NCBI GenBank assembly: GCA_021413585.1 | Contig: JAIOQB010000278.1 | Location: forward strand, 783-64,782 | Reading direction: 5' to 3' | From: Planctomycetia bacterium | Lineage (GTDB): Bacteria; Planctomycetota; Planctomycetia; Pirellulales; UBA7805 | Length of the DNA: 64,000 nt | Shown: piece after piece, positions 1-64,000 of the stretch | How positions within the stretch are numbered: the stretch's first letter is position 1 | Layout of the letters: every line of letters starts with the position of its first letter | Made by a program: the position numbers and the translations under genes | The notes under the pieces: generated by a model | What the model was told of the DNA's origin: nothing | The model's database searches: none | The model's input: only the letters and a program-made list of their open reading frames with translations

Positions 1-26
1 GGTGCCGGGTGGCACCCGCGCGCGAT

Positions 27-605
27 TTACTTCTTTGCCGGAACCACACTCATCTCCGATTCTTCAAAGCGATACTTTCCGTTCTCCAGGTCGTCTGCAA
101 ATCGACTAAGAAAGTCTACCGGGCTTTTGGCGATGACCGCACTTGGTCCAGTCTCATGGTCGAAATGTATTACCTGTCCCAAGACGCCTTTCTTTGGTGG
201 ATCCATGTCGATGCAGTAGTGATCTCCACCCCCGTTGCTAAGAAACGGAATCCATTTCAAACTCCACCATTGATGATGCTTAATAGGACCCTTGGGCGAT
301 GAATGCACATCATTGCTTTCGTCACGTAATTCAGCCAGCATTTCCCACGTCCTAAATATCTCTGACAAAGGCATCATGTAGTAGTTCAAATAGATCGAGC
401 AATCTTGATCTCCATCAAACAGGCGATACGTCGCCCGCAAGTCATCAGGAAAGATCAAAGACATTTTCTTTTCGGTGGAAGCGAGTTCCTTTGCAGGAAC
501 AGGCTTTTGTCGTCGGTGAAACTCCGGACTGGATGACTTGTCCGCATGTGTTTTGTACCACTTAAATATCCGCTTCCAGACCGCTGAAATTGAATCTGCG
601 CTCAT
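27..605 (-). CDS. SMI1/KNR4 (SUKH-1) family protein
   Basis: ORF 27..674. The body (HHQWWSLKWIPFLSNGGGDHYCIDMDPP...GQVIHFDHETG) resembles the SMI1/KNR4 fold signature. Start moved to ATG 603-605 (MSADSISAVWKRIFKWY), which has AAGGAAG about 7 nt upstream. Confidence 0.7.
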   Translation of the reverse strand: MSADSISAVWKRIFKWYKTHADKSSSPEFHRRQKPVPAKELASTEKKMSLIFPDDLRATYRLFDGDQDCSIYLNYYMMPLSEIFRTWEMLAELRDESNDVHSSPKGPIKHHQWWSLKWIPFLSNGGGDHYCIDMDPPKKGVLGQVIHFDHETGPSAVIAKSPVDFLSRFADDLENGKYRFEESEMSVVPAKK

Positions 606-749
606 CCGTGCTTCCTTCAATTCGGAACTATTCACGATTGTCAAAATGCTTCTTTGGCTGAGCGTCGTCTGCAATCCATCAGAATTGTCGGCGGAGAAAA
701 GGAGACGTAGCAGAGTGTACTTTTCACCAGCGAAAGTTGGAGGAGGCGG

Positions 750-1748
750 CTAACGAGATGGCATGAACGCCCGCACCGCATCATGCATCGTGTACAGCCG
801 AAATTGCCCCGGCGCCGTTTCCACCACGATGCCGCTCGAAACGTCTCCTGGCGCGATCGGATTGCCGGCATACTTCTTCCAATGAACTCGGTCGGTGGAC
901 ATGGCAATATTTGTGGTCCATTGCCGCGGCGCCGTCTTTTGGCCGGTGCCGTGGTAGTAGGCATAGTAACGCCCGGCGTAGCGGATCACCTGGTTCACCG
1001 CGATCGCCTCGCGATCGTACGCGTCGGGGCCGGGTGTAAGCACCGGCTCATCTTGCACGTGGGTCCACGTTTTTAAATCGGCCGTCCTGGCAAGCCACAC
1101 CGCTCGATCGCCCCGCTCGTAGAGCAGGTACCAGGTTCCGCCCTCGCACCATGCGGTCGGCGTGCCGTAAGGTCCCGGTGGGATCGGCTGGCCGTTGGTG
1201 CGGCGAATGTCGAGCACGCCTTGCCGCGTCCATTGCAGTCCGTCGGGTGACGTGAGCCAATGGGCCTGATCGTCTTTCCCCTCGGCGAACATGTAATAGG
1301 TATCCCCTTGGTGGACGACCATCATGTCCTCGACCCAGTGCTGGCGGTAGATTGGGTTGTTCGCGTCGGGCTGCCACTTCAGCCCGTCGGCGGAGGTGGC
1401 GGCGCCGAGTTGCTTGATGCTTTCGCGCTTTCCGTCATAGCCTGTGTACCACATGCGCCACTGGTCGCGTTCGCGCAGGATCCACCCCCGTTCGCGGATT
1501 TTCACATCCCAGTGCCCTGGCCCTTCGGCGGTGAAAATCGGATTGTGCTCGTAGGGGGAGAACTTTACCAACTCGGCCGGAAACTCGGGCGCCACCGCTG
1601 CGGGTGCCATGGGCAGCTTGCTGCCCTTGGGCTCGGCGGCTACGGCGGCAACACCAAGCAGGCTCAGCCAGCACGCGATCCACCACGCTTTGCGGCAGAC
1701 CGTTAACAGTCTATCCAACAACGACTTCGGCGCTTTGGGCAAGATCAT
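750..1748 (-). CDS. secreted five-bladed beta-propeller glycosidase-like protein (GH43/GH32/GH130-type fold)
   Basis: 332-aa ORF with a hydrophobic N-terminal signal-like segment (WWIACWLSLLGVAAVAAEP). Repeated W/Y-rich blade motifs are present (WRMWYTGYDG, YYMFAEGKDD, WYLLYERGD, YYAYYHGTG). The family assignment is approximate. Confidence 0.5.
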   Translation of the reverse strand: MILPKAPKSLLDRLLTVCRKAWWIACWLSLLGVAAVAAEPKGSKLPMAPAAVAPEFPAELVKFSPYEHNPIFTAEGPGHWDVKIRERGWILRERDQWRMWYTGYDGKRESIKQLGAATSADGLKWQPDANNPIYRQHWVEDMMVVHQGDTYYMFAEGKDDQAHWLTSPDGLQWTRQGVLDIRRTNGQPIPPGPYGTPTAWCEGGTWYLLYERGDRAVWLARTADLKTWTHVQDEPVLTPGPDAYDREAIAVNQVIRYAGRYYAYYHGTGQKTAPRQWTTNIAMSTDRVHWKKYAGNPIAPGDVSSGIVVETAPGQFRLYTMHDAVRAFMPSR

Positions 1749-1986
1749 GGCGCGATCCGCTGGGGCCTGAGCGGGGTTAAATCATTACGCATCGGTGCGC
1801 GTTGATTGCATGACGGCTACGTCGCACCGAACAATCTTACCAGAGATTTCCAGCCTGACAGTAACTTTAGCGACCAACGCCGCACTAATCAGCCAGTCTT
1901 GATGCGTTCTGATTAACCTCTGCATTAACGGCTGCCAGCAGTCACAATGGCTGACCGGCGGCAGGTACTTAGCCAGGGAATGACCG

Positions 1987-2619
1987 ATGCTCGATCTGAA
2001 GCCCGACTCGGAAGAGACCTCTCGACTGCTCGAACGCATCGAGAAGGGGCAGCTCGATGCGTTCGACAGTTTGCTGGCGCGGCACCGCGATTGGCTGCGA
2101 CGGCTGGTGGAGATGCGCCGCGATGGGCGATTGCAAGCCCGCGTGGATGCCTCCGACGTCGTGCAAGAGACGCAGATGGAAACCTATCGGCGGTTGGACG
2201 ACTTTCTCGTCCGCCGACCGATGCCGTTTCGACTCTGGCTGCGGAAGACATTGCAGGAACGATTGAAGATGATGCAGCGGCGCCACATTGAGGCGTCGCG
2301 ACGAGCGGTAGGACGGGAAGTAGGGCAGCCGGACAATTCAACGTCGCCAATGTGGCAGCAGTTGGCCGGTATCGACCCCTCTCCCAGCCAGAACTTCGCC
2401 CGCGACGAACTGGCCCGCCGCGTGCGCGACTCCGTGGCGAAGCTCGAAGAGACCGACCGCGAGATTTTGTTGATGCGTACGTTTGAAGGCCTCTCCTACG
2501 CGGAGATAGCCTTCGTGCTGGAAGTGGAACCGGCGGCTGCCCGCAAGCGACATGGCCGCGCGCTGCTCCGCTTGCACAACCTACTGACGGAAAGTGGATT
2601 GACGGAATCGCAGTTGTAA
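1987..2619 (+). CDS. ECF-type RNA polymerase sigma factor (sigma-70 family, regions 2 and 4)
   Basis: 210 aa. Region 2 reads DASDVVQETQMETYRRLDDF. Region 4 HTH reads REILLMRTFEGLSYAEIAFVLEVEPAAARKRHGRALLRL. The next gene downstream is a Ser/Thr kinase and no anti-sigma gene is evident. Confidence 0.9.
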   Translation: MLDLKPDSEETSRLLERIEKGQLDAFDSLLARHRDWLRRLVEMRRDGRLQARVDASDVVQETQMETYRRLDDFLVRRPMPFRLWLRKTLQERLKMMQRRHIEASRRAVGREVGQPDNSTSPMWQQLAGIDPSPSQNFARDELARRVRDSVAKLEETDREILLMRTFEGLSYAEIAFVLEVEPAAARKRHGRALLRLHNLLTESGLTESQL

Positions 2620-2688
2620 GAGTTTTCGCCCGCCTCTCCGCTTCCCGCCGCTTGCTCGTTCGGTTCACGAATTAACGACCTACCCGCC

Positions 2689-5325
2689 ATGAACGATTCC
2701 CAACCCCTCGATGACGAACTGGTCGAAGCGTTGGTCGCCGAAGCGACCGACGACTACATGGACCGCGCGCAGCAAGGGCAGGAACCGAGCATCGAAGAGT
2801 ACGTAAAGCGCTACCCTAAGATCGCCGGCATCCTGCGCGGCCTACTCCCCGCCGTGCGCGTGATGCACCGCAACGATGCCCAATCGTCTGGGCCGTTGGG
2901 AACGCTGGGCGAATTCCGGCTGCTGCGTGAAATCGGCCGCGGCGGCATGGGTGTGGTCTACGAAGCGGAGCAGATGTCGCTTCGCCGCCGCGTGGCACTG
3001 AAGGTGCTGCCGCTGGCCGCCGCGCTCGACCCGCGCCAGTTGGAGCGGTTTCGGCTGGAAGCCCAGGCGGCGGCCCACCTGCACCACTCAAACATTGTTC
3101 CCGTCTATTCCGTCGGCTGCGAGCGCGGTGTGTACTACTTCGCGATGCAGTACATCGAAGGGCGCAGCCTGGCGGAAGTGATCGCTGAACTGGCCGCCGG
3201 CAAAGCAGGGCAGGGGGGAGGCCGAAGCGGCGTCCGCGTCGATGCAAACTCCGTCACATCGACGCAGGTGCCAGCAGCGCAGCCAGTCCCTACTTCGACT
3301 AGTTCCATCACGGAGTTCGTCCGCAACGATCCAAGCACACCCTCGCAGAATCGTAAAGAAAATAAAGACAAAGACAACAAAGACACCGTCGAAATCCTCC
3401 GCGGCGCCGGCACCACCCAATGGTCGACCGACGAAACCACGCACTTCCGCCGCGTCGCCACGCTGGGGATTCAGGTGGCCGAGGCGCTCGATCATGCCCA
3501 CGCGATGGGCGTCGTCCACCGCGACATCAAGCCGGCCAACCTGCTAGTCGATTCGCGCGGCACCGTGTACGTGGCCGATTTCGGCCTGGCGCTGCTGCAA
3601 GGGGACTCCGGCCTGACGCTCACGGGTGGCCTGGCGGGCACGCTGCGGTACATGAGCCCCGAGCAGGTGCTTTCGCAGGTAGGCATCGTCGATCATCGCA
3701 CCGACGTTTACTCGCTCGGCGCCACGTTGTACGAACTGCTGGTGCTGGCTCCGGCGTTTGGCGCCACTGACCGCAATGCCTTGCTGCAACAAATTGTGCG
3801 CGACGAGCCAATCGCGCCGCGGCAGCGCAATCGCCATGTGCCGGTGGATCTCGAAACCATCGTGCTAAAAGCGATGGCGAAAGAGCCGACCGCGCGTTAT
3901 GCCTCGGCGGCGCAACTGGGGGAAGACCTGCGCCGGTACCTCGAGCATCGGCCGATTCTGGCGCGGCGCCCCACGCTCATTGAGACCGCGCTGAAGTGGT
4001 CGCGCCGTCATCGGACGTTTGTCGCCGCGGCGCTGGTGGTGCTGCTGCTCACGTCGGTCGGCTTCGCTGTCAGCACGGCGCTGGTGGCTCGTGCCCAATG
4101 GAACACGCGGCAGGCCTTCAATCGACTGGCCGAAGAGCAGTCGCGCACCAAGCTCGCCTTCCAGGCTGAAGCCCAGCAGCGGGCCAAAGCCGAGCAAAGC
4201 TTCCGCCAGGCCCGCCGGGCGGTCGACTTCCTCACCGAGGTGAGCGAAGAAGAACTGGCCGACAAACCCGAACTGCAAGGGCTGCGCCGCACGCTGTTGG
4301 CCGCTGCCCGTGACTATTACCAGGACTTCATCGATCACAGTCGGGACGACCCGACGCTGCAAGCACAGCTCGTAGCCAGCTATGTGCGGTTCGGTGCAAT
4401 TCTCGACGAAATCGGCTCGCCGGCCGACGCGCTGGCGGCCCTGAACCGTGCCCGCGACTTGCAGGAAAAGCTGGTCCGCAAAGATCCGATGATGCCCGAG
4501 TTGCAGGCAGGTTTCTTTTCAATTTATAGCCGGCTGGCGCTGCTCCGCGGGGGGCGGCAGCTTAGCTTGCTGGTGCAGAAGCCGGTGCAGGACGATCTGC
4601 AACTCACGCCGCAACAGCGCTCGGAGATTGAGCGGCTGGACACCGACCGCCGCACGGCGCTGGCCAGTTCCGGCCATCTGACCGTCGAGCAGTGGCGCAA
4701 ACGGTTTGAAGAACTTGCGGCTCAAGACAAATCGCTCTCCGAATTGCTCAATTCGAGTCAAACGGAGCGGCTGCGGCAGATCGCGTTGCAATTGCGCGGC
4801 CACGATGCCTTTACGGATCCCGAAGTGGCCGCCGCACTGAAGCTCAGCCCGGAGCAGATCCAGAAAATCCGCGCCTTGCGCGACGAGGCCCGCCGGTCGT
4901 TGTTTGCCACCGGACGCCCCGGCGATCAGCGGGCGGAGGATTGGAAGCAGGCCCGCGAAGGATGGCGCAAGATTTCCGACAAGATCGTCGGCACGCTTTC
5001 CGACGAGCAGCGAACTCAGTGGCAGGCCATGACCGGCGAGCCGTTCAAAGGGAAACTTCGCACCATGCACCGCGGCCCTGGGCGACCGTGGCACGGCGCC
5101 GGAACGGACCGGCCCGATGCTTCCAATGCCAGTCTAGGTTCCGTGGGGCCGCTCCCTGCCGCCGCTACTCCAGACGATCGGAGCCCGCAGGAAACCCCGC
5201 CGCAAGACGAGACCCTGCGGAGCGGGCCGGCGCCCACGCACAATCAGGGAATTGAACAACGACCAGATAAACAAGAGAAACCCGCAAAGCCAGAAAAAAG
5301 TGGCCGGGTAGAGTCCGCTCGATGA
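2689..5325 (+). CDS. membrane Ser/Thr protein kinase with extracytoplasmic helical/LTXXQ-like C-terminal region
   Basis: Hanks kinase motifs GRGGMGVVYEAE, VALK, HRDIKPANLLV, DFGLA and SPEQ. One TM segment (FVAAALVVLLLTSVGFAVSTALV) near residue 445. The C-terminal ~165 aa are paralogous to the product of the next gene. Confidence 0.9.
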   Translation: MNDSQPLDDELVEALVAEATDDYMDRAQQGQEPSIEEYVKRYPKIAGILRGLLPAVRVMHRNDAQSSGPLGTLGEFRLLREIGRGGMGVVYEAEQMSLRRRVALKVLPLAAALDPRQLERFRLEAQAAAHLHHSNIVPVYSVGCERGVYYFAMQYIEGRSLAEVIAELAAGKAGQGGGRSGVRVDANSVTSTQVPAAQPVPTSTSSITEFVRNDPSTPSQNRKENKDKDNKDTVEILRGAGTTQWSTDETTHFRRVATLGIQVAEALDHAHAMGVVHRDIKPANLLVDSRGTVYVADFGLALLQGDSGLTLTGGLAGTLRYMSPEQVLSQVGIVDHRTDVYSLGATLYELLVLAPAFGATDRNALLQQIVRDEPIAPRQRNRHVPVDLETIVLKAMAKEPTARYASAAQLGEDLRRYLEHRPILARRPTLIETALKWSRRHRTFVAAALVVLLLTSVGFAVSTALVARAQWNTRQAFNRLAEEQSRTKLAFQAEAQQRAKAEQSFRQARRAVDFLTEVSEEELADKPELQGLRRTLLAAARDYYQDFIDHSRDDPTLQAQLVASYVRFGAILDEIGSPADALAALNRARDLQEKLVRKDPMMPELQAGFFSIYSRLALLRGGRQLSLLVQKPVQDDLQLTPQQRSEIERLDTDRRTALASSGHLTVEQWRKRFEELAAQDKSLSELLNSSQTERLRQIALQLRGHDAFTDPEVAAALKLSPEQIQKIRALRDEARRSLFATGRPGDQRAEDWKQAREGWRKISDKIVGTLSDEQRTQWQAMTGEPFKGKLRTMHRGPGRPWHGAGTDRPDASNASLGSVGPLPAAATPDDRSPQETPPQDETLRSGPAPTHNQGIEQRPDKQEKPAKPEKSGRVESAR

Positions 5326-5518
5326 ACCGTTTTACAGGTAAGTGAGTGACGGCAAAGTTTCGATCTGCTGGATTACAAGCTGCGACGCGGTCCGGTACAT
5401 TCATGGACGCCCTGACGCGTTGCAAGTTGATTGGTGGGCGAGCGGCCGCGGTCCGGTGGGTGCCGGATCTGTCGAGTCGCCGCAAATGGGGCGTCATTTT
5501 CAGTTAGAAAGGAAGACG

Positions 5519-6220
5519 ATGAAGAGGTGCAGTGTAGTGTTGGCGGCCGCCGTGGCAGTCGTGTTGTCGGCCATCTCGGGGGCTCAGGCCCAGCGGCCAG
5601 GTGGTGGCGGCGGTGGTGGACGCGGCCCCGGTATGAGTCCAGTGGGCTTGCTGTCGCAGAAGTCGGTTCAGGAAGAACTAAAGCTCACGGCGGATCAAGT
5701 GAGCGAGGTTACCAAGCTGGCCGAGAAGCAGCGCGCTGCTCGTGGCGCGGGAGGCCAAGACCTCAGCCGCGAAGAGCGGATGAAGCAGTATCAGGAACGA
5801 GCCAAGGCCACCGAGACCGCCGTGGCGGGCATCCTCAAGCCAGAGCAAGTCAGCCGGTTGAAGCAGATCACGCTGCAAGTGCGCGGCGCGATGTCCTTCA
5901 GTTCGCCGGAAGTGGCTGAAGCCCTGAAGCTCACCGACGAGCAGAAGGGGAAGGTCAAGACAATTCAAGACGACTTGATGAAGGAAGTGCGCGAGGCGTT
6001 CACCGGGGAAGATCGCGCGGCAAGCCGCACCAAGGTCGAAGCGGCCCGCAAAGCGGCCACGGAAAAGCTCACCGCCCTGCTGACGGCCGAGCAGTCTGAC
6101 GCGTGGAAGAAGATGACGGGCGAGCCGTTTAAGGGCGAGATCCGTCAACCCGAGCGGGGACGGGGCGGACGAGCGCCGCGTGGTGGAGCGAGTGGCGGCC
6201 CGCCGCCGGATCAGGCTTAA
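5519..6220 (+). CDS. secreted LTXXQ-like repeat protein, paralog of the kinase C-terminal module
   Basis: ORF 5342..6220 trimmed to ATG 5519, which has GGAAG upstream. Signal peptide MKRCSVVLAAAVAVVLSAISGAQA. Contains LKLTADQ, LKPEQ, LKLTDEQ and LLTAEQ motifs, and ends MTGEPFKGEIR versus MTGEPFKGKLR in the kinase. Confidence 0.7.
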   Translation: MKRCSVVLAAAVAVVLSAISGAQAQRPGGGGGGGRGPGMSPVGLLSQKSVQEELKLTADQVSEVTKLAEKQRAARGAGGQDLSREERMKQYQERAKATETAVAGILKPEQVSRLKQITLQVRGAMSFSSPEVAEALKLTDEQKGKVKTIQDDLMKEVREAFTGEDRAASRTKVEAARKAATEKLTALLTAEQSDAWKKMTGEPFKGEIRQPERGRGGRAPRGGASGGPPPDQA

Positions 6221-6313
6221 GCATTGTGAATCGGGCGCGACAATTGGATTGTCGCGGCCGCGTGAGTTTTCAGGCGGATTCCAGTTTGCATTTAGTATCA
6301 GGAGGATTGAGAG

Positions 6314-7741
6314 ATGAGAATGTATTCACTCGGAGCCAGTCTCGGCGCGCTGTTGCTGCTGGCAACGGCTCTGCCGGCGATGGGCGCCGATCCATCGAAC
6401 GACGATGGCCCCGGCGATCGGTCCGCGGAAGCGGCTCGCCCGCGGCGCGAGTTTGGTTTTCCCGATTGGGATAGTCGCGGTCGAGATCGCGCTCGACCTG
6501 ACGCGGATCGTCCCGGTCCCGACAAGAAGCCCCATGACATGAAGCGGCCTGGTGGGCCAGAAGGTGGTCCGCCGCGCGAGCATGCGGGTGGTCCCCGTAG
6601 TCCTGGTTTTGGTGGTCCGGGCTTTGGTGGTCCGGGGCATGGCCCTGCTCCCGCTGGGCCGGGACGTTTTGCACGCGGCGGCGATGGTCCGAAGGATGGT
6701 GGTCCGCGTGAGCGTGGCGTAGCTGGTCGTGGTTTTGAGGGACGGGGTCCTGAGGGACGCGGTCCGGGCATGCGGCCGGGCTTCTTCGGTCCGGATGGGC
6801 CTCCGATGGCGCGTTGGGCTGCTATGGGTGGCGGCCGAGGCGGTGACGGAGGACAGAGTCGCTGGCACGCCGGCAATGGGCCGGGCGCTGCGTGGATGAT
6901 GGCGGCGGCCTATGGTCGTCACGGTGGGCAGGGCCAGGCTGGCCATGGATCAAAGTGCAACGGCCAATGCGCGTTCGCCAGCTTCCACGGTCAACGTGGT
7001 GGGCACGGTGCCCAATTCGGTGGAGCAGGTTTCCATGGTGGCCCCGGCTTCCACGGAGGACCGCACGCCCAGTTTGCTTCGTGGCATGCCGGCTTCCGGG
7101 GCCCGGGAGCGTTTGCTGGTCGCATGTATGGCGCTCATCAGGGCCACAAGCATGGTCACGGCAAGTATGCCCATGGCAAGCATGGTCATCAAAAGCATGG
7201 CCATAATAAGCATGGTCATCACGGTCACCACAAGCACGGCCATCACGGTCACGGCCACCATGGTCATAAGGGACACGGACGCGGACACGCCTCCTATCAT
7301 CGCGGCGGCCAGATGCATCAAATGGCTTGGTGGTGGGGTCACCGTGGATTTGGTCCCGGACAGTTTGCCATGCAGCGTGGCGGAATGCGTGGATTCGGCA
7401 TGGCCGGATCGATGCATCGGCCGGGTTGGGGAAATCAAGGTTGGGGACGTGGACCTGGGTTTGCAGGCCCTGGATTTGGTCGCCCTGGATTTGGTGGACC
7501 CGGTGCTGGCGGACCGCAATTTGGCGGTCGCGGTTTTGGACCGGCGCAGTTTGCCGGCTTCCAAGGTCCGCGCAACTTTAATGCCCCCGCGGGACCTGGC
7601 GCTTGGCAAGGTCGCACGGGTGGTGGTCCTCGCACTGCCGCGGCCCCCAAGGGTCGCGACGCGCAGTTGGCCGAAATGAGCGCTCGCCTCGAGCGGCTCA
7701 CCCGCGAACTGCAACGGTTGCGCAGCGAATCGTCTCGCTAG
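6314..7741 (+). CDS. secreted Gly/Pro/Arg-rich protein with a dense His cluster and C-terminal coiled-coil
   Basis: AGGAGGA SD lies 9 nt upstream of ATG 6314. Signal peptide MRMYSLGASLGALLLLATALPAMGA. His tract HKHGHGKYAHGKHGHQKHGHNKHGHHGHHKHGHHGHGHHGHKGHGRGH at about nt 7140-7290. C-terminus AEMSARLERLTRELQRLRSE. Confidence 0.7.
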   Translation: MRMYSLGASLGALLLLATALPAMGADPSNDDGPGDRSAEAARPRREFGFPDWDSRGRDRARPDADRPGPDKKPHDMKRPGGPEGGPPREHAGGPRSPGFGGPGFGGPGHGPAPAGPGRFARGGDGPKDGGPRERGVAGRGFEGRGPEGRGPGMRPGFFGPDGPPMARWAAMGGGRGGDGGQSRWHAGNGPGAAWMMAAAYGRHGGQGQAGHGSKCNGQCAFASFHGQRGGHGAQFGGAGFHGGPGFHGGPHAQFASWHAGFRGPGAFAGRMYGAHQGHKHGHGKYAHGKHGHQKHGHNKHGHHGHHKHGHHGHGHHGHKGHGRGHASYHRGGQMHQMAWWWGHRGFGPGQFAMQRGGMRGFGMAGSMHRPGWGNQGWGRGPGFAGPGFGRPGFGGPGAGGPQFGGRGFGPAQFAGFQGPRNFNAPAGPGAWQGRTGGGPRTAAAPKGRDAQLAEMSARLERLTRELQRLRSESSR

Positions 7742-7865
7742 TCAACCGGATCTGTATGGACGCTGTACATGACATGCCCGGCCGGGGGAGCAATCCCGCG
7801 GCCGGGCATTGTCGTCGGGGGATTGCCGTCTGGGAATCGCCGACGAACGCTATCACGAAAACGCG

Positions 7866-7978
7866 AAAGGGCGAAAACGCGAAAAAAGCAAGTATTGAAT
7901 CCACCAACAGATGGTTCGCCGATTTCTCTTCGTTTCGCGATTTCGCTCTGTCGGATTTTCGCGATTCGTTTGCCAGTT
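7866..7978. repeat. inverted array of CGCGAAA motifs (two forward, two reverse copies)
   Basis: cgaaaacgcgaaa at 7866 and 7882. The reverse-oriented tttcgcgatttcg is at 7943 and ttttcgcgattcg at 7966. Lies in the intergenic region between the His-rich protein gene and the HEAT-repeat gene. Confidence 0.6.
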
Positions 7979-8030
7979 GGTTATAATCCTGTGGTACATG
8001 ATCGACATCGTTTGAATCGAAAGGCATTTT

Positions 8031-9068
8031 ATGTTCCGCGCGAAGCTGAGTGTTGGTTCGGTGAAGTGGATGGTCGTGGCATTAGCCGCCTGCTGGCTCG
8101 GTTCCTGGCAGACCGGCAGTTTGTTGCTGGCGGCCGATGGCGTTGCGACGCCCACCGCGCCAAGCAAGACCGTGCAGGCGTTGATGGAGGCGCTCAAGGA
8201 TGAAGATGCCCAGGTTCGCCGGACGGCGATCGTGGCGCTGGGTCGATCCGGCAGCGACGCCAGCGCGGTGGCCCCGGCGTTGATCGAGGCGCTAAAGGAC
8301 AAGGAGTCCTCCGTCCGCGGCGCGGCGGCGCTTGCCCTGTCGCGCGTGGCGCAACATTCGGCCCCGGCCATCAGTGGACTTACCGAGCTGCTCAAGGACA
8401 AAGATCGCGACGTGCGCGGCGCCGCGGCCCTGTCGCTGTCGCGCATCGGGTCCGAGGCAAAATCGTCGATGGGTGCGTTGGCTGAGTTGGCGGACGAAAA
8501 GGACAAGCATCTGAAAATCTACGCCGAGTGTGCCATGGCCGTGCTGGATGACGATCCCGCGCCGCACGTCAACACGCTGGCCCGCTATCTGACCGATCCC
8601 AAGCTGGAAGTGCGCGGCGACGCCGCCTTCGCGCTGGGCGAATTGGGCCCGATTGCCAAGGGAGCCGTGCCGGCGCTGGTCGCGGCGCTACTGGATCAAA
8701 ATGCCGATGTGCGGCTGGCTGCCGCCCAGGCTTTGGAGCAGATCGGCCCCTCCGCCAAGCAGGCGGTTGCGCCGCTGGCCGCGGCGCTCAAAGACGACGA
8801 CAGTCGCGTGCGCAACACGGCCGCCCTGGCGCTGGCCGAAATCGGCCCCGATGCCCGCGAGTCGATCGGCCCGCTGTGCGACGCGATCAAGGACAAAGAC
8901 GTGGATGTGCGCGGAGCGGCCGTCTACGCCCTGGGTGAAATCGGCTCGCCGTCCGACGAAGCAGTCGCGGCCCTGACCGTGGCGCTGAAAGATTCCGACT
9001 CCGAAGTCCGCGCCGCCGCTGCGGTCGCCCTGGGCAAGCTGCAAGAAGCCGAGCCGGCGCCGCAGTAG
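8031..9068 (+). CDS. HEAT-repeat (PBS-lyase-like) protein, secreted or membrane-anchored
   Basis: 345 aa. About ten repeats of the pattern D..VR..AA.ALG.IG..A..A.P.L...LKD. Hydrophobic N-terminus MVVALAACWLGSW. Confidence 0.85.
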   Translation: MFRAKLSVGSVKWMVVALAACWLGSWQTGSLLLAADGVATPTAPSKTVQALMEALKDEDAQVRRTAIVALGRSGSDASAVAPALIEALKDKESSVRGAAALALSRVAQHSAPAISGLTELLKDKDRDVRGAAALSLSRIGSEAKSSMGALAELADEKDKHLKIYAECAMAVLDDDPAPHVNTLARYLTDPKLEVRGDAAFALGELGPIAKGAVPALVAALLDQNADVRLAAAQALEQIGPSAKQAVAPLAAALKDDDSRVRNTAALALAEIGPDARESIGPLCDAIKDKDVDVRGAAVYALGEIGSPSDEAVAALTVALKDSDSEVRAAAAVALGKLQEAEPAPQ

Positions 9069-9309
9069 AGTTTGTTGGGTGCCATGGGCAGCTCGCTGTC
9101 CTCAATCAACGGCGTGTTGCCAAATCGCAACAATCCCCGCCGGCTCGCCCGGGCATTTGGCCGGCCGCTTCTGCCCTAAATGCCTATCAACGCGTGGTTT
9201 ACGGCAATTCACCCGGTCCGCATGTGGCCGCCGCCCGAGATCGGCCCGACGTTTGCCCTTAATTGGCATCCGTCGCCGCCCATTCCGTGACCACAACGAG
9301 ACGACCACG

Positions 9310-10341
9310 ATGCCCCATCTCTCGGTTTCGGTGATCATCCCCACCTACAATCGCGCCCCGCTGATCGAGCGGGCCATCCACTCCGCGTTGTCGCAGTTGC
9401 AAAGCGGCGACGAGATCATCGTCGTGGACGATGGCTCGACGGACAACACGCAGGCGGTCGTCGAGCGGATCAGCGGGCCGATTCGCTACGTGCTCACTCC
9501 CAACGGCGGCGCGGGACGGGCCCGCAACGTCGGCCTGTCGCACGCGCGGGGCGACTTGGTGGCGTTTCTCGATTCCGACGACGAATGGATGCCCGGTAAG
9601 TTGGCGATGCAGCGGGCGCTGATGGCCGCGCGGCCCGACGTGCTGTTCGCGTTCTCGAACTTCGCCGTCACGCTCAAAGGGGGGCAGCCCGTTCATGACT
9701 ACCTGATCAATTGGCTCAAGGAGCCGATGCCGTGGGACGTGGCCCTGGCGCCGGCCGTGCCGCTGTCTTCAATTGCCGCAGTTCCTGAAGGCGTGGCCGA
9801 CTGCGCGGTTCACATCGGCGACTTGTCGGCGGCCGAAATGGTGGATAACTACGTGCTCACCAGCAGCTTCATCGTTCGGAGGGTGGAGGCGGGCGACGCA
9901 TTGCAATTCGCCCCCGACCTGAAGATTTTTGAGGATTGGTACTGTTTTGCTCGGCTGTCGCTCAAGGGCAATGCGGCCTATTTCGACTGCGAAACCGCCT
10001 GGCAGCACGGCCTGGCCGACGACCGCGTCTCCGACGCCGGCACGCTCGACCGGGCCGAAGGATGGCACGTGCTCAACGAGCGCATCTGGTCCACCGAGCC
10101 CGAGTTCCTCCGCCGCCACGCCTCGCTCTATCAGCAACGCCTGCGACGCCACCGGCTGAACTTTGCCCGTGGGCTGATCGGCGCCGGCGACACCCGCCGC
10201 GCTCGCGAGATTCTGGCGAAGGAACCCAACGTGCCGTGGCCGTATCGCGTTCTGTCGCACGTTCCCGGAGCGGTGATCCGACCGCTGGCGGAAGCCCGCC
10301 GCCGGATCGTGGTGCCGTTGCAGGCGCCGGTGACGACGTGA
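9310..10341 (+). CDS. family 2 glycosyltransferase
   Basis: ORF 9079..10341 trimmed to ATG 9310 (MPHLSVSVIIPTYNRAPLIERAIHSALSQ). Carries the GT2 DxD context VVDDGSTDNT and FLDSDDEW. Confidence 0.85.
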   Translation: MPHLSVSVIIPTYNRAPLIERAIHSALSQLQSGDEIIVVDDGSTDNTQAVVERISGPIRYVLTPNGGAGRARNVGLSHARGDLVAFLDSDDEWMPGKLAMQRALMAARPDVLFAFSNFAVTLKGGQPVHDYLINWLKEPMPWDVALAPAVPLSSIAAVPEGVADCAVHIGDLSAAEMVDNYVLTSSFIVRRVEAGDALQFAPDLKIFEDWYCFARLSLKGNAAYFDCETAWQHGLADDRVSDAGTLDRAEGWHVLNERIWSTEPEFLRRHASLYQQRLRRHRLNFARGLIGAGDTRRAREILAKEPNVPWPYRVLSHVPGAVIRPLAEARRRIVVPLQAPVTT

Positions 10342-10352
10342 AAACCTGCTTG

Positions 10353-10498
10353 TGAGCCGCAAGGCGCTAGCCGCGGGTTCCAGTGAGAGCCGCCAACTGA
10401 GACCGGTGGCTAGCGCCATTCCGCTCACTAGCCCGACGCGCAAGCGCGCAATCGAGGGGGCACCACTCTAAGTCCCTCGCTTGCGCTTCGGGCTAGCG
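10353..10498. repeat. two adjacent REP-like GC-rich hairpins
   Basis: Hairpin 1 pairs gtgagccgcaaggcgctagccgcgggt with accggtggctagcgccattccgctcac. Hairpin 2 pairs cactagcccgacgcgcaagcgcg..gaggg with ccctcgcttgcgcttcgggctagcg. Related copies occur at 16606-16671 and 58301-58320. Confidence 0.65.
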
Positions 10499-10537
10499 AA
10501 TCGTTTCGCAACGCGCCGGCTGTTCTCTCCCCGCATC

Positions 10538-12310
10538 ATGGTTACAATTCCAGAGCGCGGCGTCCGCTGCGCTCCGCCCAGGGCCAGCCGATCCCCGCGC
10601 GGTGCTGTCACCGTACGGAGATCCCCCGTGTCGTTCTTCTTTCGCTGCCGCCGTGCGGATACAGCCCTGGATGCCGGCGCAAAGCAACTGGCGGCCCAGT
10701 CCCCCTGTGCGGCGATCCAACCGCAGCATGGCCCGCCGCGCATCGAGCGTTTGACGGAGCACGTCTACTGCGCCATCGGCTACGGCCTGAGCAATATCAC
10801 GCTGGTGGCGGTAGACGGCGGCCAGGTGATCATCGACGCCGGCGAATCGCTCCGTGTAGCGCGGCGCGTCAAAGCTGAGTTCGATGCTCTCGTCCCCGGC
10901 CCCGTGCGGGCGATCATTCTCACCCATTCGCACCCCGACCATATTTTGGGCGTGTCGGCGTTTCACACCCCGGGCGTGCCGATCTGGGCCAACGATCACT
11001 ACGTTGATGAAATCCGCACCCAGCTCGGCGGTCTCTCGAAGACGCTCCGCCGCCGCGGCGCGAAGCAGTTCGGCAGTGGTCTTCCTCCCGACGCAATATC
11101 GGCAACCGGCATTGGCCCGGTGCTGGAATTGGATCACGATCGCGTCCCGCCGCTGATGCTGCCGACGCACACGTTCCGCGACCGGGCCAGCTTTGAAGTC
11201 GGCGGGGTGCAATTCGACCTGCACGAAGCGCCGGGCGAAACGCGCGACCATCTGCTGGTGCATTTGCCTCAGTCGGGCGGGGTGATGGCGGGGGACAACG
11301 TGTATCGCAGCTTCCCGAATCTGTACGCCATTCGCGGCGTCGCGCCGCGGCCCGTGCGGGACTGGATCGGCTCGCTCGATAAAATCCGCCGCCTGGAGCC
11401 GCAATGGCTGGCGCTGGGACATACCGAGCCGATTTGCGGGCCGGCAAACGTCAGCGAGGTGCTCACCGCGTATCGCGACGGCATCTCATACCTCCACGCC
11501 GCGGTGATCCGGCTTTCCAACCGAGGGCATACGCCCGACGAGATGGTCGAGATGATCCGGCTCCCCGAGCATCTTCGCTCGCACCCCTACCTGCAGGAAA
11601 CCTACGGCAAAGTGACCTGGGGCGTGCGCGGGATTTATGAAGGATACCTGGGTTGGTTCGACGGCAACCCGACGCGGCTGGCCCCGCTGGCCACTGCCGA
11701 CTACGCCGCCCGCATGACCGAGTTGGCCGGCGGGCCGGCGCGGATCGAGCTGCAAATCGTCGCCGCGTTGGAACGCGGCGAGCCACAATGGGCGGCCGAG
11801 CTGTGCGATCTACTGCTGCCGCTGCGGCCGCAGGACGACCGGCTGCGACACTGGAAGGCCACGGCGCTGGACCGCCTGGCCGCTGCCGACGCCAACCCCG
11901 TGGCACGCAACTACTATCGCAGCTCGGCGGCCGAGCTGCGCGACGTGGCCCGCTCGGCCGGCCCGAGGCTGGAGGTCGAGACGGTGGCCAGCATTCCGGT
12001 CGAACTCTTGATGCAGTCGCTGCCGATCCGCCTGCGCGCTGACCGGGCTGCTGAGTTGAGCCTGCGGATTGGTTTTGAGTTCTGCGACAGCGGCAAGCAG
12101 TTCACGTTCTACATCCGCCGCGGCGTAGGGGAGGTGCGGCCGGGTGTCCTCGACGAGCCCGATTTTGTGATCACCGCCAGCGAAACGGATTTTAAAGCCC
12201 TAGCCATCGGGGTGCTCAAAGGCCCACGGGCGGTCGTATCGGGCCGACTTAAATGCAGCGCGGGTTGGCGCAAGCTGCGGCTGCTAAAGTCGCTGCTGGA
12301 GCCGGCGTAG
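10538..12310 (+). CDS. alkyl/aryl-sulfatase (MBL fold plus dimerisation domain plus SCP2-like C-terminus)
   Basis: MBL motif ILTHSHPDH. Central YGKVTWGVRGIYEGYLGWFDGNPTRLAPL is typical of the alkyl-sulfatase dimerisation domain. SCP2-like tail FVITASETDFKALAIGVLKG. Start is uncertain: the ORF opens at 10481 inside a REP hairpin, so ATG 10538 is preferred. Confidence 0.75.
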   Translation: MVTIPERGVRCAPPRASRSPRGAVTVRRSPVSFFFRCRRADTALDAGAKQLAAQSPCAAIQPQHGPPRIERLTEHVYCAIGYGLSNITLVAVDGGQVIIDAGESLRVARRVKAEFDALVPGPVRAIILTHSHPDHILGVSAFHTPGVPIWANDHYVDEIRTQLGGLSKTLRRRGAKQFGSGLPPDAISATGIGPVLELDHDRVPPLMLPTHTFRDRASFEVGGVQFDLHEAPGETRDHLLVHLPQSGGVMAGDNVYRSFPNLYAIRGVAPRPVRDWIGSLDKIRRLEPQWLALGHTEPICGPANVSEVLTAYRDGISYLHAAVIRLSNRGHTPDEMVEMIRLPEHLRSHPYLQETYGKVTWGVRGIYEGYLGWFDGNPTRLAPLATADYAARMTELAGGPARIELQIVAALERGEPQWAAELCDLLLPLRPQDDRLRHWKATALDRLAAADANPVARNYYRSSAAELRDVARSAGPRLEVETVASIPVELLMQSLPIRLRADRAAELSLRIGFEFCDSGKQFTFYIRRGVGEVRPGVLDEPDFVITASETDFKALAIGVLKGPRAVVSGRLKCSAGWRKLRLLKSLLEPA

Positions 12311-12509
12311 GGTTGGCTCGCCCGGCGACCACCCTGGCCGCCCTCCTTCCAGCTATCAGGTCCATTCGGCCTCTTTCCGTCCGGCTCACGATTTGCACCC
12401 ACTCGGACAGCTTTATCCTGTCCCTGGAAGGCTCCGCTGCGAATAATTGTATGTTTGTATATGCATTCTTCTATCTGTCGCATTGAGGGCAATTCTGCCG
12501 AGGCGTGCC

Positions 12510-14522
12510 ATGCCGACGCGAGACTTGTTTCATCCCGATCAGTATCGGTCGTTCGCCAATCTGGCGGAGGCGTTCTTTTTCAATGCCAACGCGGCCCGCG
12601 ATCTGCCCGCCTACGAGCAGGCCCAAGCCGATCCGGAGAATCCGAATCTCCCTCGGCGTTATATCGCCACGCTCAACAGTCAGTCTCGCGAGCGCGTGTT
12701 GAAGCTCGCCGCCCACCTGGAACGGGTTGGCGTCCGGCCCGGCGACATTGTAACCATCATCTCGCTCGACCGGCCCGAATGGGCGGAAGCGGAGATGGCG
12801 GTTTACACCGTGGGCGGTGTCGTGGTGCCGGCCTACGTGCGCGACCCGCTCGACCGGCTGCACCAGATCCTCTGCGACTCGGGCGTCACGTTCGCGCTGA
12901 CTGAAAACCAGGAGCAACTTGACAAGTTGTGGCAGTTGTCCCTCAACGCCGGCGGCGGTTTACCGCAACTCAACCTGCGGGCCATCGTGGCCTTCGAGGA
13001 GGTCCATTTGCCCAACGAATGGCGTCCGACAGCTCCGCCGCTATCACTGCTGCGCGATGTTCTGGCCACTGAAAAAGTGCGGGCTGAAAAGTCGTTCGCC
13101 TGGAACACGCTCACGCGCGACACTTTAGCCTGCGTGTACTACACATCGGGCTCGACCGGGCGGCCGAAGGGAGTGCCGGTCACGCACGGCCAGGCTTTGG
13201 AGAACTTGCGGCAGATCGCCGCTTCGCGACTGGTCGACTACACCGCCTACGCGGCGGCAGGCTGGCAGGGGGTGCAGCCGTCGGTCACGTCGTTTTTGAT
13301 CGAGCGGGCCCATGTGTATCCGTCGCGCACGGGTCAACTGGTCGCCACTTCACCGGCGCTGGCTCGCTATCCGGCGGTGGTCGATCGGCGCCATTCACGG
13401 ATCACGCCCGAGTTTCGCGACTCGCTCCGCCGCGACCTCCGCGAAAACGCGGGCCAGTTGGTTCTGGTCGTTCCCGAGACGCTCATGACGATGGTCCGCG
13501 CGATCCGACAACGACTGGCGGTGGCGGGTATACCCGGCCGCTGGGCTCGCTACGTGATTGAAAACGCCGCCGCTCGGATTCTTGATGAAGCACACGGCAC
13601 GTCCAAGTGGTCCACCCGTCTGCTGTCCGCCCTGCTTGCGCCGTTGCGGCGCCGTCTGGCCAAACGCGTGCGACGACAAATCGTGGGGCCAGAGTTCGAG
13701 TTCTTTGTCTCCGGCGGGGCCAAGCTGCCGCTGGAGACGGCCGCGTTTCTCGGTGCCCTCGATCTGCCGGTGTATGAAGGTTACGGCAGCACAGAAACCA
13801 ATTGCCCCGTGGCGGTCAATACGCCGCTGGTGCATCGTCTCGGCAGCGTGGGCAAGCTGTTCGTCGGCGTCGAGACACGGCTCGACTCCGAAACCGGCGA
13901 ACTGCTTGTCCGCGGCCCGAACGTGGTGCATGAGTATTGGCATCTGCCGGAGGAGACGGCGGCCACCTGGTCGGCGGACGGCTGGTGCCATACGCACGAC
14001 TCCGGCCACGTCGATGCAGACGGCTTTTTGTACGTTGACGATCGGCTCGACAACATGCTGGTACTGCTCAACGGCGAAAACGTCTCCGCCACGCAGATCG
14101 CCGGCCGGTTCGCCGCGATCCCGTGGATCGAGGCGGTCGTGGTCGTCGGCCATCGGCGGCCGGCGCTGGTCGCGTTGGTGGCACTCAATGAGCAAGTGGT
14201 GCGGCGCTGGGCCGCCGACACAGGGCACGAACTAGCCGAAGATTGGCGGAATGACCCTCGCGTGGTCGAGCTGCTGCGGGCCGACGTCGAACAGCAAGTC
14301 AACGCCCCGGCCCAGCACGGCTTCGAGCGGATTCGGCACATCGGCATCATCGAGTCGCTTTCACCCGACGAGCGCACGCTCACCGCGACGGAAAAAGTCC
14401 GCCGCAACGAAGTGGGGCGACGCTATGCGGCTTTGATCGAACGACTGTACGCCGAGCATTCGGCCGAGCCGCGGCGTCGCTGGCCGCTCGTGTTGGAAAT
14501 GCACCGTGCGGCGGCACTGTAG
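12510..14522 (+). CDS. AMP-dependent synthetase/ligase (acyl-CoA synthetase-like)
   Basis: AMP-binding motif YYTSGSTGRPKGV, then YEGYGSTE and the GDxG-type region HTHDSGHVDADGFLYVDDR. ORF 12447 trimmed to ATG 12510. Confidence 0.85.
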   Translation: MPTRDLFHPDQYRSFANLAEAFFFNANAARDLPAYEQAQADPENPNLPRRYIATLNSQSRERVLKLAAHLERVGVRPGDIVTIISLDRPEWAEAEMAVYTVGGVVVPAYVRDPLDRLHQILCDSGVTFALTENQEQLDKLWQLSLNAGGGLPQLNLRAIVAFEEVHLPNEWRPTAPPLSLLRDVLATEKVRAEKSFAWNTLTRDTLACVYYTSGSTGRPKGVPVTHGQALENLRQIAASRLVDYTAYAAAGWQGVQPSVTSFLIERAHVYPSRTGQLVATSPALARYPAVVDRRHSRITPEFRDSLRRDLRENAGQLVLVVPETLMTMVRAIRQRLAVAGIPGRWARYVIENAAARILDEAHGTSKWSTRLLSALLAPLRRRLAKRVRRQIVGPEFEFFVSGGAKLPLETAAFLGALDLPVYEGYGSTETNCPVAVNTPLVHRLGSVGKLFVGVETRLDSETGELLVRGPNVVHEYWHLPEETAATWSADGWCHTHDSGHVDADGFLYVDDRLDNMLVLLNGENVSATQIAGRFAAIPWIEAVVVVGHRRPALVALVALNEQVVRRWAADTGHELAEDWRNDPRVVELLRADVEQQVNAPAQHGFERIRHIGIIESLSPDERTLTATEKVRRNEVGRRYAALIERLYAEHSAEPRRRWPLVLEMHRAAAL

Positions 14523-14551
14523 AGGTAGAAATCAAGAACAGGAATGTCCCG

Positions 14552-16588
14552 ATGTCCACGCAAGAAAAGCTCACCTCCTCTGCCTCGCAACATCTGGGCG
14601 GCCCCCATGTTCCCTGGTTCGGCCACGCCACCCGACCGGTTGAACGTCCGGCAACCGGCGAACCGATGTCGCGCACGCAAGGCCGTTTGCGGCTCGTCTC
14701 CGCTGCCGTTCCAACACTAACGCCGTTGGCCTCGATTCCAAAACTGTTTCGTGCCCGGGCCGAAGAGGTGCGGCGAAATTATGGCCACCTCTACCACCGT
14801 CCGGTGATCGAAGACGCGGCAGGCAATCGATACTTTCATCGCGCGCGTTTGTATCGCCGACATGGGCTGAACATTTTGTTCCTGCGCGGCGACTATACGG
14901 AGATGGCCCTGCAGCATGGGCGATTGCTGGCCGACGTGATTCCGCTCGGCGCCCCGCCGCAGTCGGCCCGCACGGTCGAAAACGCGGTGGCCAACATGCT
15001 GGGGCGGCACAGCATGTTCCAGCATCTGCTGGCCGAGGGGATCCATCGGCTGATCACGAACCGGATACTCACGCACGCCAGTGTGGCGGTGCGGGATGAG
15101 CTCGGCGAGATCGGCATGTTCGAGGAGGCGATCGCGCTGAGCGACGCGACGGGCGTTGGCGTCGAACAGTTGGTCCGCGGCTTGTTCAACCCTGAGGTGA
15201 TGTTGATCCTGGCCAACCACAGCAACGACGGCCGGCAACTTTCGGCGCGGCAGTTGGCGGTGGCGGCGCAGGTGGCGTGCCACTGCACAACATTTGGCGC
15301 CTGGGGAGGCAGCACCACCGATGGCGGCCTGATCGTGGGCCGCAACCTCGACTATCCCCTCAACGGCTACTTCGATCGCTTCCCGACGGTGACCTATTGC
15401 GAACCGACCGGCGGACAACGGTATATGTCGTTCGTCTCGGCCGGCGTGCATAACTGCGGCACCACGGCCTACAACGAGGCGGGCATTTTCATGTCGTCGC
15501 ACACGATCCCCACCACCGACGTCTCCGTGCATGGCGTGCCGGCGTTCATCACCGCCAATCAGGCCGTGCGGTATGCCAAGACGTTCGACGACGTCGTCGA
15601 CCTGTTCCGCCGCATGCCGCCGCCGACGGGGTGGGGCTTCTTCGTGTCCAGCACGCGCGAAGGTCGCGTCGGCACGATTGAAATGTCGAACCGGCAAGTG
15701 GTGGTCCGCCCCTCCGTCGGGGACTCGCACGTGCAGACGAACCATTTTCGCTCGTCACCGCTGTGCGACCGCAACTTGTTTCTCAACACGTCGGTCGTTC
15801 AAGACATTGAGGGACGTTCGCAGCGAATTCAGCAGCGGCTGGACGAAGCGCGGGGGCGAATGGACGCAGAAGAGGCGGTCTCGGTCCTCGGCGATCAAGT
15901 CGATCCGTACGTCAATGAAACCCGCGGGTTGGGGAGCACCGTGGGAGTTCACACCACGATGATGAGCGTTGTGCTTGATGCCGCCCGTGATCGAGTGCTC
16001 GTATCGACCGGCCCCGCGCCGGCGCCGCATCATCCGTTTGTCGAGCTGCCGCTGATCGGCACGTTCGACCGCCGCGATTTTCGCCGCTGGCCGCTGCGCG
16101 TGACGCTGAACGAATCGTTCCGCAAACAGCACGGCGAAAAGCTGGCCGCCATGGAAACGTTCATCAAGGCGAAGCGGGCCTACGAGCAAGAGAACGACGT
16201 TGCCCGGGCGTACGATCTGCTGCAGCATGCGGCCGAGCAGGACCCGCCGAACCCGGCCTATCGCTTTCAATTGGGCATTTTTGCCCTGAAGAACCACCGT
16301 CACGTGGACGCGGTGCGAGCCTTCGGCGACATTCTGGAATGCCCTTATGTGCCCGATCAACTGCGGCGGCTGGCACATTACTATCGGGGCCGCACGTTTG
16401 CGTTGCTGCAAGAATCGAAGCAGGCGCTGGCGGACTTGGGCGTCATCATCGGCGACGCGGAGGCAGACCCTCGCATGCGCTCGGCGGCCCAGCGAGCCGC
16501 GCTGCGCACCCGCTTGCTTGGCGGCTGGCCGCTGTCGAAGCGGAGCTTGATGATCATGATGCAGCATTCGGACATGCTGCGGTATTGA
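14552..16588 (+). CDS. peptidase C45 / acyl-CoA:6-APA acyltransferase-like Ntn hydrolase with C-terminal TPR region
   Basis: Candidate nucleophile context ACHCTTFGAWGG followed by IVGRNLDYP, as in the C45 family. The C-terminal ~150 aa are TPR-like (YEQENDVARAYDLLQHAAEQDPPNPAYRFQLGIFAL). Confidence 0.6.
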   Translation: MSTQEKLTSSASQHLGGPHVPWFGHATRPVERPATGEPMSRTQGRLRLVSAAVPTLTPLASIPKLFRARAEEVRRNYGHLYHRPVIEDAAGNRYFHRARLYRRHGLNILFLRGDYTEMALQHGRLLADVIPLGAPPQSARTVENAVANMLGRHSMFQHLLAEGIHRLITNRILTHASVAVRDELGEIGMFEEAIALSDATGVGVEQLVRGLFNPEVMLILANHSNDGRQLSARQLAVAAQVACHCTTFGAWGGSTTDGGLIVGRNLDYPLNGYFDRFPTVTYCEPTGGQRYMSFVSAGVHNCGTTAYNEAGIFMSSHTIPTTDVSVHGVPAFITANQAVRYAKTFDDVVDLFRRMPPPTGWGFFVSSTREGRVGTIEMSNRQVVVRPSVGDSHVQTNHFRSSPLCDRNLFLNTSVVQDIEGRSQRIQQRLDEARGRMDAEEAVSVLGDQVDPYVNETRGLGSTVGVHTTMMSVVLDAARDRVLVSTGPAPAPHHPFVELPLIGTFDRRDFRRWPLRVTLNESFRKQHGEKLAAMETFIKAKRAYEQENDVARAYDLLQHAAEQDPPNPAYRFQLGIFALKNHRHVDAVRAFGDILECPYVPDQLRRLAHYYRGRTFALLQESKQALADLGVIIGDAEADPRMRSAAQRAALRTRLLGGWPLSKRSLMIMMQHSDMLRY

Positions 16589-16605
16589 GCGGCGGGGCGG
16601 GTACT

Positions 16606-16671
16606 TCACTAGCCCGAAGCGCAAGCGAGGGACGGAAACCGATGCCCCCTCGCTGGCGCTTCGGGCTAGTG
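16606..16671. repeat. REP-like perfect hairpin between convergent genes (possible bidirectional terminator)
   Basis: tcactagcccgaagcgcaagcgaggg (16606-16631) pairs with ccctcgctggcgcttcgggctagtga (16646-16671). Same family as 10426-10498. Confidence 0.7.
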
Positions 16672-16688
16672 ACGGTTGACGGCGTCAA

Positions 16689-17582
16689 TTACTTCTTCTT
16701 CTCCCCCGGCACAATCGGCGTGTCGTCCGCGTTGCCCCATTCGCTCCAGCTTTGGTAGTAGTTGCGGACGTCGTTGGCACCCATCAGTTCCAGGCCGAAT
16801 GCCATCACCGACGCGCGGCCGCCGGACTGGCAATGGGTTGCCGTGGGTTTGGTCAGATCGACGCCGGCGTGCTCGAAGATTCGGCGCAGCTCGTCGGGGC
16901 TCTTGAATCGGCTAGTCTTGGGATCGATCAGATCGCTCCATTCCAGTTGCTTTGCGCCGGGCATCGCGCCGGCCCGTTTGTTGCCGCTGAGGTTCGTCCC
17001 GCAGAATTCTCCTTCCGACCGGGCATCGACAATCTGCGCCTTGCCCCCTTTGATCAAATCGAGCATCTGCTGCTTGGTGGCCAGGCGTTGCTCGCGCGCC
17101 TGGGCCGGATAGACCACCGGCTCGGCCGGCGGCGGAGCTTCCGACGACGTCGGCAAACCGTCCGCCTGCCAGGTCTTCCAGCCGCCGTTGAGTAGCTGGG
17201 CGTGATCGTGCCCCCAATAGCGCAGGATCCACCAGATGCGGGCGGCGTCCTTCGTGGACTGATCGTCGTAGATGACAACCTGCGTGTTTGGGCCGATGCC
17301 CAAGATGCCGATCCGCTTGCTCCAGCCGGCGGCATCGGTCCCTGTGCCGAATGCCGACTTCCAGGCGTTGTGGTCCACCCAGCGGGCGTGGGGGACATGC
17401 GATTGATCGAACTTCTTCCGCTCGCGGGCATCCAGGATGACGACCTTCGCGGCGACGTCAGGCTTTGCCAGCTCGGCCGGTTCGATCAGGAGTTCGGCCT
17501 TGGGATAGACGGCATCGGCCGCTTGCAGGGTGAGTGGGGCGCAGCAGACGATGGCGATGACAAGGTAACGGAAATGTCTCAT
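16689..17582 (-). CDS. secreted tandem-rhodanese sulfurtransferase
   Basis: ORF 16689..17918 trimmed to ATG 17582 (MRHFRYLVIAIVCCAPLTLQA, AAGGAG SD upstream). Two rhodanese domains. Active-site loop HCQSGGRAS. Confidence 0.85.
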   Translation of the reverse strand: MRHFRYLVIAIVCCAPLTLQAADAVYPKAELLIEPAELAKPDVAAKVVILDARERKKFDQSHVPHARWVDHNAWKSAFGTGTDAAGWSKRIGILGIGPNTQVVIYDDQSTKDAARIWWILRYWGHDHAQLLNGGWKTWQADGLPTSSEAPPPAEPVVYPAQAREQRLATKQQMLDLIKGGKAQIVDARSEGEFCGTNLSGNKRAGAMPGAKQLEWSDLIDPKTSRFKSPDELRRIFEHAGVDLTKPTATHCQSGGRASVMAFGLELMGANDVRNYYQSWSEWGNADDTPIVPGEKKK

Positions 17583-17686
17583 GGAGGTAACTCCTTTGCA
17601 CAACGTGGCAACGCCAAATCGATTGTCATATTCTATACTAAGAACCGTTGCCACCGGCATTGTCAAGCTTTGATAAGCGAGGGGTA

Positions 17687-17908
17687 ATGATGACCACGTT
17701 ACTTCAAAAAGCTTTCGCCGAAGCGTCCAAATTGTCGGATGCAGAGCAGGATTTGCTGGCTTCGCGACTGCTCGCCGAGTTGGCGGCTGAAAATGATTTC
17801 GACCGTGCCATTGCCCGAACATCGGCGAAGCTCGTGGGACTTGCGCGAGAGGCAATCGCTGAACACCGCGCTGGTCAGACGGAAGAACTGGACCCGGATC
17901 GGATGTGA
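17687..17908 (+). CDS. putative type II antitoxin-like protein
   Basis: 73 aa: MMTTLLQKAFAEASKLSDAEQDLLASRLLAELAAENDFDRAIARTSAKLVGLAREAIAEHRAGQTEELD. Small, acidic and helical, with an ATGTGA overlap to a downstream stub ORF. Family not identified with certainty. Confidence 0.4.
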   Translation: MMTTLLQKAFAEASKLSDAEQDLLASRLLAELAAENDFDRAIARTSAKLVGLAREAIAEHRAGQTEELDPDRM

Positions 17909-17976
17909 AGCCACGCACAACGAGGCGGTTTCGCGAGCTGCCGTCGCGCCTGGTGAGCCATCTCGAAGCCGTTTGA
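17905..17976 (+). pseudogene. possible 23-codon stub of a RelE/ParE-like toxin gene
   Basis: GTG 17905 overlaps the antitoxin stop. Translation VKPRTTRRFRELPSRLVSHLEAV* resembles the N-terminal T.RF.R.L..LP motif of RelE/ParE toxins, then stops. Confidence 0.3.
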
Positions 17977-17989
17977 ACAGCTTTCCGTT

Positions 17990-18388
17990 CTATCCACGGT
18001 GAGAACCCAGATCACGCACAATCGCTTTGACGCCCTCGGCCGGTATTTCTAAGCCCACAGAAAAACCCGGATTGATGACGACTCCGTATTGGGATGGCAA
18101 CCAGCCAAATGCTTGCTCACCGTTCATTGTGAGGCAGTACTCCGCTACATCTTGGTGCTTTTTCGCTCTCTCTAGGTCCGTCATTACAGCTATCAGAACT
18201 TGACTTTCCGTATTGAAGAGCAAGGGCTGAAAGCCTGTTCCGTCTGCTTGCACCTCCGTCGCGCTCAGGATCACAATGTCATGCGTCAGCAGAATCGACA
18301 AAAAGTCGTGCAATCGCATGCGGCCGCTTTTCGCAGCTACTAGCGCATGTTCGAGCGGATTCAGTGGAATGAACGCATCTGTTGCCAT
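17990..18388 (-). CDS. SseB-like family protein
   Basis: 132 aa. The N-terminal pattern NPLEHALVAAKSG...FLSILLTHDIVILS resembles the SseB N-terminal domain. Confidence 0.45.
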   Translation of the reverse strand: MATDAFIPLNPLEHALVAAKSGRMRLHDFLSILLTHDIVILSATEVQADGTGFQPLLFNTESQVLIAVMTDLERAKKHQDVAEYCLTMNGEQAFGWLPSQYGVVINPGFSVGLEIPAEGVKAIVRDLGSHRG

Positions 18389-18420
18389 GACATGCTCCTC
18401 AATCGCTCCGGCGCGGATGA

Positions 18421-20673
18421 TTACCTTGCCCGCACCTCTCCCATCCCCACCTCCTGCACCTTCCCATTCACCCGCACTTTCACCTTCGCTCCGCCCCCCG
18501 CCGCCACTTCATCCACGACCTGGCACGAAATCACTTCGCCATTCTTCCAGGTGCAGTCCACGCAAAATCCGCCGCGGGCCCGCAGGCCGGTGAAGCTGCC
18601 ACTTTTGGCCCAGGCTTTCGGCAGGGCAGGGAGTAGGGTGATCTCGCCAGCGTGCGATTGCAGCAGCATCTCGCATACGCCGGCGGTGTAACCGAAGTTG
18701 CCGTCGATCTGAAACGGAGGGTGTGCGTCGAGCAGGTTCGCGTACAGCCCGCCGCCGTGCCCCATGTCCACGCCAGTGTTGCCCACCAGGCGGATCAGCT
18801 TGCCGAACAGCTTGTGCGTCCGGTCGCCGTCGTGCAGGCGCGCCCACAGGTTGATCTTCCAGGCGGTGCTCCAGCCGGTGCCGTCGTCGCTGCGGGCATT
18901 GAGCGAAACGCGGGCGGCCGCGGCCAGCTCGGGCGTGGTCAGCGGCGAAATCTGCCGCCCCGGATGCACGGCAATCAGATGCGACAGATGGCGGTGCGTA
19001 TCTTTCGGATCGTCGCGATCAACCATCCATTCCTGCAACTGGCCCCACTTGCCGATCTTGGGCCCGAGCAGCTTGGCTCGCTTGGTGGAAAGCAAATCGC
19101 GGAACTCCTTGTCGACGCCCAGGATATCTGCCGCCTCGATCGTGCTCGTGAACAGATCCCACACCAACTGCTGATCGAACGACACGCCGTTTTCGCGCGG
19201 ACCATGCTCGGGCGAATAGCCGTTAGGGGAGACGAGCGTGCCTTTGGGGAGCGGCTTGAGATAATCGAGCCAGAACTCGCACACTTCCTTCATCGCCGGA
19301 TAGGCTTTGGTGCGCAGATATTCGCGGTCGCCGGTAAACCGATAATGGTCATAGCTGTTCTGCAGCAGCCACGCGCTGGTGCCGGGAATCCAGTCCCACG
19401 TCGAGCCGCCAAACAGGCCGCTTTCGCCACGCATCGTCCAGCCGCGGGTTTTATATGTCTTGTGAGTCGACTCGATGCGAACCGCGCGGATCGAGTCGAT
19501 CCAATCGATATAGGGGACAAAACATTCCCCCAAGTTGGCTGCGTCCGCCAGCCAGTAGTTCATCTGCACATTCACGTCGGTGTGGTAGTCAGATCGCCAC
19601 GGCGGATTATTGCTGTTGTTCCATTTGCCCTGCAGGTTGGCCGGCAGGCCTCCCTCGCGCGACGATGCGATCAGCAGGTAGCGACCGTACTGAAACAACA
19701 GCTCTTCGAGCCCCAGGTCCGGTTCGCTGACTTTGTATTGAGCCAGCCGGACATTCGTGGGCTTGTCGGCTATGGTTGCTTGGCCGGTGGTGGCCGAGTC
19801 CCCCGTTAGGTTGAGCGCTACGCGGTCGAACAGCTTGCGGTAGTCCTTAACGTGTGCTGTCAGCAGGGTGTCGTAGGGCGTTTTTTCCGCCGCGTCGAGC
19901 CGGGCGGTGACTTTGTCGTGGGGCAGCGGGCCGCGCCAATTCTTTGCCCGGTCTTGCAGGAAGTTGGTGCCGGCGCACAGCAGCAGCGTGATGCTATCCG
20001 CGTTCTGGAAGATGATCTGACCGGTCTTGGCCTCGATGGTTCCCCCCTGGTTGAGCACGCGCACTTGCGCTTCGCGGTTGAGCGGCAGCCAGATTTTGCC
20101 GCCGCTGTATTTGCATTCGGGAAACGCACCGGCGATGGTGATCGTGTGGCCATCGCTGGTAGCCTTGGCGCCGTGGGCATCGTTGACGGCAACCGTGCCG
20201 CTGAGTGAGCCGGGCTTGTCGGCGGTGAATCGAACCACAATCACTTTGGCCGGACAACTAGCAAATGCTTCGCGATGGAATGTCACGCCGTCCTGCTCAT
20301 AGTCGACCGTGTGAACGGCACGGCGAAGGTCCAACTCGCGACGGTACGACTTCAACGGGCCAGGCTTGCCGGTTGCCGGCGGGCGATCGAGTTGCACCCT
20401 CACGTCGCCGAAGTTCTGATACGCGCCGGTGTCTTCCTCGTTGCCTACCCAGAGGCTTTCCTCGTTGAATTGGATCTGCTCGACGGACACGCCGCCGAAG
20501 AGCATCGCCCCCAGGTGGCCGTTGCCGATCGGGAGTGCCTCTTGCATCCATTGCGTAGCGGGTTGGTCATACCACAGCTTAAGCGGTGTGCCGTCCGCGG
20601 CACTACACGGCGGCGCGGAGATCGAAGTAAAAACGACCAACAAGAAAGCGGCAAGTGCGAGATTGGTCTTCAT
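18421..20673 (-). CDS. glycoside hydrolase family 95 (alpha-L-fucosidase-like), secreted
   Basis: 750 aa with a signal peptide. N-terminal LWYDQPATQWMQEALPIGNGHLGAMLFGG...EQIQFNEESLW and downstream NVQMNYW and HLSHL motifs are typical of GH95. Confidence 0.85.
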   Translation of the reverse strand: MKTNLALAAFLLVVFTSISAPPCSAADGTPLKLWYDQPATQWMQEALPIGNGHLGAMLFGGVSVEQIQFNEESLWVGNEEDTGAYQNFGDVRVQLDRPPATGKPGPLKSYRRELDLRRAVHTVDYEQDGVTFHREAFASCPAKVIVVRFTADKPGSLSGTVAVNDAHGAKATSDGHTITIAGAFPECKYSGGKIWLPLNREAQVRVLNQGGTIEAKTGQIIFQNADSITLLLCAGTNFLQDRAKNWRGPLPHDKVTARLDAAEKTPYDTLLTAHVKDYRKLFDRVALNLTGDSATTGQATIADKPTNVRLAQYKVSEPDLGLEELLFQYGRYLLIASSREGGLPANLQGKWNNSNNPPWRSDYHTDVNVQMNYWLADAANLGECFVPYIDWIDSIRAVRIESTHKTYKTRGWTMRGESGLFGGSTWDWIPGTSAWLLQNSYDHYRFTGDREYLRTKAYPAMKEVCEFWLDYLKPLPKGTLVSPNGYSPEHGPRENGVSFDQQLVWDLFTSTIEAADILGVDKEFRDLLSTKRAKLLGPKIGKWGQLQEWMVDRDDPKDTHRHLSHLIAVHPGRQISPLTTPELAAAARVSLNARSDDGTGWSTAWKINLWARLHDGDRTHKLFGKLIRLVGNTGVDMGHGGGLYANLLDAHPPFQIDGNFGYTAGVCEMLLQSHAGEITLLPALPKAWAKSGSFTGLRARGGFCVDCTWKNGEVISCQVVDEVAAGGGAKVKVRVNGKVQEVGMGEVRAR

Positions 20674-20792
20674 AACCAGGGCGGGCTTTCAGGGGAGGGA
20701 TGAATGAGCGGCGGAAAAGCATTATTATCTAAATCCACCCGCAGAGGAACTTCCGCAACCAAATACCGCATTCATTACCCACCGATAAAGTA

Positions 20793-22679
20793 ATGCGACA
20801 ATTGTTATCTGGACATTATTGGGGGATCTTGGCGATTGCGGTGGGATTGTTCCTTCCCGCATCGATTTGCGCAGCCGCGGAACCAGCTGCGCCCACGACA
20901 AAAATCCCGCAATCCGTCGCCGAACTCTGGGCCGGCTACGATCCCCGCGCCGAGCCGCTTAACGTCGAAGTGCTGCGGGAATGGGTCAATAAGGGAATCG
21001 GCTATCGCTACCTGCGCTACACGGTCGGCACGTTTCGCGGCCAGCCCGCGCGTGTGGCGGCGGTGTATGCCGTGCCGCAGGGGGCGCGCAAGGTGCCGGG
21101 GCTGGTGCAGATTCATGGCGGGGGGCAGTCGGCCAATCTTAACGCCGTGCGGGCCAATGCCGAGCGAGGGTACGCCTGCATCTCGATCAACTGGCTGGGG
21201 AACCGGATCGACGGCATTCGCCCCGGGCTTCCCAATACCGACTGGGGAGCGGTCGACGCCACGCAGCGCGGCCACAACAGCGGCTTCACCAGCCTCGAGC
21301 CCGACGCCAAGACGATCGATTCCGTCACCTCGCCCAAAAACAGCAACTGGTATTCCGTCACCTCGCCCAAAAACAGCAACTGGTACCTGGGGATCATGGC
21401 GGCCCGCCGGGCACTGACGTTTCTCGAGCAGCAGCCGGAGGTCGACGGCCAGAAGCTTGGCGTCTACGGCCATTCGATGGGAGGGACTGTCACGGCCCAC
21501 GTGGCGGCGGTCGATCCGCGCGTGCGGGCCGCGGCGCCAACGTGCGGCGGTTTTGGCTCGCCCCGCGCGATACACCTCGATCCGCTGAGCCAGCGGACGA
21601 TCGCTGACGAGGCCCACTTGCCGCTGATCACCTGCCCGCTGCTGCTGGGGAGCCCGACGAACGATTTCAACGGCGCGATGGACGAGGCGGATCGGGCGAT
21701 CGACGTCGTCCACAGCAAAAGCATCCGCACTACGCGGCCGGTGCATCACGATCATCGCACCACCCCGGCCGAGGCGGTGTGCATTCCGCTGTGGTTCGAC
21801 GAGCAGTTGAAGGGGACGTTTCATTTCCCGCAGACACCCCGCATTGCGTGGAAGTTGCCGCAGCCCGACGGCGTGCCGCTGCTGGAGGTGACACCGGACA
21901 AATCGCGAAAGATCGTGGCGGTCGAATTGTTCTACAGCCGCGGCGACGATCCGCGGCGGCGGTTCTGGATCGCAGCGGCTGCCCACGAGTCGAACGGCAC
22001 CTGGACGGCCCAATGTCCCGTGCTCGACATGGACTCCACGCTCCGCGCGTTTGCCAACGTGACGTACGCGATCGACGCGCCAGTCACCACGGCGGAGTAC
22101 TACTATGAGTTCTTCACCAGCGACACGTTCAGCATTTCGTCGCGCATGCTCACCGCCACACCGGCGGAGTTGCGGGCCGCGGGGGTCAAGGGGACCGACG
22201 CGAAGTCGCTCTTGATCGACGACTTCGCCCGCGATTGGCAGGACTGGTGGATACCCTGGCGGGGATCGGTCGAGCGGTGGACTCGCAAGATCGGCGATCC
22301 AAAATGGCGAGGGCCGGATCAGGCGGTTCTGGAAGTCACCCTCAAATCAGCGCAAGACAACACGCTGGTGGTGGTGTTGAAGTCGAATCCGTGGTGGAAC
22401 CCAACTCACGTCCGACAGCCGCAAGAGTATTTTGCCACGATCAAACTGAAGGGCTCGCCCGACGGGCAAACGGTGCGAATACCGCTGAGCGACTTGCACA
22501 GCATTAACGACAGCCGGCCGCCAAACAATTGGACCGCGTTCGACGAGTTGGGCCTCGTGCCGTCATTCCATTACGAACGTGGCGGCAAAGCCCAGATCGC
22601 AGGGCAAACCTGGCGCGGACCGCCGCCCGTTTATAAGTCGATTGGCTGGTCGCTGCTGGCTGGCAATAAAACGCCTTAG
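20793..22679 (+). CDS. secreted alpha/beta hydrolase (acetylxylan-esterase/dienelactone-hydrolase-like) with C-terminal domain of unknown function
   Basis: Signal peptide. Nucleophile elbow GVYGHSMGG. The N-terminal region LWAGYDPRAEPLNVEVL resembles AXE1-type esterases. Confidence 0.65.
   Translation: MRQLLSGHYWGILAIAVGLFLPASICAAAEPAAPTTKIPQSVAELWAGYDPRAEPLNVEVLREWVNKGIGYRYLRYTVGTFRGQPARVAAVYAVPQGARKVPGLVQIHGGGQSANLNAVRANAERGYACISINWLGNRIDGIRPGLPNTDWGAVDATQRGHNSGFTSLEPDAKTIDSVTSPKNSNWYSVTSPKNSNWYLGIMAARRALTFLEQQPEVDGQKLGVYGHSMGGTVTAHVAAVDPRVRAAAPTCGGFGSPRAIHLDPLSQRTIADEAHLPLITCPLLLGSPTNDFNGAMDEADRAIDVVHSKSIRTTRPVHHDHRTTPAEAVCIPLWFDEQLKGTFHFPQTPRIAWKLPQPDGVPLLEVTPDKSRKIVAVELFYSRGDDPRRRFWIAAAAHESNGTWTAQCPVLDMDSTLRAFANVTYAIDAPVTTAEYYYEFFTSDTFSISSRMLTATPAELRAAGVKGTDAKSLLIDDFARDWQDWWIPWRGSVERWTRKIGDPKWRGPDQAVLEVTLKSAQDNTLVVVLKSNPWWNPTHVRQPQEYFATIKLKGSPDGQTVRIPLSDLHSINDSRPPNNWTAFDELGLVPSFHYERGGKAQIAGQTWRGPPPVYKSIGWSLLAGNKTP
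21321..21386 (+). repeat. in-frame 33-bp tandem duplication inside the hydrolase gene
   Basis: tccgtcacctcgcccaaaaacagcaactggtat (21321-21353) is followed directly by the same 33-mer ending in c (21354-21386). It encodes SVTSPKNSNWY twice. Confidence 0.95.
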
Positions 22680-25600
22680 CTCTGCCGGACCTGGCGGCGA
22701 CGCAGGCCGAACCAGGCCAGGCCGATCAGGCCGATCAGACCCAGGGCCCAAGTGCTCGGCTCGGGTATGCTCGTCCCCTCCAGCAGCGGGATGATTTCCA
22801 ACGAAGAGAAATCGCTATTGTGGTCGAGGACGGCCCACACTTTGTGGGCGACGGCGTCGTAACCGTAAGCACCCAAGGTGAGCAGGCTGGCGTTGGAGGC
22901 TTGGTAGCTACCCTGGTAGTCCAACAGGGCGGTATCGGTCGTGTTGACGCCATGGTTCCCTTCGTTGGCCAACTTCCAGATGCCGCCGTCGAGCCACGCC
23001 AGGTAAATGTCGGTGGCATTGTTCGCCAGCGGGCCGACGGTCATTTCAAACACGAAGACCGTGCTGTCCGTGCCGGTTAGCTTGACCACGTCGCTCACCA
23101 ACTGGGCGGAGTCACCGGAGGCCGCGAAGCCGTTGGCTTCGGGAGTCGTGCGGTTGCGCCACGTCATTTCAACGATCGTGTCGTCGCCACTGGTGTTCGT
23201 GCCGTCCACCAACTTTGCGACGGAGGCCAGGGCCTTGTCGCTCTTGCCGTTGAGCCCGGCGTACGATCCGCCGTCGGTCACGTCGGCGGTGCCGTTGCCC
23301 ACGCCGTTGGTGACGGTGTGGCCAAGGTTCCAGGTGAGTGGCCCCAGGTCCTGGTTTGTGGCTCCGGCCAGTGCCTGATCGTTCTCCAAGGCAATGGTCA
23401 ACTCGCCGACAAGGCTTTGGCCGTTGAGCAGCCCTGCGTCGCTAAAGTTGACTTTCGCCAAGGGGGAGGTGCCGGCACCGGCCGCGATGGAACTGCCGAC
23501 TTGCAGAGAGTTGTGAAGCGTCCAATGCGGGCTGAGCGTGATCGAGTCCACATAGGCCGAGGCCCGCAGCGGCGTGGCCGAGGCGTTCTGGATCGACACC
23601 AGCGAGCCGCTGTCGAGCGTGATGTTCGTGTTGGCGGACAACTGGGCCGCGGCGTACACGTTGGCCGAGACGGCCAGGTTCTGCGTCGCCAGATCGGTGC
23701 CCCCCGCGAGGTTCTGATCTTCCACGTCGTAGCCGTAGTTGGCCGAGTAATTGCCCGCGGCCGAGGTGACCAGGCCGATCGAGTTGCTCAGTGATCCATT
23801 GGCCGCGATGGTGCCGGTGGAGTTGCCCGCGCGAGTGAGCGTGGCCGTGTCGCCGCTGCCGTTGACGCCGGTCAGCACCAGGTTGGCCCGATTGGCACCG
23901 ACGTTTTGCAGATTCACGTTAACCGCGCTGACCGAGGCGCCGGCCAGCACGTTGCCGAAGTTGACCGTCGTTTGGCTCAGCGACGGGCCGGCGTGATCGA
24001 GCAGCGTTCCCTGGATCGTGGTGGTGAGGCTGGCCAATCCACTGGCCCCCGCCAGCGACTGGCGGTCGCCGGCGCTGAATGTCACCGTGTTGCTGAAGCT
24101 GCCGGCCGTGTTGCCGACGTTAAACGTCGCGGTGTACGACTGCGAGGCCGCGCCCCCGTCGATGCCGCCGATGAACACTTGCCCCGGATCGCTGAGCGAA
24201 CCGGTGCCGATGCCCGGAGTGGCCTGCACCTGCAAGGCCGAAGCGGGCGAGCCGGCCGTGTTCGTCACACCGATCGTGGCCGACAACCCGGTGGTTCCTA
24301 CGATCGCAGTGAAGTTGTTGCCGGCGGTGACGGTGGCACTACCGACCGCGTGATTGAGCACGTTGCCGCTGGCGATGACCGACTGCGTGCCGACGTTGCT
24401 GCTGGCACCGGCCAGGGCCGAGTCGTCAGCGTAAGTCAGCGTGAGGTTTTCGCTGAAGCTTCCGGCCGCCTTGCCCGTGGCCAAGCTGGCCGAGATCAGG
24501 CTGCTGCCGCCAGCGGCGACACCCGAGGCATTGCCGAGCGACACCGAGTTCACCGGGCCGTCGTTGGTGGTCTTCAGATTGGCGCGGAACCCGGTGGCAT
24601 TGCTTACGCTGATCGAGTTGCTGCTGGTCACCGGAGCCGAGTAGCCTACGATCACGTTGGCGAACGAAAGCGTAGAGGCATCGACCGAACCGGCGGCATG
24701 GTCGTAAACATTGCCGGTGAGCGTTACGGCTTGCGTGCCGAGGTTCGAGCTGGCCCCCGCGATGGCCGAATCGTCGGCGTAGGTGAGCGTGATTCCCTGG
24801 CTATAGTTGCCGACTCCCTTGCCGGTGGCGAGGCTGCCGGTGACCGTGCCGTTGCCGTTCGCGGCCACGCCCGAGACGTTGTTCACTGACAGGCCGCCGA
24901 GCGGGCCATCGTTGGTGGTCTTCAGGTTCACGCGGAAGCCGGCCGCGTTGTTGACGGTCACCGAGTTGGTGCTGGTCTGGGCCGAGCCGTAGCCGACGAT
25001 CACGTCAGCGAAGTTCAGCGTGGTGCCGCCGACCGCCGAGCCAGAAGCGTGGTCGTACACGTTGCCGGTGACCGTCACCGCCTGGGTGCCGACATTGCTG
25101 CTGGCTCCGGCCAGAGCCGAGTCGTCAGCGTAAGTGAGCGTCAGCCCCTGGCTGTAGCTGCCGGCTCCCTTGCCGGTGGCGAGGCTGGCCGAGATCGAGC
25201 CGCTGTTGCCGGCCGTGATGCCCGAGACATTCCCCAGCGAGATCGAATTCTGTGGGCCATCGTTCGTGGTCTTCAGATTGACGCGGAAACCGCTGGCGTT
25301 GCTCACGCTGATGGAGTTCGTGCTGGCCAACGGCGAGGCGTAACCGACGAACGTGTCGGCGATGGTGAGCGTCGTGTCGTCGACCGAGCCCGAGGCGTGA
25401 TCGTACACCGTGCCAGTGATATTGGCCGTCACGCTCCCCAGAGCATTGTGTCCGGTGAGCAACTGGTCGTCGCCAGCGGTGAACGTGACTTGATTGCTAT
25501 ACGCTCCGACCGCGCCGGCGTTAAACGTCGCGTTGTAATTCTGACTGGCGCCTGGGGCCAGCAGCAGGGCACCTGGGTTGCTGATCGATCCGCTGGCGAT

Positions 25601-28600
25601 CGACGGCGCGGCGCTGACTTGCAGTCCGGCCAGATGGCCCGAGCCGTTGGCCAGATTCACCGTGGCCGAAAGTCCGGTCGCTCCGACGATGGCCGAGAAG
25701 CCGTCCCCGGCGGTAATCGTGGCCGTGGGGGCCGCGTGCCCCTTCACGTCGCCGGTCAGGTTGAGCGTCAGCGGCGTGGCGTTGAGCGTGGCTCCGGCCA
25801 GATCGGTCCGGTCGCCGATCCCCACGGTGTACGTGGCGCTCAGCGTGCCGACCGTGCCGGTGGACATCGAGGCGGTGAAGGCCTGGCTGCTGCCGGCGGC
25901 CAGGTTCGTGAAGTTGTTGACGCCTAGGTCCGTAGTCAACTCCGAAGTGTTCACACCGCTGGGCGTGATCGTGCCCCGGTTCAGTCCGGCGGTGTTAGCG
26001 CCGCTGAGATTGGCGATGTTGAAGCCGGCGGTTTGCGTCGAGGCGCCGGTGATCACAGTCCCCAGGTCCAGCGTCAGCGAATCGTTATTAACCGACGTGC
26101 TGTTGAACGAGCCGTTGGAGTGATTCAGCACGTTGCCGCTGACGTTGACCGTTTGCGAGCCAGTGATGCTGCTCGCTCCGGCCAAAGCCGAGTCGTCGGC
26201 ATAGACCAGCGAGATGTTCTGGCTGTAGCTTCCCACCCCCTTGCCGGTCGCCAGGCCCGCGGTCAGTGCGCCGCTGCCGCCCGCCGCCACACCGGCCACG
26301 TTGCTGAGCGACACGCCGCTGAGCGGCCCGGTGTTGGTGGTCTTCAGGTTCACGCGGAAGCCGGCGGCGTTGCTCACGTTGATCGCCGTGTTGCTGGTCA
26401 CCGGTGCCGAGTAGCCGACGATCACATCCTGCATCACCAATGACGCGGTATCGACCGAGCCGGACGAATGGTCGTAGACGTTGCTGTTGAGCGTGATGTT
26501 CTGCGTTCCCGTGTTGTTGCTCGCGCCGGCGATGGCAGAGTTGTCGGCGTACGTGAGCGCCAGGTTCTGGCTGTAGCTGCCCACCGCCTTGCCGGCGGCC
26601 ATGGTGCCGGTGATCGTGCCGTTGGAGTTGGCGGCCAGCGACGAAATGTTGGTCATCGAGAACCCGTTCTGCGGGCCGTTGTTCGTGGTCTTCAGGTTCA
26701 CGCGGAAGCCGGCGGCGTTGTTGATCGTTACCGCGTTGGCGCTGGACTGCGTTGAACCGTAGCCGACAATCACGTCGGTGAAGTTCAGCGTCGAGCCGCC
26801 GACGGTCGAGCCGGAGGCGTGCTCGTAGATGTTGCCGGTGACGGTGATCGTGTCGGTTCCCACGTTGTTGCTGGCTCCGACCAAGGACGAATCGTCGGCA
26901 TAGGTCAGCGTCACTCCCTGGCTGAAGCTGCCGGAACTCTTGCCGGTGGCCAGGCTGGCGGTGATCGGGGCGCTGGCGTTGGCCACGATGTTGGAAACAT
27001 TGCCCAGCGAAATCGAGTTCACCGGCCCGTTGTTGGTCGTCTTGAGATTGACCCGGAAGCCGGTCAGATTGTTCACGCTGATCGAGCCCGTGCTGGCGAC
27101 CGGTGATGCGTAGTCGACAAACACGTCGGGAATGACCAGCGTCGAGCCGCTGACAAACCCGCGAGCGTGATCGTAAACATTGCCGGTGATGAAAATCGAA
27201 GAAGTTCCCAAGCCGCTGCTCTGTGCTCCGGCCAGTGCCGAATCGTCGGCATAGGTGAGCGTGATGGCCGAGAGGAAATTGCTCACCCCCTTGCCGGTGG
27301 CCATCGTGGCGGTCAGCAACCCGCTGCTGCCGGCCGCGACGTTGGAGACGTTATTGAGCGAAATCGTGCCGTTGGGACCATTGTTGGTGGTCTTGAGATT
27401 CACACGGGCACCCGCCGCGTTGTTGACCGTCAGCGCGTTGCTGCTGGCCACCGGCGAGCTGTAACCGACGATCACGTCGGGGATGGTCAGCGTATCAGTG
27501 ACGACCGAACCGGAGGCATGGTCGTACACGTTATACGTCAGCGTTTGGTTGAGCGTGCTGAGCGCGTTGTGTCCGGCCAGACTCTGCGGATCGCCGGCGT
27601 CGAGGCCCACCGCCAGCGTTTTGCCAATGCCGGCGACGGCAGTGTTGAAGCCCGTGGCAGTGTAGGACGCCGAGTTGCCGGTGGTCACCACATTCGAGCC
27701 GGTGGTGCCGGTGAGGTGATTCAGGTTGGCGACATCCAGCGGAGCCGACGCGGTGCCGGGGTTCGACAAGCTCAGCGTGGCGGCAGACAGCGAGTTGCCT
27801 ACGATCACCGACTGGTTATTGCCGCTGGCGATGGTCAGCGTGGGAGCCGCATGGTCGTAAACATTGTACGTGACGGTCTGGCTCAGCGTGGTTAGGGCAT
27901 TCGCACCGGACAGGGTCTGCTGGTCCCCCGCCTTGAGGCTCACGGCCAGGGTCTTGCCGATGCCGGAGGTGGAGCTGTCCAGGGCAGTCGAAGTGTAGGT
28001 GCCCGAGCCGCCGGAAGCGACCACGCCCGAGCCGGTCGTGCCGGTCAGGTTGCTCAGCGTGTTGACATCGAGCGGGGCCGGCGCGGCGCCGGTGGTGTTC
28101 GCCAAGGTCAACGTGGCGTTGGCAAACGAGCCGCCGACGAAGCCCGATTGGTTGTTGCCGCTGGCGATGCTCAGCGTCGGGGTCGAATGGTTGTAGACGC
28201 TGTACGTGACATTCGTGCTGAGGTTGCTCAGGCCATTGTGGCCCGTGATGGTTTGCTGATCACCGGCATTGAGGCTGACCGACAGGGTCTTGTTGAGCCC
28301 CACCGTGTTGGTGATGAAGCCGGTGGCGGTGTAGCTGCCGGTGCCGCCCGAGGCGACTACGCCCGAACCGGTCGATCCGGTCAGATTAATCAGCGAATTG
28401 ACATCCAGCGGCGCCGGCGTCGACCCGGCCGTGTCGGCCAAGGCGACCGAGACCGCGGCGAGCGAGCCGTTGATGATCACCGACTGATTGTTGCCGCTGG
28501 CCACCGTGAGCGTGGGTGCCGAGTGGCCATACACATTGATCGTGCCGGTGGCGGACGCGGCATAGGCCGAACCGCGACCCGAGAGATTCGTGTCCTGCAC

Positions 28601-31600
28601 GGTGGCCGTGAAGGTTTGCGTTTGGCCGAGGCCCGCGGTGCTGGTGTTGAACGTGCCGGTGTAGCTCTGGCTGCCGTTGGCGGCGACCAGGGCGGCGCCG
28701 GTGCTGCCCGTCAGGTTGCTGGTGAGACTGTTCACGTCCAGGGCCGCGTTGTTGGCCCCCGCATTCGTCAGGCTCAGCCCCGCCGTGGCGGCGGTGGCAC
28801 CCACGATTACAGTTTGATTGTCGTTGGTGTTGAGTGTGAGCACGCCGTTGGAATGGGCGTAAACATTGTACGTGAAGTTGGCGGTCTTCGAGCTAAGTGC
28901 GCTGGCGCCAACGATCGTCTGCTGGTCGCCGGCCAAGAGGCTCGTGGCCAGCGTCTTGTTCAGGCCGACGGTGGTGGTATCGAAGCCAGTGGCGGTGTAC
29001 GTACCCGAGGCGCCGGAGGCGACCACGCCTGAGCCGGTCGTGCCGGTCAGGTTGCTGAGTGTATTGACATCCAACGGAGCCGGCGTGGTGCCGGCCGTGT
29101 TGGCCAGCGTGGTGGTAGCGGCGGCCAGGGTGCCGCCGGTGATGATCGACTGGTTGTTGCCGCCGGCGATGGTCAGCGTCGGGGCCGAGTGGTTGTAAAC
29201 GCTGTAGGTGAACGTTTGGTTCAACGTGCTCAAGGCGCTAGCGCCGGAGATCGTCTGTTGATCCCCCGCCTTGAGGCTCACCGCCAACGTCTTGTTGATC
29301 CCCACGGAGTTGGTCACAAAGCCGGAGGCGGTGTACGTGCCTGAAGCACCCGAGCCGACCGAGCTGGCGCCGCTTAAGTTGCTGAAGGTATTCACATCCA
29401 ACGGAGCGGGCGTCGTGCCGGCGGTGTTGGCCAACGTGGTCGTCGCCGCGGCGAGCGAATTGTTGATGATCACCGCCTGGTTGTTGCCGCCGGCGATGGT
29501 GAGCGTCGGGGCCGAGTGGTTGTAGACGTTATAGGTGAACGTCGTGCTCAGCGGGGTCAGTGCGTTGGCTCCCGTGATGGTCTGCTGATCCCCGGCGTTG
29601 AGGCCCACGACCAGCGTCTTGCCGATTCCGACTGAGCTGTTCACAAAACCGGTGGCGGTGTAGGTGCCAGTACCGGCGGCGGCGACGACGCCCGAGCCGG
29701 TGGTGCCGGTCAGGTTGCTTAGCGAGTTGACATCCAGCGGAGCCGACGTGCTGCCCGGATTGGACAGGCTGGCCGTGGCGGACGACAACGCCGTGTTGAC
29801 GATCACCGACTGGTTGTTGCCCGTGGCCACCGTCAGCGTTGGAGCCGAATGCGTGTAGACGTTGTAGGTGACCGTCTGGCTCAGCGTGCTCAGTGCATTG
29901 GCCCCAACAACCGTCTGCTGGTCCCCCGCCTTGAGGCTCACCGCCAACGTCTTGCCGATCCCGGCGGTGGAATTGTCGAGGGCGGACGAGGTGTAAGTGC
30001 CGGTGCCACCCGAGGCGACGACGCCCGAGCCGCTCGTGCCGGTCAGGTTGCTAAGCGTATTCACATCCAGCGGAGCGGGCGTGGTGCCCACGGTGTTCGA
30101 CAACGTGAACGTGGCGTTGGCAAAGCTGCCGCCGACAAAGCCCGATTGGTTATTGCCACTGGCAAAAGTCAGCGTCGGGGCCGAGTGGTTGTAGACGCTG
30201 TAAGTAAAGCTCGAGCTGAAGGGGCTCAAGGCGTTGGCGCCGGTGATCGTCTGCTGGTCGCCGGCATTGAGGCCGACGTTGAGCGTCTTGCCGATGCCTA
30301 CCGAGTTGGTCACAAAACCTGTCGCGGTGTACGTGCCCGACGCGCCGGAGCCAACGGTGCTGGCACCGGTCAGGTTGCTCAGCGAGTTGACGTCCAACGG
30401 GGCCGGAGTCGCGCCGGCGGTGTTCGCCAAGGTGACCGTGGCCGCGGCAAGCGAGTTGTTGATGATCACCGACTGGTTGTTGCCGCCGGCAATGTTGAAT
30501 GTCGGGGCCGAGTGATTGTAGACGTTGTAGGTGAAGCTGGTGTTCAGCGCGGCCAAGGCGTTATGGCCGATGACGGTTTGATCGTCGCCCGCAGTCAGGC
30601 TCACGGCCAGCGTCTTGCCGATGCCGACCGAGTTCGTCACAAAGCCCGTGGCGGTGTACGTGCCTGTGCCGCCGGCGGCCAACACGGCCGAGCCGGTCGC
30701 TCCGGTCAGGTTGGTCAGCGACGCGCCGACATCCAGCGCCGTCGAGCTGCTGCCAGGATTGGAGAGCGTGGCGGTGGCCGAGGTGAGCGAGTTATTGATG
30801 ATAATGGATTGATTGTTGCCGCTGGCCACGGTCAATGTCGGAGCGGTGTGGGAATAGACGTTGACGGTCCCGCCGGTGGTGGCGGTGGTCGTAATCGCGT
30901 TGAGGTCGGTATTCTTGATGCTCCAGGTCTTGCCCAGGCCGACCGCGCCGGCGGTGAACGTGCCACCGATGTTCGACGTGGAACCCCCGGCCACCGTCGA
31001 TCCGGACGAGGAGGTGAGGCTGCTGACCGTGCCGCCGGTGCCGCTGTTGTTGGCCAGCGCGACGGCTAGCGCGGTCGAGTTGGTCGGCGCGGTGTTGCTT
31101 AGGATCGCGCTAATGCTGGTGGTCGCGCCGGTGATGATGTTGATCGTGGCCGGGTTGGGAGAGGTCAAGGTTTGATCGGCCTTGTGTGTCAGGTCAATTT
31201 CCCCGTTGGCTCCGGTGATTACAGAGAGTGTGTAAGCGGAGTCGAGGCCGGTCACTGCGCCGAAACCGCCGTCGGATGCGAGGTTGCCGTTGCCGGTAAA
31301 CGTGATGCCGGTGGTGAAGCCGGCGATCTTGTACTTGCCGAGCGTGGGGCTGACCATGTTCAGCGCCAGCACGCTGGTGGCGCTGCTGGTGTTGAGCGTG
31401 CCGGTGACATTGAGCAAGTCGGTGTTGGCACCATTGATGTCAATATCCAGCACGCTGCCAGTGTTAAAGGTCGTGGTATTGCTGGTGGTATTAATACTAA
31501 AGGTGCCGATGTCGTTGATGCCCGGGGCAATGTGGGCACCGGCGGTTATGGAGAACGAGCTACCGGGCGTATACGTTCCCTTGCCGCCGAAAGTGCCGCC

Positions 31601-34600
31601 GGAAACCAACGTGATCCCCCGGGTAAAGGTGACCCCCGAGGCGACATCGAGTTCACCGCCACTGTTGACCGTAATGGTGCCGCTGCTCCCCAGCGCGCCG
31701 GCGTTGCCCACGACGAGGTTGCCCGCGTTGGCGTTGGTCGCCCCGGTGCGGCTGCTCGTGGCGTTTAAGGTCAAGACGTTGGTGCCAACCTTCGTCAGCG
31801 TATTGGAATTGGCCGTCAGACCTGCGGTCAGCGTGATGTCCCCCGTGCCGCCGATACTGGCTCCGCCCGTGCCGATCGTGACCACGCCCGAATAAGTTGC
31901 CGCCACGTCGCTGTTGGTGAGTGCTCCGTTCGAACTGACGCCCGTGCCGATGATGGACAGGGCTTCGGAAGTGCTGAGCGTGATGCCGTCCAGGTCGAGC
32001 GCTGCTCCGGTGGCGGTGACCGAGGTGCCGGTGGCCGTGGTGCCCAGCGGCGTGTTCGTGCCGTTGCCCGCCGCCCCCAGGGCCAGCGTGCCGGCGTTGA
32101 TCGTCGTGGCCCCAGTGTGGGTGCTGGTGACCGCGACCGTCAGCACACCGCTGCCGTCCTTGATCAACTGCGCCAAGCTGCCGGTGGTGATTCCCGTGGT
32201 GCTGATCGTGGTGTTGCCCGAACCGCCGACGGTCAGATCATTGCCGGTTCCGGTGATCCCGCCACTGAGAGTCAGCGTATTGGCATCGGAGTTGACGCGG
32301 CTGTCGGTGGCCAGGTTGACCGCGGTCGACCAGGAGTTGTCGCCGCTGATGTTGCGCAGGGCACCCGTAGTGCTCACGCCGGTTCCGTTGAGTGTTAGAG
32401 TTTCGCCGGTGACGGCGATGCCACCTTGAAGTTGCAAGGTGGCGCCGCTGGTCACCGACGTCCCGGCGGCAGTCGTCCCCAGCGCCGCGGCGTTCTGGAC
32501 GTTCAACGCGCCGGCGCTGATCGTGGTCGTGCCGGTGTAGTTGCTGGCGACCGCTAACGTCAGCGTGCCGTTGCCATCCTTGGTCAGCGTCCCGCCGGTC
32601 GAGGTGTTGATGCCGGTGGTTTGAACCGTCGTGTTGCCCGCCCCCCCCACCGTCAGGCCGAGGCCGGTGCCGGTGATGCCGCCGCTAAGCGTGAGCGTGC
32701 CGGCGTCGGAATTGATCCGGCTGGCGGTGCCGAGCGTCACAGCGCCCGCCCAGGAGTTGGTGCCGCTGATGTTGCGCATCGCGCCATCGGCGGAAACCCC
32801 CGTGCCGTTGAGCGTCAGCGCCTGGCCGCTGACTGCGATGCTGTTTTGAAGCTGCAGGGCGGCACCCGACGCCACCGACGTGCTGCCGGTCGTGCCCAAG
32901 GCCGTGGCATTCTGAATGTTCACCACGCCGTCGCTGATCGTCGTATTGCCGGTGTAGTTGCTCGTCGCGCTGATGGTCAGCGTGCCGTTGCCGTCCTTGG
33001 TCAGCGTGCCGCCGGTCGAGGTGTTGATGCCGTTGGTTTGAATCGTCGTGTCGCCGGCGCCACCGACCGACAAGGCGAGACCTGTCCCCGTGATTCCTCC
33101 GGTGATGGTCAGCGTGCCGGCGTCGGAATTGATACGGCTGGCGCTGCCGAGGACGACGCCGCCAGCCCAGGAATTGGTGCCGCTGATGTTGCGCAGCGCG
33201 CCGTCGGTGGCCACGCCCGTGCCGTTGAGCGTCAGCACTTCGGCGCCGACTGCGATTCCCCCCTGAACTTGCAAAGCGGCCCCGGCGGTGACCGACGTGC
33301 CCCCCGTGACCGGATCACCCAGCGCCGAGGAGTTTTGGATATTCAGCACGCCGGCGATGATCGAGGTGGCATTGTTGTAGATATTCGCACCGGAGAATAT
33401 CTGAGTGCCCGCCCCCGACTTGGTGATCCCGACATTGCCGAAGCTGCCGTCCTGGATGATGCCGCTGAATGTATTTGATCCACTGGCGACATTGATGGTC
33501 AGCAGGGTGTCGTTTCCGCTGGTGGCGCTGTCGTTTGTAACCGTCCCCGTGCCGGTCAGGCCGGCGATGGTCGCTTCGAACCCATCCGTGCGGAGGATGC
33601 CCCCTGTATTGATCGTGACGATGGAGGTGCTTGCAATCTGGTTATTAGAAGCCAAGAGAACGACATCCGTTCCACTGCCGTCCCCGATGGTCAGACTTCC
33701 GGCAACTGCCGTGACGTTGTCGCTCTTGTCGAGGACGAGCGTACCGGCGTTGACCGTGGTTGCTCCCGTGAACGTGTTGGCGGCGGTGCCGGAGAACGTC
33801 ATCGTGCCGGCGCCGGCCTTGATCAGGCTATTGGCGGTGGTGCCGTTGGAAATGACGCCGCCGATGGTGAGCGTGCCGGCATTGGCCGTCACTGTGCGGG
33901 AAGTTCCCGCCGCGGAGCCCAGCGAGACGGCCCCGGTCCCCAGGTTCAGATCGCTGCTGCCGGTGAACGCGAAGTCGCCGTTCCAGGTTTGGGCGTTATT
34001 GTTGGCCAGCGTTTTAGCACTGCCGCTGGTGTTATTGATCGTGCCGGCCGTGATCGTCAATGTGCTGGCGGTCGCGCCCAGGGCAGTCGTGCTGTTGATG
34101 TTCAATGTGCCCGTAGTGAGCGTAACGCCGCCGGTGAATGTGTTAGCCGAACCGGAGAGCGTCAGAGCGCTCGTGCCGCTATTTTGCACCACCGCCACGG
34201 TGCCGAGATTATTGGTAATGCTGCCGCTGAGCAGGACCGCGCCAGTACTGCCACCGAGATTGGTAATAGTCTTGGTGCCGGAAGATCCTGCGGAGATGCC
34301 ACCCGAAATCGTAAATGTGTCCGCATCGGCGTTGGCGATATCCAGGAAGCTCCCCTTAAGGAGAATCGGCGCCGAGATGGTGTCGCCATTGCTGCTGGAT
34401 TCCTGATTGATTTGCGCGTGCGAGGCATTGTTATCAAAAATCAACGAGGCGCCACCCGAGGCGGCAATGGTAAATGAATTAGTGTCATCCGTGTCGCCAA
34501 TATTCAGGATGCCAATGGTCCGCGAAGTAGTATCGATCGTGATCGTCGCGTTTGAACTGATAGCATTGTCGATGTTCGCAATATCACCGGCTGCGTTCGG

Positions 34601-34777
34601 GACGGAACTAAATCCCCAGTTGAAAGTGGAACTCCAATTACCACTCGTGGTACTCCAGGTTCGCGTTACAGCATGCGCAGTCATCGGCTCGGCCAGCAGT
34701 CCAACAATCACCAGCAGCATCCACGGAAGGTGGTAGATGCGGCTAAGGCTGCGGTGATTGGATTTTTTATTAGTCAT
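22676..34777 (-). CDS. giant (4033 aa) PEP-CTERM-anchored surface repeat protein with autotransporter-associated beta-strand (PATR) repeats
   Basis: ORF 22676..34936 trimmed to ATG 34777 (MTNKKSNHRSLSRIYHLPWMLLVIVGLLAEPMTAHA, GGAGAG upstream). PATR-type repeats (KDGNGTLTLAVASNYTGTTTISAGALNVQN) run over about 30880-34500. Ten ~110-aa repeats (VYNHSAPTLTIAGGNNQS...) cover about 27545-30880. About eleven ~117-aa repeats (GNVYDHASGS...VIVGY...NAAGFRVNLKTTNDGP...LTYADDSALAGAS) cover about 23650-27545. A unique C-terminal domain ends in a PEP-CTERM tail. Confidence 0.9.
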   Translation of the reverse strand: MTNKKSNHRSLSRIYHLPWMLLVIVGLLAEPMTAHAVTRTWSTTSGNWSSTFNWGFSSVPNAAGDIANIDNAISSNATITIDTTSRTIGILNIGDTDDTNSFTIAASGGASLIFDNNASHAQINQESSSNGDTISAPILLKGSFLDIANADADTFTISGGISAGSSGTKTITNLGGSTGAVLLSGSITNNLGTVAVVQNSGTSALTLSGSANTFTGGVTLTTGTLNINSTTALGATASTLTITAGTINNTSGSAKTLANNNAQTWNGDFAFTGSSDLNLGTGAVSLGSAAGTSRTVTANAGTLTIGGVISNGTTANSLIKAGAGTMTFSGTAANTFTGATTVNAGTLVLDKSDNVTAVAGSLTIGDGSGTDVVLLASNNQIASTSIVTINTGGILRTDGFEATIAGLTGTGTVTNDSATSGNDTLLTINVASGSNTFSGIIQDGSFGNVGITKSGAGTQIFSGANIYNNATSIIAGVLNIQNSSALGDPVTGGTSVTAGAALQVQGGIAVGAEVLTLNGTGVATDGALRNISGTNSWAGGVVLGSASRINSDAGTLTITGGITGTGLALSVGGAGDTTIQTNGINTSTGGTLTKDGNGTLTISATSNYTGNTTISDGVVNIQNATALGTTGSTSVASGAALQLQNSIAVSGQALTLNGTGVSADGAMRNISGTNSWAGAVTLGTASRINSDAGTLTLSGGITGTGLGLTVGGAGNTTVQTTGINTSTGGTLTKDGNGTLTLAVASNYTGTTTISAGALNVQNAAALGTTAAGTSVTSGATLQLQGGIAVTGETLTLNGTGVSTTGALRNISGDNSWSTAVNLATDSRVNSDANTLTLSGGITGTGNDLTVGGSGNTTISTTGITTGSLAQLIKDGSGVLTVAVTSTHTGATTINAGTLALGAAGNGTNTPLGTTATGTSVTATGAALDLDGITLSTSEALSIIGTGVSSNGALTNSDVAATYSGVVTIGTGGASIGGTGDITLTAGLTANSNTLTKVGTNVLTLNATSSRTGATNANAGNLVVGNAGALGSSGTITVNSGGELDVASGVTFTRGITLVSGGTFGGKGTYTPGSSFSITAGAHIAPGINDIGTFSINTTSNTTTFNTGSVLDIDINGANTDLLNVTGTLNTSSATSVLALNMVSPTLGKYKIAGFTTGITFTGNGNLASDGGFGAVTGLDSAYTLSVITGANGEIDLTHKADQTLTSPNPATINIITGATTSISAILSNTAPTNSTALAVALANNSGTGGTVSSLTSSSGSTVAGGSTSNIGGTFTAGAVGLGKTWSIKNTDLNAITTTATTGGTVNVYSHTAPTLTVASGNNQSIIINNSLTSATATLSNPGSSSTALDVGASLTNLTGATGSAVLAAGGTGTYTATGFVTNSVGIGKTLAVSLTAGDDQTVIGHNALAALNTSFTYNVYNHSAPTFNIAGGNNQSVIINNSLAAATVTLANTAGATPAPLDVNSLSNLTGASTVGSGASGTYTATGFVTNSVGIGKTLNVGLNAGDQQTITGANALSPFSSSFTYSVYNHSAPTLTFASGNNQSGFVGGSFANATFTLSNTVGTTPAPLDVNTLSNLTGTSGSGVVASGGTGTYTSSALDNSTAGIGKTLAVSLKAGDQQTVVGANALSTLSQTVTYNVYTHSAPTLTVATGNNQSVIVNTALSSATASLSNPGSTSAPLDVNSLSNLTGTTGSGVVAAAGTGTYTATGFVNSSVGIGKTLVVGLNAGDQQTITGANALTPLSTTFTYNVYNHSAPTLTIAGGNNQAVIINNSLAAATTTLANTAGTTPAPLDVNTFSNLSGASSVGSGASGTYTASGFVTNSVGINKTLAVSLKAGDQQTISGASALSTLNQTFTYSVYNHSAPTLTIAGGNNQSIITGGTLAAATTTLANTAGTTPAPLDVNTLSNLTGTTGSGVVASGASGTYTATGFDTTTVGLNKTLATSLLAGDQQTIVGASALSSKTANFTYNVYAHSNGVLTLNTNDNQTVIVGATAATAGLSLTNAGANNAALDVNSLTSNLTGSTGAALVAANGSQSYTGTFNTSTAGLGQTQTFTATVQDTNLSGRGSAYAASATGTINVYGHSAPTLTVASGNNQSVIINGSLAAVSVALADTAGSTPAPLDVNSLINLTGSTGSGVVASGGTGSYTATGFITNTVGLNKTLSVSLNAGDQQTITGHNGLSNLSTNVTYSVYNHSTPTLSIASGNNQSGFVGGSFANATLTLANTTGAAPAPLDVNTLSNLTGTTGSGVVASGGSGTYTSTALDSSTSGIGKTLAVSLKAGDQQTLSGANALTTLSQTVTYNVYDHAAPTLTIASGNNQSVIVGNSLSAATLSLSNPGTASAPLDVANLNHLTGTTGSNVVTTGNSASYTATGFNTAVAGIGKTLAVGLDAGDPQSLAGHNALSTLNQTLTYNVYDHASGSVVTDTLTIPDVIVGYSSPVASSNALTVNNAAGARVNLKTTNNGPNGTISLNNVSNVAAGSSGLLTATMATGKGVSNFLSAITLTYADDSALAGAQSSGLGTSSIFITGNVYDHARGFVSGSTLVIPDVFVDYASPVASTGSISVNNLTGFRVNLKTTNNGPVNSISLGNVSNIVANASAPITASLATGKSSGSFSQGVTLTYADDSSLVGASNNVGTDTITVTGNIYEHASGSTVGGSTLNFTDVIVGYGSTQSSANAVTINNAAGFRVNLKTTNNGPQNGFSMTNISSLAANSNGTITGTMAAGKAVGSYSQNLALTYADNSAIAGASNNTGTQNITLNSNVYDHSSGSVDTASLVMQDVIVGYSAPVTSNTAINVSNAAGFRVNLKTTNTGPLSGVSLSNVAGVAAGGSGALTAGLATGKGVGSYSQNISLVYADDSALAGASSITGSQTVNVSGNVLNHSNGSFNSTSVNNDSLTLDLGTVITGASTQTAGFNIANLSGANTAGLNRGTITPSGVNTSELTTDLGVNNFTNLAAGSSQAFTASMSTGTVGTLSATYTVGIGDRTDLAGATLNATPLTLNLTGDVKGHAAPTATITAGDGFSAIVGATGLSATVNLANGSGHLAGLQVSAAPSIASGSISNPGALLLAPGASQNYNATFNAGAVGAYSNQVTFTAGDDQLLTGHNALGSVTANITGTVYDHASGSVDDTTLTIADTFVGYASPLASTNSISVSNASGFRVNLKTTNDGPQNSISLGNVSGITAGNSGSISASLATGKGAGSYSQGLTLTYADDSALAGASSNVGTQAVTVTGNVYDHASGSAVGGTTLNFADVIVGYGSAQTSTNSVTVNNAAGFRVNLKTTNDGPLGGLSVNNVSGVAANGNGTVTGSLATGKGVGNYSQGITLTYADDSAIAGASSNLGTQAVTLTGNVYDHAAGSVDASTLSFANVIVGYSAPVTSSNSISVSNATGFRANLKTTNDGPVNSVSLGNASGVAAGGSSLISASLATGKAAGSFSENLTLTYADDSALAGASSNVGTQSVIASGNVLNHAVGSATVTAGNNFTAIVGTTGLSATIGVTNTAGSPASALQVQATPGIGTGSLSDPGQVFIGGIDGGAASQSYTATFNVGNTAGSFSNTVTFSAGDRQSLAGASGLASLTTTIQGTLLDHAGPSLSQTTVNFGNVLAGASVSAVNVNLQNVGANRANLVLTGVNGSGDTATLTRAGNSTGTIAANGSLSNSIGLVTSAAGNYSANYGYDVEDQNLAGGTDLATQNLAVSANVYAAAQLSANTNITLDSGSLVSIQNASATPLRASAYVDSITLSPHWTLHNSLQVGSSIAAGAGTSPLAKVNFSDAGLLNGQSLVGELTIALENDQALAGATNQDLGPLTWNLGHTVTNGVGNGTADVTDGGSYAGLNGKSDKALASVAKLVDGTNTSGDDTIVEMTWRNRTTPEANGFAASGDSAQLVSDVVKLTGTDSTVFVFEMTVGPLANNATDIYLAWLDGGIWKLANEGNHGVNTTDTALLDYQGSYQASNASLLTLGAYGYDAVAHKVWAVLDHNSDFSSLEIIPLLEGTSIPEPSTWALGLIGLIGLAWFGLRRRQVRQS
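22679..22768 (-). other. PEP-CTERM sorting signal
   Basis: C-terminal 30 aa IPEPSTWALGLIGLIGLAWFGLRRRQVRQS, comprising a PEP motif, a hydrophobic helix and an Arg cluster. Confidence 0.85.
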
Positions 34778-35133
34778 TCTTACTCTCCTGCCTGCGTTGA
34801 TCGGTCGCTTACGAAGCTTGCCCACATTCGTCGTATCCGCTCCGACCGCCAAACTTGTGCTGCTCGCCGTTCCGCAGTTCACCTCTAGCGCGGGCGGGGA
34901 GCCCGACAGCGGTGAGTGGAGTTGCCAGCGTGGCAACGTAAAAATGCACGGGGTGACCGCGCTCTCGCGTCATTCGCAAGGGCGCCGCCGGGTGTGCATT
35001 AGGTTGGGGTGGGGGGCGATTAGCGTTTCTCAAAGCGTTTCAATTGTCCGCAAAGTACTCGCCTGCTTTGAAGCCTATGATAAACAGATGCATAAACTAG
35101 TCAAGCTAAGTAGAATAAATAAGCTAACCATTT

Positions 35134-35190
35134 TGGGTGTAATGGGAAGTTTACACTACGATTTACAGGGGTTTACACTTGGCCTTTACA
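35134..35190 (+). promoter_or_regulatory. AT-rich island with two TGGG-N5 9-mers followed by four phased TTTACA direct repeats, upstream of the giant gene
   Basis: TGGGTGTAA (35134) and TGGGAAGTT (35143). TTTACA at 35150, 35162, 35172 and 35185, giving spacings of 12, 10 and 13 bp. Lies 360-410 bp upstream of ATG 34777. Confidence 0.5.
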
Positions 35191-35451
35191 GAAGTAGCGC
35201 GGACCTCGCGTGAGAAAGAAAAACACCGTAAAAACAAGCGTTTTTCTGTACTTCGACGCAGCATCGAGGTCGTCAATGAAACGAAACTCGATGCAGCACG
35301 AACGGATGGTTGGTCGCGCCGCGACCAGAGTTGCCGGCTGAATCGACCCGCGATGGGCCCTGATAAAGGGCCCAAGAAAAATGAGCGGCGAAAAGGTAGG
35401 CAAGCAGTACTCACTGCTCAAACCACTCAAACCTCAACACCCGTTTTATCC

Positions 35452-36822
35452 TTACGCGCCAAAATACCCGCGCCACGCCAGGTCCAGCACTTCGTCGCTC
35501 AGCTCCAGCTGCCGATCGCGCAGGCGGCAGATGTCGCGGCAGCGTTCGATCAGATCGCGCGGCTCGCAGCAGCGCATCGACCGCTGCTCTGTTTGATAAC
35601 GGGCGAACAGCTTGCTCAACAACTCCGCCGGGACATCGAGTCCAAGTTGCGCCGCATAGCGGCGGAAGATTTCCGAATATCGCTCCGCGTCGGGATTGTC
35701 CAAGTGAACCCGATAGCCGATCCGCCGTAGGAACGCCGGGGTCATCACCTCCTGCGGATCGAGATTCGTCGACACCACCAGCAACTGCCGGAACGGGATC
35801 GCCACCTGCTGCCCCGTTTGCAGCGTGAGAAAATCGACCTGCCGTTCCAGCGGATGGATCCAGCGGTTGATCAACTGCTCGGGCGAAACGCGCTGGCAGC
35901 CAAAATCATCGAGCAGGAACGTGCCGCCGTTCGCCTTGACGTGCAATGGCGCTTCGCAAAAACCCTGGTTGTTGCTGAAGATCAGGTCCAGCGATTCCAA
36001 AGTCAGCTCGCCGCCAACCACAATAAACGGGCGGCGGACCCGCACCCAGCGCTGGTCGATCAATCGCGAAACATTGCTCGCCGACTCCAGTGGCGTCGGC
36101 TCGTGCACCGTCGGGTCGTAGATGCGGATGATGTTGTGATCGACCCCCAGGCAATGCGGAATCCACAGCGATCCGTCGACCGCATCGTGCAGTAGGTGCC
36201 CTAGCGTTGTCTTGCCGTTGCCCGGCGGGCCGTAGAGGAACAGGCTGCGCCGCGACAGGAGCGACAGGCCGACCACCTCCACCGTTTCCGACGACAAAGC
36301 CAATTCCGAAAGCGCGGTCGACACGCCGGCGAGCGTCGGCTCGGGCAGATGATCGAACTGCCAGCGCAGACTGGCGGCATAATCGGCCAGCGACACGGGG
36401 ACCGGCCCGATGTAGTTGGAAATCTCCAGCAGCCGCAGCGCCTGCTCGCGGCCGCGGTCCGTGATCGCCACATGGTGATTGAACACGCCCACCTGGCCGA
36501 GCAGCTCGACCAGATTGTCCGCCCGCAGCCGATCGAGAAGCTGCGACGTCAGGGCAGGGGGGAGGCAGAGCCGCTGCGATGCCCACTGCGTGGTGAACCG
36601 CGGCACGCTGTACGCCAGCTTCAGCGCCAGACCTTCCAGCACCGCCAGATCGATCCCCGTTTCGGCAAGATCCGAAACAGCCTGCGGCGCCGGGATGCCG
36701 CCGATATCGACCAGGCGATGATTGGGCGTCTGTGGCACGACGGGAGCCGGCACGACAGGTGTCGCGGCCGTCGCCGGCGCGGCCGTCCGCACGCTCGTTG
36801 ATTCTTGTTGGATCTTCAACAT
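35452..36822 (-). CDS. AAA+ ATPase of unknown function with N-terminal winged-helix-like region
   Basis: 456 aa. Walker A LFLYGPPGNGKTT, Walker B GGTFLLDDFG, sensor-1 LLVVSTNL, and Arg-rich AFLRRIGYRV. The N-terminal ~200 aa include LLDRLRADNLVELLG...VAITDRGRE. The start lies 60 bp downstream of the tadC stop on the same strand. Confidence 0.75.
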   Translation of the reverse strand: MLKIQQESTSVRTAAPATAATPVVPAPVVPQTPNHRLVDIGGIPAPQAVSDLAETGIDLAVLEGLALKLAYSVPRFTTQWASQRLCLPPALTSQLLDRLRADNLVELLGQVGVFNHHVAITDRGREQALRLLEISNYIGPVPVSLADYAASLRWQFDHLPEPTLAGVSTALSELALSSETVEVVGLSLLSRRSLFLYGPPGNGKTTLGHLLHDAVDGSLWIPHCLGVDHNIIRIYDPTVHEPTPLESASNVSRLIDQRWVRVRRPFIVVGGELTLESLDLIFSNNQGFCEAPLHVKANGGTFLLDDFGCQRVSPEQLINRWIHPLERQVDFLTLQTGQQVAIPFRQLLVVSTNLDPQEVMTPAFLRRIGYRVHLDNPDAERYSEIFRRYAAQLGLDVPAELLSKLFARYQTEQRSMRCCEPRDLIERCRDICRLRDRQLELSDEVLDLAWRGYFGA

Positions 36823-36882
36823 GCGGCGGATTGCAATTTGGACACGGTCAATCGTTTAGAGATTCGCGTTAACCGGCGGCGT

Positions 36883-37806
36883 TTAGTTCCAGCTTTGCAG
36901 CACTTCGAGAAACCGGATCAGGGCCGTGCCCATCATGATGATGTAGAGCGCAGGAAAAATACAAAGCACCGTGGGGAAGATCAGCTTCACCGGGGCTTTT
37001 TCCGCGAGTTCTTCGGCAAAGCGATAGCGCTTTTGCCGCAAGCTGTCGGCATGGACGCGCAGCGCTTTGGTGATGCTGGCGCCGAACCGCTCGGCCTGAA
37101 TGATGACGGAGGACAAGCCTCGCAATTCCTCGGCGTCGAAGCGGTCGGCGAATTGGCTCAGGGCCTCGCCCGTCGAGCGGCCCAGTTGAATCTCGCGCTG
37201 CACAATGGCCATTTCGGAAGCCAGCAGCGGATGGGCATCGTGCAATTCGCTGGCCACGCGGGAAAACGCCGCCGGCAAGCTCAAGCCCCCCTCCAGGCAA
37301 ATGACGATCACGTCCAAAGCGTCGGGGAGCGAGCGCCGCAGCACCTTCTGGCGCTTCGCCTTGCGTCCCTTCAGCCAGATCGTGGGGATGATCGTTCCCA
37401 ACAGACCGACAAACGTCCCGATCAAAATCGCAATAGGAAACGACAACAGTTGCAGTCCGAACAACGCCAAGCCCACCAGCATGGGAATGACCATGCAGAG
37501 AAACTTCACACCCAGGAAGATAGCGGACGAATGCTGTTGATACAGCCCCGCCTGCTGGAGCTGCCTCTTGAGCTTGCTGAGCTGGGCCTCGTCGTCGGGC
37601 ATCAGCACGGCGCCCATCCGCGGCAGGGCCGAGGTTTGCGACCGGCTGCTAATGCGCGTACTATTCTGCGGGCCGGGACGAACGACGTCCACCAACCGGT
37701 CAGCCACCGTGCGCTGCTTGTTGCCCAAGAGCATGGTGACCAGCAACACCATGCTGGACACAGCCGCGAACGTGGAGATCAGCAGTGGAAGATTGTCAAA
37801 GCTCAT
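36883..37806 (-). CDS. tadC: Tad pilus inner-membrane platform protein TadC (T2SS F family)
   Basis: 307 aa polytopic protein with the T2SF-domain pattern LPDALDVIVICLEGGLSLPAAF...EMAIVQREIQLGRS. Sits next to tadB and tadA. Confidence 0.85.
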   Translation of the reverse strand: MSFDNLPLLISTFAAVSSMVLLVTMLLGNKQRTVADRLVDVVRPGPQNSTRISSRSQTSALPRMGAVLMPDDEAQLSKLKRQLQQAGLYQQHSSAIFLGVKFLCMVIPMLVGLALFGLQLLSFPIAILIGTFVGLLGTIIPTIWLKGRKAKRQKVLRRSLPDALDVIVICLEGGLSLPAAFSRVASELHDAHPLLASEMAIVQREIQLGRSTGEALSQFADRFDAEELRGLSSVIIQAERFGASITKALRVHADSLRQKRYRFAEELAEKAPVKLIFPTVLCIFPALYIIMMGTALIRFLEVLQSWN

Positions 37807-37871
37807 GGTTCACCTGTCTTGTGCAAAGCCGCATGCTCATAGCTCAACGCTCACAACTCAAAACTTCCCGC

Positions 37872-38834
37872 TCAATAGTCAAAATTGATCACCTTACGAA
37901 TCCACAACGCCCCCATCGCCATCAATCCCAGCGCGGTGAGGATCAGCAGCGGGTAGCTCAGCAGCACCACCTCGTATTCATAATTGATCAGCATCAGCAG
38001 CGCGAACATGAACACCGGCAGGCTCAACAAGATGCCGGCCTGAAAGCGTCCTTGGGCGGTCAGGCTGCGAATCTTGGCGCGGATGCGATAACGTTCGCGG
38101 ACCACATCGCCGAGCTTGTCGAGCAATTCGGCCAAATTGCCTCCGGTCTGGCGATGCACCACGACGGAGAGGACGAAGATCTTGATTTCCAGGATGCCGG
38201 TGCGGCGGCCCATTTCGCGCAGCGCCCCTTCGGGCGATAGGCCGAGGTTCATTTGCTCGGTGCAATACATGAACTCGGTGGAGATCGGCTCGGCAAACTC
38301 CTCGGACACCGCGTACATGGCCTGGGAGATGGTCTGCCCGGCCCGCAGCACGCGGCTCATCAATTCAAATGCGTCGGGAAGCTGGCTGCGCAACTTCTCG
38401 ATCCGCTTGTTGCGCTTCATCAGGACGTATCCCCACGGCAGCACGCCGCAGACGCCGGCGAACACCCCCGCGCCGATCGGCCCTGCCACCGCGGCCCCCA
38501 CGATGCCGGCGAACACCGCGGTGATCGACGTGATGGCCAGCACCTGGTTGACCGTAATGTTCAACCCTGACTGCTCAATCTGATACGCCATCTTCTGCCG
38601 CCAGGGGAGATTGGCCGGCGATTTGGCGGCGGCGTCGGCGGCGATCCGCGTGAGATCCTGCGACGACAGCGCGCTGCGGACGCGCTGCCGCCCCTTGGTG
38701 CGGGACTGCTCTTCCATGCGCTCCCGCACCTTGCGGGCTTCGCTGGAACGCAAATCCGTCATCAACGAATTGATGGCAAACACGGCGATAAACACCGCGA
38801 CAAAAGCCAGAATGCTCACCAGGATGGAAATCAC
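37872..38834 (-). CDS. tadB: Tad pilus inner-membrane platform protein TadB (T2SS F family)
   Basis: 320 aa with LPDAFELMSRVLRAGQTISQAM...EFMYCTEQMNLGLS. Paralog of tadC. Confidence 0.85.
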   Translation of the reverse strand: MISILVSILAFVAVFIAVFAINSLMTDLRSSEARKVRERMEEQSRTKGRQRVRSALSSQDLTRIAADAAAKSPANLPWRQKMAYQIEQSGLNITVNQVLAITSITAVFAGIVGAAVAGPIGAGVFAGVCGVLPWGYVLMKRNKRIEKLRSQLPDAFELMSRVLRAGQTISQAMYAVSEEFAEPISTEFMYCTEQMNLGLSPEGALREMGRRTGILEIKIFVLSVVVHRQTGGNLAELLDKLGDVVRERYRIRAKIRSLTAQGRFQAGILLSLPVFMFALLMLINYEYEVVLLSYPLLILTALGLMAMGALWIRKVINFDY

Positions 38835-38853
38835 GGCTGCACCTTTCGCAAAA

Positions 38854-40191
<1,338 letters not shown>

Positions 40192-40287
40192 CCTGCACCC
40201 TTATTTCTGCAAAGTCGTACGGCAAAGTTTTGTATTTATTTCTTGTGTGTGCGTGCGTGGCGATTTTCAACGAGGACATTGCGCCTG

Positions 40288-41484
40288 TTACTTTTTTGCT
40301 TTGGCGGCGCCGCCCGACCACCAGCGGCCCAGCACACCCGATTGGCCGTTCTTGTGGTGTCCGTTTCCCGCGTGAGCGTGTTTTGGGGAATGGACGCTCA
40401 GGGCCAGACGCACCAGGCTGCGGGCGACCTTGGACGTGGGGCGTTCGATGACGACCGGCACTCCTTTGTTGTTGCCGGAGTTGATCGTGGCCGGATCGTC
40501 CGGCACATAGTGCGTCAGCGCCACGCCCAGCGCCTTCTCCGCCTTGCCAGCCGGCAATTCCTTGGGTTGGCCAAAGCGATTGACCACCACGCGGAGCTTC
40601 GCGTCGGCCACGCCCAGCCGGCCGACCTGATCGAGCAGCCGCTGCGCGCTGCACAGCGACATCATGTCCAGCCGCAGCGCCAAAAAGACGACGTCGGCCT
40701 GCACCAGCGCCGCCAATTGCTCGGGCCCCAATGAGCTATCAAGATCCATCACCGTAAACGGAAACAAGCTGCGCGACAGCGCCACCACTTGCCGCACGCC
40801 GGAGGCGGTGACTTGGGCGATCCCTTCCTCGCGGCTGGGGGCGGCCAGCAGTTGCACGCCCGAGTCGTGCTTCGTGAGCACCTGTTGGAACATGGCGGCG
40901 TCCATCCGCTCGCTCTTAAGACACAATTCGCCCAGCGTGTGCGTCGGCTTGAGATCCAGCAGCAGGGCCTGATCGCCGGCCGAAAGCCGCAGATCCAACA
41001 GCGCGGCGCGGCGATGCTTGATCGCCAGAGCGGCGGCAATGTTGACCGCCAGCGTGCTCGCCCCGCTCCCGCCGCCGCAGCCCAATATCCCGATCACCTG
41101 GCCCTGTTCGCCATCGGGTACCTGCTGCTTCGTTCGCAGGCGATTCAGCGCGGCTTCCAACTCGATTTCGACGTCGTCGAGATCGACGAACTCATGCGCC
41201 CCTTCGCGCAGCACCCGCAGGATGAACTTCGGATCGTCGGCGGCCCCCACGACGAGCATGATGCCCGCCACGCTGTGACGCAGTTCGGGTAGAACAGCCA
41301 ATGCCCGCTGCCGATCTTCGGGCACAACCAACATCACCAGGTCGTAGCGCGATCGGCTGGCGGCGTCGGCCGCCGCGTCGAGCGGGGTGATGTCGCCCGG
41401 GTCGCAATCCACGCCGCATCGCTGCGCGATGCTGCTAAGCTTGGCGCCGATCAGGTCGTTGTCAGTTACGACTAAGGCTCGCAT
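40288..41484 (-). CDS. tadZ: CpaE/TadZ-like pilus localisation protein (receiver-like N-domain plus MinD/ParA-like ATPase)
   Basis: 398 aa. N-terminal receiver-like fold (MRALVVTDND...). Atypical P-loop GILGCGGGSGASTLAVNIAAAL, as seen in TadZ/CpaE. Confidence 0.8.
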   Translation of the reverse strand: MRALVVTDNDLIGAKLSSIAQRCGVDCDPGDITPLDAAADAASRSRYDLVMLVVPEDRQRALAVLPELRHSVAGIMLVVGAADDPKFILRVLREGAHEFVDLDDVEIELEAALNRLRTKQQVPDGEQGQVIGILGCGGGSGASTLAVNIAAALAIKHRRAALLDLRLSAGDQALLLDLKPTHTLGELCLKSERMDAAMFQQVLTKHDSGVQLLAAPSREEGIAQVTASGVRQVVALSRSLFPFTVMDLDSSLGPEQLAALVQADVVFLALRLDMMSLCSAQRLLDQVGRLGVADAKLRVVVNRFGQPKELPAGKAEKALGVALTHYVPDDPATINSGNNKGVPVVIERPTSKVARSLVRLALSVHSPKHAHAGNGHHKNGQSGVLGRWWSGGAAKAKK

Positions 41485-41553
41485 CGATTCGTTTCCTCAA
41501 GTACGCGGCGCTGCGTCACATCGCTCAAAGGCATCGTGGTTCGCTGCAGGGGT

Positions 41554-42480
41554 CTAGTGCTGTTCCACGAGGATCACGCCGCGATCGTTGCCACGCAGCG
41601 TTTGAATGCTGCTGGTGGTCGACTGCGCCGGAGCGGGAACCTCCGCCGGTTTGGCGGCCGCTGCCGGGGCGGGATCTTCGGGCTTGGCCGGGGCGTTACC
41701 CAGGCCGCGGAACAACCCAGTGAAGGCGGACCAATCGGCGCCGCCCTTCGAGGCCCCTTCCTGGCTATAACGCAACTGGGCCATGGTGGCCGGGTTCGCC
41801 TTGCCGCTGCGGTGGTCGTCCGCGTTGCGGAGCGAGAGGTGCAGGTTACCCTTGTTCATCCCCAGGTCGAGCTTGGCCGCCTGATCGGGAGAAACAAGCA
41901 GCGTGGCGGTGGCCAGATCCTTGGTGTCGATTTTGTTGGTTTCCGGAGCATCGAGCACTTGATTGACCGCCAGCACTTCGATGTTCTGCAACAGCGTGGT
42001 GGTCACGCCGCCGCCCGATTTGTCGTCGGGCATCGAGTCGGTCATGGTCAGCAGGATGTCCACCTTGTCGCCGGGCATGATGAAGCCACCGCCGCCGGCG
42101 GCAACGTGCGACGTGCGGATCGTGAACGCCCGCATGCCGAAGGGAATCATCGCGGCCATGCCTCGCCCGGCGTCCTTGCTGGCCAGCTTCGCTTCCAGCA
42201 GCGGTTCGCCTTTGACCAGCGGCACGGTGGTCGTGCGACCGGCGGCGCGGGCGATGTCGGTTAGTGCTCCCGGCGGCAGCGCGGCGCTGGGCCACGGCCG
42301 AGTGGTCAGCGTTTCGGCCGACAGCACGGTGCCGCGGGAAATGTTGCCCGAGGCGATGACGATCTTCACGTCGTCCGCCTTACGGGTTTGCCCCTGGCCC
42401 GCAAGCTGGCTGACGCCCACCGCGGCCGAGCCGCCGCAGATGACCGCCAGAACGATCAAAATCATGGTGCGAACTTTCAT
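41554..42480 (-). CDS. cpaB: Flp pilus assembly protein CpaB/RcpC (SAF domain)
   Basis: ORF trimmed to ATG 42480 (MKVRTMILIVLAVICGGSAAVG). SAF-like region VKIVIASGNISRGTVL, then the RcpC-like region GDKVDILLT. Confidence 0.8.
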   Translation of the reverse strand: MKVRTMILIVLAVICGGSAAVGVSQLAGQGQTRKADDVKIVIASGNISRGTVLSAETLTTRPWPSAALPPGALTDIARAAGRTTTVPLVKGEPLLEAKLASKDAGRGMAAMIPFGMRAFTIRTSHVAAGGGGFIMPGDKVDILLTMTDSMPDDKSGGGVTTTLLQNIEVLAVNQVLDAPETNKIDTKDLATATLLVSPDQAAKLDLGMNKGNLHLSLRNADDHRSGKANPATMAQLRYSQEGASKGGADWSAFTGLFRGLGNAPAKPEDPAPAAAAKPAEVPAPAQSTTSSIQTLRGNDRGVILVEQH

Positions 42481-42580
42481 AGCATGCCTCACCGTAAAAA
42501 GAAGTTGCAGTGTGGGGAGCGGCCAGCGGCCGCGCACCGTAAGATTGCGGATCTCGTTCTATCGCCTGCCAGACTCTGTT

Positions 42581-43132
42581 CTATTGCCACCTGAGCCACA
42601 GAATAGTTCCCAATACTCCCACGGGCACCATCGCGCCGAACGGAATGACTCGCACGCGGCGGTCCGCGCCGGTCGAGAGCGTTTCGGCCAAATCGTCCTT
42701 GCCCACATGAACGCCCATCGCGGCGAAGCGTTGCACGATCAGCTTCAGCGTCAGCCAGCTCTCGCGAAATTTGCCGCGGACGATAATCATGGCCACGGCC
42801 ACCAGGCCGGCCACCAGCGCGCTGACCACGAACGCCACCACGGTTCCTTGCAAGCCGAGCCAAGCACCTACGCCCGCCATCAACTTCACGTCGCCGGCCC
42901 CCATCAGCCCCAGCAAGTGCGGCACGATCAACACGCCGAATCCAAACAGCGCGCCGAGCAGACTGGGGCCAATCCCCTGGCCGCCGGCGGCCAGACCGTG
43001 ATAGGCCAACCCGCTGATGAGCAGCGGAATCGTCAGCACGTTGTACACCCGGTACTTCCAAATGTCGGTCACCGCGGCGATGGAAGCCGCCAGCAGCGCG
43101 ACGGTCAGAGGGAGCCAGGTGATGTGTGCCAT
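42581..43132 (-). CDS. tadV: prepilin peptidase TadV/CpaA (A24 family, no methyltransferase domain)
   Basis: 183 aa polytopic protein. The two catalytic Asp contexts are AAVTDIWKYRV and GAGDVKLMAGVG. Confidence 0.85.
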   Translation of the reverse strand: MAHITWLPLTVALLAASIAAVTDIWKYRVYNVLTIPLLISGLAYHGLAAGGQGIGPSLLGALFGFGVLIVPHLLGLMGAGDVKLMAGVGAWLGLQGTVVAFVVSALVAGLVAVAMIIVRGKFRESWLTLKLIVQRFAAMGVHVGKDDLAETLSTGADRRVRVIPFGAMVPVGVLGTILWLRWQ

Positions 43133-43223
43133 GGAACGCGCTTCCTAACGAATCATTTGTCGCTAAACGACTTTTCTCAACGGCTTCTAATGCAGCGTGC
43201 AGCTATTGTCACCCACGGCCGCA

Positions 43224-43397
43224 TTACGGCAGCACGGCGTTGGTCGACGTGTAGGCCGCCTGAATCTTCGGGCCGATCAGCGCGATGGTGACCACGCAGC
43301 CGGCCACGATCAGCGCCAGCACGATGCCCAACTCCGTCACTTCCGCGGCTTTCTCGTCCGTGCAAAAACGCGTCGTCGCAGCAATCCACTTCGTCAT
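43224..43397 (-). CDS. flp: Flp family type IVb pilin (57 aa)
   Basis: Not in the ORF track because it is under 60 aa. Hand translation: MTKWIAATTRFCTDEKAAEVTELGIVLALIVAGCVVTIALIGPKIQAAYTSTNAVLP*. A T-run plus GAGAG lies upstream. Confidence 0.85.
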   Translation of the reverse strand: MTKWIAATTRFCTDEKAAEVTELGIVLALIVAGCVVTIALIGPKIQAAYTSTNAVLP

Positions 43398-43637
43398 TGC
43401 AAACTCTCTCGAAAAATGAACTACGTTTTTTTGAATAACTTTCGTCCGAGGTTCGCCGTCTGCAATCGATTCCCCCCGCGTCCCCTCAGGGCCCGAAGGC
43501 CCGTCGGGTAGCGTGGAAAACTGTTGCTGGCTCGACCGTGATGCAGCGCGTCGCGAGCGATGCAGCGCGTCGCGGCTTTGCCAGCAGCGCGGCGTTGCAG
43601 ACGGGGCGAAACTTGCCCGCCAAAACAGCCAGCGAGC

Positions 43638-43811
43638 TTACGGCAACGCGGCGTTGGTCGTGGTGTAGGCAGCCTTGATCTTCGGACCGATCAGGGCGAT
43701 GGTGACCACGCAACCGGCCACAATCAGCGCCAACACAATGCCCAACTCCGTCACTTCGGCGGCCTTCTCGTCCGCCACAAAACGCTTAGCCAAATTCATC
43801 CACATGCGCAT
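43638..43811 (-). CDS. flp: Flp family type IVb pilin (57 aa; alternative starts at 43805 and 43799)
   Basis: Not in the ORF track. Translation: MRMWMNLAKRFVADEKAAEVTELGIVLALIVAGCVVTIALIGPKIKAAYTTTNAALP*. TTTTTTTAAGGGAG lies upstream. Confidence 0.85.
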   Translation of the reverse strand: MRMWMNLAKRFVADEKAAEVTELGIVLALIVAGCVVTIALIGPKIKAAYTTTNAALP

Positions 43812-44009
43812 CTGGTCGCTCCCTTAAAAAAATGCGGAAACACAACTCGAACACACCATGCCGCGACCGCCGTCGCGGCGAAGTCAGCCCCGCTGCGTCG
43901 AGCAGCCAGGCTGAGAAACTCGCTTCGTCGGCAGCGACCTTTTGGGCGATGACCAGTGCGGCCACGCCAAAATCGCCGCTGCGGCGACAAAGTGTTCTAA
44001 TCAGTATGA

Positions 44010-44054
44010 TGGGAAAGACAGGAAATACAAGTAATGTGGGATAGCTGGGAATAA
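44010..44054 (+). promoter_or_regulatory. five in-register 9-bp units in the AT-rich island upstream of the flp-flp-tadV operon
   Basis: TGGGAAAGA, CAGGAAATA, CAAGTAATG, TGGGATAGC and TGGGAATAA at 44010, 44019, 44028, 44037 and 44046. CAGTATGA lies at 44002. The element CTGGGAATAAT recurs at 49989. Confidence 0.5.
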
Positions 44055-44197
44055 TATGACCGCTTACACCACTGTTAGTCGTAAAATGCTTTAATAACAA
44101 TACTTATGACGAAAATGTTAAGACTTCTTGACACTGAGATTTTGTTCATCAACTCTATGAACTTGACGCATTCATCCCAATTCAACTTTTGATGCCA

Positions 44198-44366
44198 ATG
44201 CCGCGCCGGTCGGGGACCGGCGGCTAACACCATTTTGCTTGTGAGCCGCTCCCCGACCGGCGCGTTTCGCAGCTGCGCGATGCTCTTCAGAGGGGAGCGG
44301 CATCCAACTATTTATTGGTGCGAACGATGCGCCGGTCGGGGACCGGCGGCTAACACCGTTTTGGCG
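44198..44366. repeat. REP-like repeats (two direct copies and one inverted partial copy)
   Basis: gcgccggtcggggaccggcggctaacacc occurs at 44203-44231 and 44329-44357. An inverted partial copy gccgctccccgaccggcgcg lies at 44245-44264. The core gccggtc-ggg-gaccggc is self-complementary. Confidence 0.75.
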
Positions 44367-44388
44367 TGCTGACGCTTTACGTTCCGCC

Positions 44389-46317
44389 TTACTTCACCAA
44401 CGCACCCTCGGTTGAACCGACGATGGTGGAGAAGATATCGGACAAGCGTTGCTGGTAGTCGGCCGGGTTGCCGGAGGCAACCGGGCTGATCTTCGGTCCG
44501 GTGGGATTGTTGGGATCCTGGACCGCGGTGCCGGAGAGACGGGCCATGCGGTCCATCATCGTTTGGTCGGAGGCCAGCCCAATCCCCACGGCGTATACGT
44601 GCCAATCCAGGGCCTGCATCATGCCGACCTGCATCATCACGGCGTTGCGTTCTTGATAATTATTATCGCTGCTGGTAAACCACTCGCCGTCCGGATTGTG
44701 CGTGGCATCGTAGCTGGTTTCGTAGTTTTGGATTGTCGTGTTGCTGCTCTGCTTGACGTTGACCACGCCGTCCGAAAGGTACACGACGACCTTATCGGCC
44801 CCCGGCCTGGCGCCGGTGGGATTCAAGGTGGGATCCAGTTGGTTCTTGGCCAGGATCAAACCGTTCTCGCCCGCCGTGCTGCTCTGGTCGTCCGCCACGG
44901 CCTGGTACGTGGTGCAGGCCTGCTTGACCGCGTTGTAGTCGCACGAGTTCACATTCAAAGGATACCGAACCACGGTATCGGCGGCCGTGTCGAACGTGAC
45001 CAGGGCCACGTGGTCCTTGGCGGATTCCGCCAGACCCGCATTCCGCTGGGCAATCGTGTCGATGGCGGCCATGATCCCCACGCGCGCGGCGTGCGTCGGC
45101 TGCTCGCGCGGCGGGAAGTTGAAGCCGTAGCCGGCGCTGGAAGGATCGGTATCCTGATGGTATGGGCAAAACGAACTGGCGGTGGACAACGGTGTGTAGG
45201 TTGAGCCCGTCACCACCCTGTTCCGACCGAAGTCCATCATGAATTGCACATAGGTCTGGTAGCCGAATTTGTTATAGAAGACGGTGGCCGCAGAACTAGT
45301 CAGCGAGGGCCACGCATCCGACGACGGATTGTCGGCCGACGAGATCCCATACGAATTCTGGTTCGCGGGCACACTGCCGGTGTAGTTGCTGTAGTTGGTC
45401 CGCTGTGCTGTGGTAAGCGTGTATGGCTGGATGATGTAATCCAGATACACTTCCCAATAGGCGTAGTTCGTCGTGCTGTTGGGAACCGGCTTGGCCAGCG
45501 GCATCACGGTGGCCAGTTGCGTGTCGATGATCCACTTGTAGCCCTTCTGCTTCCGTGTGGCCGCCGAGTCACTCGTGAGTATCTTGTACGTCGCGTTGAT
45601 CGTCGAGCCGCTGAGATACCCGCCGTTTCTCGTCAGGTTGTAGAACGCCTGGTTGTCCTGCGTTACGTTGCCGTTGCCCATGTATTGCAATGTGCCCGGA
45701 TAGGCGCCATAGCCAAAATCCGCGAAGACGTTGGTCATCATCGTGCTGCCGAGGTTGGGATATCCCGACGGGGCGTACTTCGAGTCGATGGCGGCAGTGG
45801 CCCAGATTTCCGTGTCGTTGTTCATCGACCCGGACAAGTCCATTACGAACACAATATCGCGCGGGTTGCGCACGGCGATCGACGTGGCGGTGACATTCGA
45901 TTGCGTCAGCCCCAAAATACCGGCAAAGCTCAGCGGGACCGGATTGCCGGTGGCTTGCGTTCGCGTGACGGTGACCTGGACCGCGTTCGTGGACGAATTA
46001 CTGGGAGTGAACGTCTTGGTGGAGGAGTTCCAGGTGCCGAGCTGCACGTTCTGGCTGGTGAGCACGTTGCCGTGGTTGGGATGATTCAAGTTGGCGTAGA
46101 GCTGGGCGGTGCTGGTCACCGTGGTGAGGTCGGGAATGTAGCGCACCGCGGCCAGGGCCGCCGCATCGGCGGTGGCTTGCAGTTGGGTGCGGACCAGCAC
46201 CGTGGTCCCCATGTCGATGGCACACGCCACCATCCCCAGCAAGACCACCAGCAACACCGCGGACAGCACCAGCAGGGCCCCACCCCGACAACGCTTCTTG
46301 GCCTTGAGACGTTTCAT
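44389..46317 (-). CDS. tadG: TadG-like pilus-associated protein with von Willebrand factor A domain
   Basis: ORF trimmed to ATG 46317 (MKRLKAKKRCRGGALLVLSAVLLVVLLGMVACAIDMG, a TadE/G-like N-terminus). MIDAS-type motif DIVFVMDLSGSMNNDTE. Confidence 0.8.
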   Translation of the reverse strand: MKRLKAKKRCRGGALLVLSAVLLVVLLGMVACAIDMGTTVLVRTQLQATADAAALAAVRYIPDLTTVTSTAQLYANLNHPNHGNVLTSQNVQLGTWNSSTKTFTPSNSSTNAVQVTVTRTQATGNPVPLSFAGILGLTQSNVTATSIAVRNPRDIVFVMDLSGSMNNDTEIWATAAIDSKYAPSGYPNLGSTMMTNVFADFGYGAYPGTLQYMGNGNVTQDNQAFYNLTRNGGYLSGSTINATYKILTSDSAATRKQKGYKWIIDTQLATVMPLAKPVPNSTTNYAYWEVYLDYIIQPYTLTTAQRTNYSNYTGSVPANQNSYGISSADNPSSDAWPSLTSSAATVFYNKFGYQTYVQFMMDFGRNRVVTGSTYTPLSTASSFCPYHQDTDPSSAGYGFNFPPREQPTHAARVGIMAAIDTIAQRNAGLAESAKDHVALVTFDTAADTVVRYPLNVNSCDYNAVKQACTTYQAVADDQSSTAGENGLILAKNQLDPTLNPTGARPGADKVVVYLSDGVVNVKQSSNTTIQNYETSYDATHNPDGEWFTSSDNNYQERNAVMMQVGMMQALDWHVYAVGIGLASDQTMMDRMARLSGTAVQDPNNPTGPKISPVASGNPADYQQRLSDIFSTIVGSTEGALVK

Positions 46318-46395
46318 ATTGCACCTCGTGAGATTGAAGCCGATGTGATGCACAAAATGTTTGCCGTGCCCCGGCTTGAAATCACTGTTTTCTAG

Positions 46396-46845
46396 TTATT
46401 GTTTTCGCATGATCACTTTGCCGACGAGAGCCTTGTTCGGCATATACAACGCGGCCCCTGGCAGCCACGTCACGCTGCTATACGGCACGGTGACGGTGAC
46501 GGAGATCTGGGTGCCGGCGGGAGAGGCGTCGGCCGACGGCGAAATGGTGACCGTCGCGCCGTTGATCTTCGCCGAACTCAGGTAGTTCGTCACCGCGGTA
46601 TTGCACGCCGCGTCGCTGCCGAGGTTGATCGTGGCCCGGCGGGCCCCTTCGCGGGCGGCATTGGTCACAATCTGGGCCACCATGATCTTGCGCCCAACTT
46701 CAATGGTGCCCAGCGCCATCAGCGTCAGCGCAGGGGCCAAGATCGCCAACTCCAGCACCGAGGCGCCGCGCCGCATGCGCCAACGTCGGGCAGTGCGCGC
46801 CGCGCGCGACTGAGGTTGTTTTGCGTTATCCATCATCACGATCAA
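46396..46845 (-). CDS. tadE: TadE-like pseudopilin
   Basis: RRGASVLELAILAPALTLMALGTIEVGRKIMVAQIVTNAAREGARRA is the TadE N-terminal signature. Confidence 0.8.
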   Translation of the reverse strand: MIVMMDNAKQPQSRAARTARRWRMRRGASVLELAILAPALTLMALGTIEVGRKIMVAQIVTNAAREGARRATINLGSDAACNTAVTNYLSSAKINGATVTISPSADASPAGTQISVTVTVPYSSVTWLPGAALYMPNKALVGKVIMRKQ

Positions 46846-46865
46846 TCCTTTATGGCCCTACGTCG

Positions 46866-47336
46866 CTATTCCTTGATCATCACGACTTTGCTCGTCAGGC
46901 TTTTGCCCTTGAGCCAGCTTGGCGGAATCCACGAAGCCTGATCGAGCGGGATGCTCACCGTCACCGTGAGTGCCGTGCCGGCCGTGGCCGAATTGGCCGA
47001 AGGAACAATCGTCGGCGTGTTGTAGGTCATGATTTTGGCGGCGTTGAGATAATGGGCGATGGCCGCGATGCAATCCGCATCGGTCCCGCCGGGCAACACC
47101 GCCACGCGGCTTCCTTCGCGCGCCGCGTTGGTCAGCACTTCGCCCACCATGACCATCCGGCCAAACTCCACGATGCCGAACGTCAGCAGCAGAAACAACG
47201 GCAGGGTCAAAGCTAGCTCGGTAATTTCAGCGCCGCGGCGCTTCAGTGAGGGGCACTTCAGCCAGCCATGCGGAAAACGGCGGCGCAGCGCCACGGATGA
47301 AACCACGGGTCCGGTTGTTTGGTCCATTGATTTCAC
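46866..47336 (-). CDS. tadE: TadE-like pseudopilin (second copy, TadF position)
   Basis: RRGAEITELALTLPLFLLLTFGIVEFGRMVMVGEVLTNAAREGSRVA. Confidence 0.8.
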   Translation of the reverse strand: MKSMDQTTGPVVSSVALRRRFPHGWLKCPSLKRRGAEITELALTLPLFLLLTFGIVEFGRMVMVGEVLTNAAREGSRVAVLPGGTDADCIAAIAHYLNAAKIMTYNTPTIVPSANSATAGTALTVTVSIPLDQASWIPPSWLKGKSLTSKVVMIKE

Positions 47337-47813
47337 CTCGCAGCTAGCAGCGGTGTTGGTAAGGATGCCGCCTCATCGATCTGGTAATCTAATCCCCAAC
47401 GCTCGGGGGGGTATTTCACTGCGTAACCTATACATAATTTACGCATAATGCACAAGATTTGAGGCATGAATAGCTTGGGTTGTCTCTGTGCCGTTCTAAT
47501 GCCGGACAATAGGTAGAAATCTGCAAGCTTGGATACGCCAGTGACGACGCACTAAGCCATTGTCACCATACTAGTTGCAGCAATCAAAAATGCCAACTTT
47601 TCCAGGTCGATCATCCCGCGCAGCCCCAAGCGGTTCGTTGCCAACGGCACGAAAACCACTTGCGAACTCCTGCCTGGGCCAGACCCCGCCATCTTTGAAA
47701 TCACCCCAAGATCGCAGAAACCGCCAATTTACGCTGTCTCGCGAACTGCCCCCGCCCAAGCAGCCGCCGTCAACTAGGTCAGGCGGCACACCGCACGGCC
47801 GGTCGAGGCGTCG

Positions 47814-47987
47814 TTACGGCAGCGCCGCATTGGTCGACGTGTAGGCGGCCTGAATCTTCGGGCCGATCAGCGCGATCGTGACCACGCAACCCGCCACGAT
47901 CAGGGCCAGCACAATGCCCAACTCGGTTACTTCCGCAGCCTTTTCATCGCACACCAACCGGCGGGCGACATTGATCCACTTGCTCAT
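47814..47987 (-). CDS. flp: Flp family type IVb pilin (57 aa)
   Basis: Not in the ORF track. Translation: MSKWINVARRLVCDEKAAEVTELGIVLALIVAGCVVTIALIGPKIQAAYTSTNAALP*. TTTTTTGACGGAGA lies upstream. Confidence 0.85.
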   Translation of the reverse strand: MSKWINVARRLVCDEKAAEVTELGIVLALIVAGCVVTIALIGPKIQAAYTSTNAALP

Positions 47988-48194
47988 CGAAATGTCTCCG
48001 TCAAAAAAGGTTTGATCTCTAAATTCTGAGTCTGAATCCCCGAATCCGAAACACGCAGAAACTCCGTCGTCTCACCGGCGCCGGCCGGCAAGTGCGCGGT
48101 CCAACCGACCTCCAATTCCCTGGAGGACCGATTGAAACCAGCGCATTGCCTGGCCGTCACAGCGGGACTGCACCTACGCTTTAGGCAAAAGAGC

Positions 48195-48368
48195 CTACGG
48201 CAAGGCGGCGTTCGTCGTCGTGTACGCAGCCTTGATCTTCGGTCCGATCAGGGCGATCGTCACCACGCAGCCGGCCACGATCAGGGCCAACACGATACCC
48301 AGCTCAGTCACTTCAGCGGCCTTTTCGTCGGCCACGAAGCGCTTCGCCATCTGCTTCAACATGCTCAT
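48195..48368 (-). CDS. flp: Flp family type IVb pilin (57 aa)
   Basis: ORF 48195..48428 trimmed to ATG 48368: MSMLKQMAKRFVADEKAAEVTELGIVLALIVAGCVVTIALIGPKIKAAYTTTNAALP*. TTTTTTTCAAGGGGAG lies upstream. Confidence 0.85.
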   Translation of the reverse strand: MSMLKQMAKRFVADEKAAEVTELGIVLALIVAGCVVTIALIGPKIKAAYTTTNAALP

Positions 48369-48414
48369 CGCACAAACTCCCCTTGAAAAAAAGGAACGAA
48401 AAACTCCACAACGC

Positions 48415-49845
48415 TTACAACAGGTCATATTTATGCAGCTTCTTGTACAACGTCACCCGGCTGATTCCTAAATGCCGGGCGGCCAGCGAGCGGTTGTTGC
48501 CGCTCTGGTCCAGCGCGTTGCGCAACAGACGGAACTCCACGTCAAAACGGGCTTCGTCCAGCTTGGATGCCACCGGCCGCTGCGGTTCGACGCTGCCCAC
48601 GTGGCTTCCCTGCTGGCGCACCGCCGCCGGCAAATCCTCCAGATCGACCGGACGGCCAGGGTACAACGCCACGGCGCGTTCCATCACGTTGCGCAACTCG
48701 CGGATATTGCCCGGCCAGGAATAATCCTCGATCGCGGCCAGCGCCTGCGGCGAAATCGCCGGCGGCAGGCAATCGTGCAACGCCGCCACGTCCGCCAGAA
48801 AACGGTTCGCAAACGGGACAATCACCGAGCGCCGCTCGCTCAGTGGCGGCAACCGTAGCGTCACCACGTTGACGCGATAAAACAGGTCCGAGCGAAATTG
48901 CCCCGCCGCCACCTGCTCTTCCAGCGAACGCGTGGCGGTCACGATGATCCGGGCAGTCAGCGGCACCGGGCGATCGCTGCCGACCGGTTCGAACACCTGT
49001 TCGTCGATCGCCCGCAACAACTGGGCCTGAGCGGCCGGCGGCAAGGCGTCGACGTCGTCCAGCAGAATCGTCCCATTCTGGGCAGCGGAAAGCTTGCCGG
49101 CGCGATCCGCTTCCACTCCGCCAAATGAACCCTTTACATGGCCAAATAATTCGCTCTCGACCAGACTGGGACTAAGCGCGCTGCAATTGATCGCCACAAA
49201 CGGTTCGTTCGGCCGAGCCGACAATTCATGAAACAATCGGGCCAGGTGGGTCTTGCCCGTTCCCGTTTCACCGGTCAGCAGCACGGGCGTGGCCAGCGAT
49301 GCCAGTTGACGCATCTGCTCGACGATGCCGGCCATCTCTTCGGACTTGTCGTACAGAAACGGCGGCTGGGAACCGATGCTGCACAAACCCGCATTGAGCC
49401 TGGCGGCGTTCGGAAACGCGCCGTAGTACGACTTGAACGTCAGCATGTCGACGACAAACGCCAGGCGAAGCAGATCCAACGGCCGCGCCAGATAGTCCGC
49501 CGCGCCGTGTGCCAGCAGCTTGACCGCCTGCGGAGTCTCATAGCGATCGCAGATCGGCACCGCCGCGGTACTGCGTCCCGAGCTGCGGCACTGGTCGATC
49601 AAATGCAGTGCTTGTGCTTCGTCGAGGGCTGGGGAAGGCTCGGTTGCCGTGTCCTTGCTGTCGGCGCCGGCAACGTGCATCAGCATGACCGCCGGTCGGG
49701 CGGTCTGAAGCTGGCGCTCTGCATCGGCCACACGATCGACGACGTTCAATCGGCAGCGGCCCACGGAAACCATGGCCTGCTCGACCGCGGCGCGTAGCGC
49801 AATATCGCTGGTAACCAGCAGTGCAGTCGCAGGCATGATAAACAA
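48415..49845 (-). CDS. NtrC-family AAA+ transcriptional activator (receiver-like N-domain, sigma-54-interaction-type AAA+ domain, Fis-type HTH)
   Basis: Walker A LLTGETGTGKTHLARLFH, then ESELFGH. GSFGGV occupies the GAFTGA position. C-terminal HTH NRSLAARHLGISRVTLYKKLHKY. Confidence 0.85.
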   Translation of the reverse strand: MFIMPATALLVTSDIALRAAVEQAMVSVGRCRLNVVDRVADAERQLQTARPAVMLMHVAGADSKDTATEPSPALDEAQALHLIDQCRSSGRSTAAVPICDRYETPQAVKLLAHGAADYLARPLDLLRLAFVVDMLTFKSYYGAFPNAARLNAGLCSIGSQPPFLYDKSEEMAGIVEQMRQLASLATPVLLTGETGTGKTHLARLFHELSARPNEPFVAINCSALSPSLVESELFGHVKGSFGGVEADRAGKLSAAQNGTILLDDVDALPPAAQAQLLRAIDEQVFEPVGSDRPVPLTARIIVTATRSLEEQVAAGQFRSDLFYRVNVVTLRLPPLSERRSVIVPFANRFLADVAALHDCLPPAISPQALAAIEDYSWPGNIRELRNVMERAVALYPGRPVDLEDLPAAVRQQGSHVGSVEPQRPVASKLDEARFDVEFRLLRNALDQSGNNRSLAARHLGISRVTLYKKLHKYDLL

Positions 49846-49955
49846 CGCATGGTTCGGCTAATGTGTCGCTAAAAAAACGCGGCGCCCCCACGCCACGTCA
49901 CTGCCACGCGCAGCAAACAGCGACCCTCCTCCCGGATCCGTAAATCCGTTCCGAC

Positions 49956-50016
49956 CAGTATGACGTGAAAATGCAGAAAAACAATATACTGGGAATAATG
50001 GGGTATATGGGATATC
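49956..50016 (+). promoter_or_regulatory. CAGTATGA box plus three consecutive TGGG-N5 9-mers in the divergent regulator/secretin control region
   Basis: CAGTATGA at 49956. TGGGAATAA (49990), TGGGGTATA (49999) and TGGGATATC (50008). They sit in an AT-rich island at about 49950-50130. Confidence 0.5.
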
Positions 50017-50492
50017 AATACAGCGAAAAAGCACTTAAGTCGTTATTTAATATCAACTTAAAGCATAAAATAACGCCTGTGAAACATCCTTATTGATCCA
50101 TAAAATCGTTAAATTCTACGCTTTGCCCGCACACATCCCTTAATCACCCACTTGCGCCGCTTCACTCTAGACACGATTCGGGCAGCAAAAGCCACGCTCC
50201 AAACGGCTCAACCGCCCGCGATGGCTCCCCCACAAAACTGAAGCCCGCGTGGCATAACCGCTACAGATTGCCTGAGCGGAACAACCCGCACTTCGCGATC
50301 TCGTTTTTCCGGATCTGCCGAGCTATCGCTCTGTGCCGGCATTTAGTTCTGTGCGGGTCATGCCGAAGAAACACGTTGTTCCCCCGCAGGTGCGCCGCTG
50401 CGCAGAGCGGGGGGGAGAACGTCGTACATCACTGCGACCAAATCGCAATCGCTTAGCAACAAGACCCACCAAGCCGCCAGCGTCCACCAACT

Positions 50493-52313
50493 TTGAGGCG
50501 ATCCATGGTTCCGGCCGTCAGAATGCAAGTTGATCTTCGTGGCGTTTGTCTGGCCAGCGCGCTGGCACTCGTTGTGGGACTGGGCGCTGCGCCGCAAACG
50601 GCCCATGCGCAGCAGGGAGAGAATCCCTCGGTCGGCGGCTTGCCGACCACGCTCCCTCCGGTGCCACGGCAGAATCCGCGCCCCGCGCAAGGCGACAAGG
50701 CCGACCAACGCTGGCAAACCACACGACCGGAGAAGGACAGCTCGCCGACCGCGTCGTTCATCGAATCGCTCAAAGGGAACGACGCCACGCTGCAAGTGAC
50801 GGTAGGCCAGGGGACGGTATTGACCACGCGCGTCCCGATCGAAAAGGGAACCATCGCGGTCGGCGACCCGTCCGTGATCGACTTTGACGTGCTGGTGCCG
50901 AATACCCGCATGATACGGCTCATCGGCCGGCGTCCCGGCGTGACGGACCTCTCCATTGCCACCGCGGACGGCCAGATCCACAACTTCCAGGTTCAGGTGG
51001 TTTACGACCTCGACCTGTTGCGGGCCCAACTCCGGCAGTTGTTCCCCGACGCCCAGATCAAGCTCGGCCAGGTCCGCGATCACCTGGTCGTTGAAGGCCA
51101 GGCTCGCAGCGCGGCCCAGGTTTCTCAGATCATGGAAACCCTGCGGGCGTACCTGACCTCGGTCCATGCCGCGGCAGGGCAGGGGGGGGGCGGCACGGGA
51201 GGGTCGGTCCCGCCGGCTCCGGCCTCACCTAACGGCGGCGGCAACACCACCGTGGTTACCGGCCCCAGCGCTTCAACCTTCCTGGGTCAGCAGAACGGCG
51301 TTGGCACGGGCAACCTCGGGGCGCCGCAGGTGATCAACCTGTTGCGAGTTCCCGGCCCGCAGCAAGTCATGTTGCAGGTTCGCGTGGCGGAACTCAACCG
51401 AACGGGTCTGCGTGAAATCGGGGCCGACCTCGGGTACATCAACCCCAGGACCGGCACGATCCTTGGCACTCAGATCAGCAACGCCAACGTAAGTGCCCTG
51501 GCGACGCTCACCGGCGGCGCCCTGACCGGCGCGGCCGCCATGACCAACAGCCCGAAGACCACCGCGTTTGGCATTTTTCCGTCCGCCGACTTCGATATCT
51601 TCCTGCGGGCGTTGCGTGAAAACACGTTGCTCACCGTGTTGGCCGAACCGAACCTGGTGGCGATGAACGGACATCGGGCCAGCTTCCTCGCCGGTGGTCA
51701 GTTCCCCGTGCCGGTGCCGCAAGGCGCGGGCGGCGTGACGAACAACGTGACGATCGAGTTTAAGGACTTCGGTGTGCAACTCGACTTCGTCCCCGTGATT
51801 CTCGAAGACGGCGCCATCCGGTTGGAAGTCACACCGGAAGTCAGCTCCATCGACTTCGCCTTAGGGACCACGCTGGTCCAAGGCGGGTCGCCGGTTCCCG
51901 GTTTGAACACCCGCAAAGCCACCACCACCGTGGAAATCCGCGAAGGAGAGACGTTGGCCATCGCCGGTTTGCTGCAAGTGCAGATCGACGCCAAGACCGA
52001 CCGCATCCCGGGCCTGGGTGACTTGCCGTACATCGGTCCGATGTTCAGCAACACGTCGCACAAGCGTCAGGAGAAAGAGTTGCTGATTCTGGTGTCGCCG
52101 CAGTTGGTCAGCTCGATTCCTTCCGATCAGGTCGGCCCGTCGCCGGGCATGGACGTGCTCGACCCAAACAATCTGGAGTTCTACCTGATGAACCGGATCG
52201 AAGGACGCACCGGCCGCGACTACCGTTCCACCACTACCTGGGATGACTGCCAGGCGTGGATGCTGCGGCTGGAACACTCCAACGCCTGCGGCCCCGTCGG
52301 ATTCTCCGAGTAA
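50493..52313 (+). CDS. rcpA: Tad pilus outer-membrane secretin CpaC/RcpA
   Basis: 606 aa with a signal peptide. Pilus-formation N-domain (LQVTVGQGTVLTT...VGDPSVIDFDV). Secretin core LAEPNLVAMNGHRASFLAGGQFPVP...IPGLGDLPYIGPMF...ELLILVSPQLV. Confidence 0.9.
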   Translation: MRRSMVPAVRMQVDLRGVCLASALALVVGLGAAPQTAHAQQGENPSVGGLPTTLPPVPRQNPRPAQGDKADQRWQTTRPEKDSSPTASFIESLKGNDATLQVTVGQGTVLTTRVPIEKGTIAVGDPSVIDFDVLVPNTRMIRLIGRRPGVTDLSIATADGQIHNFQVQVVYDLDLLRAQLRQLFPDAQIKLGQVRDHLVVEGQARSAAQVSQIMETLRAYLTSVHAAAGQGGGGTGGSVPPAPASPNGGGNTTVVTGPSASTFLGQQNGVGTGNLGAPQVINLLRVPGPQQVMLQVRVAELNRTGLREIGADLGYINPRTGTILGTQISNANVSALATLTGGALTGAAAMTNSPKTTAFGIFPSADFDIFLRALRENTLLTVLAEPNLVAMNGHRASFLAGGQFPVPVPQGAGGVTNNVTIEFKDFGVQLDFVPVILEDGAIRLEVTPEVSSIDFALGTTLVQGGSPVPGLNTRKATTTVEIREGETLAIAGLLQVQIDAKTDRIPGLGDLPYIGPMFSNTSHKRQEKELLILVSPQLVSSIPSDQVGPSPGMDVLDPNNLEFYLMNRIEGRTGRDYRSTTTWDDCQAWMLRLEHSNACGPVGFSE

Positions 52314-52401
52314 GCCACGAAAATTCCTCCCTGTACCACTCCCGCCATAGAAGCTTGCCGCCAGCGATGCCACGCAACGCCCGGCCCATGGAGCTGATGC
52401 G

Positions 52402-53448
52402 ATGATCACCAAACGACAATTGCGAGGCGTATGTTTCCTGGCCGCGGTCTCCGTGGCGGCGGTGCATCTGCGCGCCGAAGAGGGAACCCCGACCCCGGTG
52501 GCCGAAGCAGTTCCCGAAGCGGCAGGGCAGGGGGGCGGGACCATTCGCCTGGTGCAGGCCGACGAGCAGTCGACCGCCGCGAACGAACCGGCCGGCTCGC
52601 GCCTCTCGCTGCCGGCAGCGGCTTCGCCAACTACTTCGCCACCGTCCATTTCACAACGTAGAGCAGCTCCGACGGCCGGCATGGCAGCTCCGTTGCAAGC
52701 AGCCCCGTCGCCAGCAACCCGACGGCCCGCAGTGAAGTTCGCCTCCGCCCCCGCCAGCCCAACGGCCCCCACGGTTCACGCCGCTCCGGTCAATGCCTCG
52801 GCTCCCGAAGCAGTCGAGCCGCGCGAAACCGGCACCAATAATACGGCGAGCGCCGGCGGTTCGGGCAACTCGTCCTCCTGCTCCAACGGCGGCGATTGCA
52901 ACGACCGGCGGGTCGGCGATCACTGGCGCAATGTAACCAAGCCCCGCCTACAGTACCGCTACTGGGGCTATGCTCCGTTCTTCCGCGAGCCGGGCCTGGG
53001 CGCGAACATTTATCCGATGATCAACGCTCAGGTGGCCTCCGGCCTGGCCGAGCAACTGGTGCTGTACAACTACGACTTTGTCGACAACGGCACCGGCACC
53101 ACGCTCAATCCCCACGGGCAGAAGCAACTCTGCCGGATGGCCCATGTGTTGTCGCACTGCGACTACGTGCTGGTGATCGAGCGGAACGACGGCAACCCGG
53201 CCCTGGACGAAGCCCGCCGGCTGGCGGTGATCGAAGCGGCCAAGTCGCTGCCGGTTCCGCTCGCCGACGATCGCGTGGTGGTGGCCTGCCCGCTGGCGAC
53301 CGGCCTGCGCGGCAGCGAGGCGGAAATCATCAACGTCAACCAACTGCGTCAAACGGCCAACGGCTTTCAGCAACGGAGCTACAGCTCGGCCGCCGCGTTT
53401 AGCTCGGCAGCCGGCAGCGGCACCGGCACCGGCAGCGGCACTCCGTAA
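52402..53448 (+). CDS. secreted hypothetical protein in the secretin operon (Ala/Pro-rich linker plus conserved C-terminal domain)
   Basis: Signal peptide MITKRQLRGVCFLAAVSVAAVHLRAEE. The C-terminal ~170 aa (LVLYNYDFVDNGTGTTLNPHGQKQLCRMAHVL...LDEARRLAVIEAAKSL) belong to no family I recognise. A CpaD-like or pilotin role is only a guess from position. Confidence 0.55.
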   Translation: MITKRQLRGVCFLAAVSVAAVHLRAEEGTPTPVAEAVPEAAGQGGGTIRLVQADEQSTAANEPAGSRLSLPAAASPTTSPPSISQRRAAPTAGMAAPLQAAPSPATRRPAVKFASAPASPTAPTVHAAPVNASAPEAVEPRETGTNNTASAGGSGNSSSCSNGGDCNDRRVGDHWRNVTKPRLQYRYWGYAPFFREPGLGANIYPMINAQVASGLAEQLVLYNYDFVDNGTGTTLNPHGQKQLCRMAHVLSHCDYVLVIERNDGNPALDEARRLAVIEAAKSLPVPLADDRVVVACPLATGLRGSEAEIINVNQLRQTANGFQQRSYSSAAAFSSAAGSGTGTGSGTP

Positions 53449-53534
53449 TCCACGACCCGGTCGCACGCTTCGCAGCAGGCCGCGCTTGTCATCGTCACAC
53501 AACATCTCATCTCGATATCGCACTCGCGGGAGCA

Positions 53535-54665
53535 ATGACCATCATGAGCATCCGGACCACCCATCCTCTGATCGTCGGTCTGCTGCTGGCCCAACTGGCC
53601 GCCGTCAGCGGCTGCCAGGCCACCAAGAGCATGTTCTCAGGCGGGAACCAAGACATTGCCAGGACGAATCCGCAAACACAGCAGCCGCAACTCCTGCCGG
53701 GTGTGCCCCCTTCCGAGCCGACCGCCGCGCTGACGAAGAATCAAAAGATGAACGTCCAGATGGCGCTGGCTCGTTCGCTGGAGCGGCAGCATAAGCAACA
53801 AGACGCGATGGGCATCTATCAGGAAATCGCCCGCCGCGACAAAACCAACGCCGAAGCCTGGCACCGGATGGCGGTGATCTCGGACATGGACGGCAAGCCG
53901 GACAAGGCGACCGAGTACTACAAGCTGGCCCTGGAAAATGCCCCCAAGAACGCCGACATCTACTGCGATCGCGGCTACAGCCAATACCTGCAGCGCCGCT
54001 GGGCCGAGTCGGAGCAGAGCTATCGCAAAGCGATTGAGCTGAAGCCCGACCTGACGCGTGCCTACAACAACCTGGGCATGTTGCTGGCCCGCACCGGCCG
54101 CCAGAACGACGCTCTCATGGCGTTCCACCACGCCGGCAACGACGAGTCGGAAGCCCGTTGCAACATGGCGCTGGCCATGATGCTGGAAAAGCATTGGGAC
54201 GAAGCGGAGAACGAATGCCGGACCGCGCTGCAGAACAAGCACACGTCGCCGAAGACGCGCGAGAAGCTGGATCACTTCTCGAACCTCATCGCGCAAGCCC
54301 GACCGGGTGGCAACAAGACAAACATGTCCGCCAGTACGGGCCTGTCCGCCAACACTGGCATGTCCAGCCCATCGATCAATCGGCCGGTGATGGCGGCTCA
54401 GCCGGAGAATGTCGCCTATCGGGCACCGGCGGCGGCTCAGTCGGTTCCTATGCAGTCGATGCCCGCGCCGGCAATCGCGCCGGCAATCGTTCCGGCCCCG
54501 GCGAATTACCAGACCGCCGCGAATGTTCCGGCTCAGTATAATCCGCCGGCCATTGCTCACACCGGCGCCGGCGCAGCAAGCGTCGTACGTGCTGCCCGCC
54601 ATGCCGCCAGCCGCTGGAAACATGACTGCCGCGGGCAATATGCCGGCCGGGGATCGGTATGCTGA
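53535..54665 (+). CDS. tadD: TPR-repeat lipoprotein (TadD-like); reading frame appears to shift near 54545-54575
   Basis: Lipobox LAAVSGC. TPR repeats run from AMGIYQEIARRDKTNAEAWHRMAVI to ALMAFHHAGNDESEARCNMA. The last ~30 codons of this frame (AASVVRAARHAASRWKHDCRGQYAGRGSVC) look non-coding. Confidence 0.7.
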   Translation: MTIMSIRTTHPLIVGLLLAQLAAVSGCQATKSMFSGGNQDIARTNPQTQQPQLLPGVPPSEPTAALTKNQKMNVQMALARSLERQHKQQDAMGIYQEIARRDKTNAEAWHRMAVISDMDGKPDKATEYYKLALENAPKNADIYCDRGYSQYLQRRWAESEQSYRKAIELKPDLTRAYNNLGMLLARTGRQNDALMAFHHAGNDESEARCNMALAMMLEKHWDEAENECRTALQNKHTSPKTREKLDHFSNLIAQARPGGNKTNMSASTGLSANTGMSSPSINRPVMAAQPENVAYRAPAAAQSVPMQSMPAPAIAPAIVPAPANYQTAANVPAQYNPPAIAHTGAGAASVVRAARHAASRWKHDCRGQYAGRGSVC

Positions 54666-55059
54666 CTACCGCTACACCAACGGCGCGACTCCTACGGCGC
54701 AGGCCCAGTCCATCCCGCAATCGCTGCCGGAGCAGATCGGTCCAGCTCCCGCCGCGCCGACCATGGCGAACCCTGCGACGATGGAAGAGCCCGCGCGAAT
54801 CGTGCGGCTGCCGATTCCGTACGGCATCGGCGCCGCGGCGATCGAGGCCCGGCCTCCGGTGGCGGTCCCCGCTCCGATCGTGACCCAACCGCGGCCAATC
54901 ACATTCGCCCCGCCCGCGCTGCCGGGAGAGAACGCGGCAACCCCGCGATACAGTGCGCCGAGCAATGCAGCTTCACCAGGCGCTCCGCCGACCAGTGCCG
55001 CCACCGACACCGGCTCGACCGACCAGACATCGCTAGTCCTGCGGATTTCCCCTCCGTAG
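54601..55059 (+). CDS. Pro/Ala/Gln-rich segment in the +1 frame: either the frameshifted C-terminus of the TPR lipoprotein or a separate small ORF
   Basis: The frame opened at 54409 reads ...PAPAQQASYVLPAMPPAAGNMTAAGNMPAGDRYADYRYTNG...LVLRISPP*. Its composition continues that of the preceding frame up to NVPAQYNPPAIA. First ATG in this frame after the switch region is 54601. Confidence 0.4.
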   Translation: MPPAAGNMTAAGNMPAGDRYADYRYTNGATPTAQAQSIPQSLPEQIGPAPAAPTMANPATMEEPARIVRLPIPYGIGAAAIEARPPVAVPAPIVTQPRPITFAPPALPGENAATPRYSAPSNAASPGAPPTSAATDTGSTDQTSLVLRISPP

Positions 55060-55196
55060 GATCTGCGCATGTGCTGTTAGATTGTGGGAATGCCCCGGCG
55101 TTTATACCTAGTTAGCCTGCTGGCGCGAACGCACTGTTACCGCACGTCGAACTCCGGAGACCAGGAAGCGGGCATTCGCGGGTGATGGGGACTCAG

Positions 55197-55416
55197 GTCC
55201 CGGAGGGACCATTGAAAATAGCCCAGCGATTCATCGCTGGGTTCGAGATCTCAATGCCAGTGCGTCCCGGAGGGACGCTTGAACATTCAGATCCGGTTGG
55301 CTCGCACGTTATCCTGTGCTTTGTCTTCAAGCGTCCCTACGGGACGCAGACGAAATGCGCGCTGAACTTTACCCAGCGATAAATCGCTGGGCTATTATCG
55401 TGCGTCCCTGCGGGAC
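55197..55416. repeat. composite nested palindrome (MITE/REP-like)
   Basis: Four GTCCC-NNN-GGGAC hairpins at 55197, 55264, 55333 and 55404. Two CCCAGCGAT-NNN-ATCGCTGGG hairpins at 55222 and 55372. The arms gggacgcttgaa / ttcaagcgtccc and aatagcccagcga / tcgctgggctatt pair across the element. Confidence 0.8.
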
Positions 55417-55528
55417 GGGGTATACGCGAGGAGAGTCGTCATCATAGCGATAACGCGTTAAACACTCACCGACGTTTATGCCGGAACGTCTACAGGTTTT
55501 ACTGCCCGACCACTTTCCAAAGAGCCAC

Positions 55529-57136
55529 CTATTCGTCCGTGGCCGCCGCCACTTTCTGCTGCCAGAACGTCAGAGCCTGCTGCTGATTGCCGAGGACTTC
55601 GCGTCGCTCCTTCTCGTCGGCCAATTTACTGCTGGCCAGTTTGATGCGGTCGATCCGCTCGCGCACCCAGTCGACGAAGAACTGCGACGACCGGCGGCTG
55701 ACGTATCGCTTCGCGCCCCGCAACTCCAAATAAAACGGGGCGGTGGAAGCGAATCGAAAGGTCTGTTTGTTGTCCGCGATCGCACGGACAAGAAACCAGC
55801 CGCTCTGCCCGAATGTTAGCGCAGCCGCGAGCTTCTGACTGCCGACCTTTGACTCGCAGCGGACGCTGCTCACGACTTTGCCGTTGTGGATGATCTCCAC
55901 GGTGGACACCGGATCGTTGCTCGAAAGTTCAACGTCCAGCTTGACTTCTAACTGCTTCTCGTTCAGGGCGAACACATGGCCGGGCAGTTCGCCGTTGGCC
56001 CGGCAGAGCAGCAGCGGGCCGTTGGTGACCATTGCCCGCCCCGCCTTGAGGGCCTGCCACCAGTCGGCATAGTCCAGCGGCTTTCCGGTATGCACATACA
56101 CCCGGTTGTAGCCTACCGGATTGGGGAGAACTCCGGAGGCCGACCCGGCCGAGGGAGGAATCCGCAGCCCGCAGTTGAGTATGTGGTAGTAAATCTCCTG
56201 GGACCAATAGCCGTTGCCCAACGGCGGCGGCAGCCGTTTGGCATCCCGCGGCTTCCCCCACGCCTCCGACTCGTACATCTCGCCGCGACACATGTGATTG
56301 TTGGCCAGCTCGATCGAATCCACTTGGCCGCTGGCCAGCCAAACCGGCACGTCCCACCAGAACGGTTTTTCGATATCGATCCAGGCCTCTTTATGGCGGC
56401 GGGCTTGGTGCAGAAATTGCATCGCGGCGGGGTATTCGCTCTTCGCGCCTTTGATGTCGAGCGGTCGCGGCAAGTTCAAGAACAGCAGCGCGCCTCCTTC
56501 GCGTTCGTCCTCACCGGCCATGATCTGGCAATAACGGTTGGCGTCGAACCGTCGCAGCGGGTTCTCCGGCAGCGGCCGCTTCAACCACTGGTTCTCGTCG
56601 TTCCACCAGGTGATGGCGGTGCCGACGTGTAGGTCTTCCGCTCGCATCAACAACTCGACGTCCGCCACGGGGCGATGGATGTGCAGCTCGCCCGACCACC
56701 AGCCGCGCTGGGCCAGATTGGCGATGCGAAGCAGCCGGATCGCCACGCGGGCGGTTTCGGTCGCGGCGACCGTCACGTCGCCGCTAGTTCGTTCGTACTC
56801 CGGTCCACGCTGGATCTCGAAGTGGTACTTGCCTGAGGGGAGATCGAGTTCAGCGCTGCCGGCACAGACAAAGTGGTCCGCCCAGTTCGGCAATCCGGGG
56901 GCTTTCACCGGCTTGTGGGCTGCGTCCAGCAGGTGGATCCGGCAGGGGAGGGGCACTCCCCGCTCGTCGACAATTTCAAACCGCAATTTACCCGACGCCG
57001 CGTGGAGCGGCGCCGCACAAAAGCTGTTGCCAACCGTGATCGCGAAAGTGACGGCCAGGGCTTTGACGATGCCGCGTAGTACCATGCCGGGATGGAGGAT
57101 GGTGGCAAGTGGATATAAGGGCGCCGAGTATTCCAT
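55529..57136 (-). CDS. secreted PHP-like (CehA/McbA-type) metal-dependent hydrolase
   Basis: 535 aa. WWSGELHIHRP is a metal-binding His motif context. Signal-like MVLRGIVKALAVTFAITVGNSFCAAPLHA. The alternative start ATG 57085 is more plausible than 57136. Confidence 0.5.
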   Translation of the reverse strand: MEYSAPLYPLATILHPGMVLRGIVKALAVTFAITVGNSFCAAPLHAASGKLRFEIVDERGVPLPCRIHLLDAAHKPVKAPGLPNWADHFVCAGSAELDLPSGKYHFEIQRGPEYERTSGDVTVAATETARVAIRLLRIANLAQRGWWSGELHIHRPVADVELLMRAEDLHVGTAITWWNDENQWLKRPLPENPLRRFDANRYCQIMAGEDEREGGALLFLNLPRPLDIKGAKSEYPAAMQFLHQARRHKEAWIDIEKPFWWDVPVWLASGQVDSIELANNHMCRGEMYESEAWGKPRDAKRLPPPLGNGYWSQEIYYHILNCGLRIPPSAGSASGVLPNPVGYNRVYVHTGKPLDYADWWQALKAGRAMVTNGPLLLCRANGELPGHVFALNEKQLEVKLDVELSSNDPVSTVEIIHNGKVVSSVRCESKVGSQKLAAALTFGQSGWFLVRAIADNKQTFRFASTAPFYLELRGAKRYVSRRSSQFFVDWVRERIDRIKLASSKLADEKERREVLGNQQQALTFWQQKVAAATDE

Positions 57137-57731
57137 GACCGACGACCATATTTTCCAGATCGTGCTGTTCGCCGGCTGTGCCGTGATGCTGCCGATTGGG
57201 TTGTACTATCGGATCCGGTCACAAGCAACGGGCGAGAAACTTGACCGGAGGCAAGAGGGGCTGTTCGTTCTGCTCACGCTGCGGCCGATGGGCGTCGTGC
57301 GAATGCTCGGACTGATCGCCTACATGGTCAACCCCGCCTGGATGGCGTGGTCGTCGTGCCCGTTGCCGACGTGGCTCCGCTGGCTGGGCGTGCCAATCGG
57401 CGCGGCGGCCGCGACCGGTGTCATCTGGACGTTCCATACCCTGGGGCCAAACCTTACCGACACGGTGGCCGTGCGGCAACATGCCACGCTAGTGACCAGC
57501 GGCCCGTATCGGTGGATTCGCCACCCGTTTTACGCGTCGTTCGCACTGGCCGCGACTGCCGATTCGCTGGTGACGGCCAATTGGTTCCTGGCCCTGACCG
57601 GAATATTGACGTTCAGTCTGATCGTGTTGCGGATCCGAGCGGAGGAAGCACGGCTACTCGCCCGCTTTGGCGGCGCGTATCGGAGCTACATGCGCACAAC
57701 CGGCCGGTTCTGGCCGCGCGGGGGCCTTTAG
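57135..57731 (+). CDS. isoprenylcysteine carboxyl / phospholipid methyltransferase family membrane protein
   Basis: ORF 56538..57731 trimmed to ATG 57135 (MTDDHIFQIVLFAG...). C-terminal signature LVTSGPYRWIRHPFYASFAL...EEARLLARFGGAYRSY. Confidence 0.8.
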   Translation: MTDDHIFQIVLFAGCAVMLPIGLYYRIRSQATGEKLDRRQEGLFVLLTLRPMGVVRMLGLIAYMVNPAWMAWSSCPLPTWLRWLGVPIGAAAATGVIWTFHTLGPNLTDTVAVRQHATLVTSGPYRWIRHPFYASFALAATADSLVTANWFLALTGILTFSLIVLRIRAEEARLLARFGGAYRSYMRTTGRFWPRGGL

Positions 57732-57896
57732 CGGATTGCCGTCAGTAGTCGAGCGCATCCGTGGCGCTAGCACTGGCAAAGCCAGTGGCGAACACGCCGG
57801 GCCGAGTATCCATCTGACACCCTCACCCGGACCCTGGCTCTCTCAGAGAGGGAAACTGCAGCAGATTATCTCCTGCCGATAGCCCATAGCTGACAG

Positions 57897-58235
57897 CTAC
57901 AAAGCACTATCCCCCGTCTCGCGGGTGCGGATCCGGATGCCGTCGGCCAGGGCGGTGACGAAGATCTTGCCGTCGCCGATCTTGCCGGTGCTGGCGGCGG
58001 AGAGGATGGCGTCGATCACCTTCTGGGCGTTGGCCTCGGTGGCGGCGATCTCGATCTTCACCTTGGGGACGAAGTCCACTTTGTATTCCGCGCCGCGGTA
58101 AGTTTCGGACTGTCCCTTCTGGCGACCAAAGCCGCGGACTTCCGTGATGGTCATGCCGTACAATCCCATGGCGACCAGGGCCGCTTTGATCTCTTCGACT
58201 TTGTGGTGGCGAACGATGGCTTCAATTTTTTTCAT
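57897..58235 (-). CDS. glnK: P-II nitrogen regulatory protein GlnK
   Basis: 112 aa: MKKIEAIVRHHKVEEIKAAL...TEVRGFGRQKGQSETYRGAEY (T-loop Tyr present)...GDGKIFV. Lies downstream of amtB. Confidence 0.95.
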   Translation of the reverse strand: MKKIEAIVRHHKVEEIKAALVAMGLYGMTITEVRGFGRQKGQSETYRGAEYKVDFVPKVKIEIAATEANAQKVIDAILSAASTGKIGDGKIFVTALADGIRIRTRETGDSAL

Positions 58236-58534
58236 GGCTGTTGCCTTCTATATTTCCTGGATATTGGTTGCGTGCCTGAGACACGAAAATTGAATGAGCA
58301 GAATGGCGCTAGCCACCGGTCTTCGCGGAGGGCCAAGCGCATCGAATCACAGGTGAACCGCCGGAATCCCGGCGACACGACCCCGACTTGGGCCGGCCAG
58401 GCGGTAAGCCGGCCCAAGTCTTTGGGGCGTTCCCCTGGCAAGGCGGTGCCAGAAGTTCTTCGTGTGTGTCGCCGCGTTTCGCCTTGACCGCCGGCACCGC
58501 GATGTCCGTCGCGGCGCCGGCGATGTCAGGCCGA

Positions 58535-60427
58535 TCATGCCTTGTTGTCGGGAGACATTCCCGCCGGCGCGGCCCAGTTCGAGATCATGTACTCGGGGTA
58601 AGCCGAAATACCGTGCTCGTGCAGGTCCAAGCCGTAACGCTCACCTTCTTCAGAGACACGCAGGGTACCCGTGGCTTTGACGGCGTACATGACGATCAAC
58701 CCGACGACCAGGGTCGCCCCCGTAATGATCCCGCTGCCGACAGCTTGTGCTTTGAGCACCTGCATTCCGCCGCCGTAGAACAGTCCGGTCAGCTTGTCGT
58801 TGCTCAACAGCGATACCACGGGATGACTGCCGTCGGCCGAGTACTCTCCGCTGGCAAACAGACCTAGCGACAAGGTTCCCCAAATGCCGCAGATGCCGTG
58901 AACGGGCACGGCACCGATCGGATCGTCGATTCGCAGGAACTCCAGCAACTCGACCCCGGCCCACACGACGACGCCAGCGATGGCACCCAGTGCGACCGAT
59001 CCGGTTGGACTGACCCAATAGCAGGGACAGGTGATGGCTACCAACCCAGCCAGGAATCCGTTGACCGTGAAGCTCACGTCCCACTTCTTGCTGGGAATGT
59101 AAGCCGCGATCATCGCGGTCAGCCCGCCGGCACAAGCGGCCAGCGTGGTGTTGGCCGCGACGCGGCCGATCCCTTCAAAGTCCATGGCCGACAATGTGCT
59201 GCCAGGATTGAAGCCGTACCAGCCGAACCACAAGATCAAACCGCCGCTGGCCGCGATGACCAAGTCGTGGGGCATCATTGGGCCGCCGCCGTCTCGTTTG
59301 AACTTTCGACCCAAGCGAGGGCCTAGTGCGATCGATCCAGCCAGGGCCACAAAGCCGCCGATGGTATGCACCACCGTTGAACCGGCAAAGTCGTGGAAGT
59401 TCATTCCCAGGCTTTCCAGGAACATTCCCTTGCCACCCATCGTGGCCAAGAAGCCGTCCGGTCCCCAGCACCAGTGTCCGAGAATCGGATAAATAAAGCC
59501 CGACACGCAGAAGCTGTAGAGCAAGTCGCCGACAAACCCGGTTCGCCCGATCATGGCGCCCGAGGTAATCGTCGAGCAGGTGTCAGCGAACGCAAACTGG
59601 AACAAGAAATGCGCCAAAAACGCCACGCCGGTCGCTTCGTAGGTGTGGGGCGCATTCTGCAAGAACCACCACGCCTTACCGGGCAAGAATGTTCCCCCTG
59701 CATCGTTACCCCATCCGATCCAGCCATTGCCGTGACCGAACATAAAGGCATAACCGAACGCATAGAACAGCAAGCCGCAAAGGCAGGTGTCGACGATGCA
59801 TTCCATCAGCACGTTGACCGTCTCGCGCGACCGGCAAAAACCAGCTTCGAGCATGGTGAAGCCAACCTGCATGCCGAACACGAGAAACGCCGCGACCAGC
59901 ACCCACACGGTGTTCAATGGATTGACGACGTCCCCCCCCTTCGTTGCAGTGTAAGCCGCCGCAATCGCAACGGCAGGGTCTGGTGCCGGCGCGTCGGCAG
60001 GTTTCGCCTCGGTGGCCGTCTTCGCATCCGCCGGTTTGGCGTCTTCCTTCTTGGCGTCGTCAGGTTTCGCGTCGGTGGCCGTCTTGACTTCGGCCGGCTT
60101 GGCATCTGCTTTGGCATCCACCGGTTTGGCATCAGCCTTCGCGTCGGCTGGCTTGGCATCCTTGGCATCCGCCGGTTTCGCATCGACGGCCTTCACCTCG
60201 GGCTTGGCGTCTTCCGCAAACACCGTGGTGCTGGTCAGCTTCGGCACCAGCGAGATGATATGCGGGATGCCAATCGCCAACGCCAGCATCAAGCCAATGC
60301 CCAGCGCCTTGCCCGCCGCCAACAGGGCGCCGTAGCGGCGCCACTGTGGATCCTTTAGCCGCGTGGCCAGCCTCGCGCACTTTTGTCCCAGTGAGATTCG
60401 TTCTGTCGCCCGCCTGCTGTTGTTCAT
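58535..60427 (-). CDS. amtB: ammonium transporter AmtB with N-terminal signal-anchor and Asp/Ala/Lys/Pro repeat extension
   Basis: ORF 58535..60655 trimmed to ATG 60427 (MNNSRRATE..., AGGAG upstream). Amt core motifs AFLVFGMQVGFTMLEAG, DFAGSTVVH and VHGICGIWG. Residues ~75-150 read DAKPADAKDAKPADAKADAKPVDAKADAKP... Confidence 0.9.
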   Translation of the reverse strand: MNNSRRATERISLGQKCARLATRLKDPQWRRYGALLAAGKALGIGLMLALAIGIPHIISLVPKLTSTTVFAEDAKPEVKAVDAKPADAKDAKPADAKADAKPVDAKADAKPAEVKTATDAKPDDAKKEDAKPADAKTATEAKPADAPAPDPAVAIAAAYTATKGGDVVNPLNTVWVLVAAFLVFGMQVGFTMLEAGFCRSRETVNVLMECIVDTCLCGLLFYAFGYAFMFGHGNGWIGWGNDAGGTFLPGKAWWFLQNAPHTYEATGVAFLAHFLFQFAFADTCSTITSGAMIGRTGFVGDLLYSFCVSGFIYPILGHWCWGPDGFLATMGGKGMFLESLGMNFHDFAGSTVVHTIGGFVALAGSIALGPRLGRKFKRDGGGPMMPHDLVIAASGGLILWFGWYGFNPGSTLSAMDFEGIGRVAANTTLAACAGGLTAMIAAYIPSKKWDVSFTVNGFLAGLVAITCPCYWVSPTGSVALGAIAGVVVWAGVELLEFLRIDDPIGAVPVHGICGIWGTLSLGLFASGEYSADGSHPVVSLLSNDKLTGLFYGGGMQVLKAQAVGSGIITGATLVVGLIVMYAVKATGTLRVSEEGERYGLDLHEHGISAYPEYMISNWAAPAGMSPDNKA

Positions 60428-60745
60428 CACATGCTCCTGAGGATTGAGTCTGAAAGTCTCTGCGTGATTTCGCCCGTTCACAGTCAACGCGCCCGCGTCT
60501 CTCGTGTGTCGTCGCCCCGCCGATTTACAATCCGCTCCGTGTCCGCCACTGAAGCGGGCAGTGGGTGTTTGCAATTTGCATACCGAAGTTGCCGCGATGC
60601 GCGCAGAACATCGCGCGGAGTCACAACTACTGTGTGCGTGGCACGTTGAAGGCACAGAGAATGCGCCGTGCGCAGAAAATCTCAGAACCGCAACCGAAAA
60701 TTCTTGCTAGCTGACAATGCTCCGCCTGCCGGGCAAATGTGCAAA

Positions 60746-60793
60746 TTTATCGGATATTTATGATACTTATGGAATACTTATGAGTATTTACCG
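60746..60793 (+). promoter_or_regulatory. AT-rich island with five phased TTTAT/TTTAC direct repeats between kdpE and amtB
   Basis: TTTATC (60746), TTTATG (60757), CTTATG (60766), CTTATG (60777) and TTTACC (60787). The TTAT/TTAC core spacing is 11, 9, 11 and 10 bp. Confidence 0.5.
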
Positions 60794-60816
60794 TAAGTGA
60801 AGCTTTTGTGTGCGAA

Positions 60817-61521
60817 TTACTCGCTCACCAGCCGGTAGCCGACCCCTTGCTCGGTCAAAATCAGCCGCGGCTGCGCGGGGTCGACCTCGATCTTGCGGCG
60901 CAGGCCAGCCATGAAAACGCGCAGATGCTGTGTGCTCAGTGCCCGCTTCGGCCCCCACACTTCTTGCAGCAGAAAATGGTGCGTCACCACCTGGCCGCAG
61001 TGTTGCACCAGCGCCACCAGCAGTTTGTACTCGATCGGCGTGAGATGCACTTCCACCTGATTGGCAGACACCTTGCGGGCAGTCTGATCTACCTTGAGGC
61101 CCCCCGATTCAAACACCGGCGGGTCGCCCCCCGAGCCCCCTTTTGCCCGCCGCAGCGCCACGCGCACCCGGGCCAGCAACTCACCCGAGCTGAACGGTTT
61201 AGTCAAGTAATCGTCGGCCCCGGAGTCCAAAGCCGTGATTTTTTGCACGTCCTGGTCGCGAACCGACAGAATAATAATCGGCGCCTTCAGCCATTGCCGC
61301 AACCGCCGCAGTACTTCCTGTCCGTCCATGTCCGGCAAGCCCAGGTCCAGCAGCACGAGGTCCGGCGGAGCCTGCGCGGCTAAGGTCAGCGCCTGCTGCC
61401 CTGTCCCCGCCTCCTGAATGCGATAGCCGGAGCCGGACAGAAACGTGCGCAAGAACCGGCGCATCGGCACTTCGTCTTCGACTAAGAGCAGCAGCGGCAG
61501 GGGAGGGGGGGAGGCGGACAT
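60817..61521 (-). CDS. kdpE: OmpR-family response regulator, KdpE-like
   Basis: ORF trimmed to ATG 61521 (MSASPPPLPLLLLVEDE). Receiver motifs DLVLLDLGLPDMDG and LSVRD...DDYLTKPF. DNA-binding domain VHLTPIEYKLL...LRVFMAGLRRKIEVDPAQPRLILTEQGVGYRL closely matches the KdpE pattern. Confidence 0.85.
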   Translation of the reverse strand: MSASPPPLPLLLLVEDEVPMRRFLRTFLSGSGYRIQEAGTGQQALTLAAQAPPDLVLLDLGLPDMDGQEVLRRLRQWLKAPIIILSVRDQDVQKITALDSGADDYLTKPFSSGELLARVRVALRRAKGGSGGDPPVFESGGLKVDQTARKVSANQVEVHLTPIEYKLLVALVQHCGQVVTHHFLLQEVWGPKRALSTQHLRVFMAGLRRKIEVDPAQPRLILTEQGVGYRLVSE

Positions 61522-61632
61522 GTGTTGTATTCTCCCTCTCCCACCGGCAGAGGGCCGGAGTGAAGGCGTCACCGAGTGAGGGTGTATGGAATCCACCGTT
61601 TTTACTGCAAACGGCCACCATGGTACAAGCGA

Positions 61633-62132
61633 TCAATTCTCCGCCGGCACGTGCAGCTCGTCCCACTTGAGCGCCGGCCCAGCCTTCGCGCAGGGCAACG
61701 TCACCACAAATTCCGCGACCCCTTCGGGCCGATTCGCCGCGCTGATCGAGCCAAAGTGAGAAAGTATTGCGTTTCCGTCGACGTGAGCGTGAACGACGGA
61801 TGGACGAAGAAGAAGTCGAACACCAACACCGACAAGATCGCCATCGTGATCGCCGGCCCGCGGCCAAACAGCGCGGCCACCAGCACCACGCCCGCCAGAT
61901 AGATCATCACAATATTGGCGTCCGTCAGCCCCAGCGAGTGACTGACGGAGCCGAACAGGCAGCACACCGTCAATAAGGCGATCGTCGCCAGATAGCGCTG
62001 CCATGACTTCAGCGGACCGCGGCGGGCAGGCGTGGCATTCGCCGCGGGTGCGTTGGTGTTGCTCGCGGCGTCTGAGTTGAGATGCTGCGCGGCATCGCGT
62101 ATGGAAGATTGACTTGTCATGGGTGGCCGCAC
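61633..62132 (-). pseudogene. kdpD: kdpD remnant: DUF4118 membrane domain fused out of frame to the last ~35 codons of the HATPase domain
   Basis: Frame 1 (61701..62132) reads ...ANIVMIYLAGVVLVAALFGRGPAITMAILSVLVFDFFFVHPSFTLTSTETQYFLT, then junk and a stop. Frame 2 continues from the same point as HFGSISAANRPEGVAEFVVTLP...*, matching the KdpD C-terminal HGG.I.A.NRPEGGA.F.VTLP. No HisKA, GAF or N-terminal KdpD/Usp domains are present. Confidence 0.65.
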
Positions 62133-62250
62133 ACAAAGGGCTCGGCGTCAGGCAGCACGCCGGCAAGCACCTATTTTAGCACGTGAAGCTCGCGATAGCA
62201 TTCGCGTAGCGACCGTAGCACAGTCCAAACCGGATCGGTATCGTAAAGGG

Positions 62251-63048
62251 ATGGCCTCCATACCCCCCAATCCCAAACGCCGCTGGTTTCAATTCAGCCT
62301 GCGGACGTTGCTGATCCTGACGACGATCATCGCCATCTGGCTCGGCTGGTGGTCGTACAAGGCACGGCAGCAGCGGGCGGCGGTGGCGGCGCTGCAAGCT
62401 GCTAAGGGCTTTGTCGATTACGATTTCAGCCTGCCGTGGACAGGCGGAATGGATGACCCGCCGAAATGTCCGAAGTGGTTGCTGGTCCACCTTGGGGACG
62501 ATTATTTTGCCAGTGTCCGAGGTCTCAACATCCGCGACTCGATATTAACCGTCTCTGACCTGAAACATATCGAGAATCTTTCCGCTCTGCACAGCCTGAA
62601 ACTTGACAAAACAGGCGTCACCGACACGGACCTGAAACATTTTGAGAATCTGATCGCTCTGGAAGAACTCTCCATCACCACCACGCAAGTCACCGACGCT
62701 GGACTGAAGCACCTCAGAAACATGTCTTCGCTACAGCGGCTAAGCCTCAGTGACACGTACGTCACTGACGCCGGATTGGAACAGCTCGAAAATCTGACCG
62801 CTCTGCGCGAGCTGAACCTTGACCACACGCTAGTCACTGACAAAGGTCTGGAACACATTCAACCTTTGGCTGGACTAAAAGAACTCTCCCTTATTTGCAC
62901 GCAAGTTTCCGACGTTGGACTGGCACACCTAAAGCACCTGTCCGCTCTTCAAGAACTCAATCTTATCGGCACGAACGTCACCGATGCGGGTGTAGCACGG
63001 TTGCAGAAGTGGCGGCCGAAGTGCAAGATTAAACTCTGGCCGCGATGA
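62251..63048 (+). CDS. membrane-anchored leucine-rich-repeat protein
   Basis: ORF trimmed to ATG 62251 (MASIPPNPKRRWFQFSLRTLLILTTIIAIWLGWW). Seven ~24-aa LRRs of the type L..L..L..L.L..T.VTDAGL. Confidence 0.8.
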   Translation: MASIPPNPKRRWFQFSLRTLLILTTIIAIWLGWWSYKARQQRAAVAALQAAKGFVDYDFSLPWTGGMDDPPKCPKWLLVHLGDDYFASVRGLNIRDSILTVSDLKHIENLSALHSLKLDKTGVTDTDLKHFENLIALEELSITTTQVTDAGLKHLRNMSSLQRLSLSDTYVTDAGLEQLENLTALRELNLDHTLVTDKGLEHIQPLAGLKELSLICTQVSDVGLAHLKHLSALQELNLIGTNVTDAGVARLQKWRPKCKIKLWPR

Positions 63049-63629
63049 CCGACCCATCTCCCAAACCCAAACGCCGCTGGTTTCAATACCGGCTGCAGAC
63101 GCTGTTGATCCTTACGGCGATCATCGCCGTTGCCATGACTTGGTGGTCGCTGAGAGTTCGGCCGCAGCAGAATGCAGTGGCGGCATTAAGGCAAATCGGC
63201 TGTCAGTTCGAATATGACTCCAGGCTGCCTTTTACAGGCGGAATGAAAGACCCGCCGAAATGGCCGACGTGGTTGTTGGATGCGGTTGGCGTCGATTATT
63301 TCGGCACAGTGAAGTACGTTATATTTCTTGCCGGGGCAACAGATACCGACTTGAAACCGCTTCAAGCCTTGACCACCGTGCAAGGACTCTGCTTGATGAA
63401 CGGAAACATCAGCGACGCCGGATTGGAACAACTGAAAAACCTTACTGCCCTGAAAGGACTCAACCTCTATGACACGCAGGTCACCGATGCCGGCATCGAA
63501 CACCTCAAAGGCCTGACGGCACTGCGAGAGCTTGAACTCGAAGAAACGCAGGTCACCGACGCTGGGGTGGCTCGGCTGAAGAAATTACTGCCAAAGTGTG
63601 ATATCCACCACTACCACCCTCCGCACTAA
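63045..63629 (+). CDS. membrane-anchored leucine-rich-repeat protein (shorter tandem paralog)
   Basis: ATGA overlap with the upstream gene. MTDPSPKPKRRWFQYRLQTLLILTAIIAVAMTWW. Shares FTGGM.DPPK.P.WLL and the C-terminal VTDAGVARL.K..PKC with its neighbour. Confidence 0.8.
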   Translation: MTDPSPKPKRRWFQYRLQTLLILTAIIAVAMTWWSLRVRPQQNAVAALRQIGCQFEYDSRLPFTGGMKDPPKWPTWLLDAVGVDYFGTVKYVIFLAGATDTDLKPLQALTTVQGLCLMNGNISDAGLEQLKNLTALKGLNLYDTQVTDAGIEHLKGLTALRELELEETQVTDAGVARLKKLLPKCDIHHYHPPH

Positions 63630-63659
63630 CCGACGCTAGAACTTAAGGACTCCGTCTCC

Positions 63660-64000
63660 GTGAAAAAGCCATTGCTGTCGATGCTCATGCTGTTGCTATT
63701 GGCCCTCCCCACGGTCCACGCCGAGGAAAAGACGTACGTTCAAATGCCTTGACATCTGGTCGATTTCTGGTGGGACACCGGCCGGGAGATGCCCTTTGAA
63801 AGCTACAGCGTTGATGTCACGGTCAGCGAAGATGTTCCCGCTTCGACGAATCTTTACATCTCGCCGATCGGCAATGGACGACTGAGCGGAACGCAATTCT
63901 ATGGCGGCATTCAGACGCAGGCCGACGGCAACACCAGGAGCGATCCCCGGCTCCAGAGGATTGGCCCCGGCTTTCTGATGTCGATGTGGGGTGAGCGCAG
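63660..64000 (+). pseudogene. secreted protein gene (DUF3472-like start) interrupted by an in-frame TGA at 63750-63752; truncated by window end
   Basis: GTG 63660 gives VKKPLLSMLMLLLLALPTVHAEEKTYVQMP, then TGA. The same frame continues HLVDFWWDTGREMPFESYSVDVTVSEDVPASTNLYISPIGNGRLSGTQFYGGIQTQADG...GFLMSMWGE. Confidence 0.5.

Follow-up and report, generated by a model that had tools for sequence, protein, structure and literature searches.

We propose, with a probability of roughly three in four, that the giant gene at 22676-34777 on the minus strand of the window (the whole 64-kb stretch of DNA that was analysed) encodes a Sec-exported, exosortase-sorted surface fibre protein about 100 nm in length, which would serve a bacterium of presumably Planctomycetota (PVC) type in adhesion or matrix formation. 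The gene is 12,102 bp long and specifies 4033 aa from the ATG at 34777, and the open reading frame in which it lies runs unbroken from 34936 to 22676 (4086 codons counted from a TTG, or 12.26 kb open), with a GC3 of 0.84 across the 12 kb. Reading the sequence directly, we located a Shine-Dalgarno sequence, AGGAG (34785-34789, minus strand), 7 nt 5' of the ATG. The 675-bp AT-rich spacer upstream of the gene contains a terminator-like hairpin (35401-35420) after the preceding gene and a sigma-70-like promoter candidate (TTGACT-16-TATCAT; 35077-35104, minus strand), which agrees with the consensus at 10 of 12 positions and is a candidate by this agreement only; judging from the hairpin and the promoter-like site, the giant gene probably forms its own transcription unit. 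An Rfam search of the leader of about 300 nt for a riboswitch gave nothing beyond a chance-level purD match (E 0.12). At the other end, the TAA stop codon (22676-22678, minus strand) overlaps the TAG stop codon (22677-22679, plus strand) of a convergent alpha/beta-hydrolase gene. The mature protein, with the signal peptide removed, would have a mass of about 389 kDa; it is acidic, has no cysteine and is rich in Thr, Gly, Ala, Ser and Asn.

When the translation was read by eye, the N-terminus appeared signal-peptide-like (MTNKKSNHRSLSRIYHLPWMLLVIVGLLAEPMTAHA|V), with a basic n-region, the hydrophobic stretch LPWMLLVIVGLLA and an AHA|V cleavage motif (aa 1-36; 34670-34777, minus strand, as for all parts of the protein given below), and this reading, of a Sec-type signal, agrees with the signal peptide claimed in the first-pass annotation. 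The signal peptide is followed by a PATR region of about 1150 aa (aa 37-1194; 31196-34669) containing 18.6% Thr and 16.5% Gly, for which PF12951 scored 80.6 bits against a gathering cut-off of 27 with multiple copies over seven stretches, bearing out the approximately 1200 aa of PATR repeats that had been suggested. PATR core motifs were found by regular expression starting at aa 197, 318, 451, 592, 731 and 994, and a seventh, LIKDGSGVLTV, was read from the translation at about aa 870. Three super-repeats of 139-141 aa with a DNA period of 417 bp make up aa 451-869 (32171-33427); since Tandem Repeats Finder returned the same period (2.3 copies, 78% matches, 32330-33300), the earlier description of three super-repeats of about 139 aa holds as well. 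Going by what is known of the family, the PATR region presumably folds into a beta-helix and would form the head of the protein.

Between the PATR region and the C-terminal segments lie about 22 tandem domains, which comprise two subfamilies, A and B, together with divergent members. The array opens with a divergent unit (aa 1195-1306; 30860-31195), which hhalign matched to the class A profile with 70% probability (E 4e-5). It continues with the class A array (aa 1307-2416; 27530-30859; Tandem Repeats Finder period 327), in which ten units of about 110 aa start between aa 1307 and aa 2306 at a spacing of 109-112 aa, including a divergent 'VYAHSNG' unit at aa 1972; the ten repeats of about 110 aa previously placed at 27545-30880 correspond to this array. 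Next come class B block 1, with four units of 116-117 aa carrying NLKTTN and YADDS motifs (aa 2417-2882; 26132-27529), a divergent 128-aa unit (aa 2883-3010; 25748-26131), an A-like unit with 38% identity to class A (aa 3011-3123; 25409-25747), class B block 2, with three units of 116-117 aa (aa 3124-3472; 24362-25408), a further A-like unit (aa 3473-3591; 24005-24361) and, last, the unit closest to choice-of-anchor D (aa 3592-3710; 23648-24004). The two A-like units are 50% identical to each other, and each unit of block 2 is paralogous to one unit of block 1 (pairs 2534 and 3124, 2650 and 3240, 2767 and 3357; 66-72% identical). Tandem Repeats Finder gave a period of 348-351 for block 2. A count of about eleven B repeats of about 117 aa had been put forward for 23650-27545, of which only the seven units of the two blocks are canonical, the other four being divergent and 113-128 aa in length.

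Profile comparison by hhalign linked A with B at a probability of 95.7%, B with the unit 3592 type at 96.5% and A with the unit 3592 type at 95.2%, and a MAFFT alignment of all units contained the invariant positions H4, G36, G78, D91 and G97. These sequence comparisons make the A, B and divergent units subfamilies of a single domain fold, related by homology, and the protein would therefore have two repeat regimes, one a beta-helix and the other an array of beta-sandwiches, in place of the three distinct repeat regimes that had been described. An AlphaFold2 (AF2) model of a B unit was predicted with a pLDDT of 96.2, and the top 50 matches of this model in a Foldseek search of the PDB were dominated by Hydin-type central-apparatus ASH domains, the CEP192 ASH domain, MSP and PapD-like chaperones (TM 0.55-0.66 overall and 0.6-0.66 for the best matches, best E 3.7e-4), pointing to a predicted beta-sandwich of the ASH/PapD-like/MSP type; profile homology by hhalign suggests the same fold for the class A unit. 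No significant sequence relative of the B unit was found among solved structures. The likeness to choice-of-anchor D (NF012200) and to the ASH/PapD-like/MSP/HYDIN Ig-like superfamily lies in the fold predicted for the B unit, in the position next to the C-terminal sorting signal and in weak HMM matches of units 2883 (21.8 bits, E 2e-4), 3011 (19.4 bits) and 3592 (33.8 bits, E 3.7e-8). The curated cut-off of 45 bits, however, was reached neither by any unit nor by the whole protein (37.7 bits over six stretches), and the canonical A and B units gave no NF012200 match at all. PF22544 (HYDIN-like Ig) scored 16.7 bits on unit 3592 and 14.8 bits elsewhere against a gathering cut-off of 25.5, and PF15780 scored 12.5 against 27, in two divergent units only. 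The initial suggestion of choice-of-anchor or PapD-like modules is thus upheld for the PapD-like beta-sandwich and falls short for choice-of-anchor D. The B subfamily is rare, with 113 clusters among 1.84 billion representatives in an exhaustive representative search, on which the distribution rests, a word-indexed search with the B profile having returned only 2 proteins.

The array is followed by a conserved segment of about 120 aa (aa 3711-3830; 23288-23647), which also stands before the tail domain in closely related proteins and is conserved in the homologues L006, P0001, P0002 and others. Its assignment as a 23rd beta-sandwich was considered and found unsupported (hhalign to the units 2-3%). 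The conserved pre-anchor, or tail, domain of about 170 aa (aa 3831-4002; 22772-23287) carries the motifs GGSYAGL, MTWR, SDVV.L.G, FVFEMT, YLAWLD and VWAVLDHNSDF, and has no matching model in Pfam or NCBIfam. A genome scan recovered this domain at 77 genome loci, nearly all of the PVC group (Planctomycetota, Verrucomicrobiota and allies), and in most of them, as well as in stand-alone proteins of about 460 aa, it stands directly before PEP-CTERM; what had been taken for a unique C-terminal domain of about 290 aa is accordingly a conserved family. We based its distribution on the genome scan, as a word-indexed search with the tail-domain profile found only 12 proteins. The AF2 model of the domain, built on 26 sequences, had a pLDDT of 91.5, and its best PDB match was ankyrin ZU5 (3ud2, 3f59; E 1.3e-3, TM only 0.43-0.55), suggesting a weakly ZU5-like predicted fold. 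ZU5 domains (ankyrin, UNC5, PIDD, NLRP1/CARD8 FIIND) differ from the tail domain in being eukaryotic and cytoplasmic, and there is neither sequence similarity to ZU5 nor a significant relative of the tail domain among solved structures. A His-x-Ser turn is conserved before the last strand of the tail domain, with Ser replaced by Gly in 6 of the 26 homologues, and it recalls the H/S-F|S sites at which some ZU5 domains autocleave (PMC3210808).

The protein ends in IPEPSTW-ALGLIGLIGLAWFGL-RRRQVRQS (aa 4003-4033; 22679-22771), that is, in Pro-Glu-Pro, a hydrophobic helix and a basic cluster, which together with the N-terminal signal peptide compose a PEP-CTERM sorting signal. Both curated models exceeded their cut-offs (PF07589, 23.6 against 20.7, aa 4003-4028; TIGR02595, 18 against 16), confirming the C-terminus that had been read as PEP-CTERM, and AF2 predicted a helix at this position (model residues 181-204). 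No exosortase is encoded in the 64-kb window, as the first reading had it, the open reading frames with at least three hydrophobic segments being TadB, TadC, a prepilin peptidase, an Amt transporter and a DUF4118 protein; nor was there a recurrent multi-pass membrane open reading frame beside related genes in 82 loci. This absence is to be expected, since PEP-CTERM proteins occur in many copies per genome and stand in a many-to-one relation to an unlinked exosortase (PMC1569441). A more specific idea, which we consider decidedly unlikely, is that the pre-anchor domain is a dedicated processing or docking module and not a passive spacer, either as a ZU5-like autoprotease or as a fold recognised by exosortase. 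In the autoproteolytic version, the domain would cut itself in cis at the His-Asn|Ser turn (aa 3986-3988) before the last beta-strand, like GAIN/GPS or FIIND, and the last strand and the membrane helix would then stay attached non-covalently; in the docking version, a PVC-type exosortase would recognise the fold, analogous to the C-terminal domain of the type IX secretion system.

The closest homologues of the giant protein are found in metagenome-assembled genomes of Planctomycetota, the best match in the genome scan being 67% identical. The closest genomic homologue, L006 (1790 aa, from another Planctomycetota genome), has the same architecture with A units only, whereas P0013 (2358 aa) and P0014 (1703 aa) have the same architecture with 6-7 B units, and A and B units alternate in P0020. 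This wide variation in unit number (4033, 2358, 1790 and 1703 aa), together with the tandem arrays of 327-, 348/351- and 417-bp period, would suit a rapidly length-variable contingency adhesin, whose tandem DNA repeats recombine often so that repeat number varies among strains or subpopulations, and a few block duplications are indeed visible (units 1528 and 2194 in the window, 86% protein identity; units 694 and 1249 in L006, 92%). The divergence of the units argues against it. When the divergent unit at aa 1972 is left out, identity among class A units is 56-86% for protein and only 64-82% for DNA; unit 1972 itself is 37-46% and 53-59% identical to the others, Tandem Repeats Finder gave 71% matches for the DNA repeats, and the longest exact word common to two units is 36 bp. 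Moreover, unit subtypes are orthologous between the giant protein and L006: unit 1972 is 83% identical to unit 584 of L006, against no more than 46% for its own neighbours, and units 1528 and 2194 are 82% and 79% identical to unit 1025 of L006, so that units resemble their cross-species counterparts (77-83%) far more than their own neighbours. Since the subtypes are kept across species, there has been no concerted evolution or recent homogenisation, and together with the DNA identity and the short exact words this indicates that length changes over evolutionary time and not rapidly. We therefore regard a contingency adhesin as unlikely, and the claim that the repeats are highly similar in DNA did not stand up, while the claim that they are substrates for recombinational length variation is weak.

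Three other explanations of the gene were weighed against the proposed surface fibre. A complete tad locus (35452-52313), encoding four Flp pilins as well as a sigma-54 activator, adjoins on the same strand, the giant gene lying directly downstream, and in the case of P0013 the PilMNO genes and two T2SSE ATPase genes are found about 3 kb from the homologue; the giant protein might thus be functionally tied to the Tad/Flp pilus, for instance as an adhesin that is co-regulated with the pili and acts alongside them. We downgraded this link to improbable because the synteny is not conserved, no pilus genes being found near the loci of L006, P0001 and P0002; the spacer with its hairpin and promoter-like site also separates the two, and PEP-CTERM sorting has no need of pilus machinery. 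PATR repeats are best known from autotransporter passengers, and they might suggest a type V autotransporter-like passenger. This is very improbable, as neither end of the protein contains a beta-barrel or other translocator domain (Pfam/NCBIfam, E <= 0.1), the C-terminus is PEP-CTERM above the curated cut-offs, and PATR and PEP-CTERM also occur together in homologues such as P0007 and P0128. An assembly artefact or a pseudogene, with repeats wrongly collapsed or expanded or with a frame that is not expressed, would fit the frequent misassembly of repeat-rich genes, and an exact look-up in a public gene index found no record of the giant protein or of either flanking protein; an exact match was obtained for the GH95 gene only, on a 4.6-kb Logan contig (SRR15633504) that ends short of the giant gene. 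We find this scarcely credible in view of the long open frame with its high GC3, the good ribosome-binding site, the signal peptide and the intact sorting signal; in addition, the repeats have diverged enough for unambiguous assembly, and the same architecture recurs in homologues of independent genomes.

On our preferred reading, as a giant exosortase-sorted surface fibre, Sec would export the protein, and the PEP-CTERM helix and the Arg cluster would hold it in the inner membrane until an exosortase encoded elsewhere cleaves near the PEP motif (aa 4005-4007) and hands it to the cell surface or the exopolysaccharide layer. The conserved tail domain would then form the base of the fibre and the beta-sandwich array its stalk, about 80-90 nm long, with the PATR beta-helix as a distal head of about 25 nm; these lengths are our own estimates, in which each domain is taken as about 4 nm and each rung of the helix as about 0.48 nm. 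Stalk length would shift between lineages by block duplication or loss of units, slowly and not as a fast switch. By analogy with other PEP-CTERM proteins, a role in attachment, aggregation or the building of a biofilm matrix is likely. PEP-CTERM proteins have been found in the Akkermansia proteome, outer-membrane fractions included (PMC4960237), and phenotypes of floc or biofilm formation or of motility depend on them (PMC9850573, PMC12188702).

The giant protein has the signal peptide, PATR and PEP-Tm-Arg in common with surface proteins of the PATR and PEP-CTERM type in PVC bacteria such as Verrucomicrobium spinosum and Akkermansia (PEP-CTERM/exosortase system, Haft et al. 2006); in comparison, it is far larger and adds a stalk of about 22 domains, from two unannotated beta-sandwich subfamilies, and the conserved pre-anchor domain. 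The proposed beta-sandwich stalk, by which a distinct distal region would be kept off the cell, resembles that of the RTX-type giant adhesins. Adhesins of this type, such as MpIBP, LapA or SiiE, are giant rods of tandem Ig-like domains that use type I secretion, C-terminal RTX signals and N-terminal retention. In contrast, the giant protein would be exported by Sec and sorted by a C-terminal PEP-CTERM, which is why its polarity would be reversed, and the Pfam/NCBIfam search found no RTX or Ca-binding repeats in it. By the definition of Reva and Tummler (2008; see also Kohn et al. 2016, PMC5177795), giant genes are those longer than 5 kb, and the 12,102-bp gene is well above this size without differing in any essential respect from the giant genes of Planctomycetes, though the present architecture is not described in the literature consulted. 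Since Planctomycetes often carry genes of more than 10 kb, up to 19 in one genome and mostly for predicted surface proteins (PMC5177795), a gene of this type is ordinary for Planctomycetota, and it is the repeat and tail domains that have no curated model.

Overall, these results indicate that repeat arrays of this type can be ancient and stable, and that tandem periodicity alone does not amount to phase or length variation. They provide clean boundaries and a fold predicted with high confidence for two unannotated beta-sandwich subfamilies, which are now labelled 'hypothetical' in PVC genomes. In addition, exosortase sorting is a pathway of barely known mechanism in which the pre-anchor domain may have a role, and this domain, which is widespread, joined to PEP-CTERM and so far without a model, is offered as a family for curation.

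The frame of the giant gene runs uninterrupted on the minus strand from window position 34936 to 22676 (4086 codons counted from a TTG), and from the ATG at 34777, with an AGGAG upstream at 34785-34789, it encodes a product of 4033 aa. GC at the third codon position is 0.84 across the entire frame, as in the neighbouring genes, and a 12-kb open frame of such kind cannot have arisen by chance; the open frame, the AGGAG and the third-position GC together bear out the single giant ORF proposed in the first-pass annotation. At its N-terminus the translation has a signal peptide of classical type, MTNKKSNHRSLSRIYHLPWMLLVIVGLLAEPMTAHA|V, and it ends in IPEPSTW, a hydrophobic stretch and RRRQVRQS; both PEP-CTERM models score above their curated cut-offs (PF07589, 23.6 against 20.7; TIGR02595, 18 against 16). 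Cysteine is absent from the protein, 63% of the residues are Thr, Gly, Ala, Ser or Asn, the pI is 4.6 and the mass minus the signal peptide is ~389 kDa. Over most of the gene, plus-strand GC skew is strongly positive (+0.07 to +0.13 over 24-32 kb and +0.05 over 32-34 kb; window 24001-34000) and AT skew is negative (-0.13 to -0.22), which probably reflects how extremely rich this minus-strand gene is in Thr, Gly, Ala, Ser and Asn codons and not replication.

Three distinct repeat regimes had been described for this protein, whereas hhalign and MAFFT comparisons reduce them to two, a PATR region, presumed to be a beta-helix, and one beta-sandwich array. The PATR region (aa 37-1194) contains seven PATR cores by motif search and translation, and PF12951 scores 80.6 bits in 7 stretches (cut-off 27); inside it lie three super-repeats of 139-141 aa each (aa 451-869), with a 417-bp period detected by Tandem Repeats Finder at 32330-33300, in agreement with the earlier description. 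When units were delimited at the recurring V-Y-x-H motif, 21 were obtained between aa 1307 and 3710. Ten of 109-112 aa form class A (aa 1307-2416), matching the ten ~110-aa repeats already recognized, and include a divergent 'VYAHSNG'-type unit at aa 1972. Only seven of the roughly eleven ~117-aa repeats proposed are canonical class B units with NLKTTN and YADDS, arranged as a first block of four (aa 2417-2882) and a second of three (aa 3124-3472). Four divergent units make up the remainder, namely one standing alone (aa 2883-3010), two that are A-like (aa 3011-3123 and aa 3473-3591) and one nearest to choice-of-anchor D (aa 3592-3710). An extra divergent unit is found ahead of the array (aa 1195-1306; hhalign to class A 70%, E 4e-5). 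All of these features are encoded on the minus strand. Tandem Repeats Finder also reported a 327-bp period at 28899-30666 and a 348/351-bp period at 24359-25419, with matches of merely 71-78% for each of the 417-, 327- and 348/351-bp periods.

In a joint MAFFT alignment of all A and B units, H4, G36, G78, D91 and G97 are invariant, and hhalign aligned class A with class B at 95.7% probability (E 1e-8; B profile of 50 sequences) and the 3592-type unit with class B at 96.5% (E 8e-10) and with class A at 95.2%. Judged from these profiles, the class A and class B stalk repeats are one family. AlphaFold2 predicted the class B unit (50 sequences) as an all-beta sandwich with a pLDDT of 96.2, and the best PDB matches of the model were ASH/PapD-like domains from Hydin-type proteins of the ciliary central apparatus, ASH domains of CEP192, MSP and PapD-like chaperones (TM 0.55-0.66; best E-value 3.7e-4). 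The suggested likeness to choice-of-anchor or PapD-like modules thus holds at the level of the fold, but not as curated membership of choice-of-anchor D: NF012200 gave 37.7 bits on the whole protein and 33.8, 21.8 and 19.4 bits on units 3592, 2883 and 3011, all under the cut-off of 45. Scanned singly, canonical A and B units matched neither NF012200 nor any other model, and a Pfam scan of the units gave only sub-threshold HYDIN-like Ig and ASH matches on two divergent units.

The repeats had been regarded as highly similar at the DNA level and as substrates for recombinational length variation. Within-class DNA identity is just 64-82% for A, leaving out the aa 1972 unit (53-59% to the remaining A units), and 66-77% for B, and the longest exact word common to any two units is 36 bp. 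The closest genomic homologue (locus L006, a 1790-aa protein of a Planctomycetota MAG) has eight A units and no B units, and window units resemble particular units of this homologue far more than their own neighbours. Window unit 1972 is 83% identical to its unit 584 and at most 46% to the remaining window units, window unit 1860 is 80% identical to its unit 694, and its unit 1025 is 82% and 79% identical to window units 1528 and 2194. Because these cross-species matches exceed matches between neighbours, the unit subtypes were already present before the two lineages separated and the array is not undergoing homogenization, which argues against the recombinational proposal. Block duplications are seen among class B units of the window (2534~3124, 2650~3240 and 2767~3357), with further pairs at 3011~3473 and 1528~2194, and within the L006 protein (unit 694 ~ unit 1249, 92%); homologues are 1703 to 4033 aa long. 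Array length does change in evolution, but there is no sign of a rapid switch driven by recombination.

An exhaustive search with the class B profile retrieved only 113 clusters out of 1.84 billion representatives. Two homologues, P0013 (2358 aa) and P0014 (1703 aa), have the full architecture, with signal peptide, PATR, 6-7 B units, 3592-type unit, tail domain and PEP-CTERM. A metagenomic fragment, P0020 (808 aa), shows strict A-B-A-B-A-B alternation where the window has blocks; therefore, the subfamilies are combined in differing orders in different proteins. Adjoining the 1790-aa homologue gene, a 565-aa PEP-CTERM protein (L006 2850-4547, minus strand) has a 'TVYDHS...' unit of like type, and these modules are thus common to paralogous PEP-CTERM proteins. 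The 463-aa protein P0001 (L002 10001-11392; 52% identity over the tail) begins within a repeat-unit boundary (…LTGTVLNHSAPS) without a signal peptide, and looks like a truncated remnant, or collapsed assembly, of a bigger gene.

The C-terminal ~290 aa had been taken to be unique; instead, the final 323 aa are conserved, with 67% identity to the L006 homologue. They comprise a conserved ~120-aa segment (aa 3711-3830) that hhalign did not demonstrably relate to the units (2-3%), and a tail domain of ~170 aa (aa 3831-4002), both minus strand. The tail domain matched no Pfam or NCBIfam model, and one strict peptide pattern located it in 77 loci of species-representative genomes, almost all Planctomycetota, Verrucomicrobiota, Lentisphaerota or Kiritimatiellota, frequently with several paralogues in a single genome. 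These proteins span ~220 to 2700 aa, ~460-aa stand-alone proteins among them, and in most loci PEP-CTERM follows within a few residues. In six loci (L009, L011, L021, L029, L032 and L034) an extra conserved cytoplasmic tail past the PEP-CTERM helix and Arg cluster terminates in ...APAILS[LF]PS..W..ARRAA, which may be a second C-terminal motif. In four Akkermansiaceae and Verrucomicrobiaceae loci (L058, L060, L064 from an Akkermansia muciniphila MAG, and L080) the tail domain leads not into PEP-CTERM but into a stretch of ~130 residues with ...TLFARLVVSSL at its end, so that in these families the domain may carry another kind of ending for anchoring or sorting. The AlphaFold2 model of the tail domain (26 sequences; pLDDT 91.5) is beta-rich, then a membrane helix, and its best PDB matches, ankyrin ZU5 domains, are borderline (E 1.3e-3, TM 0.43-0.55); no sequence relative with a solved structure was found. 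Its most conserved motif, WAV[LV][DN]H[NTS][SG]xF, forms the final hairpin ahead of PEP (His in 25/27 homologues; Ser in 19/26, Gly in 6) and resembles the sites (H/S-F|S) at which some ZU5 domains cleave themselves (PMC3210808). By this likeness the motif might be an autocleavage site; this reading, and the broader one in which the tail domain would serve processing or docking during sorting, are of low probability.

Downstream of the giant gene are a convergent alpha/beta-hydrolase gene and a GH95 gene. The giant-gene stop TAA (minus) and the hydrolase stop TAG (plus) overlap by two bases at 22676-22679, leaving no intergenic room for a terminator. Upstream, past an AT-rich 675-bp spacer with a terminator-like hairpin and a sigma-70-like promoter match (no known RNA family was found in it), lies a complete Tad/Flp pilus locus (window 35452-54665). 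On the strand of the giant gene it has AAA-like, TadC, TadB, CpaF, CpaE-like, CpaB/RcpC, prepilin peptidase, TadG-VWA, two TadE and sigma-54 activator genes and four near-identical 57-aa Flp pilins (43224-43397, 43638-43811, 47814-47987 and ~48195-48368, minus strand); the other strand carries the genes for the secretin CpaC and a TPR protein. P0013 is near type IV pilus genes, no pilus genes were found near L006, P0001 or P0002, and the pilus neighbourhood is probably incidental. As the first-pass annotation had noted, no exosortase was found among the ORFs of the 64-kb window, and no recurrent flanking membrane protein was found at 82 related loci, consistent with the many-to-one, unlinked relation of PEP-CTERM proteins to exosortase (PMC1569441).

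The signals and domain composition are established. From these, the protein would be exported by Sec, retained in the inner membrane via the PEP-CTERM helix and Arg cluster, cleaved near PEP by an exosortase encoded elsewhere, and delivered to the surface or exopolysaccharide layer as a fibre of ~100 nm, in which the tail domain would be the base, ~22 beta-sandwich domains the stalk and the PATR beta-helix the distal head. By analogy, its role is likely attachment, aggregation or matrix building: PEP-CTERM proteins have been seen in the Akkermansia proteome, outer-membrane fractions included (PMC4960237), and phenotypes such as floc, biofilm or motility disappear in PEP-CTERM or exosortase mutants (PMC9850573, PMC12188702). 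Planctomycetes commonly have giant genes of >10 kb, most of which code for surface proteins (PMC5177795). Proteins combining PATR and PEP-CTERM are a known theme of the PVC group, and the giant protein adds to this kind a new member of unusual size; new for curation are the definitions of the two beta-sandwich subfamilies, A and B, and of the tail domain as a pre-anchor domain that occurs across the PVC group.

Follow-up and report, generated by a model that had tools for sequence, protein, structure and literature searches.

The locus and the question it raises

As far as we are aware, little is known of transcription control in Planctomycetes, and their promoter rules are poorly characterised. 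The 64-kb stretch of DNA analysed here (the window) comes from a deep-branching Planctomycetia MAG and carries a Tad pilus/adhesin block with three AT-rich islands, (a), (b) and (c). A first-pass annotation had proposed that all three share one array of head-to-tail 9-mers of the form TGGG-N5. Do they, and if not, what do the islands hold? Taken as a whole, the explanation we consider probable is that the islands are the promoter regions of this block and contain two unrelated cis elements. The earlier reading of the islands as regulatory regions of pilus and adhesin genes is thus kept, while TGGG-N5 as the motif that links them is given up. From the NtrC-type bEBP gene through the giant gene, all genes lie on the minus strand. 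The main genes are:

22676–34777, minus strand: giant surface protein gene (4033 aa; ATG at 34777; AGGAGAG ribosome-binding site)
43638–43811 and 43224–43397, minus strand: flp1 and flp2, pilin genes 3′ of island (b)
48195–48368 and 47814–47987, minus strand: flp4 and flp3, immediately 3′ of the bEBP gene
48415–49836, minus strand: NtrC-type bEBP gene (473 aa)
50493–52313, plus strand: secretin (RcpA/CpaC-like) gene, divergent from island (c)

The giant gene product has a signal peptide, PATR repeats and a PEP-CTERM anchor, and flp4 and flp3 are paralogues of flp1 and flp2. The strings originally reported for the islands, and their coordinates, are exact on re-checking:

35134–35151: island (a), TGGGTGTAA TGGGAAGTT, which shares 14 of 18 nt of the palindrome at 35138–35155
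44010–44054, plus-strand reading: repeat of island (b), TGGGAAAGA CAGGAAATA CAAGTAATG TGGGATAGC TGGGAATAA
49990–50016, plus-strand reading: repeat of island (c), TGGGAATAA TGGGGTATA TGGGATATC

Likewise, the 11-mer common to (b) and (c), CTGGGAATAAT, occurs in the window at 44045 and 49989 only, and the box common to both, CAGTATGA, at 44002 and 49956 only.

Island (a) carries a palindrome upstream of the giant gene

Three kinds of feature were found in island (a):

35138–35155, no strand: palindrome TGTAATGGGAAGTTTACA, the sole exact TGTAA-N8-TTACA in the 64 kb
35162–35167, 35172–35177 and 35185–35190, plus strand: three TTTACA half-sites in one orientation, at spacings of 10 and 13 nt
35077–35104, minus strand: predicted sigma-70-like promoter TTGACT-N16-TATCAT, directed towards the giant gene

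The palindrome has no mismatch to TGTAA-N8-TTACA and one to the 12-nt version, TGTAAA-N6-TTTACA. Its left arm and spacer make up the two “TGGG 9-mers” of island (a), so that a different element had been mis-parsed as 9-mers, and a single TGGG-N5 array common to the three islands does not exist in the form claimed. Nor is the island periodic at 9 nt (best lag 12, p=0.78), and local alignment finds nothing in it that resembles (b) or (c). The predicted promoter, with 10 of 12 matches, is the top sigma-70 match in the 17 kb scanned, and the centre of the palindrome falls at about -76 relative to the promoter's predicted start site.

From the match to relatives described below, in both palindrome and HTH recognition helix, we infer that the palindrome is the binding site (UAS or operator) for the bEBP of the Tad locus. 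Island (a) would then be an operator cluster for this NtrC-type activator, consisting of the 18-bp TGTAAt-N6-TTTACA and the three TTTACA half-sites, and the strong sigma-70-type TTGACT-N16-TATCAT would drive the 4033-aa PEP-CTERM surface protein. Additional half-sites are seen in relatives too, for instance in locus L025.

A conserved control module in related Tad loci

The relatives compared are distant, with bEBPs of 43–46% identity, and the pairing of bEBP and flp genes is kept even in these distant loci. A near-consensus sigma-54 promoter lies 117–157 nt upstream of the ATG in 17 of the 19 related flp loci scanned and, in most relatives, TGTAAA-N6/7-TTTACA with 0–1 mismatch is found a further 150–185 nt upstream of that promoter. 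The exact TGTAA-N8-TTACA has seven matches in the fetched related loci. The palindrome is therefore conserved across distant Planctomycetes Tad loci, and the comparison defines a Tad control module made up of a bEBP, TGTAAA-N6-TTTACA and a sigma-54 promoter at fixed spacing. Conservation in orthologous loci had been named at the outset as a test that could refute the TGGG array; no TGGG/CCCA 9-bp array is present in the promoter regions of 131 kb of related, though distant, Tad loci.

Traces of the module may persist upstream of flp1:

44116–44133, no strand: TGTTAAGACTTCTTGACA, degenerate bEBP palindrome with 2 mismatches
43954–43969, minus strand: TGGCGTGGCCGCACTG, which retains the -24 TGGC but not the -12 GC

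The centre of the degenerate palindrome is 313 nt from the flp1 ATG, compared with 269–341 nt in relatives (280–325 nt at 0–1 mismatch). At two mismatches or fewer the palindrome has three positions in the 64 kb (35138, 35150 and 44116), all within (a) or (b), and 2-mismatch matches occur in the window at chance frequency (7 found vs 5.2 expected). What argues for 44116–44133 as a candidate bEBP site is its position. Island (c) has no palindrome with fewer than 4 mismatches. The distances of the second element from the palindrome centre (155 nt) and the ATG (158 nt) match those in relatives, and judging from this geometry the element is possibly a relic of an ancestral sigma-54 promoter. No sigma-54 promoter was detected upstream of flp1, flp2 and flp3 (best scores 9.7–10.4) or of the giant gene (11.2), against a background median of ~11 and scores of 12.5–14.9 in relatives. 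The proposal that pilus and adhesin genes are co-regulated fares better than the motif put forward for it: the evidence is consistent with one regulator, and the link is TGTAA-N8-TTACA in (a), degenerate in (b).

Islands (b) and (c) are copies of one promoter region

The segments and predicted promoters concerned are as follows:

43994–44172, minus strand: segment of (b) homologous to (c) by local alignment
49948–50124, minus strand: segment of (c) homologous to (b) by local alignment
44003–44030, minus strand: predicted sigma-70-like promoter of flp1-flp2-tadV..., with -35 TTGTAT (44025–44030), N16 and -10 CATACT (44003–44008)
49957–49984, minus strand: predicted sigma-70-like promoter of the bEBP-flp4-flp3 operon, with -35 TTGTTT (49979–49984), N16 and -10 CATACT (49957–49962)

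The local alignment of (b) and (c) has z=5.4, a score reached by 0 of 300 shuffles, and the two islands are paralogues derived from a single promoter region of ~180 nt. They are consequently not independent observations, and what they share, including the box CAGTATGA, is shared because it descends from one duplicated promoter region. The box itself is the reverse complement of the -10-like hexamer in TTGTWT-N16-CATACT. In the clade of loci L007, L011 and L013, bEBP promoters read TTGACT-N16-CATACTGG, that is, with CATACT after the same 16-nt spacer. Copy (c) would drive bEBP-flp4-flp3-tadE-tadE-tadG, and copy (b) flp1-flp2-tadV-cpaB-tadZABC.

On the gene (minus) strand the unit reads N5-CCCA, with the tandem consensus nnTATyCCCA. 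Island (b) becomes TTATTCCCA GCTATCCCA CATTACTTG TATTTCCTG TCTTTCCCA, from about -58 to -14, with two well-formed units at -58 to -41, while island (c) becomes GATATCCCA TATACCCCA TTATTCCCA, from about -66 to -40 of the bEBP promoter. CCCA cores fall at about -43 and -52, and a third at -61 in (c) only. In an ungapped comparison anchored on the promoters, the cores of the two islands agree within 1 nt, and each island has a TGTA half-site at precisely 38 nt before the -35. Measured from the -35, the positions of the exact 11-mer ATTATTCCCAG in (b) and (c) differ by 10 nt. Simple descent does not account for this offset, which hints at either selection for the sequence or gain and loss of units. 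Third codon positions of the duplicated flp genes have diverged by 36–40%, as much as the two promoters have, so no purifying selection is visible on the region as a whole. An alternative -10 (TATTAT / CATTAT) overlaps the 11-mer common to both islands; the repeat could therefore be partly transcribed.

How strong is the 9-bp repeat?

In (b), 9 is the best lag, with a self-identity of 0.51 over 76 nt (p=0.0002; 5000 shuffles, maximum taken over lags 5–15). Lag 9 is also the best in (c), at p~0.02 in a shuffle test of the same type, and both islands are among the highest-ranking AT-rich 76-nt segments of the window for lag-9 self-identity. Of the three islands described earlier as sharing a 9-bp register, (a) alone shows no significant lag-9 signal. 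Counted as tandem units, (c) has three with a TGGG core, (b) two good and three degenerate ones, and (a) effectively none; TRF reported (c) alone, with a score of 32 where the default threshold is 50. Single TGGGRWWW units are at chance level in the window (17 found vs 16.6 expected). TGGG at spacing 9 was found 4 times vs 0.24 expected in 7.9 kb of intergenic DNA (Poisson p~1e-4). There are 4352 possible combinations of 4-mer and spacing, several of which outscore TGGG at 9, and a triple of any 4-mer at equal spacing of 6–12 is present in 72% of shuffled intergenic sets, which is not significant. Weak tandem repeats of 8–11 nt were also seen in other AT-rich islands, at 7856–7885 and at 60745–60790 upstream of amtB.

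The repeat of (b) and (c) most likely originated by slippage. Should it have a function, it would be an operator for a further factor, at a position from which that factor could reach RNA polymerase. This is unlikely to be the bEBP, whose DNA-reading helix is kept for the TGTAA palindrome; as candidate bEBP palindromes, the TGGG units of (b) and (c) have no match to TGTAAA-N6-TTTACA. A sigma-70 UP element, defined by an uninterrupted A/T-rich tract at -38 to -59 resembling AAAWWTWTTTTnnAAAA, was rejected: the -59 to -38 sequence of (c) is CATATACCCCATTATTCCCAGT, in which CCCA interrupts every 9 nt. A G-quadruplex or i-motif, with four close G3/C3 tracts, was rejected as well, as (c) has three tracts and (b) three with a 24-nt gap.

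The leading alternative, which has a substantial chance of being right although we put it somewhat below an even one, is that the repeat has no function and is a product of slippage or a chance pattern that both copies inherited when promoter-flp-flp was duplicated. It agrees with the paralogy of (b) and (c), with a regional divergence about equal to the synonymous divergence of the duplicated flp genes, with the commonness of equally spaced 4-mer triples by chance, with the weak repeats in other AT-rich islands, and with the lack of any array in relatives. It sits less easily with CCCA cores held in register within 1 nt despite ~40% neutral divergence, and with an exact 11-mer present in both copies in shifted register, which is unexpected under neutral decay. 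Moreover, -40 to -66 is the zone where activators and the RNA polymerase alpha-CTD act.

That one multimeric protein binds the 9-mers in all three islands and so co-regulates pilus and adhesin genes now appears very improbable. The strings are real and all face the same way with respect to the minus-strand genes that follow them, intergenic DNA is nominally enriched in TGGG at spacing 9, and the exact 11-mer occurs in both (b) and (c). However, the two units of (a) are fully explained by the conserved palindrome, (b) and (c) amount to a single evolutionary observation, the enrichment is lost given the number of possible patterns, and the array is missing from all related loci. As first proposed, the TGGG array has weak support and is of modest interest.

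About as improbable is a structural role, in which phased T-rich and C-rich units would impose a bend or added stiffness on the DNA that separates the bEBP site from the promoter, as IHF sites and curved DNA do at enhancer-dependent promoters. In (b) the repeat does have the core promoter on one side and the degenerate palindrome (centre about -128) on the other, and its periodicity spans the whole promoter (6–7 units, -58 to -5), but a period of 9 rather than 10–11 nt gives no planar curvature, the units lack true A-tracts, and (c) has the repeat with no palindrome below 4 mismatches. Finally, the five (A/G)GGA motifs in A/U-rich context on the plus strand of (b) could suggest a small RNA or leader that titrates a CsrA-type RNA-binding protein, an idea that is hardly credible given no Rfam match at the islands at gathering thresholds or E<=5 (CsrB/Rsm-type families included), no plus-strand promoter/terminator pair around them, the antisense orientation of the plus strand to the genes that follow (a) and (b), and no conservation in relatives.

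An altered activator and a possible change of sigma factor

The HTH recognition helix of the window bEBP, ISRVTLYKKLHKY, is conserved, and GISRVTLYKKLHKY is identical in the window bEBP and those of L004 and L007, with one residue different in L006. In the loop that contacts sigma-54, GSFGGV stands where GAFTGA would be expected, which is unique among the 120 proteins listed (the window bEBP and 119 homologues). The 119 homologues carry G(A/S)(F/Y/I)T(G/S)A or a close variant (SAFTGA in two), always with the central Thr. The central F and T of GAFTGA are important for sigma-54-dependent activation (PMC3162934), and the window bEBP lacks the intact GAFTGA expected of a functional sigma-54-dependent activator.

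The GSFGGV loop, together with flp genes that have no sigma-54 promoter, suggests a rewiring from sigma-54 to sigma-70 in this lineage. The change appears to be recent, since both GAFTGA and sigma-54 promoters at flp are kept by sister-lineage orthologues. A joint reading, on balance doubtful, is that the lineage has been caught in mid-conversion of its Tad regulon from sigma-54/bEBP to sigma-70 control. Four steps would be involved: the bEBP lost the GAFTGA threonine and retained its DNA-binding helix; sigma-54 promoters at flp degenerated, with the -24 element as a possible relic; a sigma-70-type module with a new 9-bp CCCA-repeat operator was duplicated before both flp operons; and the bEBP palindrome was recruited to the giant PEP-CTERM adhesin gene. 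Pili and adhesin would then be co-controlled by a sigma-54-independent bEBP and a second, repeat-binding factor. The locus offers concrete candidate regulator sites, and in its lineage the module has apparently changed over to sigma-70-type promoters and come to include a giant adhesin gene. It may also be a natural case of the replacement of an enhancer-dependent promoter.

Comparison with known systems

NtrC-family bEBPs act from UASs at pilin genes, as PilR does at pilA, and NifA uses palindromes of the TGT-N10-ACA type. The present system resembles these in that the activator gene adjoins pilin genes, an inverted repeat is accompanied by extra half-sites, and, in relatives, about 150–165 nt separate the site from a textbook -24/-12 promoter downstream. 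It differs in that the window palindrome precedes a giant adhesin gene, beside a sigma-70-like promoter, and in that the window has no detectable sigma-54 promoter and a bEBP without the GAFTGA threonine.

Repeats of short units are known from the operator arrays of ribbon-helix-helix repressors, such as the 8-bp metboxes of MetJ and the 7-bp heptads of omega. The window repeat could be read as similarly built of two to five strictly head-to-tail short units of fixed length that overlap or abut a promoter, but its unit is 9 bp and only 2–3 units are well conserved. No RHH or small repressor gene was recognised in the locus by Pfam scans.

Homologues of bEBPs with a defective GAFTGA that work at sigma-70 promoters include NtrC of R. 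capsulatus, NtrC of Caulobacter and VpsR of V. cholerae, as well as TyrR, DhaR and HupR (bioRxiv 10.1101/2023.06.06.543975; PMC3162934). The window protein shares with them an AAA+ bEBP fold with an altered L1 loop and target promoters that lack -24/-12 elements. In contrast to theirs, its loop is substituted (GSFGGV) and not deleted, and a -24 relic may remain at 43969.

In Pseudomonas aeruginosa, PprB co-controls Flp pili, CupE fimbriae and the giant adhesin BapA. PprB is a non-bEBP response regulator, whereas the window regulator is an NtrC-type bEBP, and both motif and phylum differ. The likeness is that a regulator encoded near the tad locus would, here as well, link Flp pilus genes with a giant adhesin gene.

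Gene order and source of the locus

The pilus and adhesin genes of the locus lie entirely on the minus strand, from 49836 down to 22676, and the secretin operon runs rightwards, divergent from island (c). In minus-strand order the features are as follows.

49836-48415, minus: bEBP, the NtrC-type activator; first in the gene order
Between the bEBP and island (b), minus: flp4, flp3, then two tadE, then tadG-VWA
Between islands (b) and (a), minus: flp1, flp2, tadV, cpaB, tadZ, tadA, tadB, tadC and a 456-aa AAA+ gene
22676-34777, minus, beyond island (a): giant gene, 4033 aa, with a signal peptide, PATR repeats and a C-terminal PEP-CTERM sorting signal/anchor

The giant gene likely starts at ATG 34777, not at TTG 34936 of the maximal ORF, and contains internal DNA repeats of ~330-420 nt. 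The 456-aa product closing the tad operon was set aside as a candidate: it is a divergent AAA+ ATPase in which no DNA-binding domain could be detected.

The source is a deep-branching Planctomycetia MAG. In a search of 5.8 billion proteins, its bEBP matched an NCBI "MAG: Planctomycetia bacterium" protein at 100% identity, and the next homologue reached only 46%, so that close orthologous intergenic alignment is impossible. A TadZ scan of GTDB genomes likewise recovered no close relatives, only two Gemmatales loci (MAGs) at 37-47% identity, and megablast against a plasmid collection returned only distant CpaF matches. L003, an independently assembled Logan contig 99.96% identical to the window, represents the same population, and its islands carry no SNPs.

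The 9-bp units

Every island string reported in the first-pass annotation is found exactly where it was placed: TGGGTGTAA and TGGGAAGTT at 35134-35151 in island (a), five 9-mers at 44010-44054 in (b), and three at 49990-50016 in (c). Within the window, the 11-mer CTGGGAATAAT is limited to 44045 and 49989, and the 8-mer box CAGTATGA to 44002 and 49956. Since the downstream genes are on the minus strand, the units read N5-CCCA in gene direction (e.g., TTATTCCCA). The motif strings at issue are TGTAA-N8-TTACA, ATTATTCCCAG and the 9-bp unit nnTATyCCCA.

The case for a 9-bp TGGG pattern beyond chance is mixed. The best self-identity lag is 9 in (b) (p=0.0002) and (c) (p~0.02), both near the top among all AT-rich 76-nt segments of the window, and periodicity is absent from (a) (p=0.78). 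TRF detects (c) alone, with a score of 32. TGGG at a spacing of 9 has a Poisson p~1e-4, but 4352 4-mer/spacing patterns are possible and several score better; 72% of shuffled intergenic sets contain an equal-spacing triple of some 4-mer, and single units occur at chance frequency. None of the related loci has the repeat. In these loci TGGG-N5-TGGG is confined to the tadV coding sequence (GLMG motif), which accounts for the coding match at 42900 in the window.

A palindrome shared by the adhesin island and a pilus island

The two supposed units of island (a) are a palindrome, TGTAATGGGAAGTTTACA (35138-35155), read with an offset of four bases. This is the sole exact TGTAA-N8-TTACA in 64 kb, and is followed by three further TTTACA half-sites (35162, 35172 and 35185). 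The top sigma-70 match in the 17 kb scanned, TTGACT-N16-TATCAT (35104-35077), lies 34 nt from the palindrome toward the giant gene. Only three window positions have ≤2 mismatches to the 12-nt form of the palindrome, TGTAAA-N6-TTTACA: 35138, 35150 and 44116. The 44116 site, which belongs to island (b), has its centre 313 nt from the flp1 ATG. This is the orthologous position, since palindrome and ATG are 269-341 nt apart in relatives (280-325 nt when the site has 0-1 mismatch). Since the palindrome is found in both (a) and (b), the element that links the adhesin island to a pilus island is the putative bEBP palindrome and not TGGG-N5. The first-pass observation is thus confirmed in part, and its interpretation holds in part: the islands are regulatory, and co-regulation of pilus and adhesin is plausible, but the proposed motif and the unity of all three islands are wrong.

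A control module conserved in related loci

In distant Planctomycetes bEBP and flp remain paired, and two JGI loci share the synteny of the window. An flp-alignment scan of metagenomes yielded 19 additional loci. Of 19 loci scanned for promoters, 17 have TGGCAC-N5-TTGCT, a sigma-54 promoter close to consensus, at 117-157 nt before the flp ATG; in the further locus L006 this distance is 96 nt. Another 150-185 nt upstream is the palindrome TGTAAA-N6/7-TTTACA (0-1 mismatch), often with extra half-sites, and exact TGTAA-N8-TTACA was counted seven times in the fetched loci. The resulting Tad control module (palindrome, ~150-185 nt, TGGCAC-N5-TTGCT, ~96-157 nt, flp ATG) is seen upstream of flp in L004, L006-L008, L010-L020 and L023-L025. 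Several relatives' loci carry a second recurrent upstream motif, TGTAAC-N8-TTAGCGCT.

The C-terminal recognition helix of the bEBP, GISRVTLYKKLHKY, is identical in the window and these relatives, and a common DNA specificity would thus be expected. In the clade of L004, L005 and L016, the bEBP gene also has a sigma-54 promoter (TGGCACGCCAGATGCT), ~150 nt before its ATG, which suggests bEBP autoregulation. The window counterpart is only a weak look-alike, TGGCAGTGACGTGGC (49892-49906).

A proposed loss of sigma-54 coupling

Neither a consensus search nor a weighted scan found a sigma-54 promoter above background before flp or the giant gene in the window. Upstream of its flp genes the best scores reach only 9.7-10.4; the background median is ~11 per 300 nt, and relatives score 12.5-14.9. 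Where relatives have this promoter, at a spacing of 155 nt to the palindrome and 158 nt to the ATG, the window has TGGCGTGGCCGCACTG (43954-43969, minus), which retains a -24-like TGGC, has lost the -12 GC, and looks like a decayed -24/-12 promoter. A MAFFT alignment of the flp1 upstream region with relatives instead set TTTCCCATCATACTG opposite their sigma-54 promoter; this was given no weight, because its distances to the palindrome (111 nt) and to the ATG (202 nt) do not fit.

The activator itself is altered. At residues 229-242 (segment ELFGHVKGSFGGV) of the window bEBP (48415-49836, minus), the loop that contacts sigma-54 reads GSFGGV instead of GAFTGA, and the L003 assembly encodes the same protein sequence. 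In the 119 listed homologues this loop is G(A/S)(F/Y/I)T(G/S)A or nearly so (two have SAFTGA), making the window protein the only member without the Thr among the best 120. Replacing the central Phe or Thr of GAFTGA abolishes sigma-54 activation in most cases, and homologues with a defective GAFTGA are active at sigma-70 promoters (PMC3162934; bioRxiv 10.1101/2023.06.06.543975). We infer that Tad pilin expression in this lineage may have shifted from sigma-54 to sigma-70-type promoters, with the bEBP kept as a DNA-binding regulator. The window system would best be described as a bEBP/UAS module that has lost its sigma-54 coupling.

Islands (b) and (c) as paralogous promoter-like regions

A local alignment of ~180 nt joins 43994-44172 to 49948-50124 (z=5.4; 0 of 300 dinucleotide shuffles reach the score), and island (a) aligns with neither. 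Judged by this alignment, (b) and (c) are paralogous. The 11-mer and 8-mer that they have in common are consequently not independent recurrences, and the box is a -10-like hexamer, CATACT, in reverse complement. Both islands have TTGT(A/T)T-N16-CATACT on the gene strand, and in each a TGTA half-site precedes the -35 by exactly 38 nt. An ungapped comparison anchored on the hexamer places the CCCA cores of (b) at -53 and -44 and those of (c) at -61, -52 and -43. The orthologous bEBP promoter of the L007/L011/L013 clade is TTGACT-N16-CATACTGG, with TTTC in the same spacer positions, and lacks the CCCA repeat upstream. An ECF-type reading of the GAAC conserved after CATACTG was discarded, there being no common -10 between (b) and (c).

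The four flp genes are likewise duplicated pairs, comprising 57-aa paralogues at 43224-43811 and 47814-48368. At the protein level flp1 is nearest to flp4 (91%), whereas third codon positions differ by 24% between flp1 and flp2 and by 36% between flp1 and flp4, which hints at within-pair gene conversion.

Hairpins and repeats also occur near both islands. A terminator-like hairpin with a seven-T run (49876-49899, minus) in the predicted bEBP 5′ leader, ~50-85 nt past the inferred start, may be an attenuator. Between the tadG end and (b), a 49-nt element containing the GC-rich hairpin GCCGGTC-GGG-GACCGGC is present as two 88%-identical copies 126 nt apart (44189-44237 and 44315-44363), and a 20-nt inverted repeat (95%) spans 44202-44264. 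The repeats of 44189-44363 are REP-like or putative terminator elements.

Possible roles of the 9-bp repeat

The 9-bp array of (b) and (c) is a lineage-specific repeat of putative function. The leading explanation, held at somewhat less than even confidence, is that it is a functionless slippage product inherited through duplication: the region has diverged as far as the duplicated flp genes have at synonymous sites (36-40%, third codon positions), the repeat is in no related locus, and other AT-rich islands carry similar weak repeats. Slightly less likely, the repeat is an operator for some further factor, as the CCCA cores are kept in register in both copies, the 11-mer is exact in both though its distance to the -35 differs by 10 nt, and activators act in the interval -40 to -66. 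A single array common to all three islands, as first proposed, is very improbable, and so is a role as structural DNA. G-quadruplex and UP-element readings of the units are excluded by sequence, and an sRNA/CsrA-sponge idea was dropped, with no Rfam family matched at the islands and no conservation in relatives.

Other elements in the window

The Acido-Lenti-1 RNA motif (RF01687) is present twice in the gap 54666-55528, in opposite orientations and each time above the gathering score: 55196-55241 (minus, 39.7 bits) and 55372-55417 (plus, 49.1 bits). A tandem repeat of ~9-11 nt at 60745-60790, GGATATTTAT GATACTTAT GGAATACTTAT GAGTATTTAC, contains the palindrome AATACT-TATG-AGTATT and sits in an AT-rich island upstream of amtB-glnK (58535-60655, 57897-58235), just downstream of a KdpE-like OmpR-family regulator gene. 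The cluster within it (60752-60776), tried as the same unit under a generalised GGA(A)TA, is a different repeat/palindrome before an unrelated operon. In the promoter-like intergenic gap 7680-8030 there are 8-nt tandem repeats at 7856-7885 (CGAAAACG x3.8) and 7933-7966 (TTTCGCGA x4.2). Finally, the gap at 6221-6911 in the crude gene map is probably coding, its GC-rich 15-nt periodic repeats (GGTGGTCC...) being typical of a Gly/Pro-rich repeat protein.

Follow-up and report, generated by a model that had tools for sequence, protein, structure and literature searches.

The 675-bp non-coding gap between an AAA ATPase gene and a giant PEP-CTERM surface-protein gene in a planctomycete metagenome-assembled genome (62% GC) carries four identical TTTACA direct repeats, which we read, with a probability of about one half, as an operator for a KdpE-clade response regulator of the OmpR/PhoB family that would control the giant gene. 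This reading is favoured because the array is non-random and matches the motif model derived from relatives of a candidate regulator whose family and DNA-contact residues are both suitable, and because its surroundings (i.e. the layout of a PEP-CTERM gene, a terminator-like hairpin further upstream and a sigma-70-like promoter) fit as well. Binding by the regulator, the position of the promoter and the direction of regulation are what we infer from the sequence of the window, a 64-kb stretch of DNA in which all the genes relevant here (pilus, ATPase, giant protein and regulator) lie on the minus strand. Almost nothing is known about the control of giant PEP-CTERM surface proteins in planctomycetes, and a clean four-box candidate operator offers a concrete, mutable handle on the expression of one of them.

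The array occupies positions 35150-35190 of the plus strand, with copies of TTTACA at 35150-35155, 35162-35167, 35172-35177 and 35185-35190. The start-to-start spacings of 12, 10 and 13 bp reported in the initial annotation, together with the sequence quoted there, proved exact, and they leave spacers of 6, 4 and 7 bp between consecutive boxes. TTTACA occurs 11 times in the window when both strands are counted, 4 of these copies falling within the array, and among non-trivial hexamers it is the only one in the whole window to place four non-overlapping copies in 41 bp. When the window was shuffled 1000 times with dinucleotides kept inside 200-bp blocks, and any hexamer reaching 4 copies in 41 bp was scored, 24 shuffles yielded such a cluster, which sets the window-wide p at about 0.024 with the flanks of the hexamers not counted.

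The repeats are further organized as two units of 22-23 bp, each consisting of GTTTACACT, a spacer of 3-5 bp and TTTACAG; that is, the 9-mer GTTTACACT is common to boxes 1 and 3, which are 22 bp apart, and TTTACAG to boxes 2 and 4, 23 bp apart. Such a clear two-unit structure would also be left by the duplication of a 22-23-bp segment with two TTTACA copies in an AT-rich intergenic region, in which case the array would be functionless and its likeness to regulator half-sites coincidental. The modest window-wide chance estimate of 2.4%, the lack of conservation evidence among the collections searched and the frequent origin of multi-copy TTTACA runs as simple 13-bp minisatellites in metagenomes speak for this alternative, but we regard it as unlikely. 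All 24 hexamer positions are identical across the boxes whereas the spacers are nearly unrelated (ACGA versus TGGCC, GGG versus AAG), a combination more suggestive of selection for the boxes than of a recent or decaying duplication; by our own estimate, a repeated hexamer would land on TTTAYN, on either strand, with a probability of only about 1% in AT-rich sequence; and a second array scoring high against the same motif model lies nearby, as described below. TRF, run at a minimum score of 30, likewise returned no tandem repeat for the array.

A scan of metagenomes for four TTTACA copies with flexible spacers retrieved more than 120 loci, nearly all of them perfect 13-bp minisatellites, and the unrelated spacers of the array together with the negative TRF result led us to reject a tandem-repeat or minisatellite identity for it. 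A few arrays with diverged spacers were also met in the metagenomes in unrelated settings, one in eukaryote-like low-complexity sequence (L188) and others between helix-turn-helix genes (L110 and L116), the latter setting being one that we take to resemble a Bacteroidetes-type mobile element.

The initial annotation described the boxes as helically phased, which holds only loosely: by our own arithmetic, and with a helical repeat of 10.5 bp, boxes 1-3 share one face of the helix to within about 50 degrees, whereas box 4 deviates from it by about 120 degrees. The T-rich strand of the array runs opposite to the direction of the giant gene, whose own strand reads GTAAA-N8-GTAAA-N5-GTAAA-N7-GTAAA. 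All boxes are direct repeats on one strand, the sole inverted partner detected by eye being a weak GTGTAA/TTACAC pair.

The presumed regulated gene (22676-34777, minus strand) encodes a 4033-aa protein that combines a signal peptide and PATR repeats with a PEP-CTERM anchor at its C-terminus. The term adhesin in the initial annotation is a guess, the features seen being the PATR repeats and the PEP-CTERM anchor. Translation of the gene probably begins at the ATG at 34777, which is preceded by a Shine-Dalgarno sequence AGGAGAG at 34789-34783 and opens a signal-peptide-like N-terminus, and the array is thus placed 373-413 bp upstream, in agreement with the 375-410 bp originally given. The upstream neighbour, the AAA ATPase gene at 35452-36822 (minus strand), is the last one after a tad/cpa pilus cluster comprising CpaB, a ParA/CbiA-family P-loop ATPase in the TadZ/CpaE position, CpaF and two TadB/C-type genes. 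A terminator-like hairpin followed by a T-run (35401-35420, minus strand) is found 3' of the ATPase gene and suggests that the giant gene is transcribed from a promoter of its own.

Within the intergenic region no small ORF was convincing and Rfam returned no family at its gathering score, with nothing better than E = 0.12. The putative leader of 290-295 nt folds no more stably than its shuffles (z = 0.10) and, with Rfam negative as well, a structured RNA reading of the region was rejected.

A consensus scan of the gene's strand predicted a sigma-70-like promoter, TTGACT-16 nt-TATCAT, at 35077-35104 (minus strand; 10/12 matches). Judging from this match, the transcript would begin near 35070 and have a leader of about 290 nt. 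The TTTACA boxes would then fall at about -80 to -120, their distance upstream of the predicted -35 box being about 45-90 bp. Overlapping this promoter, and 30-70 bp from the TTTACA boxes, is a proximal array of TTTATN type (35079-35123) on the gene's strand, with boxes, in plus-strand coordinates, TTTATC at 35079-35084, TTTATG at 35091-35096, TTTATT at 35114-35119 and CTTATT at 35118-35123, although these sequences could alternatively be plain promoter or UP-element sequence.

The TTTACA boxes could themselves be elements of promoter architecture, either near-consensus -35 hexamers (TTTACA versus TTGACA) for an antisense or small RNA transcribed from the plus strand, or phased T-tracts that bend the DNA upstream of the giant gene's promoter. 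A plus-strand match, TTTACA-18 nt-TACACT (35150-35179; 9/12), the position of the boxes in an AT-rich trough of 38-43% GC within the intergenic region and the presence of several hairpins at 35217-35374, on the right-hand side of the array, are consistent with this idea, but we consider it very unlikely. A -10 partner exists for just one of the four boxes, and neither a plus-strand gene, nor an Rfam family, nor a terminator was found downstream; as to bending, T3 tracts spaced 12, 10 and 13 bp apart make weak bending elements with imperfect phasing, and bending would not demand identity at all six positions of every box.

As for the protein that would read the array, the window encodes a single OmpR-type regulator, at 60817-61521 (minus strand), about 26 kb from the giant gene. 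It had been described as a KdpE-like regulator with a dead partner kinase, and both statements hold. KdpE is its best NCBIfam match (248.8 bits, under the cut-off of 325), while it scores 122 bits against the CpxR model (cut-off 341) and 185 bits against that of RpaB (cut-off 330). It aligns end to end with the chains of the KdpE-DNA crystal structure 4KNY (E 5e-69), and the alignment (LRVFMAGLRRK...LTEQG) shows that the equivalents of R193, R200 and T215 are kept; the residues just before the recognition helix are STQH, versus ETHY/SHY in true KdpE proteins. Next to it, at 61648-62120 (minus strand), lies the remnant of its partner histidine kinase, of which only the DUF4118 membrane part and about 35 C-terminal residues survive. 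When the intact 563-aa kinase of a related locus (L202) was compared with the window by tblastn, matches were restricted to its residues 55-140 and 524-560, and it follows that the GAF, HisKA and most of the ATPase domain have been deleted, which renders the activity of the regulator uncertain.

Homologues 65-75% identical to the window regulator fall into two groups. Those of 232 aa are encoded in kdpFABC-kdpD-kdpE operons and carry ETHY just before the recognition helix (SHY in E. coli), whereas those of 235 aa carry (S/N)TQH and are encoded between the gene for a short DUF4118-GAF-HisKA kinase and amt, the ammonium transporter gene, which is followed on its 3' side by a PII gene in 4 of the 6 fetched loci of this type. 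The window regulator belongs to the 235-aa, amt-associated type, its conserved neighbour being amt and not kdp or adhesin genes. Conserved next to amt, this subfamily points to a two-component system linked to nitrogen, which automated annotation wrongly labels as the potassium regulator KdpE.

The amt-type loci represent five independent cases (L201, L202, L203/L204, L205 and L208, L204 being a near-duplicate of L203), and all five, as well as the window, have a phased TTTATN array directly 3' of the regulator gene and upstream of amt. These arrays read TTTATN on the strand opposite to amt, with 11-9-11-type spacing, and sit 160-200 bp upstream of a sigma-54-type element, GGTAY-N6-TTGC, that is present upstream of amt in all five related loci. 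In the window, the array conserved with these loci lies at 60746-60792 (plus strand) and consists of TTTATC at 60746, TTTATG at 60757, CTTATG at 60766, CTTATG at 60777 and TTTACC at 60787, spaced by 11, 9, 11 and 10 bp; the corresponding sigma-54-type promoter, CGGTATGCAAATTGCA, is at 60570-60585 (minus strand), upstream of amt (58535-60427). We interpret this array as a putative KdpE-like operator beside a KdpE-like regulator gene, and it provides the best guide available to the site that the regulator would bind.

The TTTACA array resembles the amt arrays in being made of direct TTTAYN-class hexamers, numbering four to five, in the same orientation to the downstream gene, the T-rich strand of the window's amt array lying opposite to amt just as that of the TTTACA array lies opposite to the giant gene, and in grouping into two pairs separated by about two helical turns. 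It differs from them in its TTTAC-type boxes spaced 12-10-13, compared with TTTAT-type boxes spaced 11-9-11, in its distance of 26 kb from the regulator gene and in having only a weak sigma-54 candidate. Among the boxes adjoining the related regulators 17 of 18 are of TTTAT type, whereas all four boxes of the TTTACA array have C at position 5. Planctomycete kdp promoters, whose boxes were read in just two loci, have TTTACG-20-CTTAAC-11-TTTGAC (L209) and TTTACG-20-CTTAAC-12-TTTACG (L211), and TTTAC-type boxes may therefore belong to a kdp-type paralogue.

A position matrix was built from 18 hexamers of the relatives, the window being excluded, and used to score chains of four sites 9-13 bp apart on both strands. 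The window's own amt array ranked first (33.7), the minus-strand array at 35079-35123 second (30.4) and the TTTACA array third (29.0), the next best score anywhere in the window being 19.6, although the matrix is short and essentially TTTAY, so that a high rank in a 62% GC genome is partly an effect of composition. Local dinucleotide shuffles gave a p of about 0.001 for the TTTACA array and of 0.003-0.005 for the 35079-35123 array; other regions of the window with equal or lower GC content scored at most 19.6; and in 768 kb of related GC-rich loci scores of at least 24 were reached only at the training sites and at a single further match of 24.1. Measured against shuffles, AT-rich regions and related loci, the upstream region of the giant gene is thus a clear outlier for this class of motif.

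Regulators of a different class could also be considered, specifically a sigma-54 enhancer-binding protein or a LytTR-type regulator. In the former case the NtrC/PrsR-like activator encoded at 48415-49845 would act on a -24/-12 candidate, AGGCGAGTACTTTGCG, at 35049-35064 (minus strand), which shows GG and GC at the correct spacing (GG-N10-GC), matches 8 of 12 consensus positions and lies 86-140 bp downstream of the array and 272 nt from the ATG. The related amt arrays too are located upstream of a conserved sigma-54 promoter, and the third-best NCBIfam match of the activator is a PEP-CTERM-box regulator (268 bits). That score is nonetheless well under the PrsR cut-off of 502.6, AtoC and RtcR scoring higher, and the candidate promoter is weaker than the amt element, reading AGGCGA at -24 where all amt promoters have GGTAY. 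Moreover, enhancer-binding proteins usually bind inverted repeats, whereas the array consists of four direct ones. A LytTR-type regulator would instead read the two GTTTACACT 9-mers, whose distance of 22 bp fits the geometry of LytTR-type sites, i.e. a 9-mer repeated at 22 bp, but no protein of the LytTR type was detected in the window. With TTTACA matching OmpR-family half-sites exactly, a regulator of either of these classes appears improbable to us, even though proteobacterial PEP-CTERM genes typically combine a sigma-54 promoter with an upstream PrsR site (PMC1569441).

Returning to the direct-repeat operator, which member of the OmpR family would occupy it is a separate matter. The regulator at 60817-61521 is a plausible specific binder of the TTTACA array, the similarity of the boxes to those next to its relatives suggesting it. 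This assignment has more support than the initial annotation could give it, although we would rate it as less likely than not; about equally probable is a kdp-type KdpE paralogue, or some other member of the OmpR family, from a different part of the genome. In either case, phosphorylated dimers would bind head-to-tail to adjacent TTTACA boxes, occupying either pairs 1-2 and 3-4, which are 22 bp apart, or the 10-bp pair 2-3. Dimers so bound would recruit RNA polymerase or block it, and they may cooperate with the TTTATN array of opposite orientation at 35079-35123, over the promoter.

Conservation was sought from both sides of the gap. The N-terminal 450 aa of the giant protein gave only matches at the level of PATR repeats, and no orthologous promoter was found in the collections searched. 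The closest homologue of the AAA ATPase is 63% identical. None of 80 fetched loci with homologues of this ATPase (at most 62% identical) carried a TGTAAA/TTTACA cluster downstream, an absence that says little since these loci are not syntenic orthologues.

It is tempting to speculate on an as yet undescribed planctomycete module made up of a KdpD-like DUF4118-GAF kinase, a KdpE-like regulator, a phased TTTATN operator and sigma-54-dependent amt/PII genes, from which the kinase would have been lost here while the orphaned regulator gained a double array (four TTTACA boxes plus the TTTATN array) at the giant gene beside the Tad locus. We regard this scenario as rather unlikely. If a single regulator did serve both the amt and the giant-gene arrays, it would represent the rewiring of a regulon after kinase loss, and, should the module exist as outlined, ammonium or ion status would be tied to surface attachment.

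The closest described counterpart of the array is the operator of E. coli KdpE, in which TTTATA and TTTACA occupy positions -72 to -50 with 5 bp between them, or 11 bp from centre to centre; KdpE binds the two half-sites about equally well and requires R193, R200 and T215 to do so (PMC3264566). The initial annotation had given these half-sites and their spacing correctly. The TTTACA box is identical to the second E. coli half-site (S2), both systems use direct 6-bp AT-rich repeats, and both place them upstream of the -35 region, a predicted one in our case. The array departs from the E. coli operator in the number of its half-sites (four versus two), in their spacers (6, 4 and 7 bp versus 5 bp) and in their predicted position (about -80 to -120), and in preceding a PATR/PEP-CTERM surface-protein gene where the E. 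coli target is the K+ pump operon kdpFABC; the window regulator, moreover, is of the amt-associated subgroup and not part of a cognate KdpD/KdpE pair. The proposal of a KdpE operator therefore holds as regards the TTTAYA half-site, the clade of the regulator and the rank of the array under the relatives' motif, and fails as regards the 11-bp spacing, a kdp partner and the TTTAT-type boxes that adjoin the relatives.

Two other OmpR-family systems use similar boxes. The CpxR box, GTAAA-N(4-8)-GTAAA, works in either orientation (PMC5063474), and all three adjacent pairs of the array conform to it on the minus strand (N8, N5 and N7), the middle pair having the classic N5; its three spacings (12, 10 and 13 bp) all fall inside the 9-13 bp range accepted for CpxR (PMC5063474), whereas only the middle pair is within the 10-11 bp canonical for OmpR/PhoB-family operators. 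CpxR is a proteobacterial regulator of envelope and surface stress, and no orthologue of it is found among the genes of the window. The HLR1 element of RpaB, an OmpR-family regulator restricted to cyanobacteria and plastids that activates or represses according to the position of its site, is a direct repeat of (G/T)TTACA(T/A)(T/A) with a 10-bp period and a 2-nt spacer (PMC6525291). Boxes 2 and 3 (TTTACAggggTTTACA) have the HLR1 core and the 10-bp period, but the two (T/A) positions are GG and CT here, and HLR1 is a single pair. Given that TTTAC-type boxes suit a kdp-type paralogue, CpxR and RpaB alike, the identity of the hexamer does not discriminate in favour of the window regulator.

Finally, PEP-CTERM genes are described as units of one gene preceded by large intergenic regions of a regulatory nature, those of proteobacteria having their PrsR-associated sigma-54 promoter at a mean of 71 nt from the start codon, whereas the upstream regions of non-proteobacterial PEP-CTERM genes are undescribed (Haft et al. 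2006, PMC1569441). The giant gene shares this layout, standing alone behind its 675-bp non-coding region with candidate motifs, and differs from the proteobacterial element in that its best promoter match is sigma-70-like and its repeats are direct ones of the OmpR type. In kind, the TTTACA array would add to a well-known class of cis-elements, and the amt-associated KdpE-like module is the more novel by-product of the analysis.

An ammonium transporter gene (amt) belongs to a conserved gene arrangement, both in the window and in five related loci carrying an amt-linked KdpE-like regulator (L201, L202, L203, L205 and L208), in which a DUF4118-GAF-HisKA kinase is followed by the regulator, a phased array of TTTATN boxes spaced 11-9-11, a sigma-54-type promoter (GGTAY-N6-TTGC) and amt. 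Array and promoter lie at 60746-60792 (+) and 60570-60585 (-) in the window, and the corresponding stretches are 17200-17260 in L201, 10830-10880 in L202, 6540-6595 in L203, 6745-6800 in L205 and 1660-1715 in L208. Six loci were fetched, and in four of them a PII gene accompanies amt. The module has the look of a two-component system for a nitrogen-related role that has not been described before. The partner kinase gene of the window (61648-62120, -) is an internally deleted pseudogene: all that is left of it is the DUF4118 membrane portion and the final ~35 residues, and the reading frame shifts where the two meet.

Between the TTTACA boxes upstream of the giant PEP-CTERM gene and the terminator of the upstream gene runs a series of inverted repeats (35217-35374): AGAAAAAC/GTTTTTCT (35217-35247), a hairpin with an 11-bp stem (35258-35297), TGGTCGCG-c-CGCGACCA, which is a perfect palindrome (35311-35327), and TGGGCCCT-gataa-AGGGCCCA (35354-35374). 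The putative 5' leader of the giant gene holds, within 34922-35041, two copies of the direct repeat AGCGTTTC 12 bp apart (35022 and 35034), the palindrome TTGCCAgcgTGGCAA (34922-34936) and, on the strand of the gene, a terminator-like hairpin with a T-run (34962-34946) which could be an attenuator. Elsewhere, a TTTACA x4 array with spacings of 13, 9 and 13 is common to two unrelated metagenome contigs, L110 (693-733) and L116 (5867-5907, reverse complement), the boxes being kept and the spacers diverged; most other matches of this metagenome scan were perfect 13-bp minisatellites. Divergent helix-turn-helix genes flank the L110 array, whose element, judged by ORF translations alone, looks like a Bacteroidetes-type mobile element.

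The window also encodes a sigma-54-dependent response regulator (48415-49845, -), upstream of the tad locus and the giant PEP-CTERM gene. Among the NCBIfam models that it matches is PrsR, the regulator of the PEP-CTERM box, with a score of 268 bits that falls short of the 502.6 cut-off. Two copies of the Acido-Lenti-1 RNA motif (RF01687, gathering score 37) lie in opposite orientation ~130 bp apart, at 55196-55241 (-; 39.7 bits) and 55372-55417 (+; 49.1 bits).

The amt-module regulator is labelled KdpE by the sources, yet kdp genes are absent from its surroundings. Immediately N-terminal to the recognition helix (alignment A2, columns 197-200), kdp-linked and amt-linked regulators separate cleanly, with ETHY in all five of the former and TQH in 5/6 of the latter, the exception being P0295 with TQY; among the few promoters seen, this split correlates with TTTAC-type versus TTTAT-type boxes.
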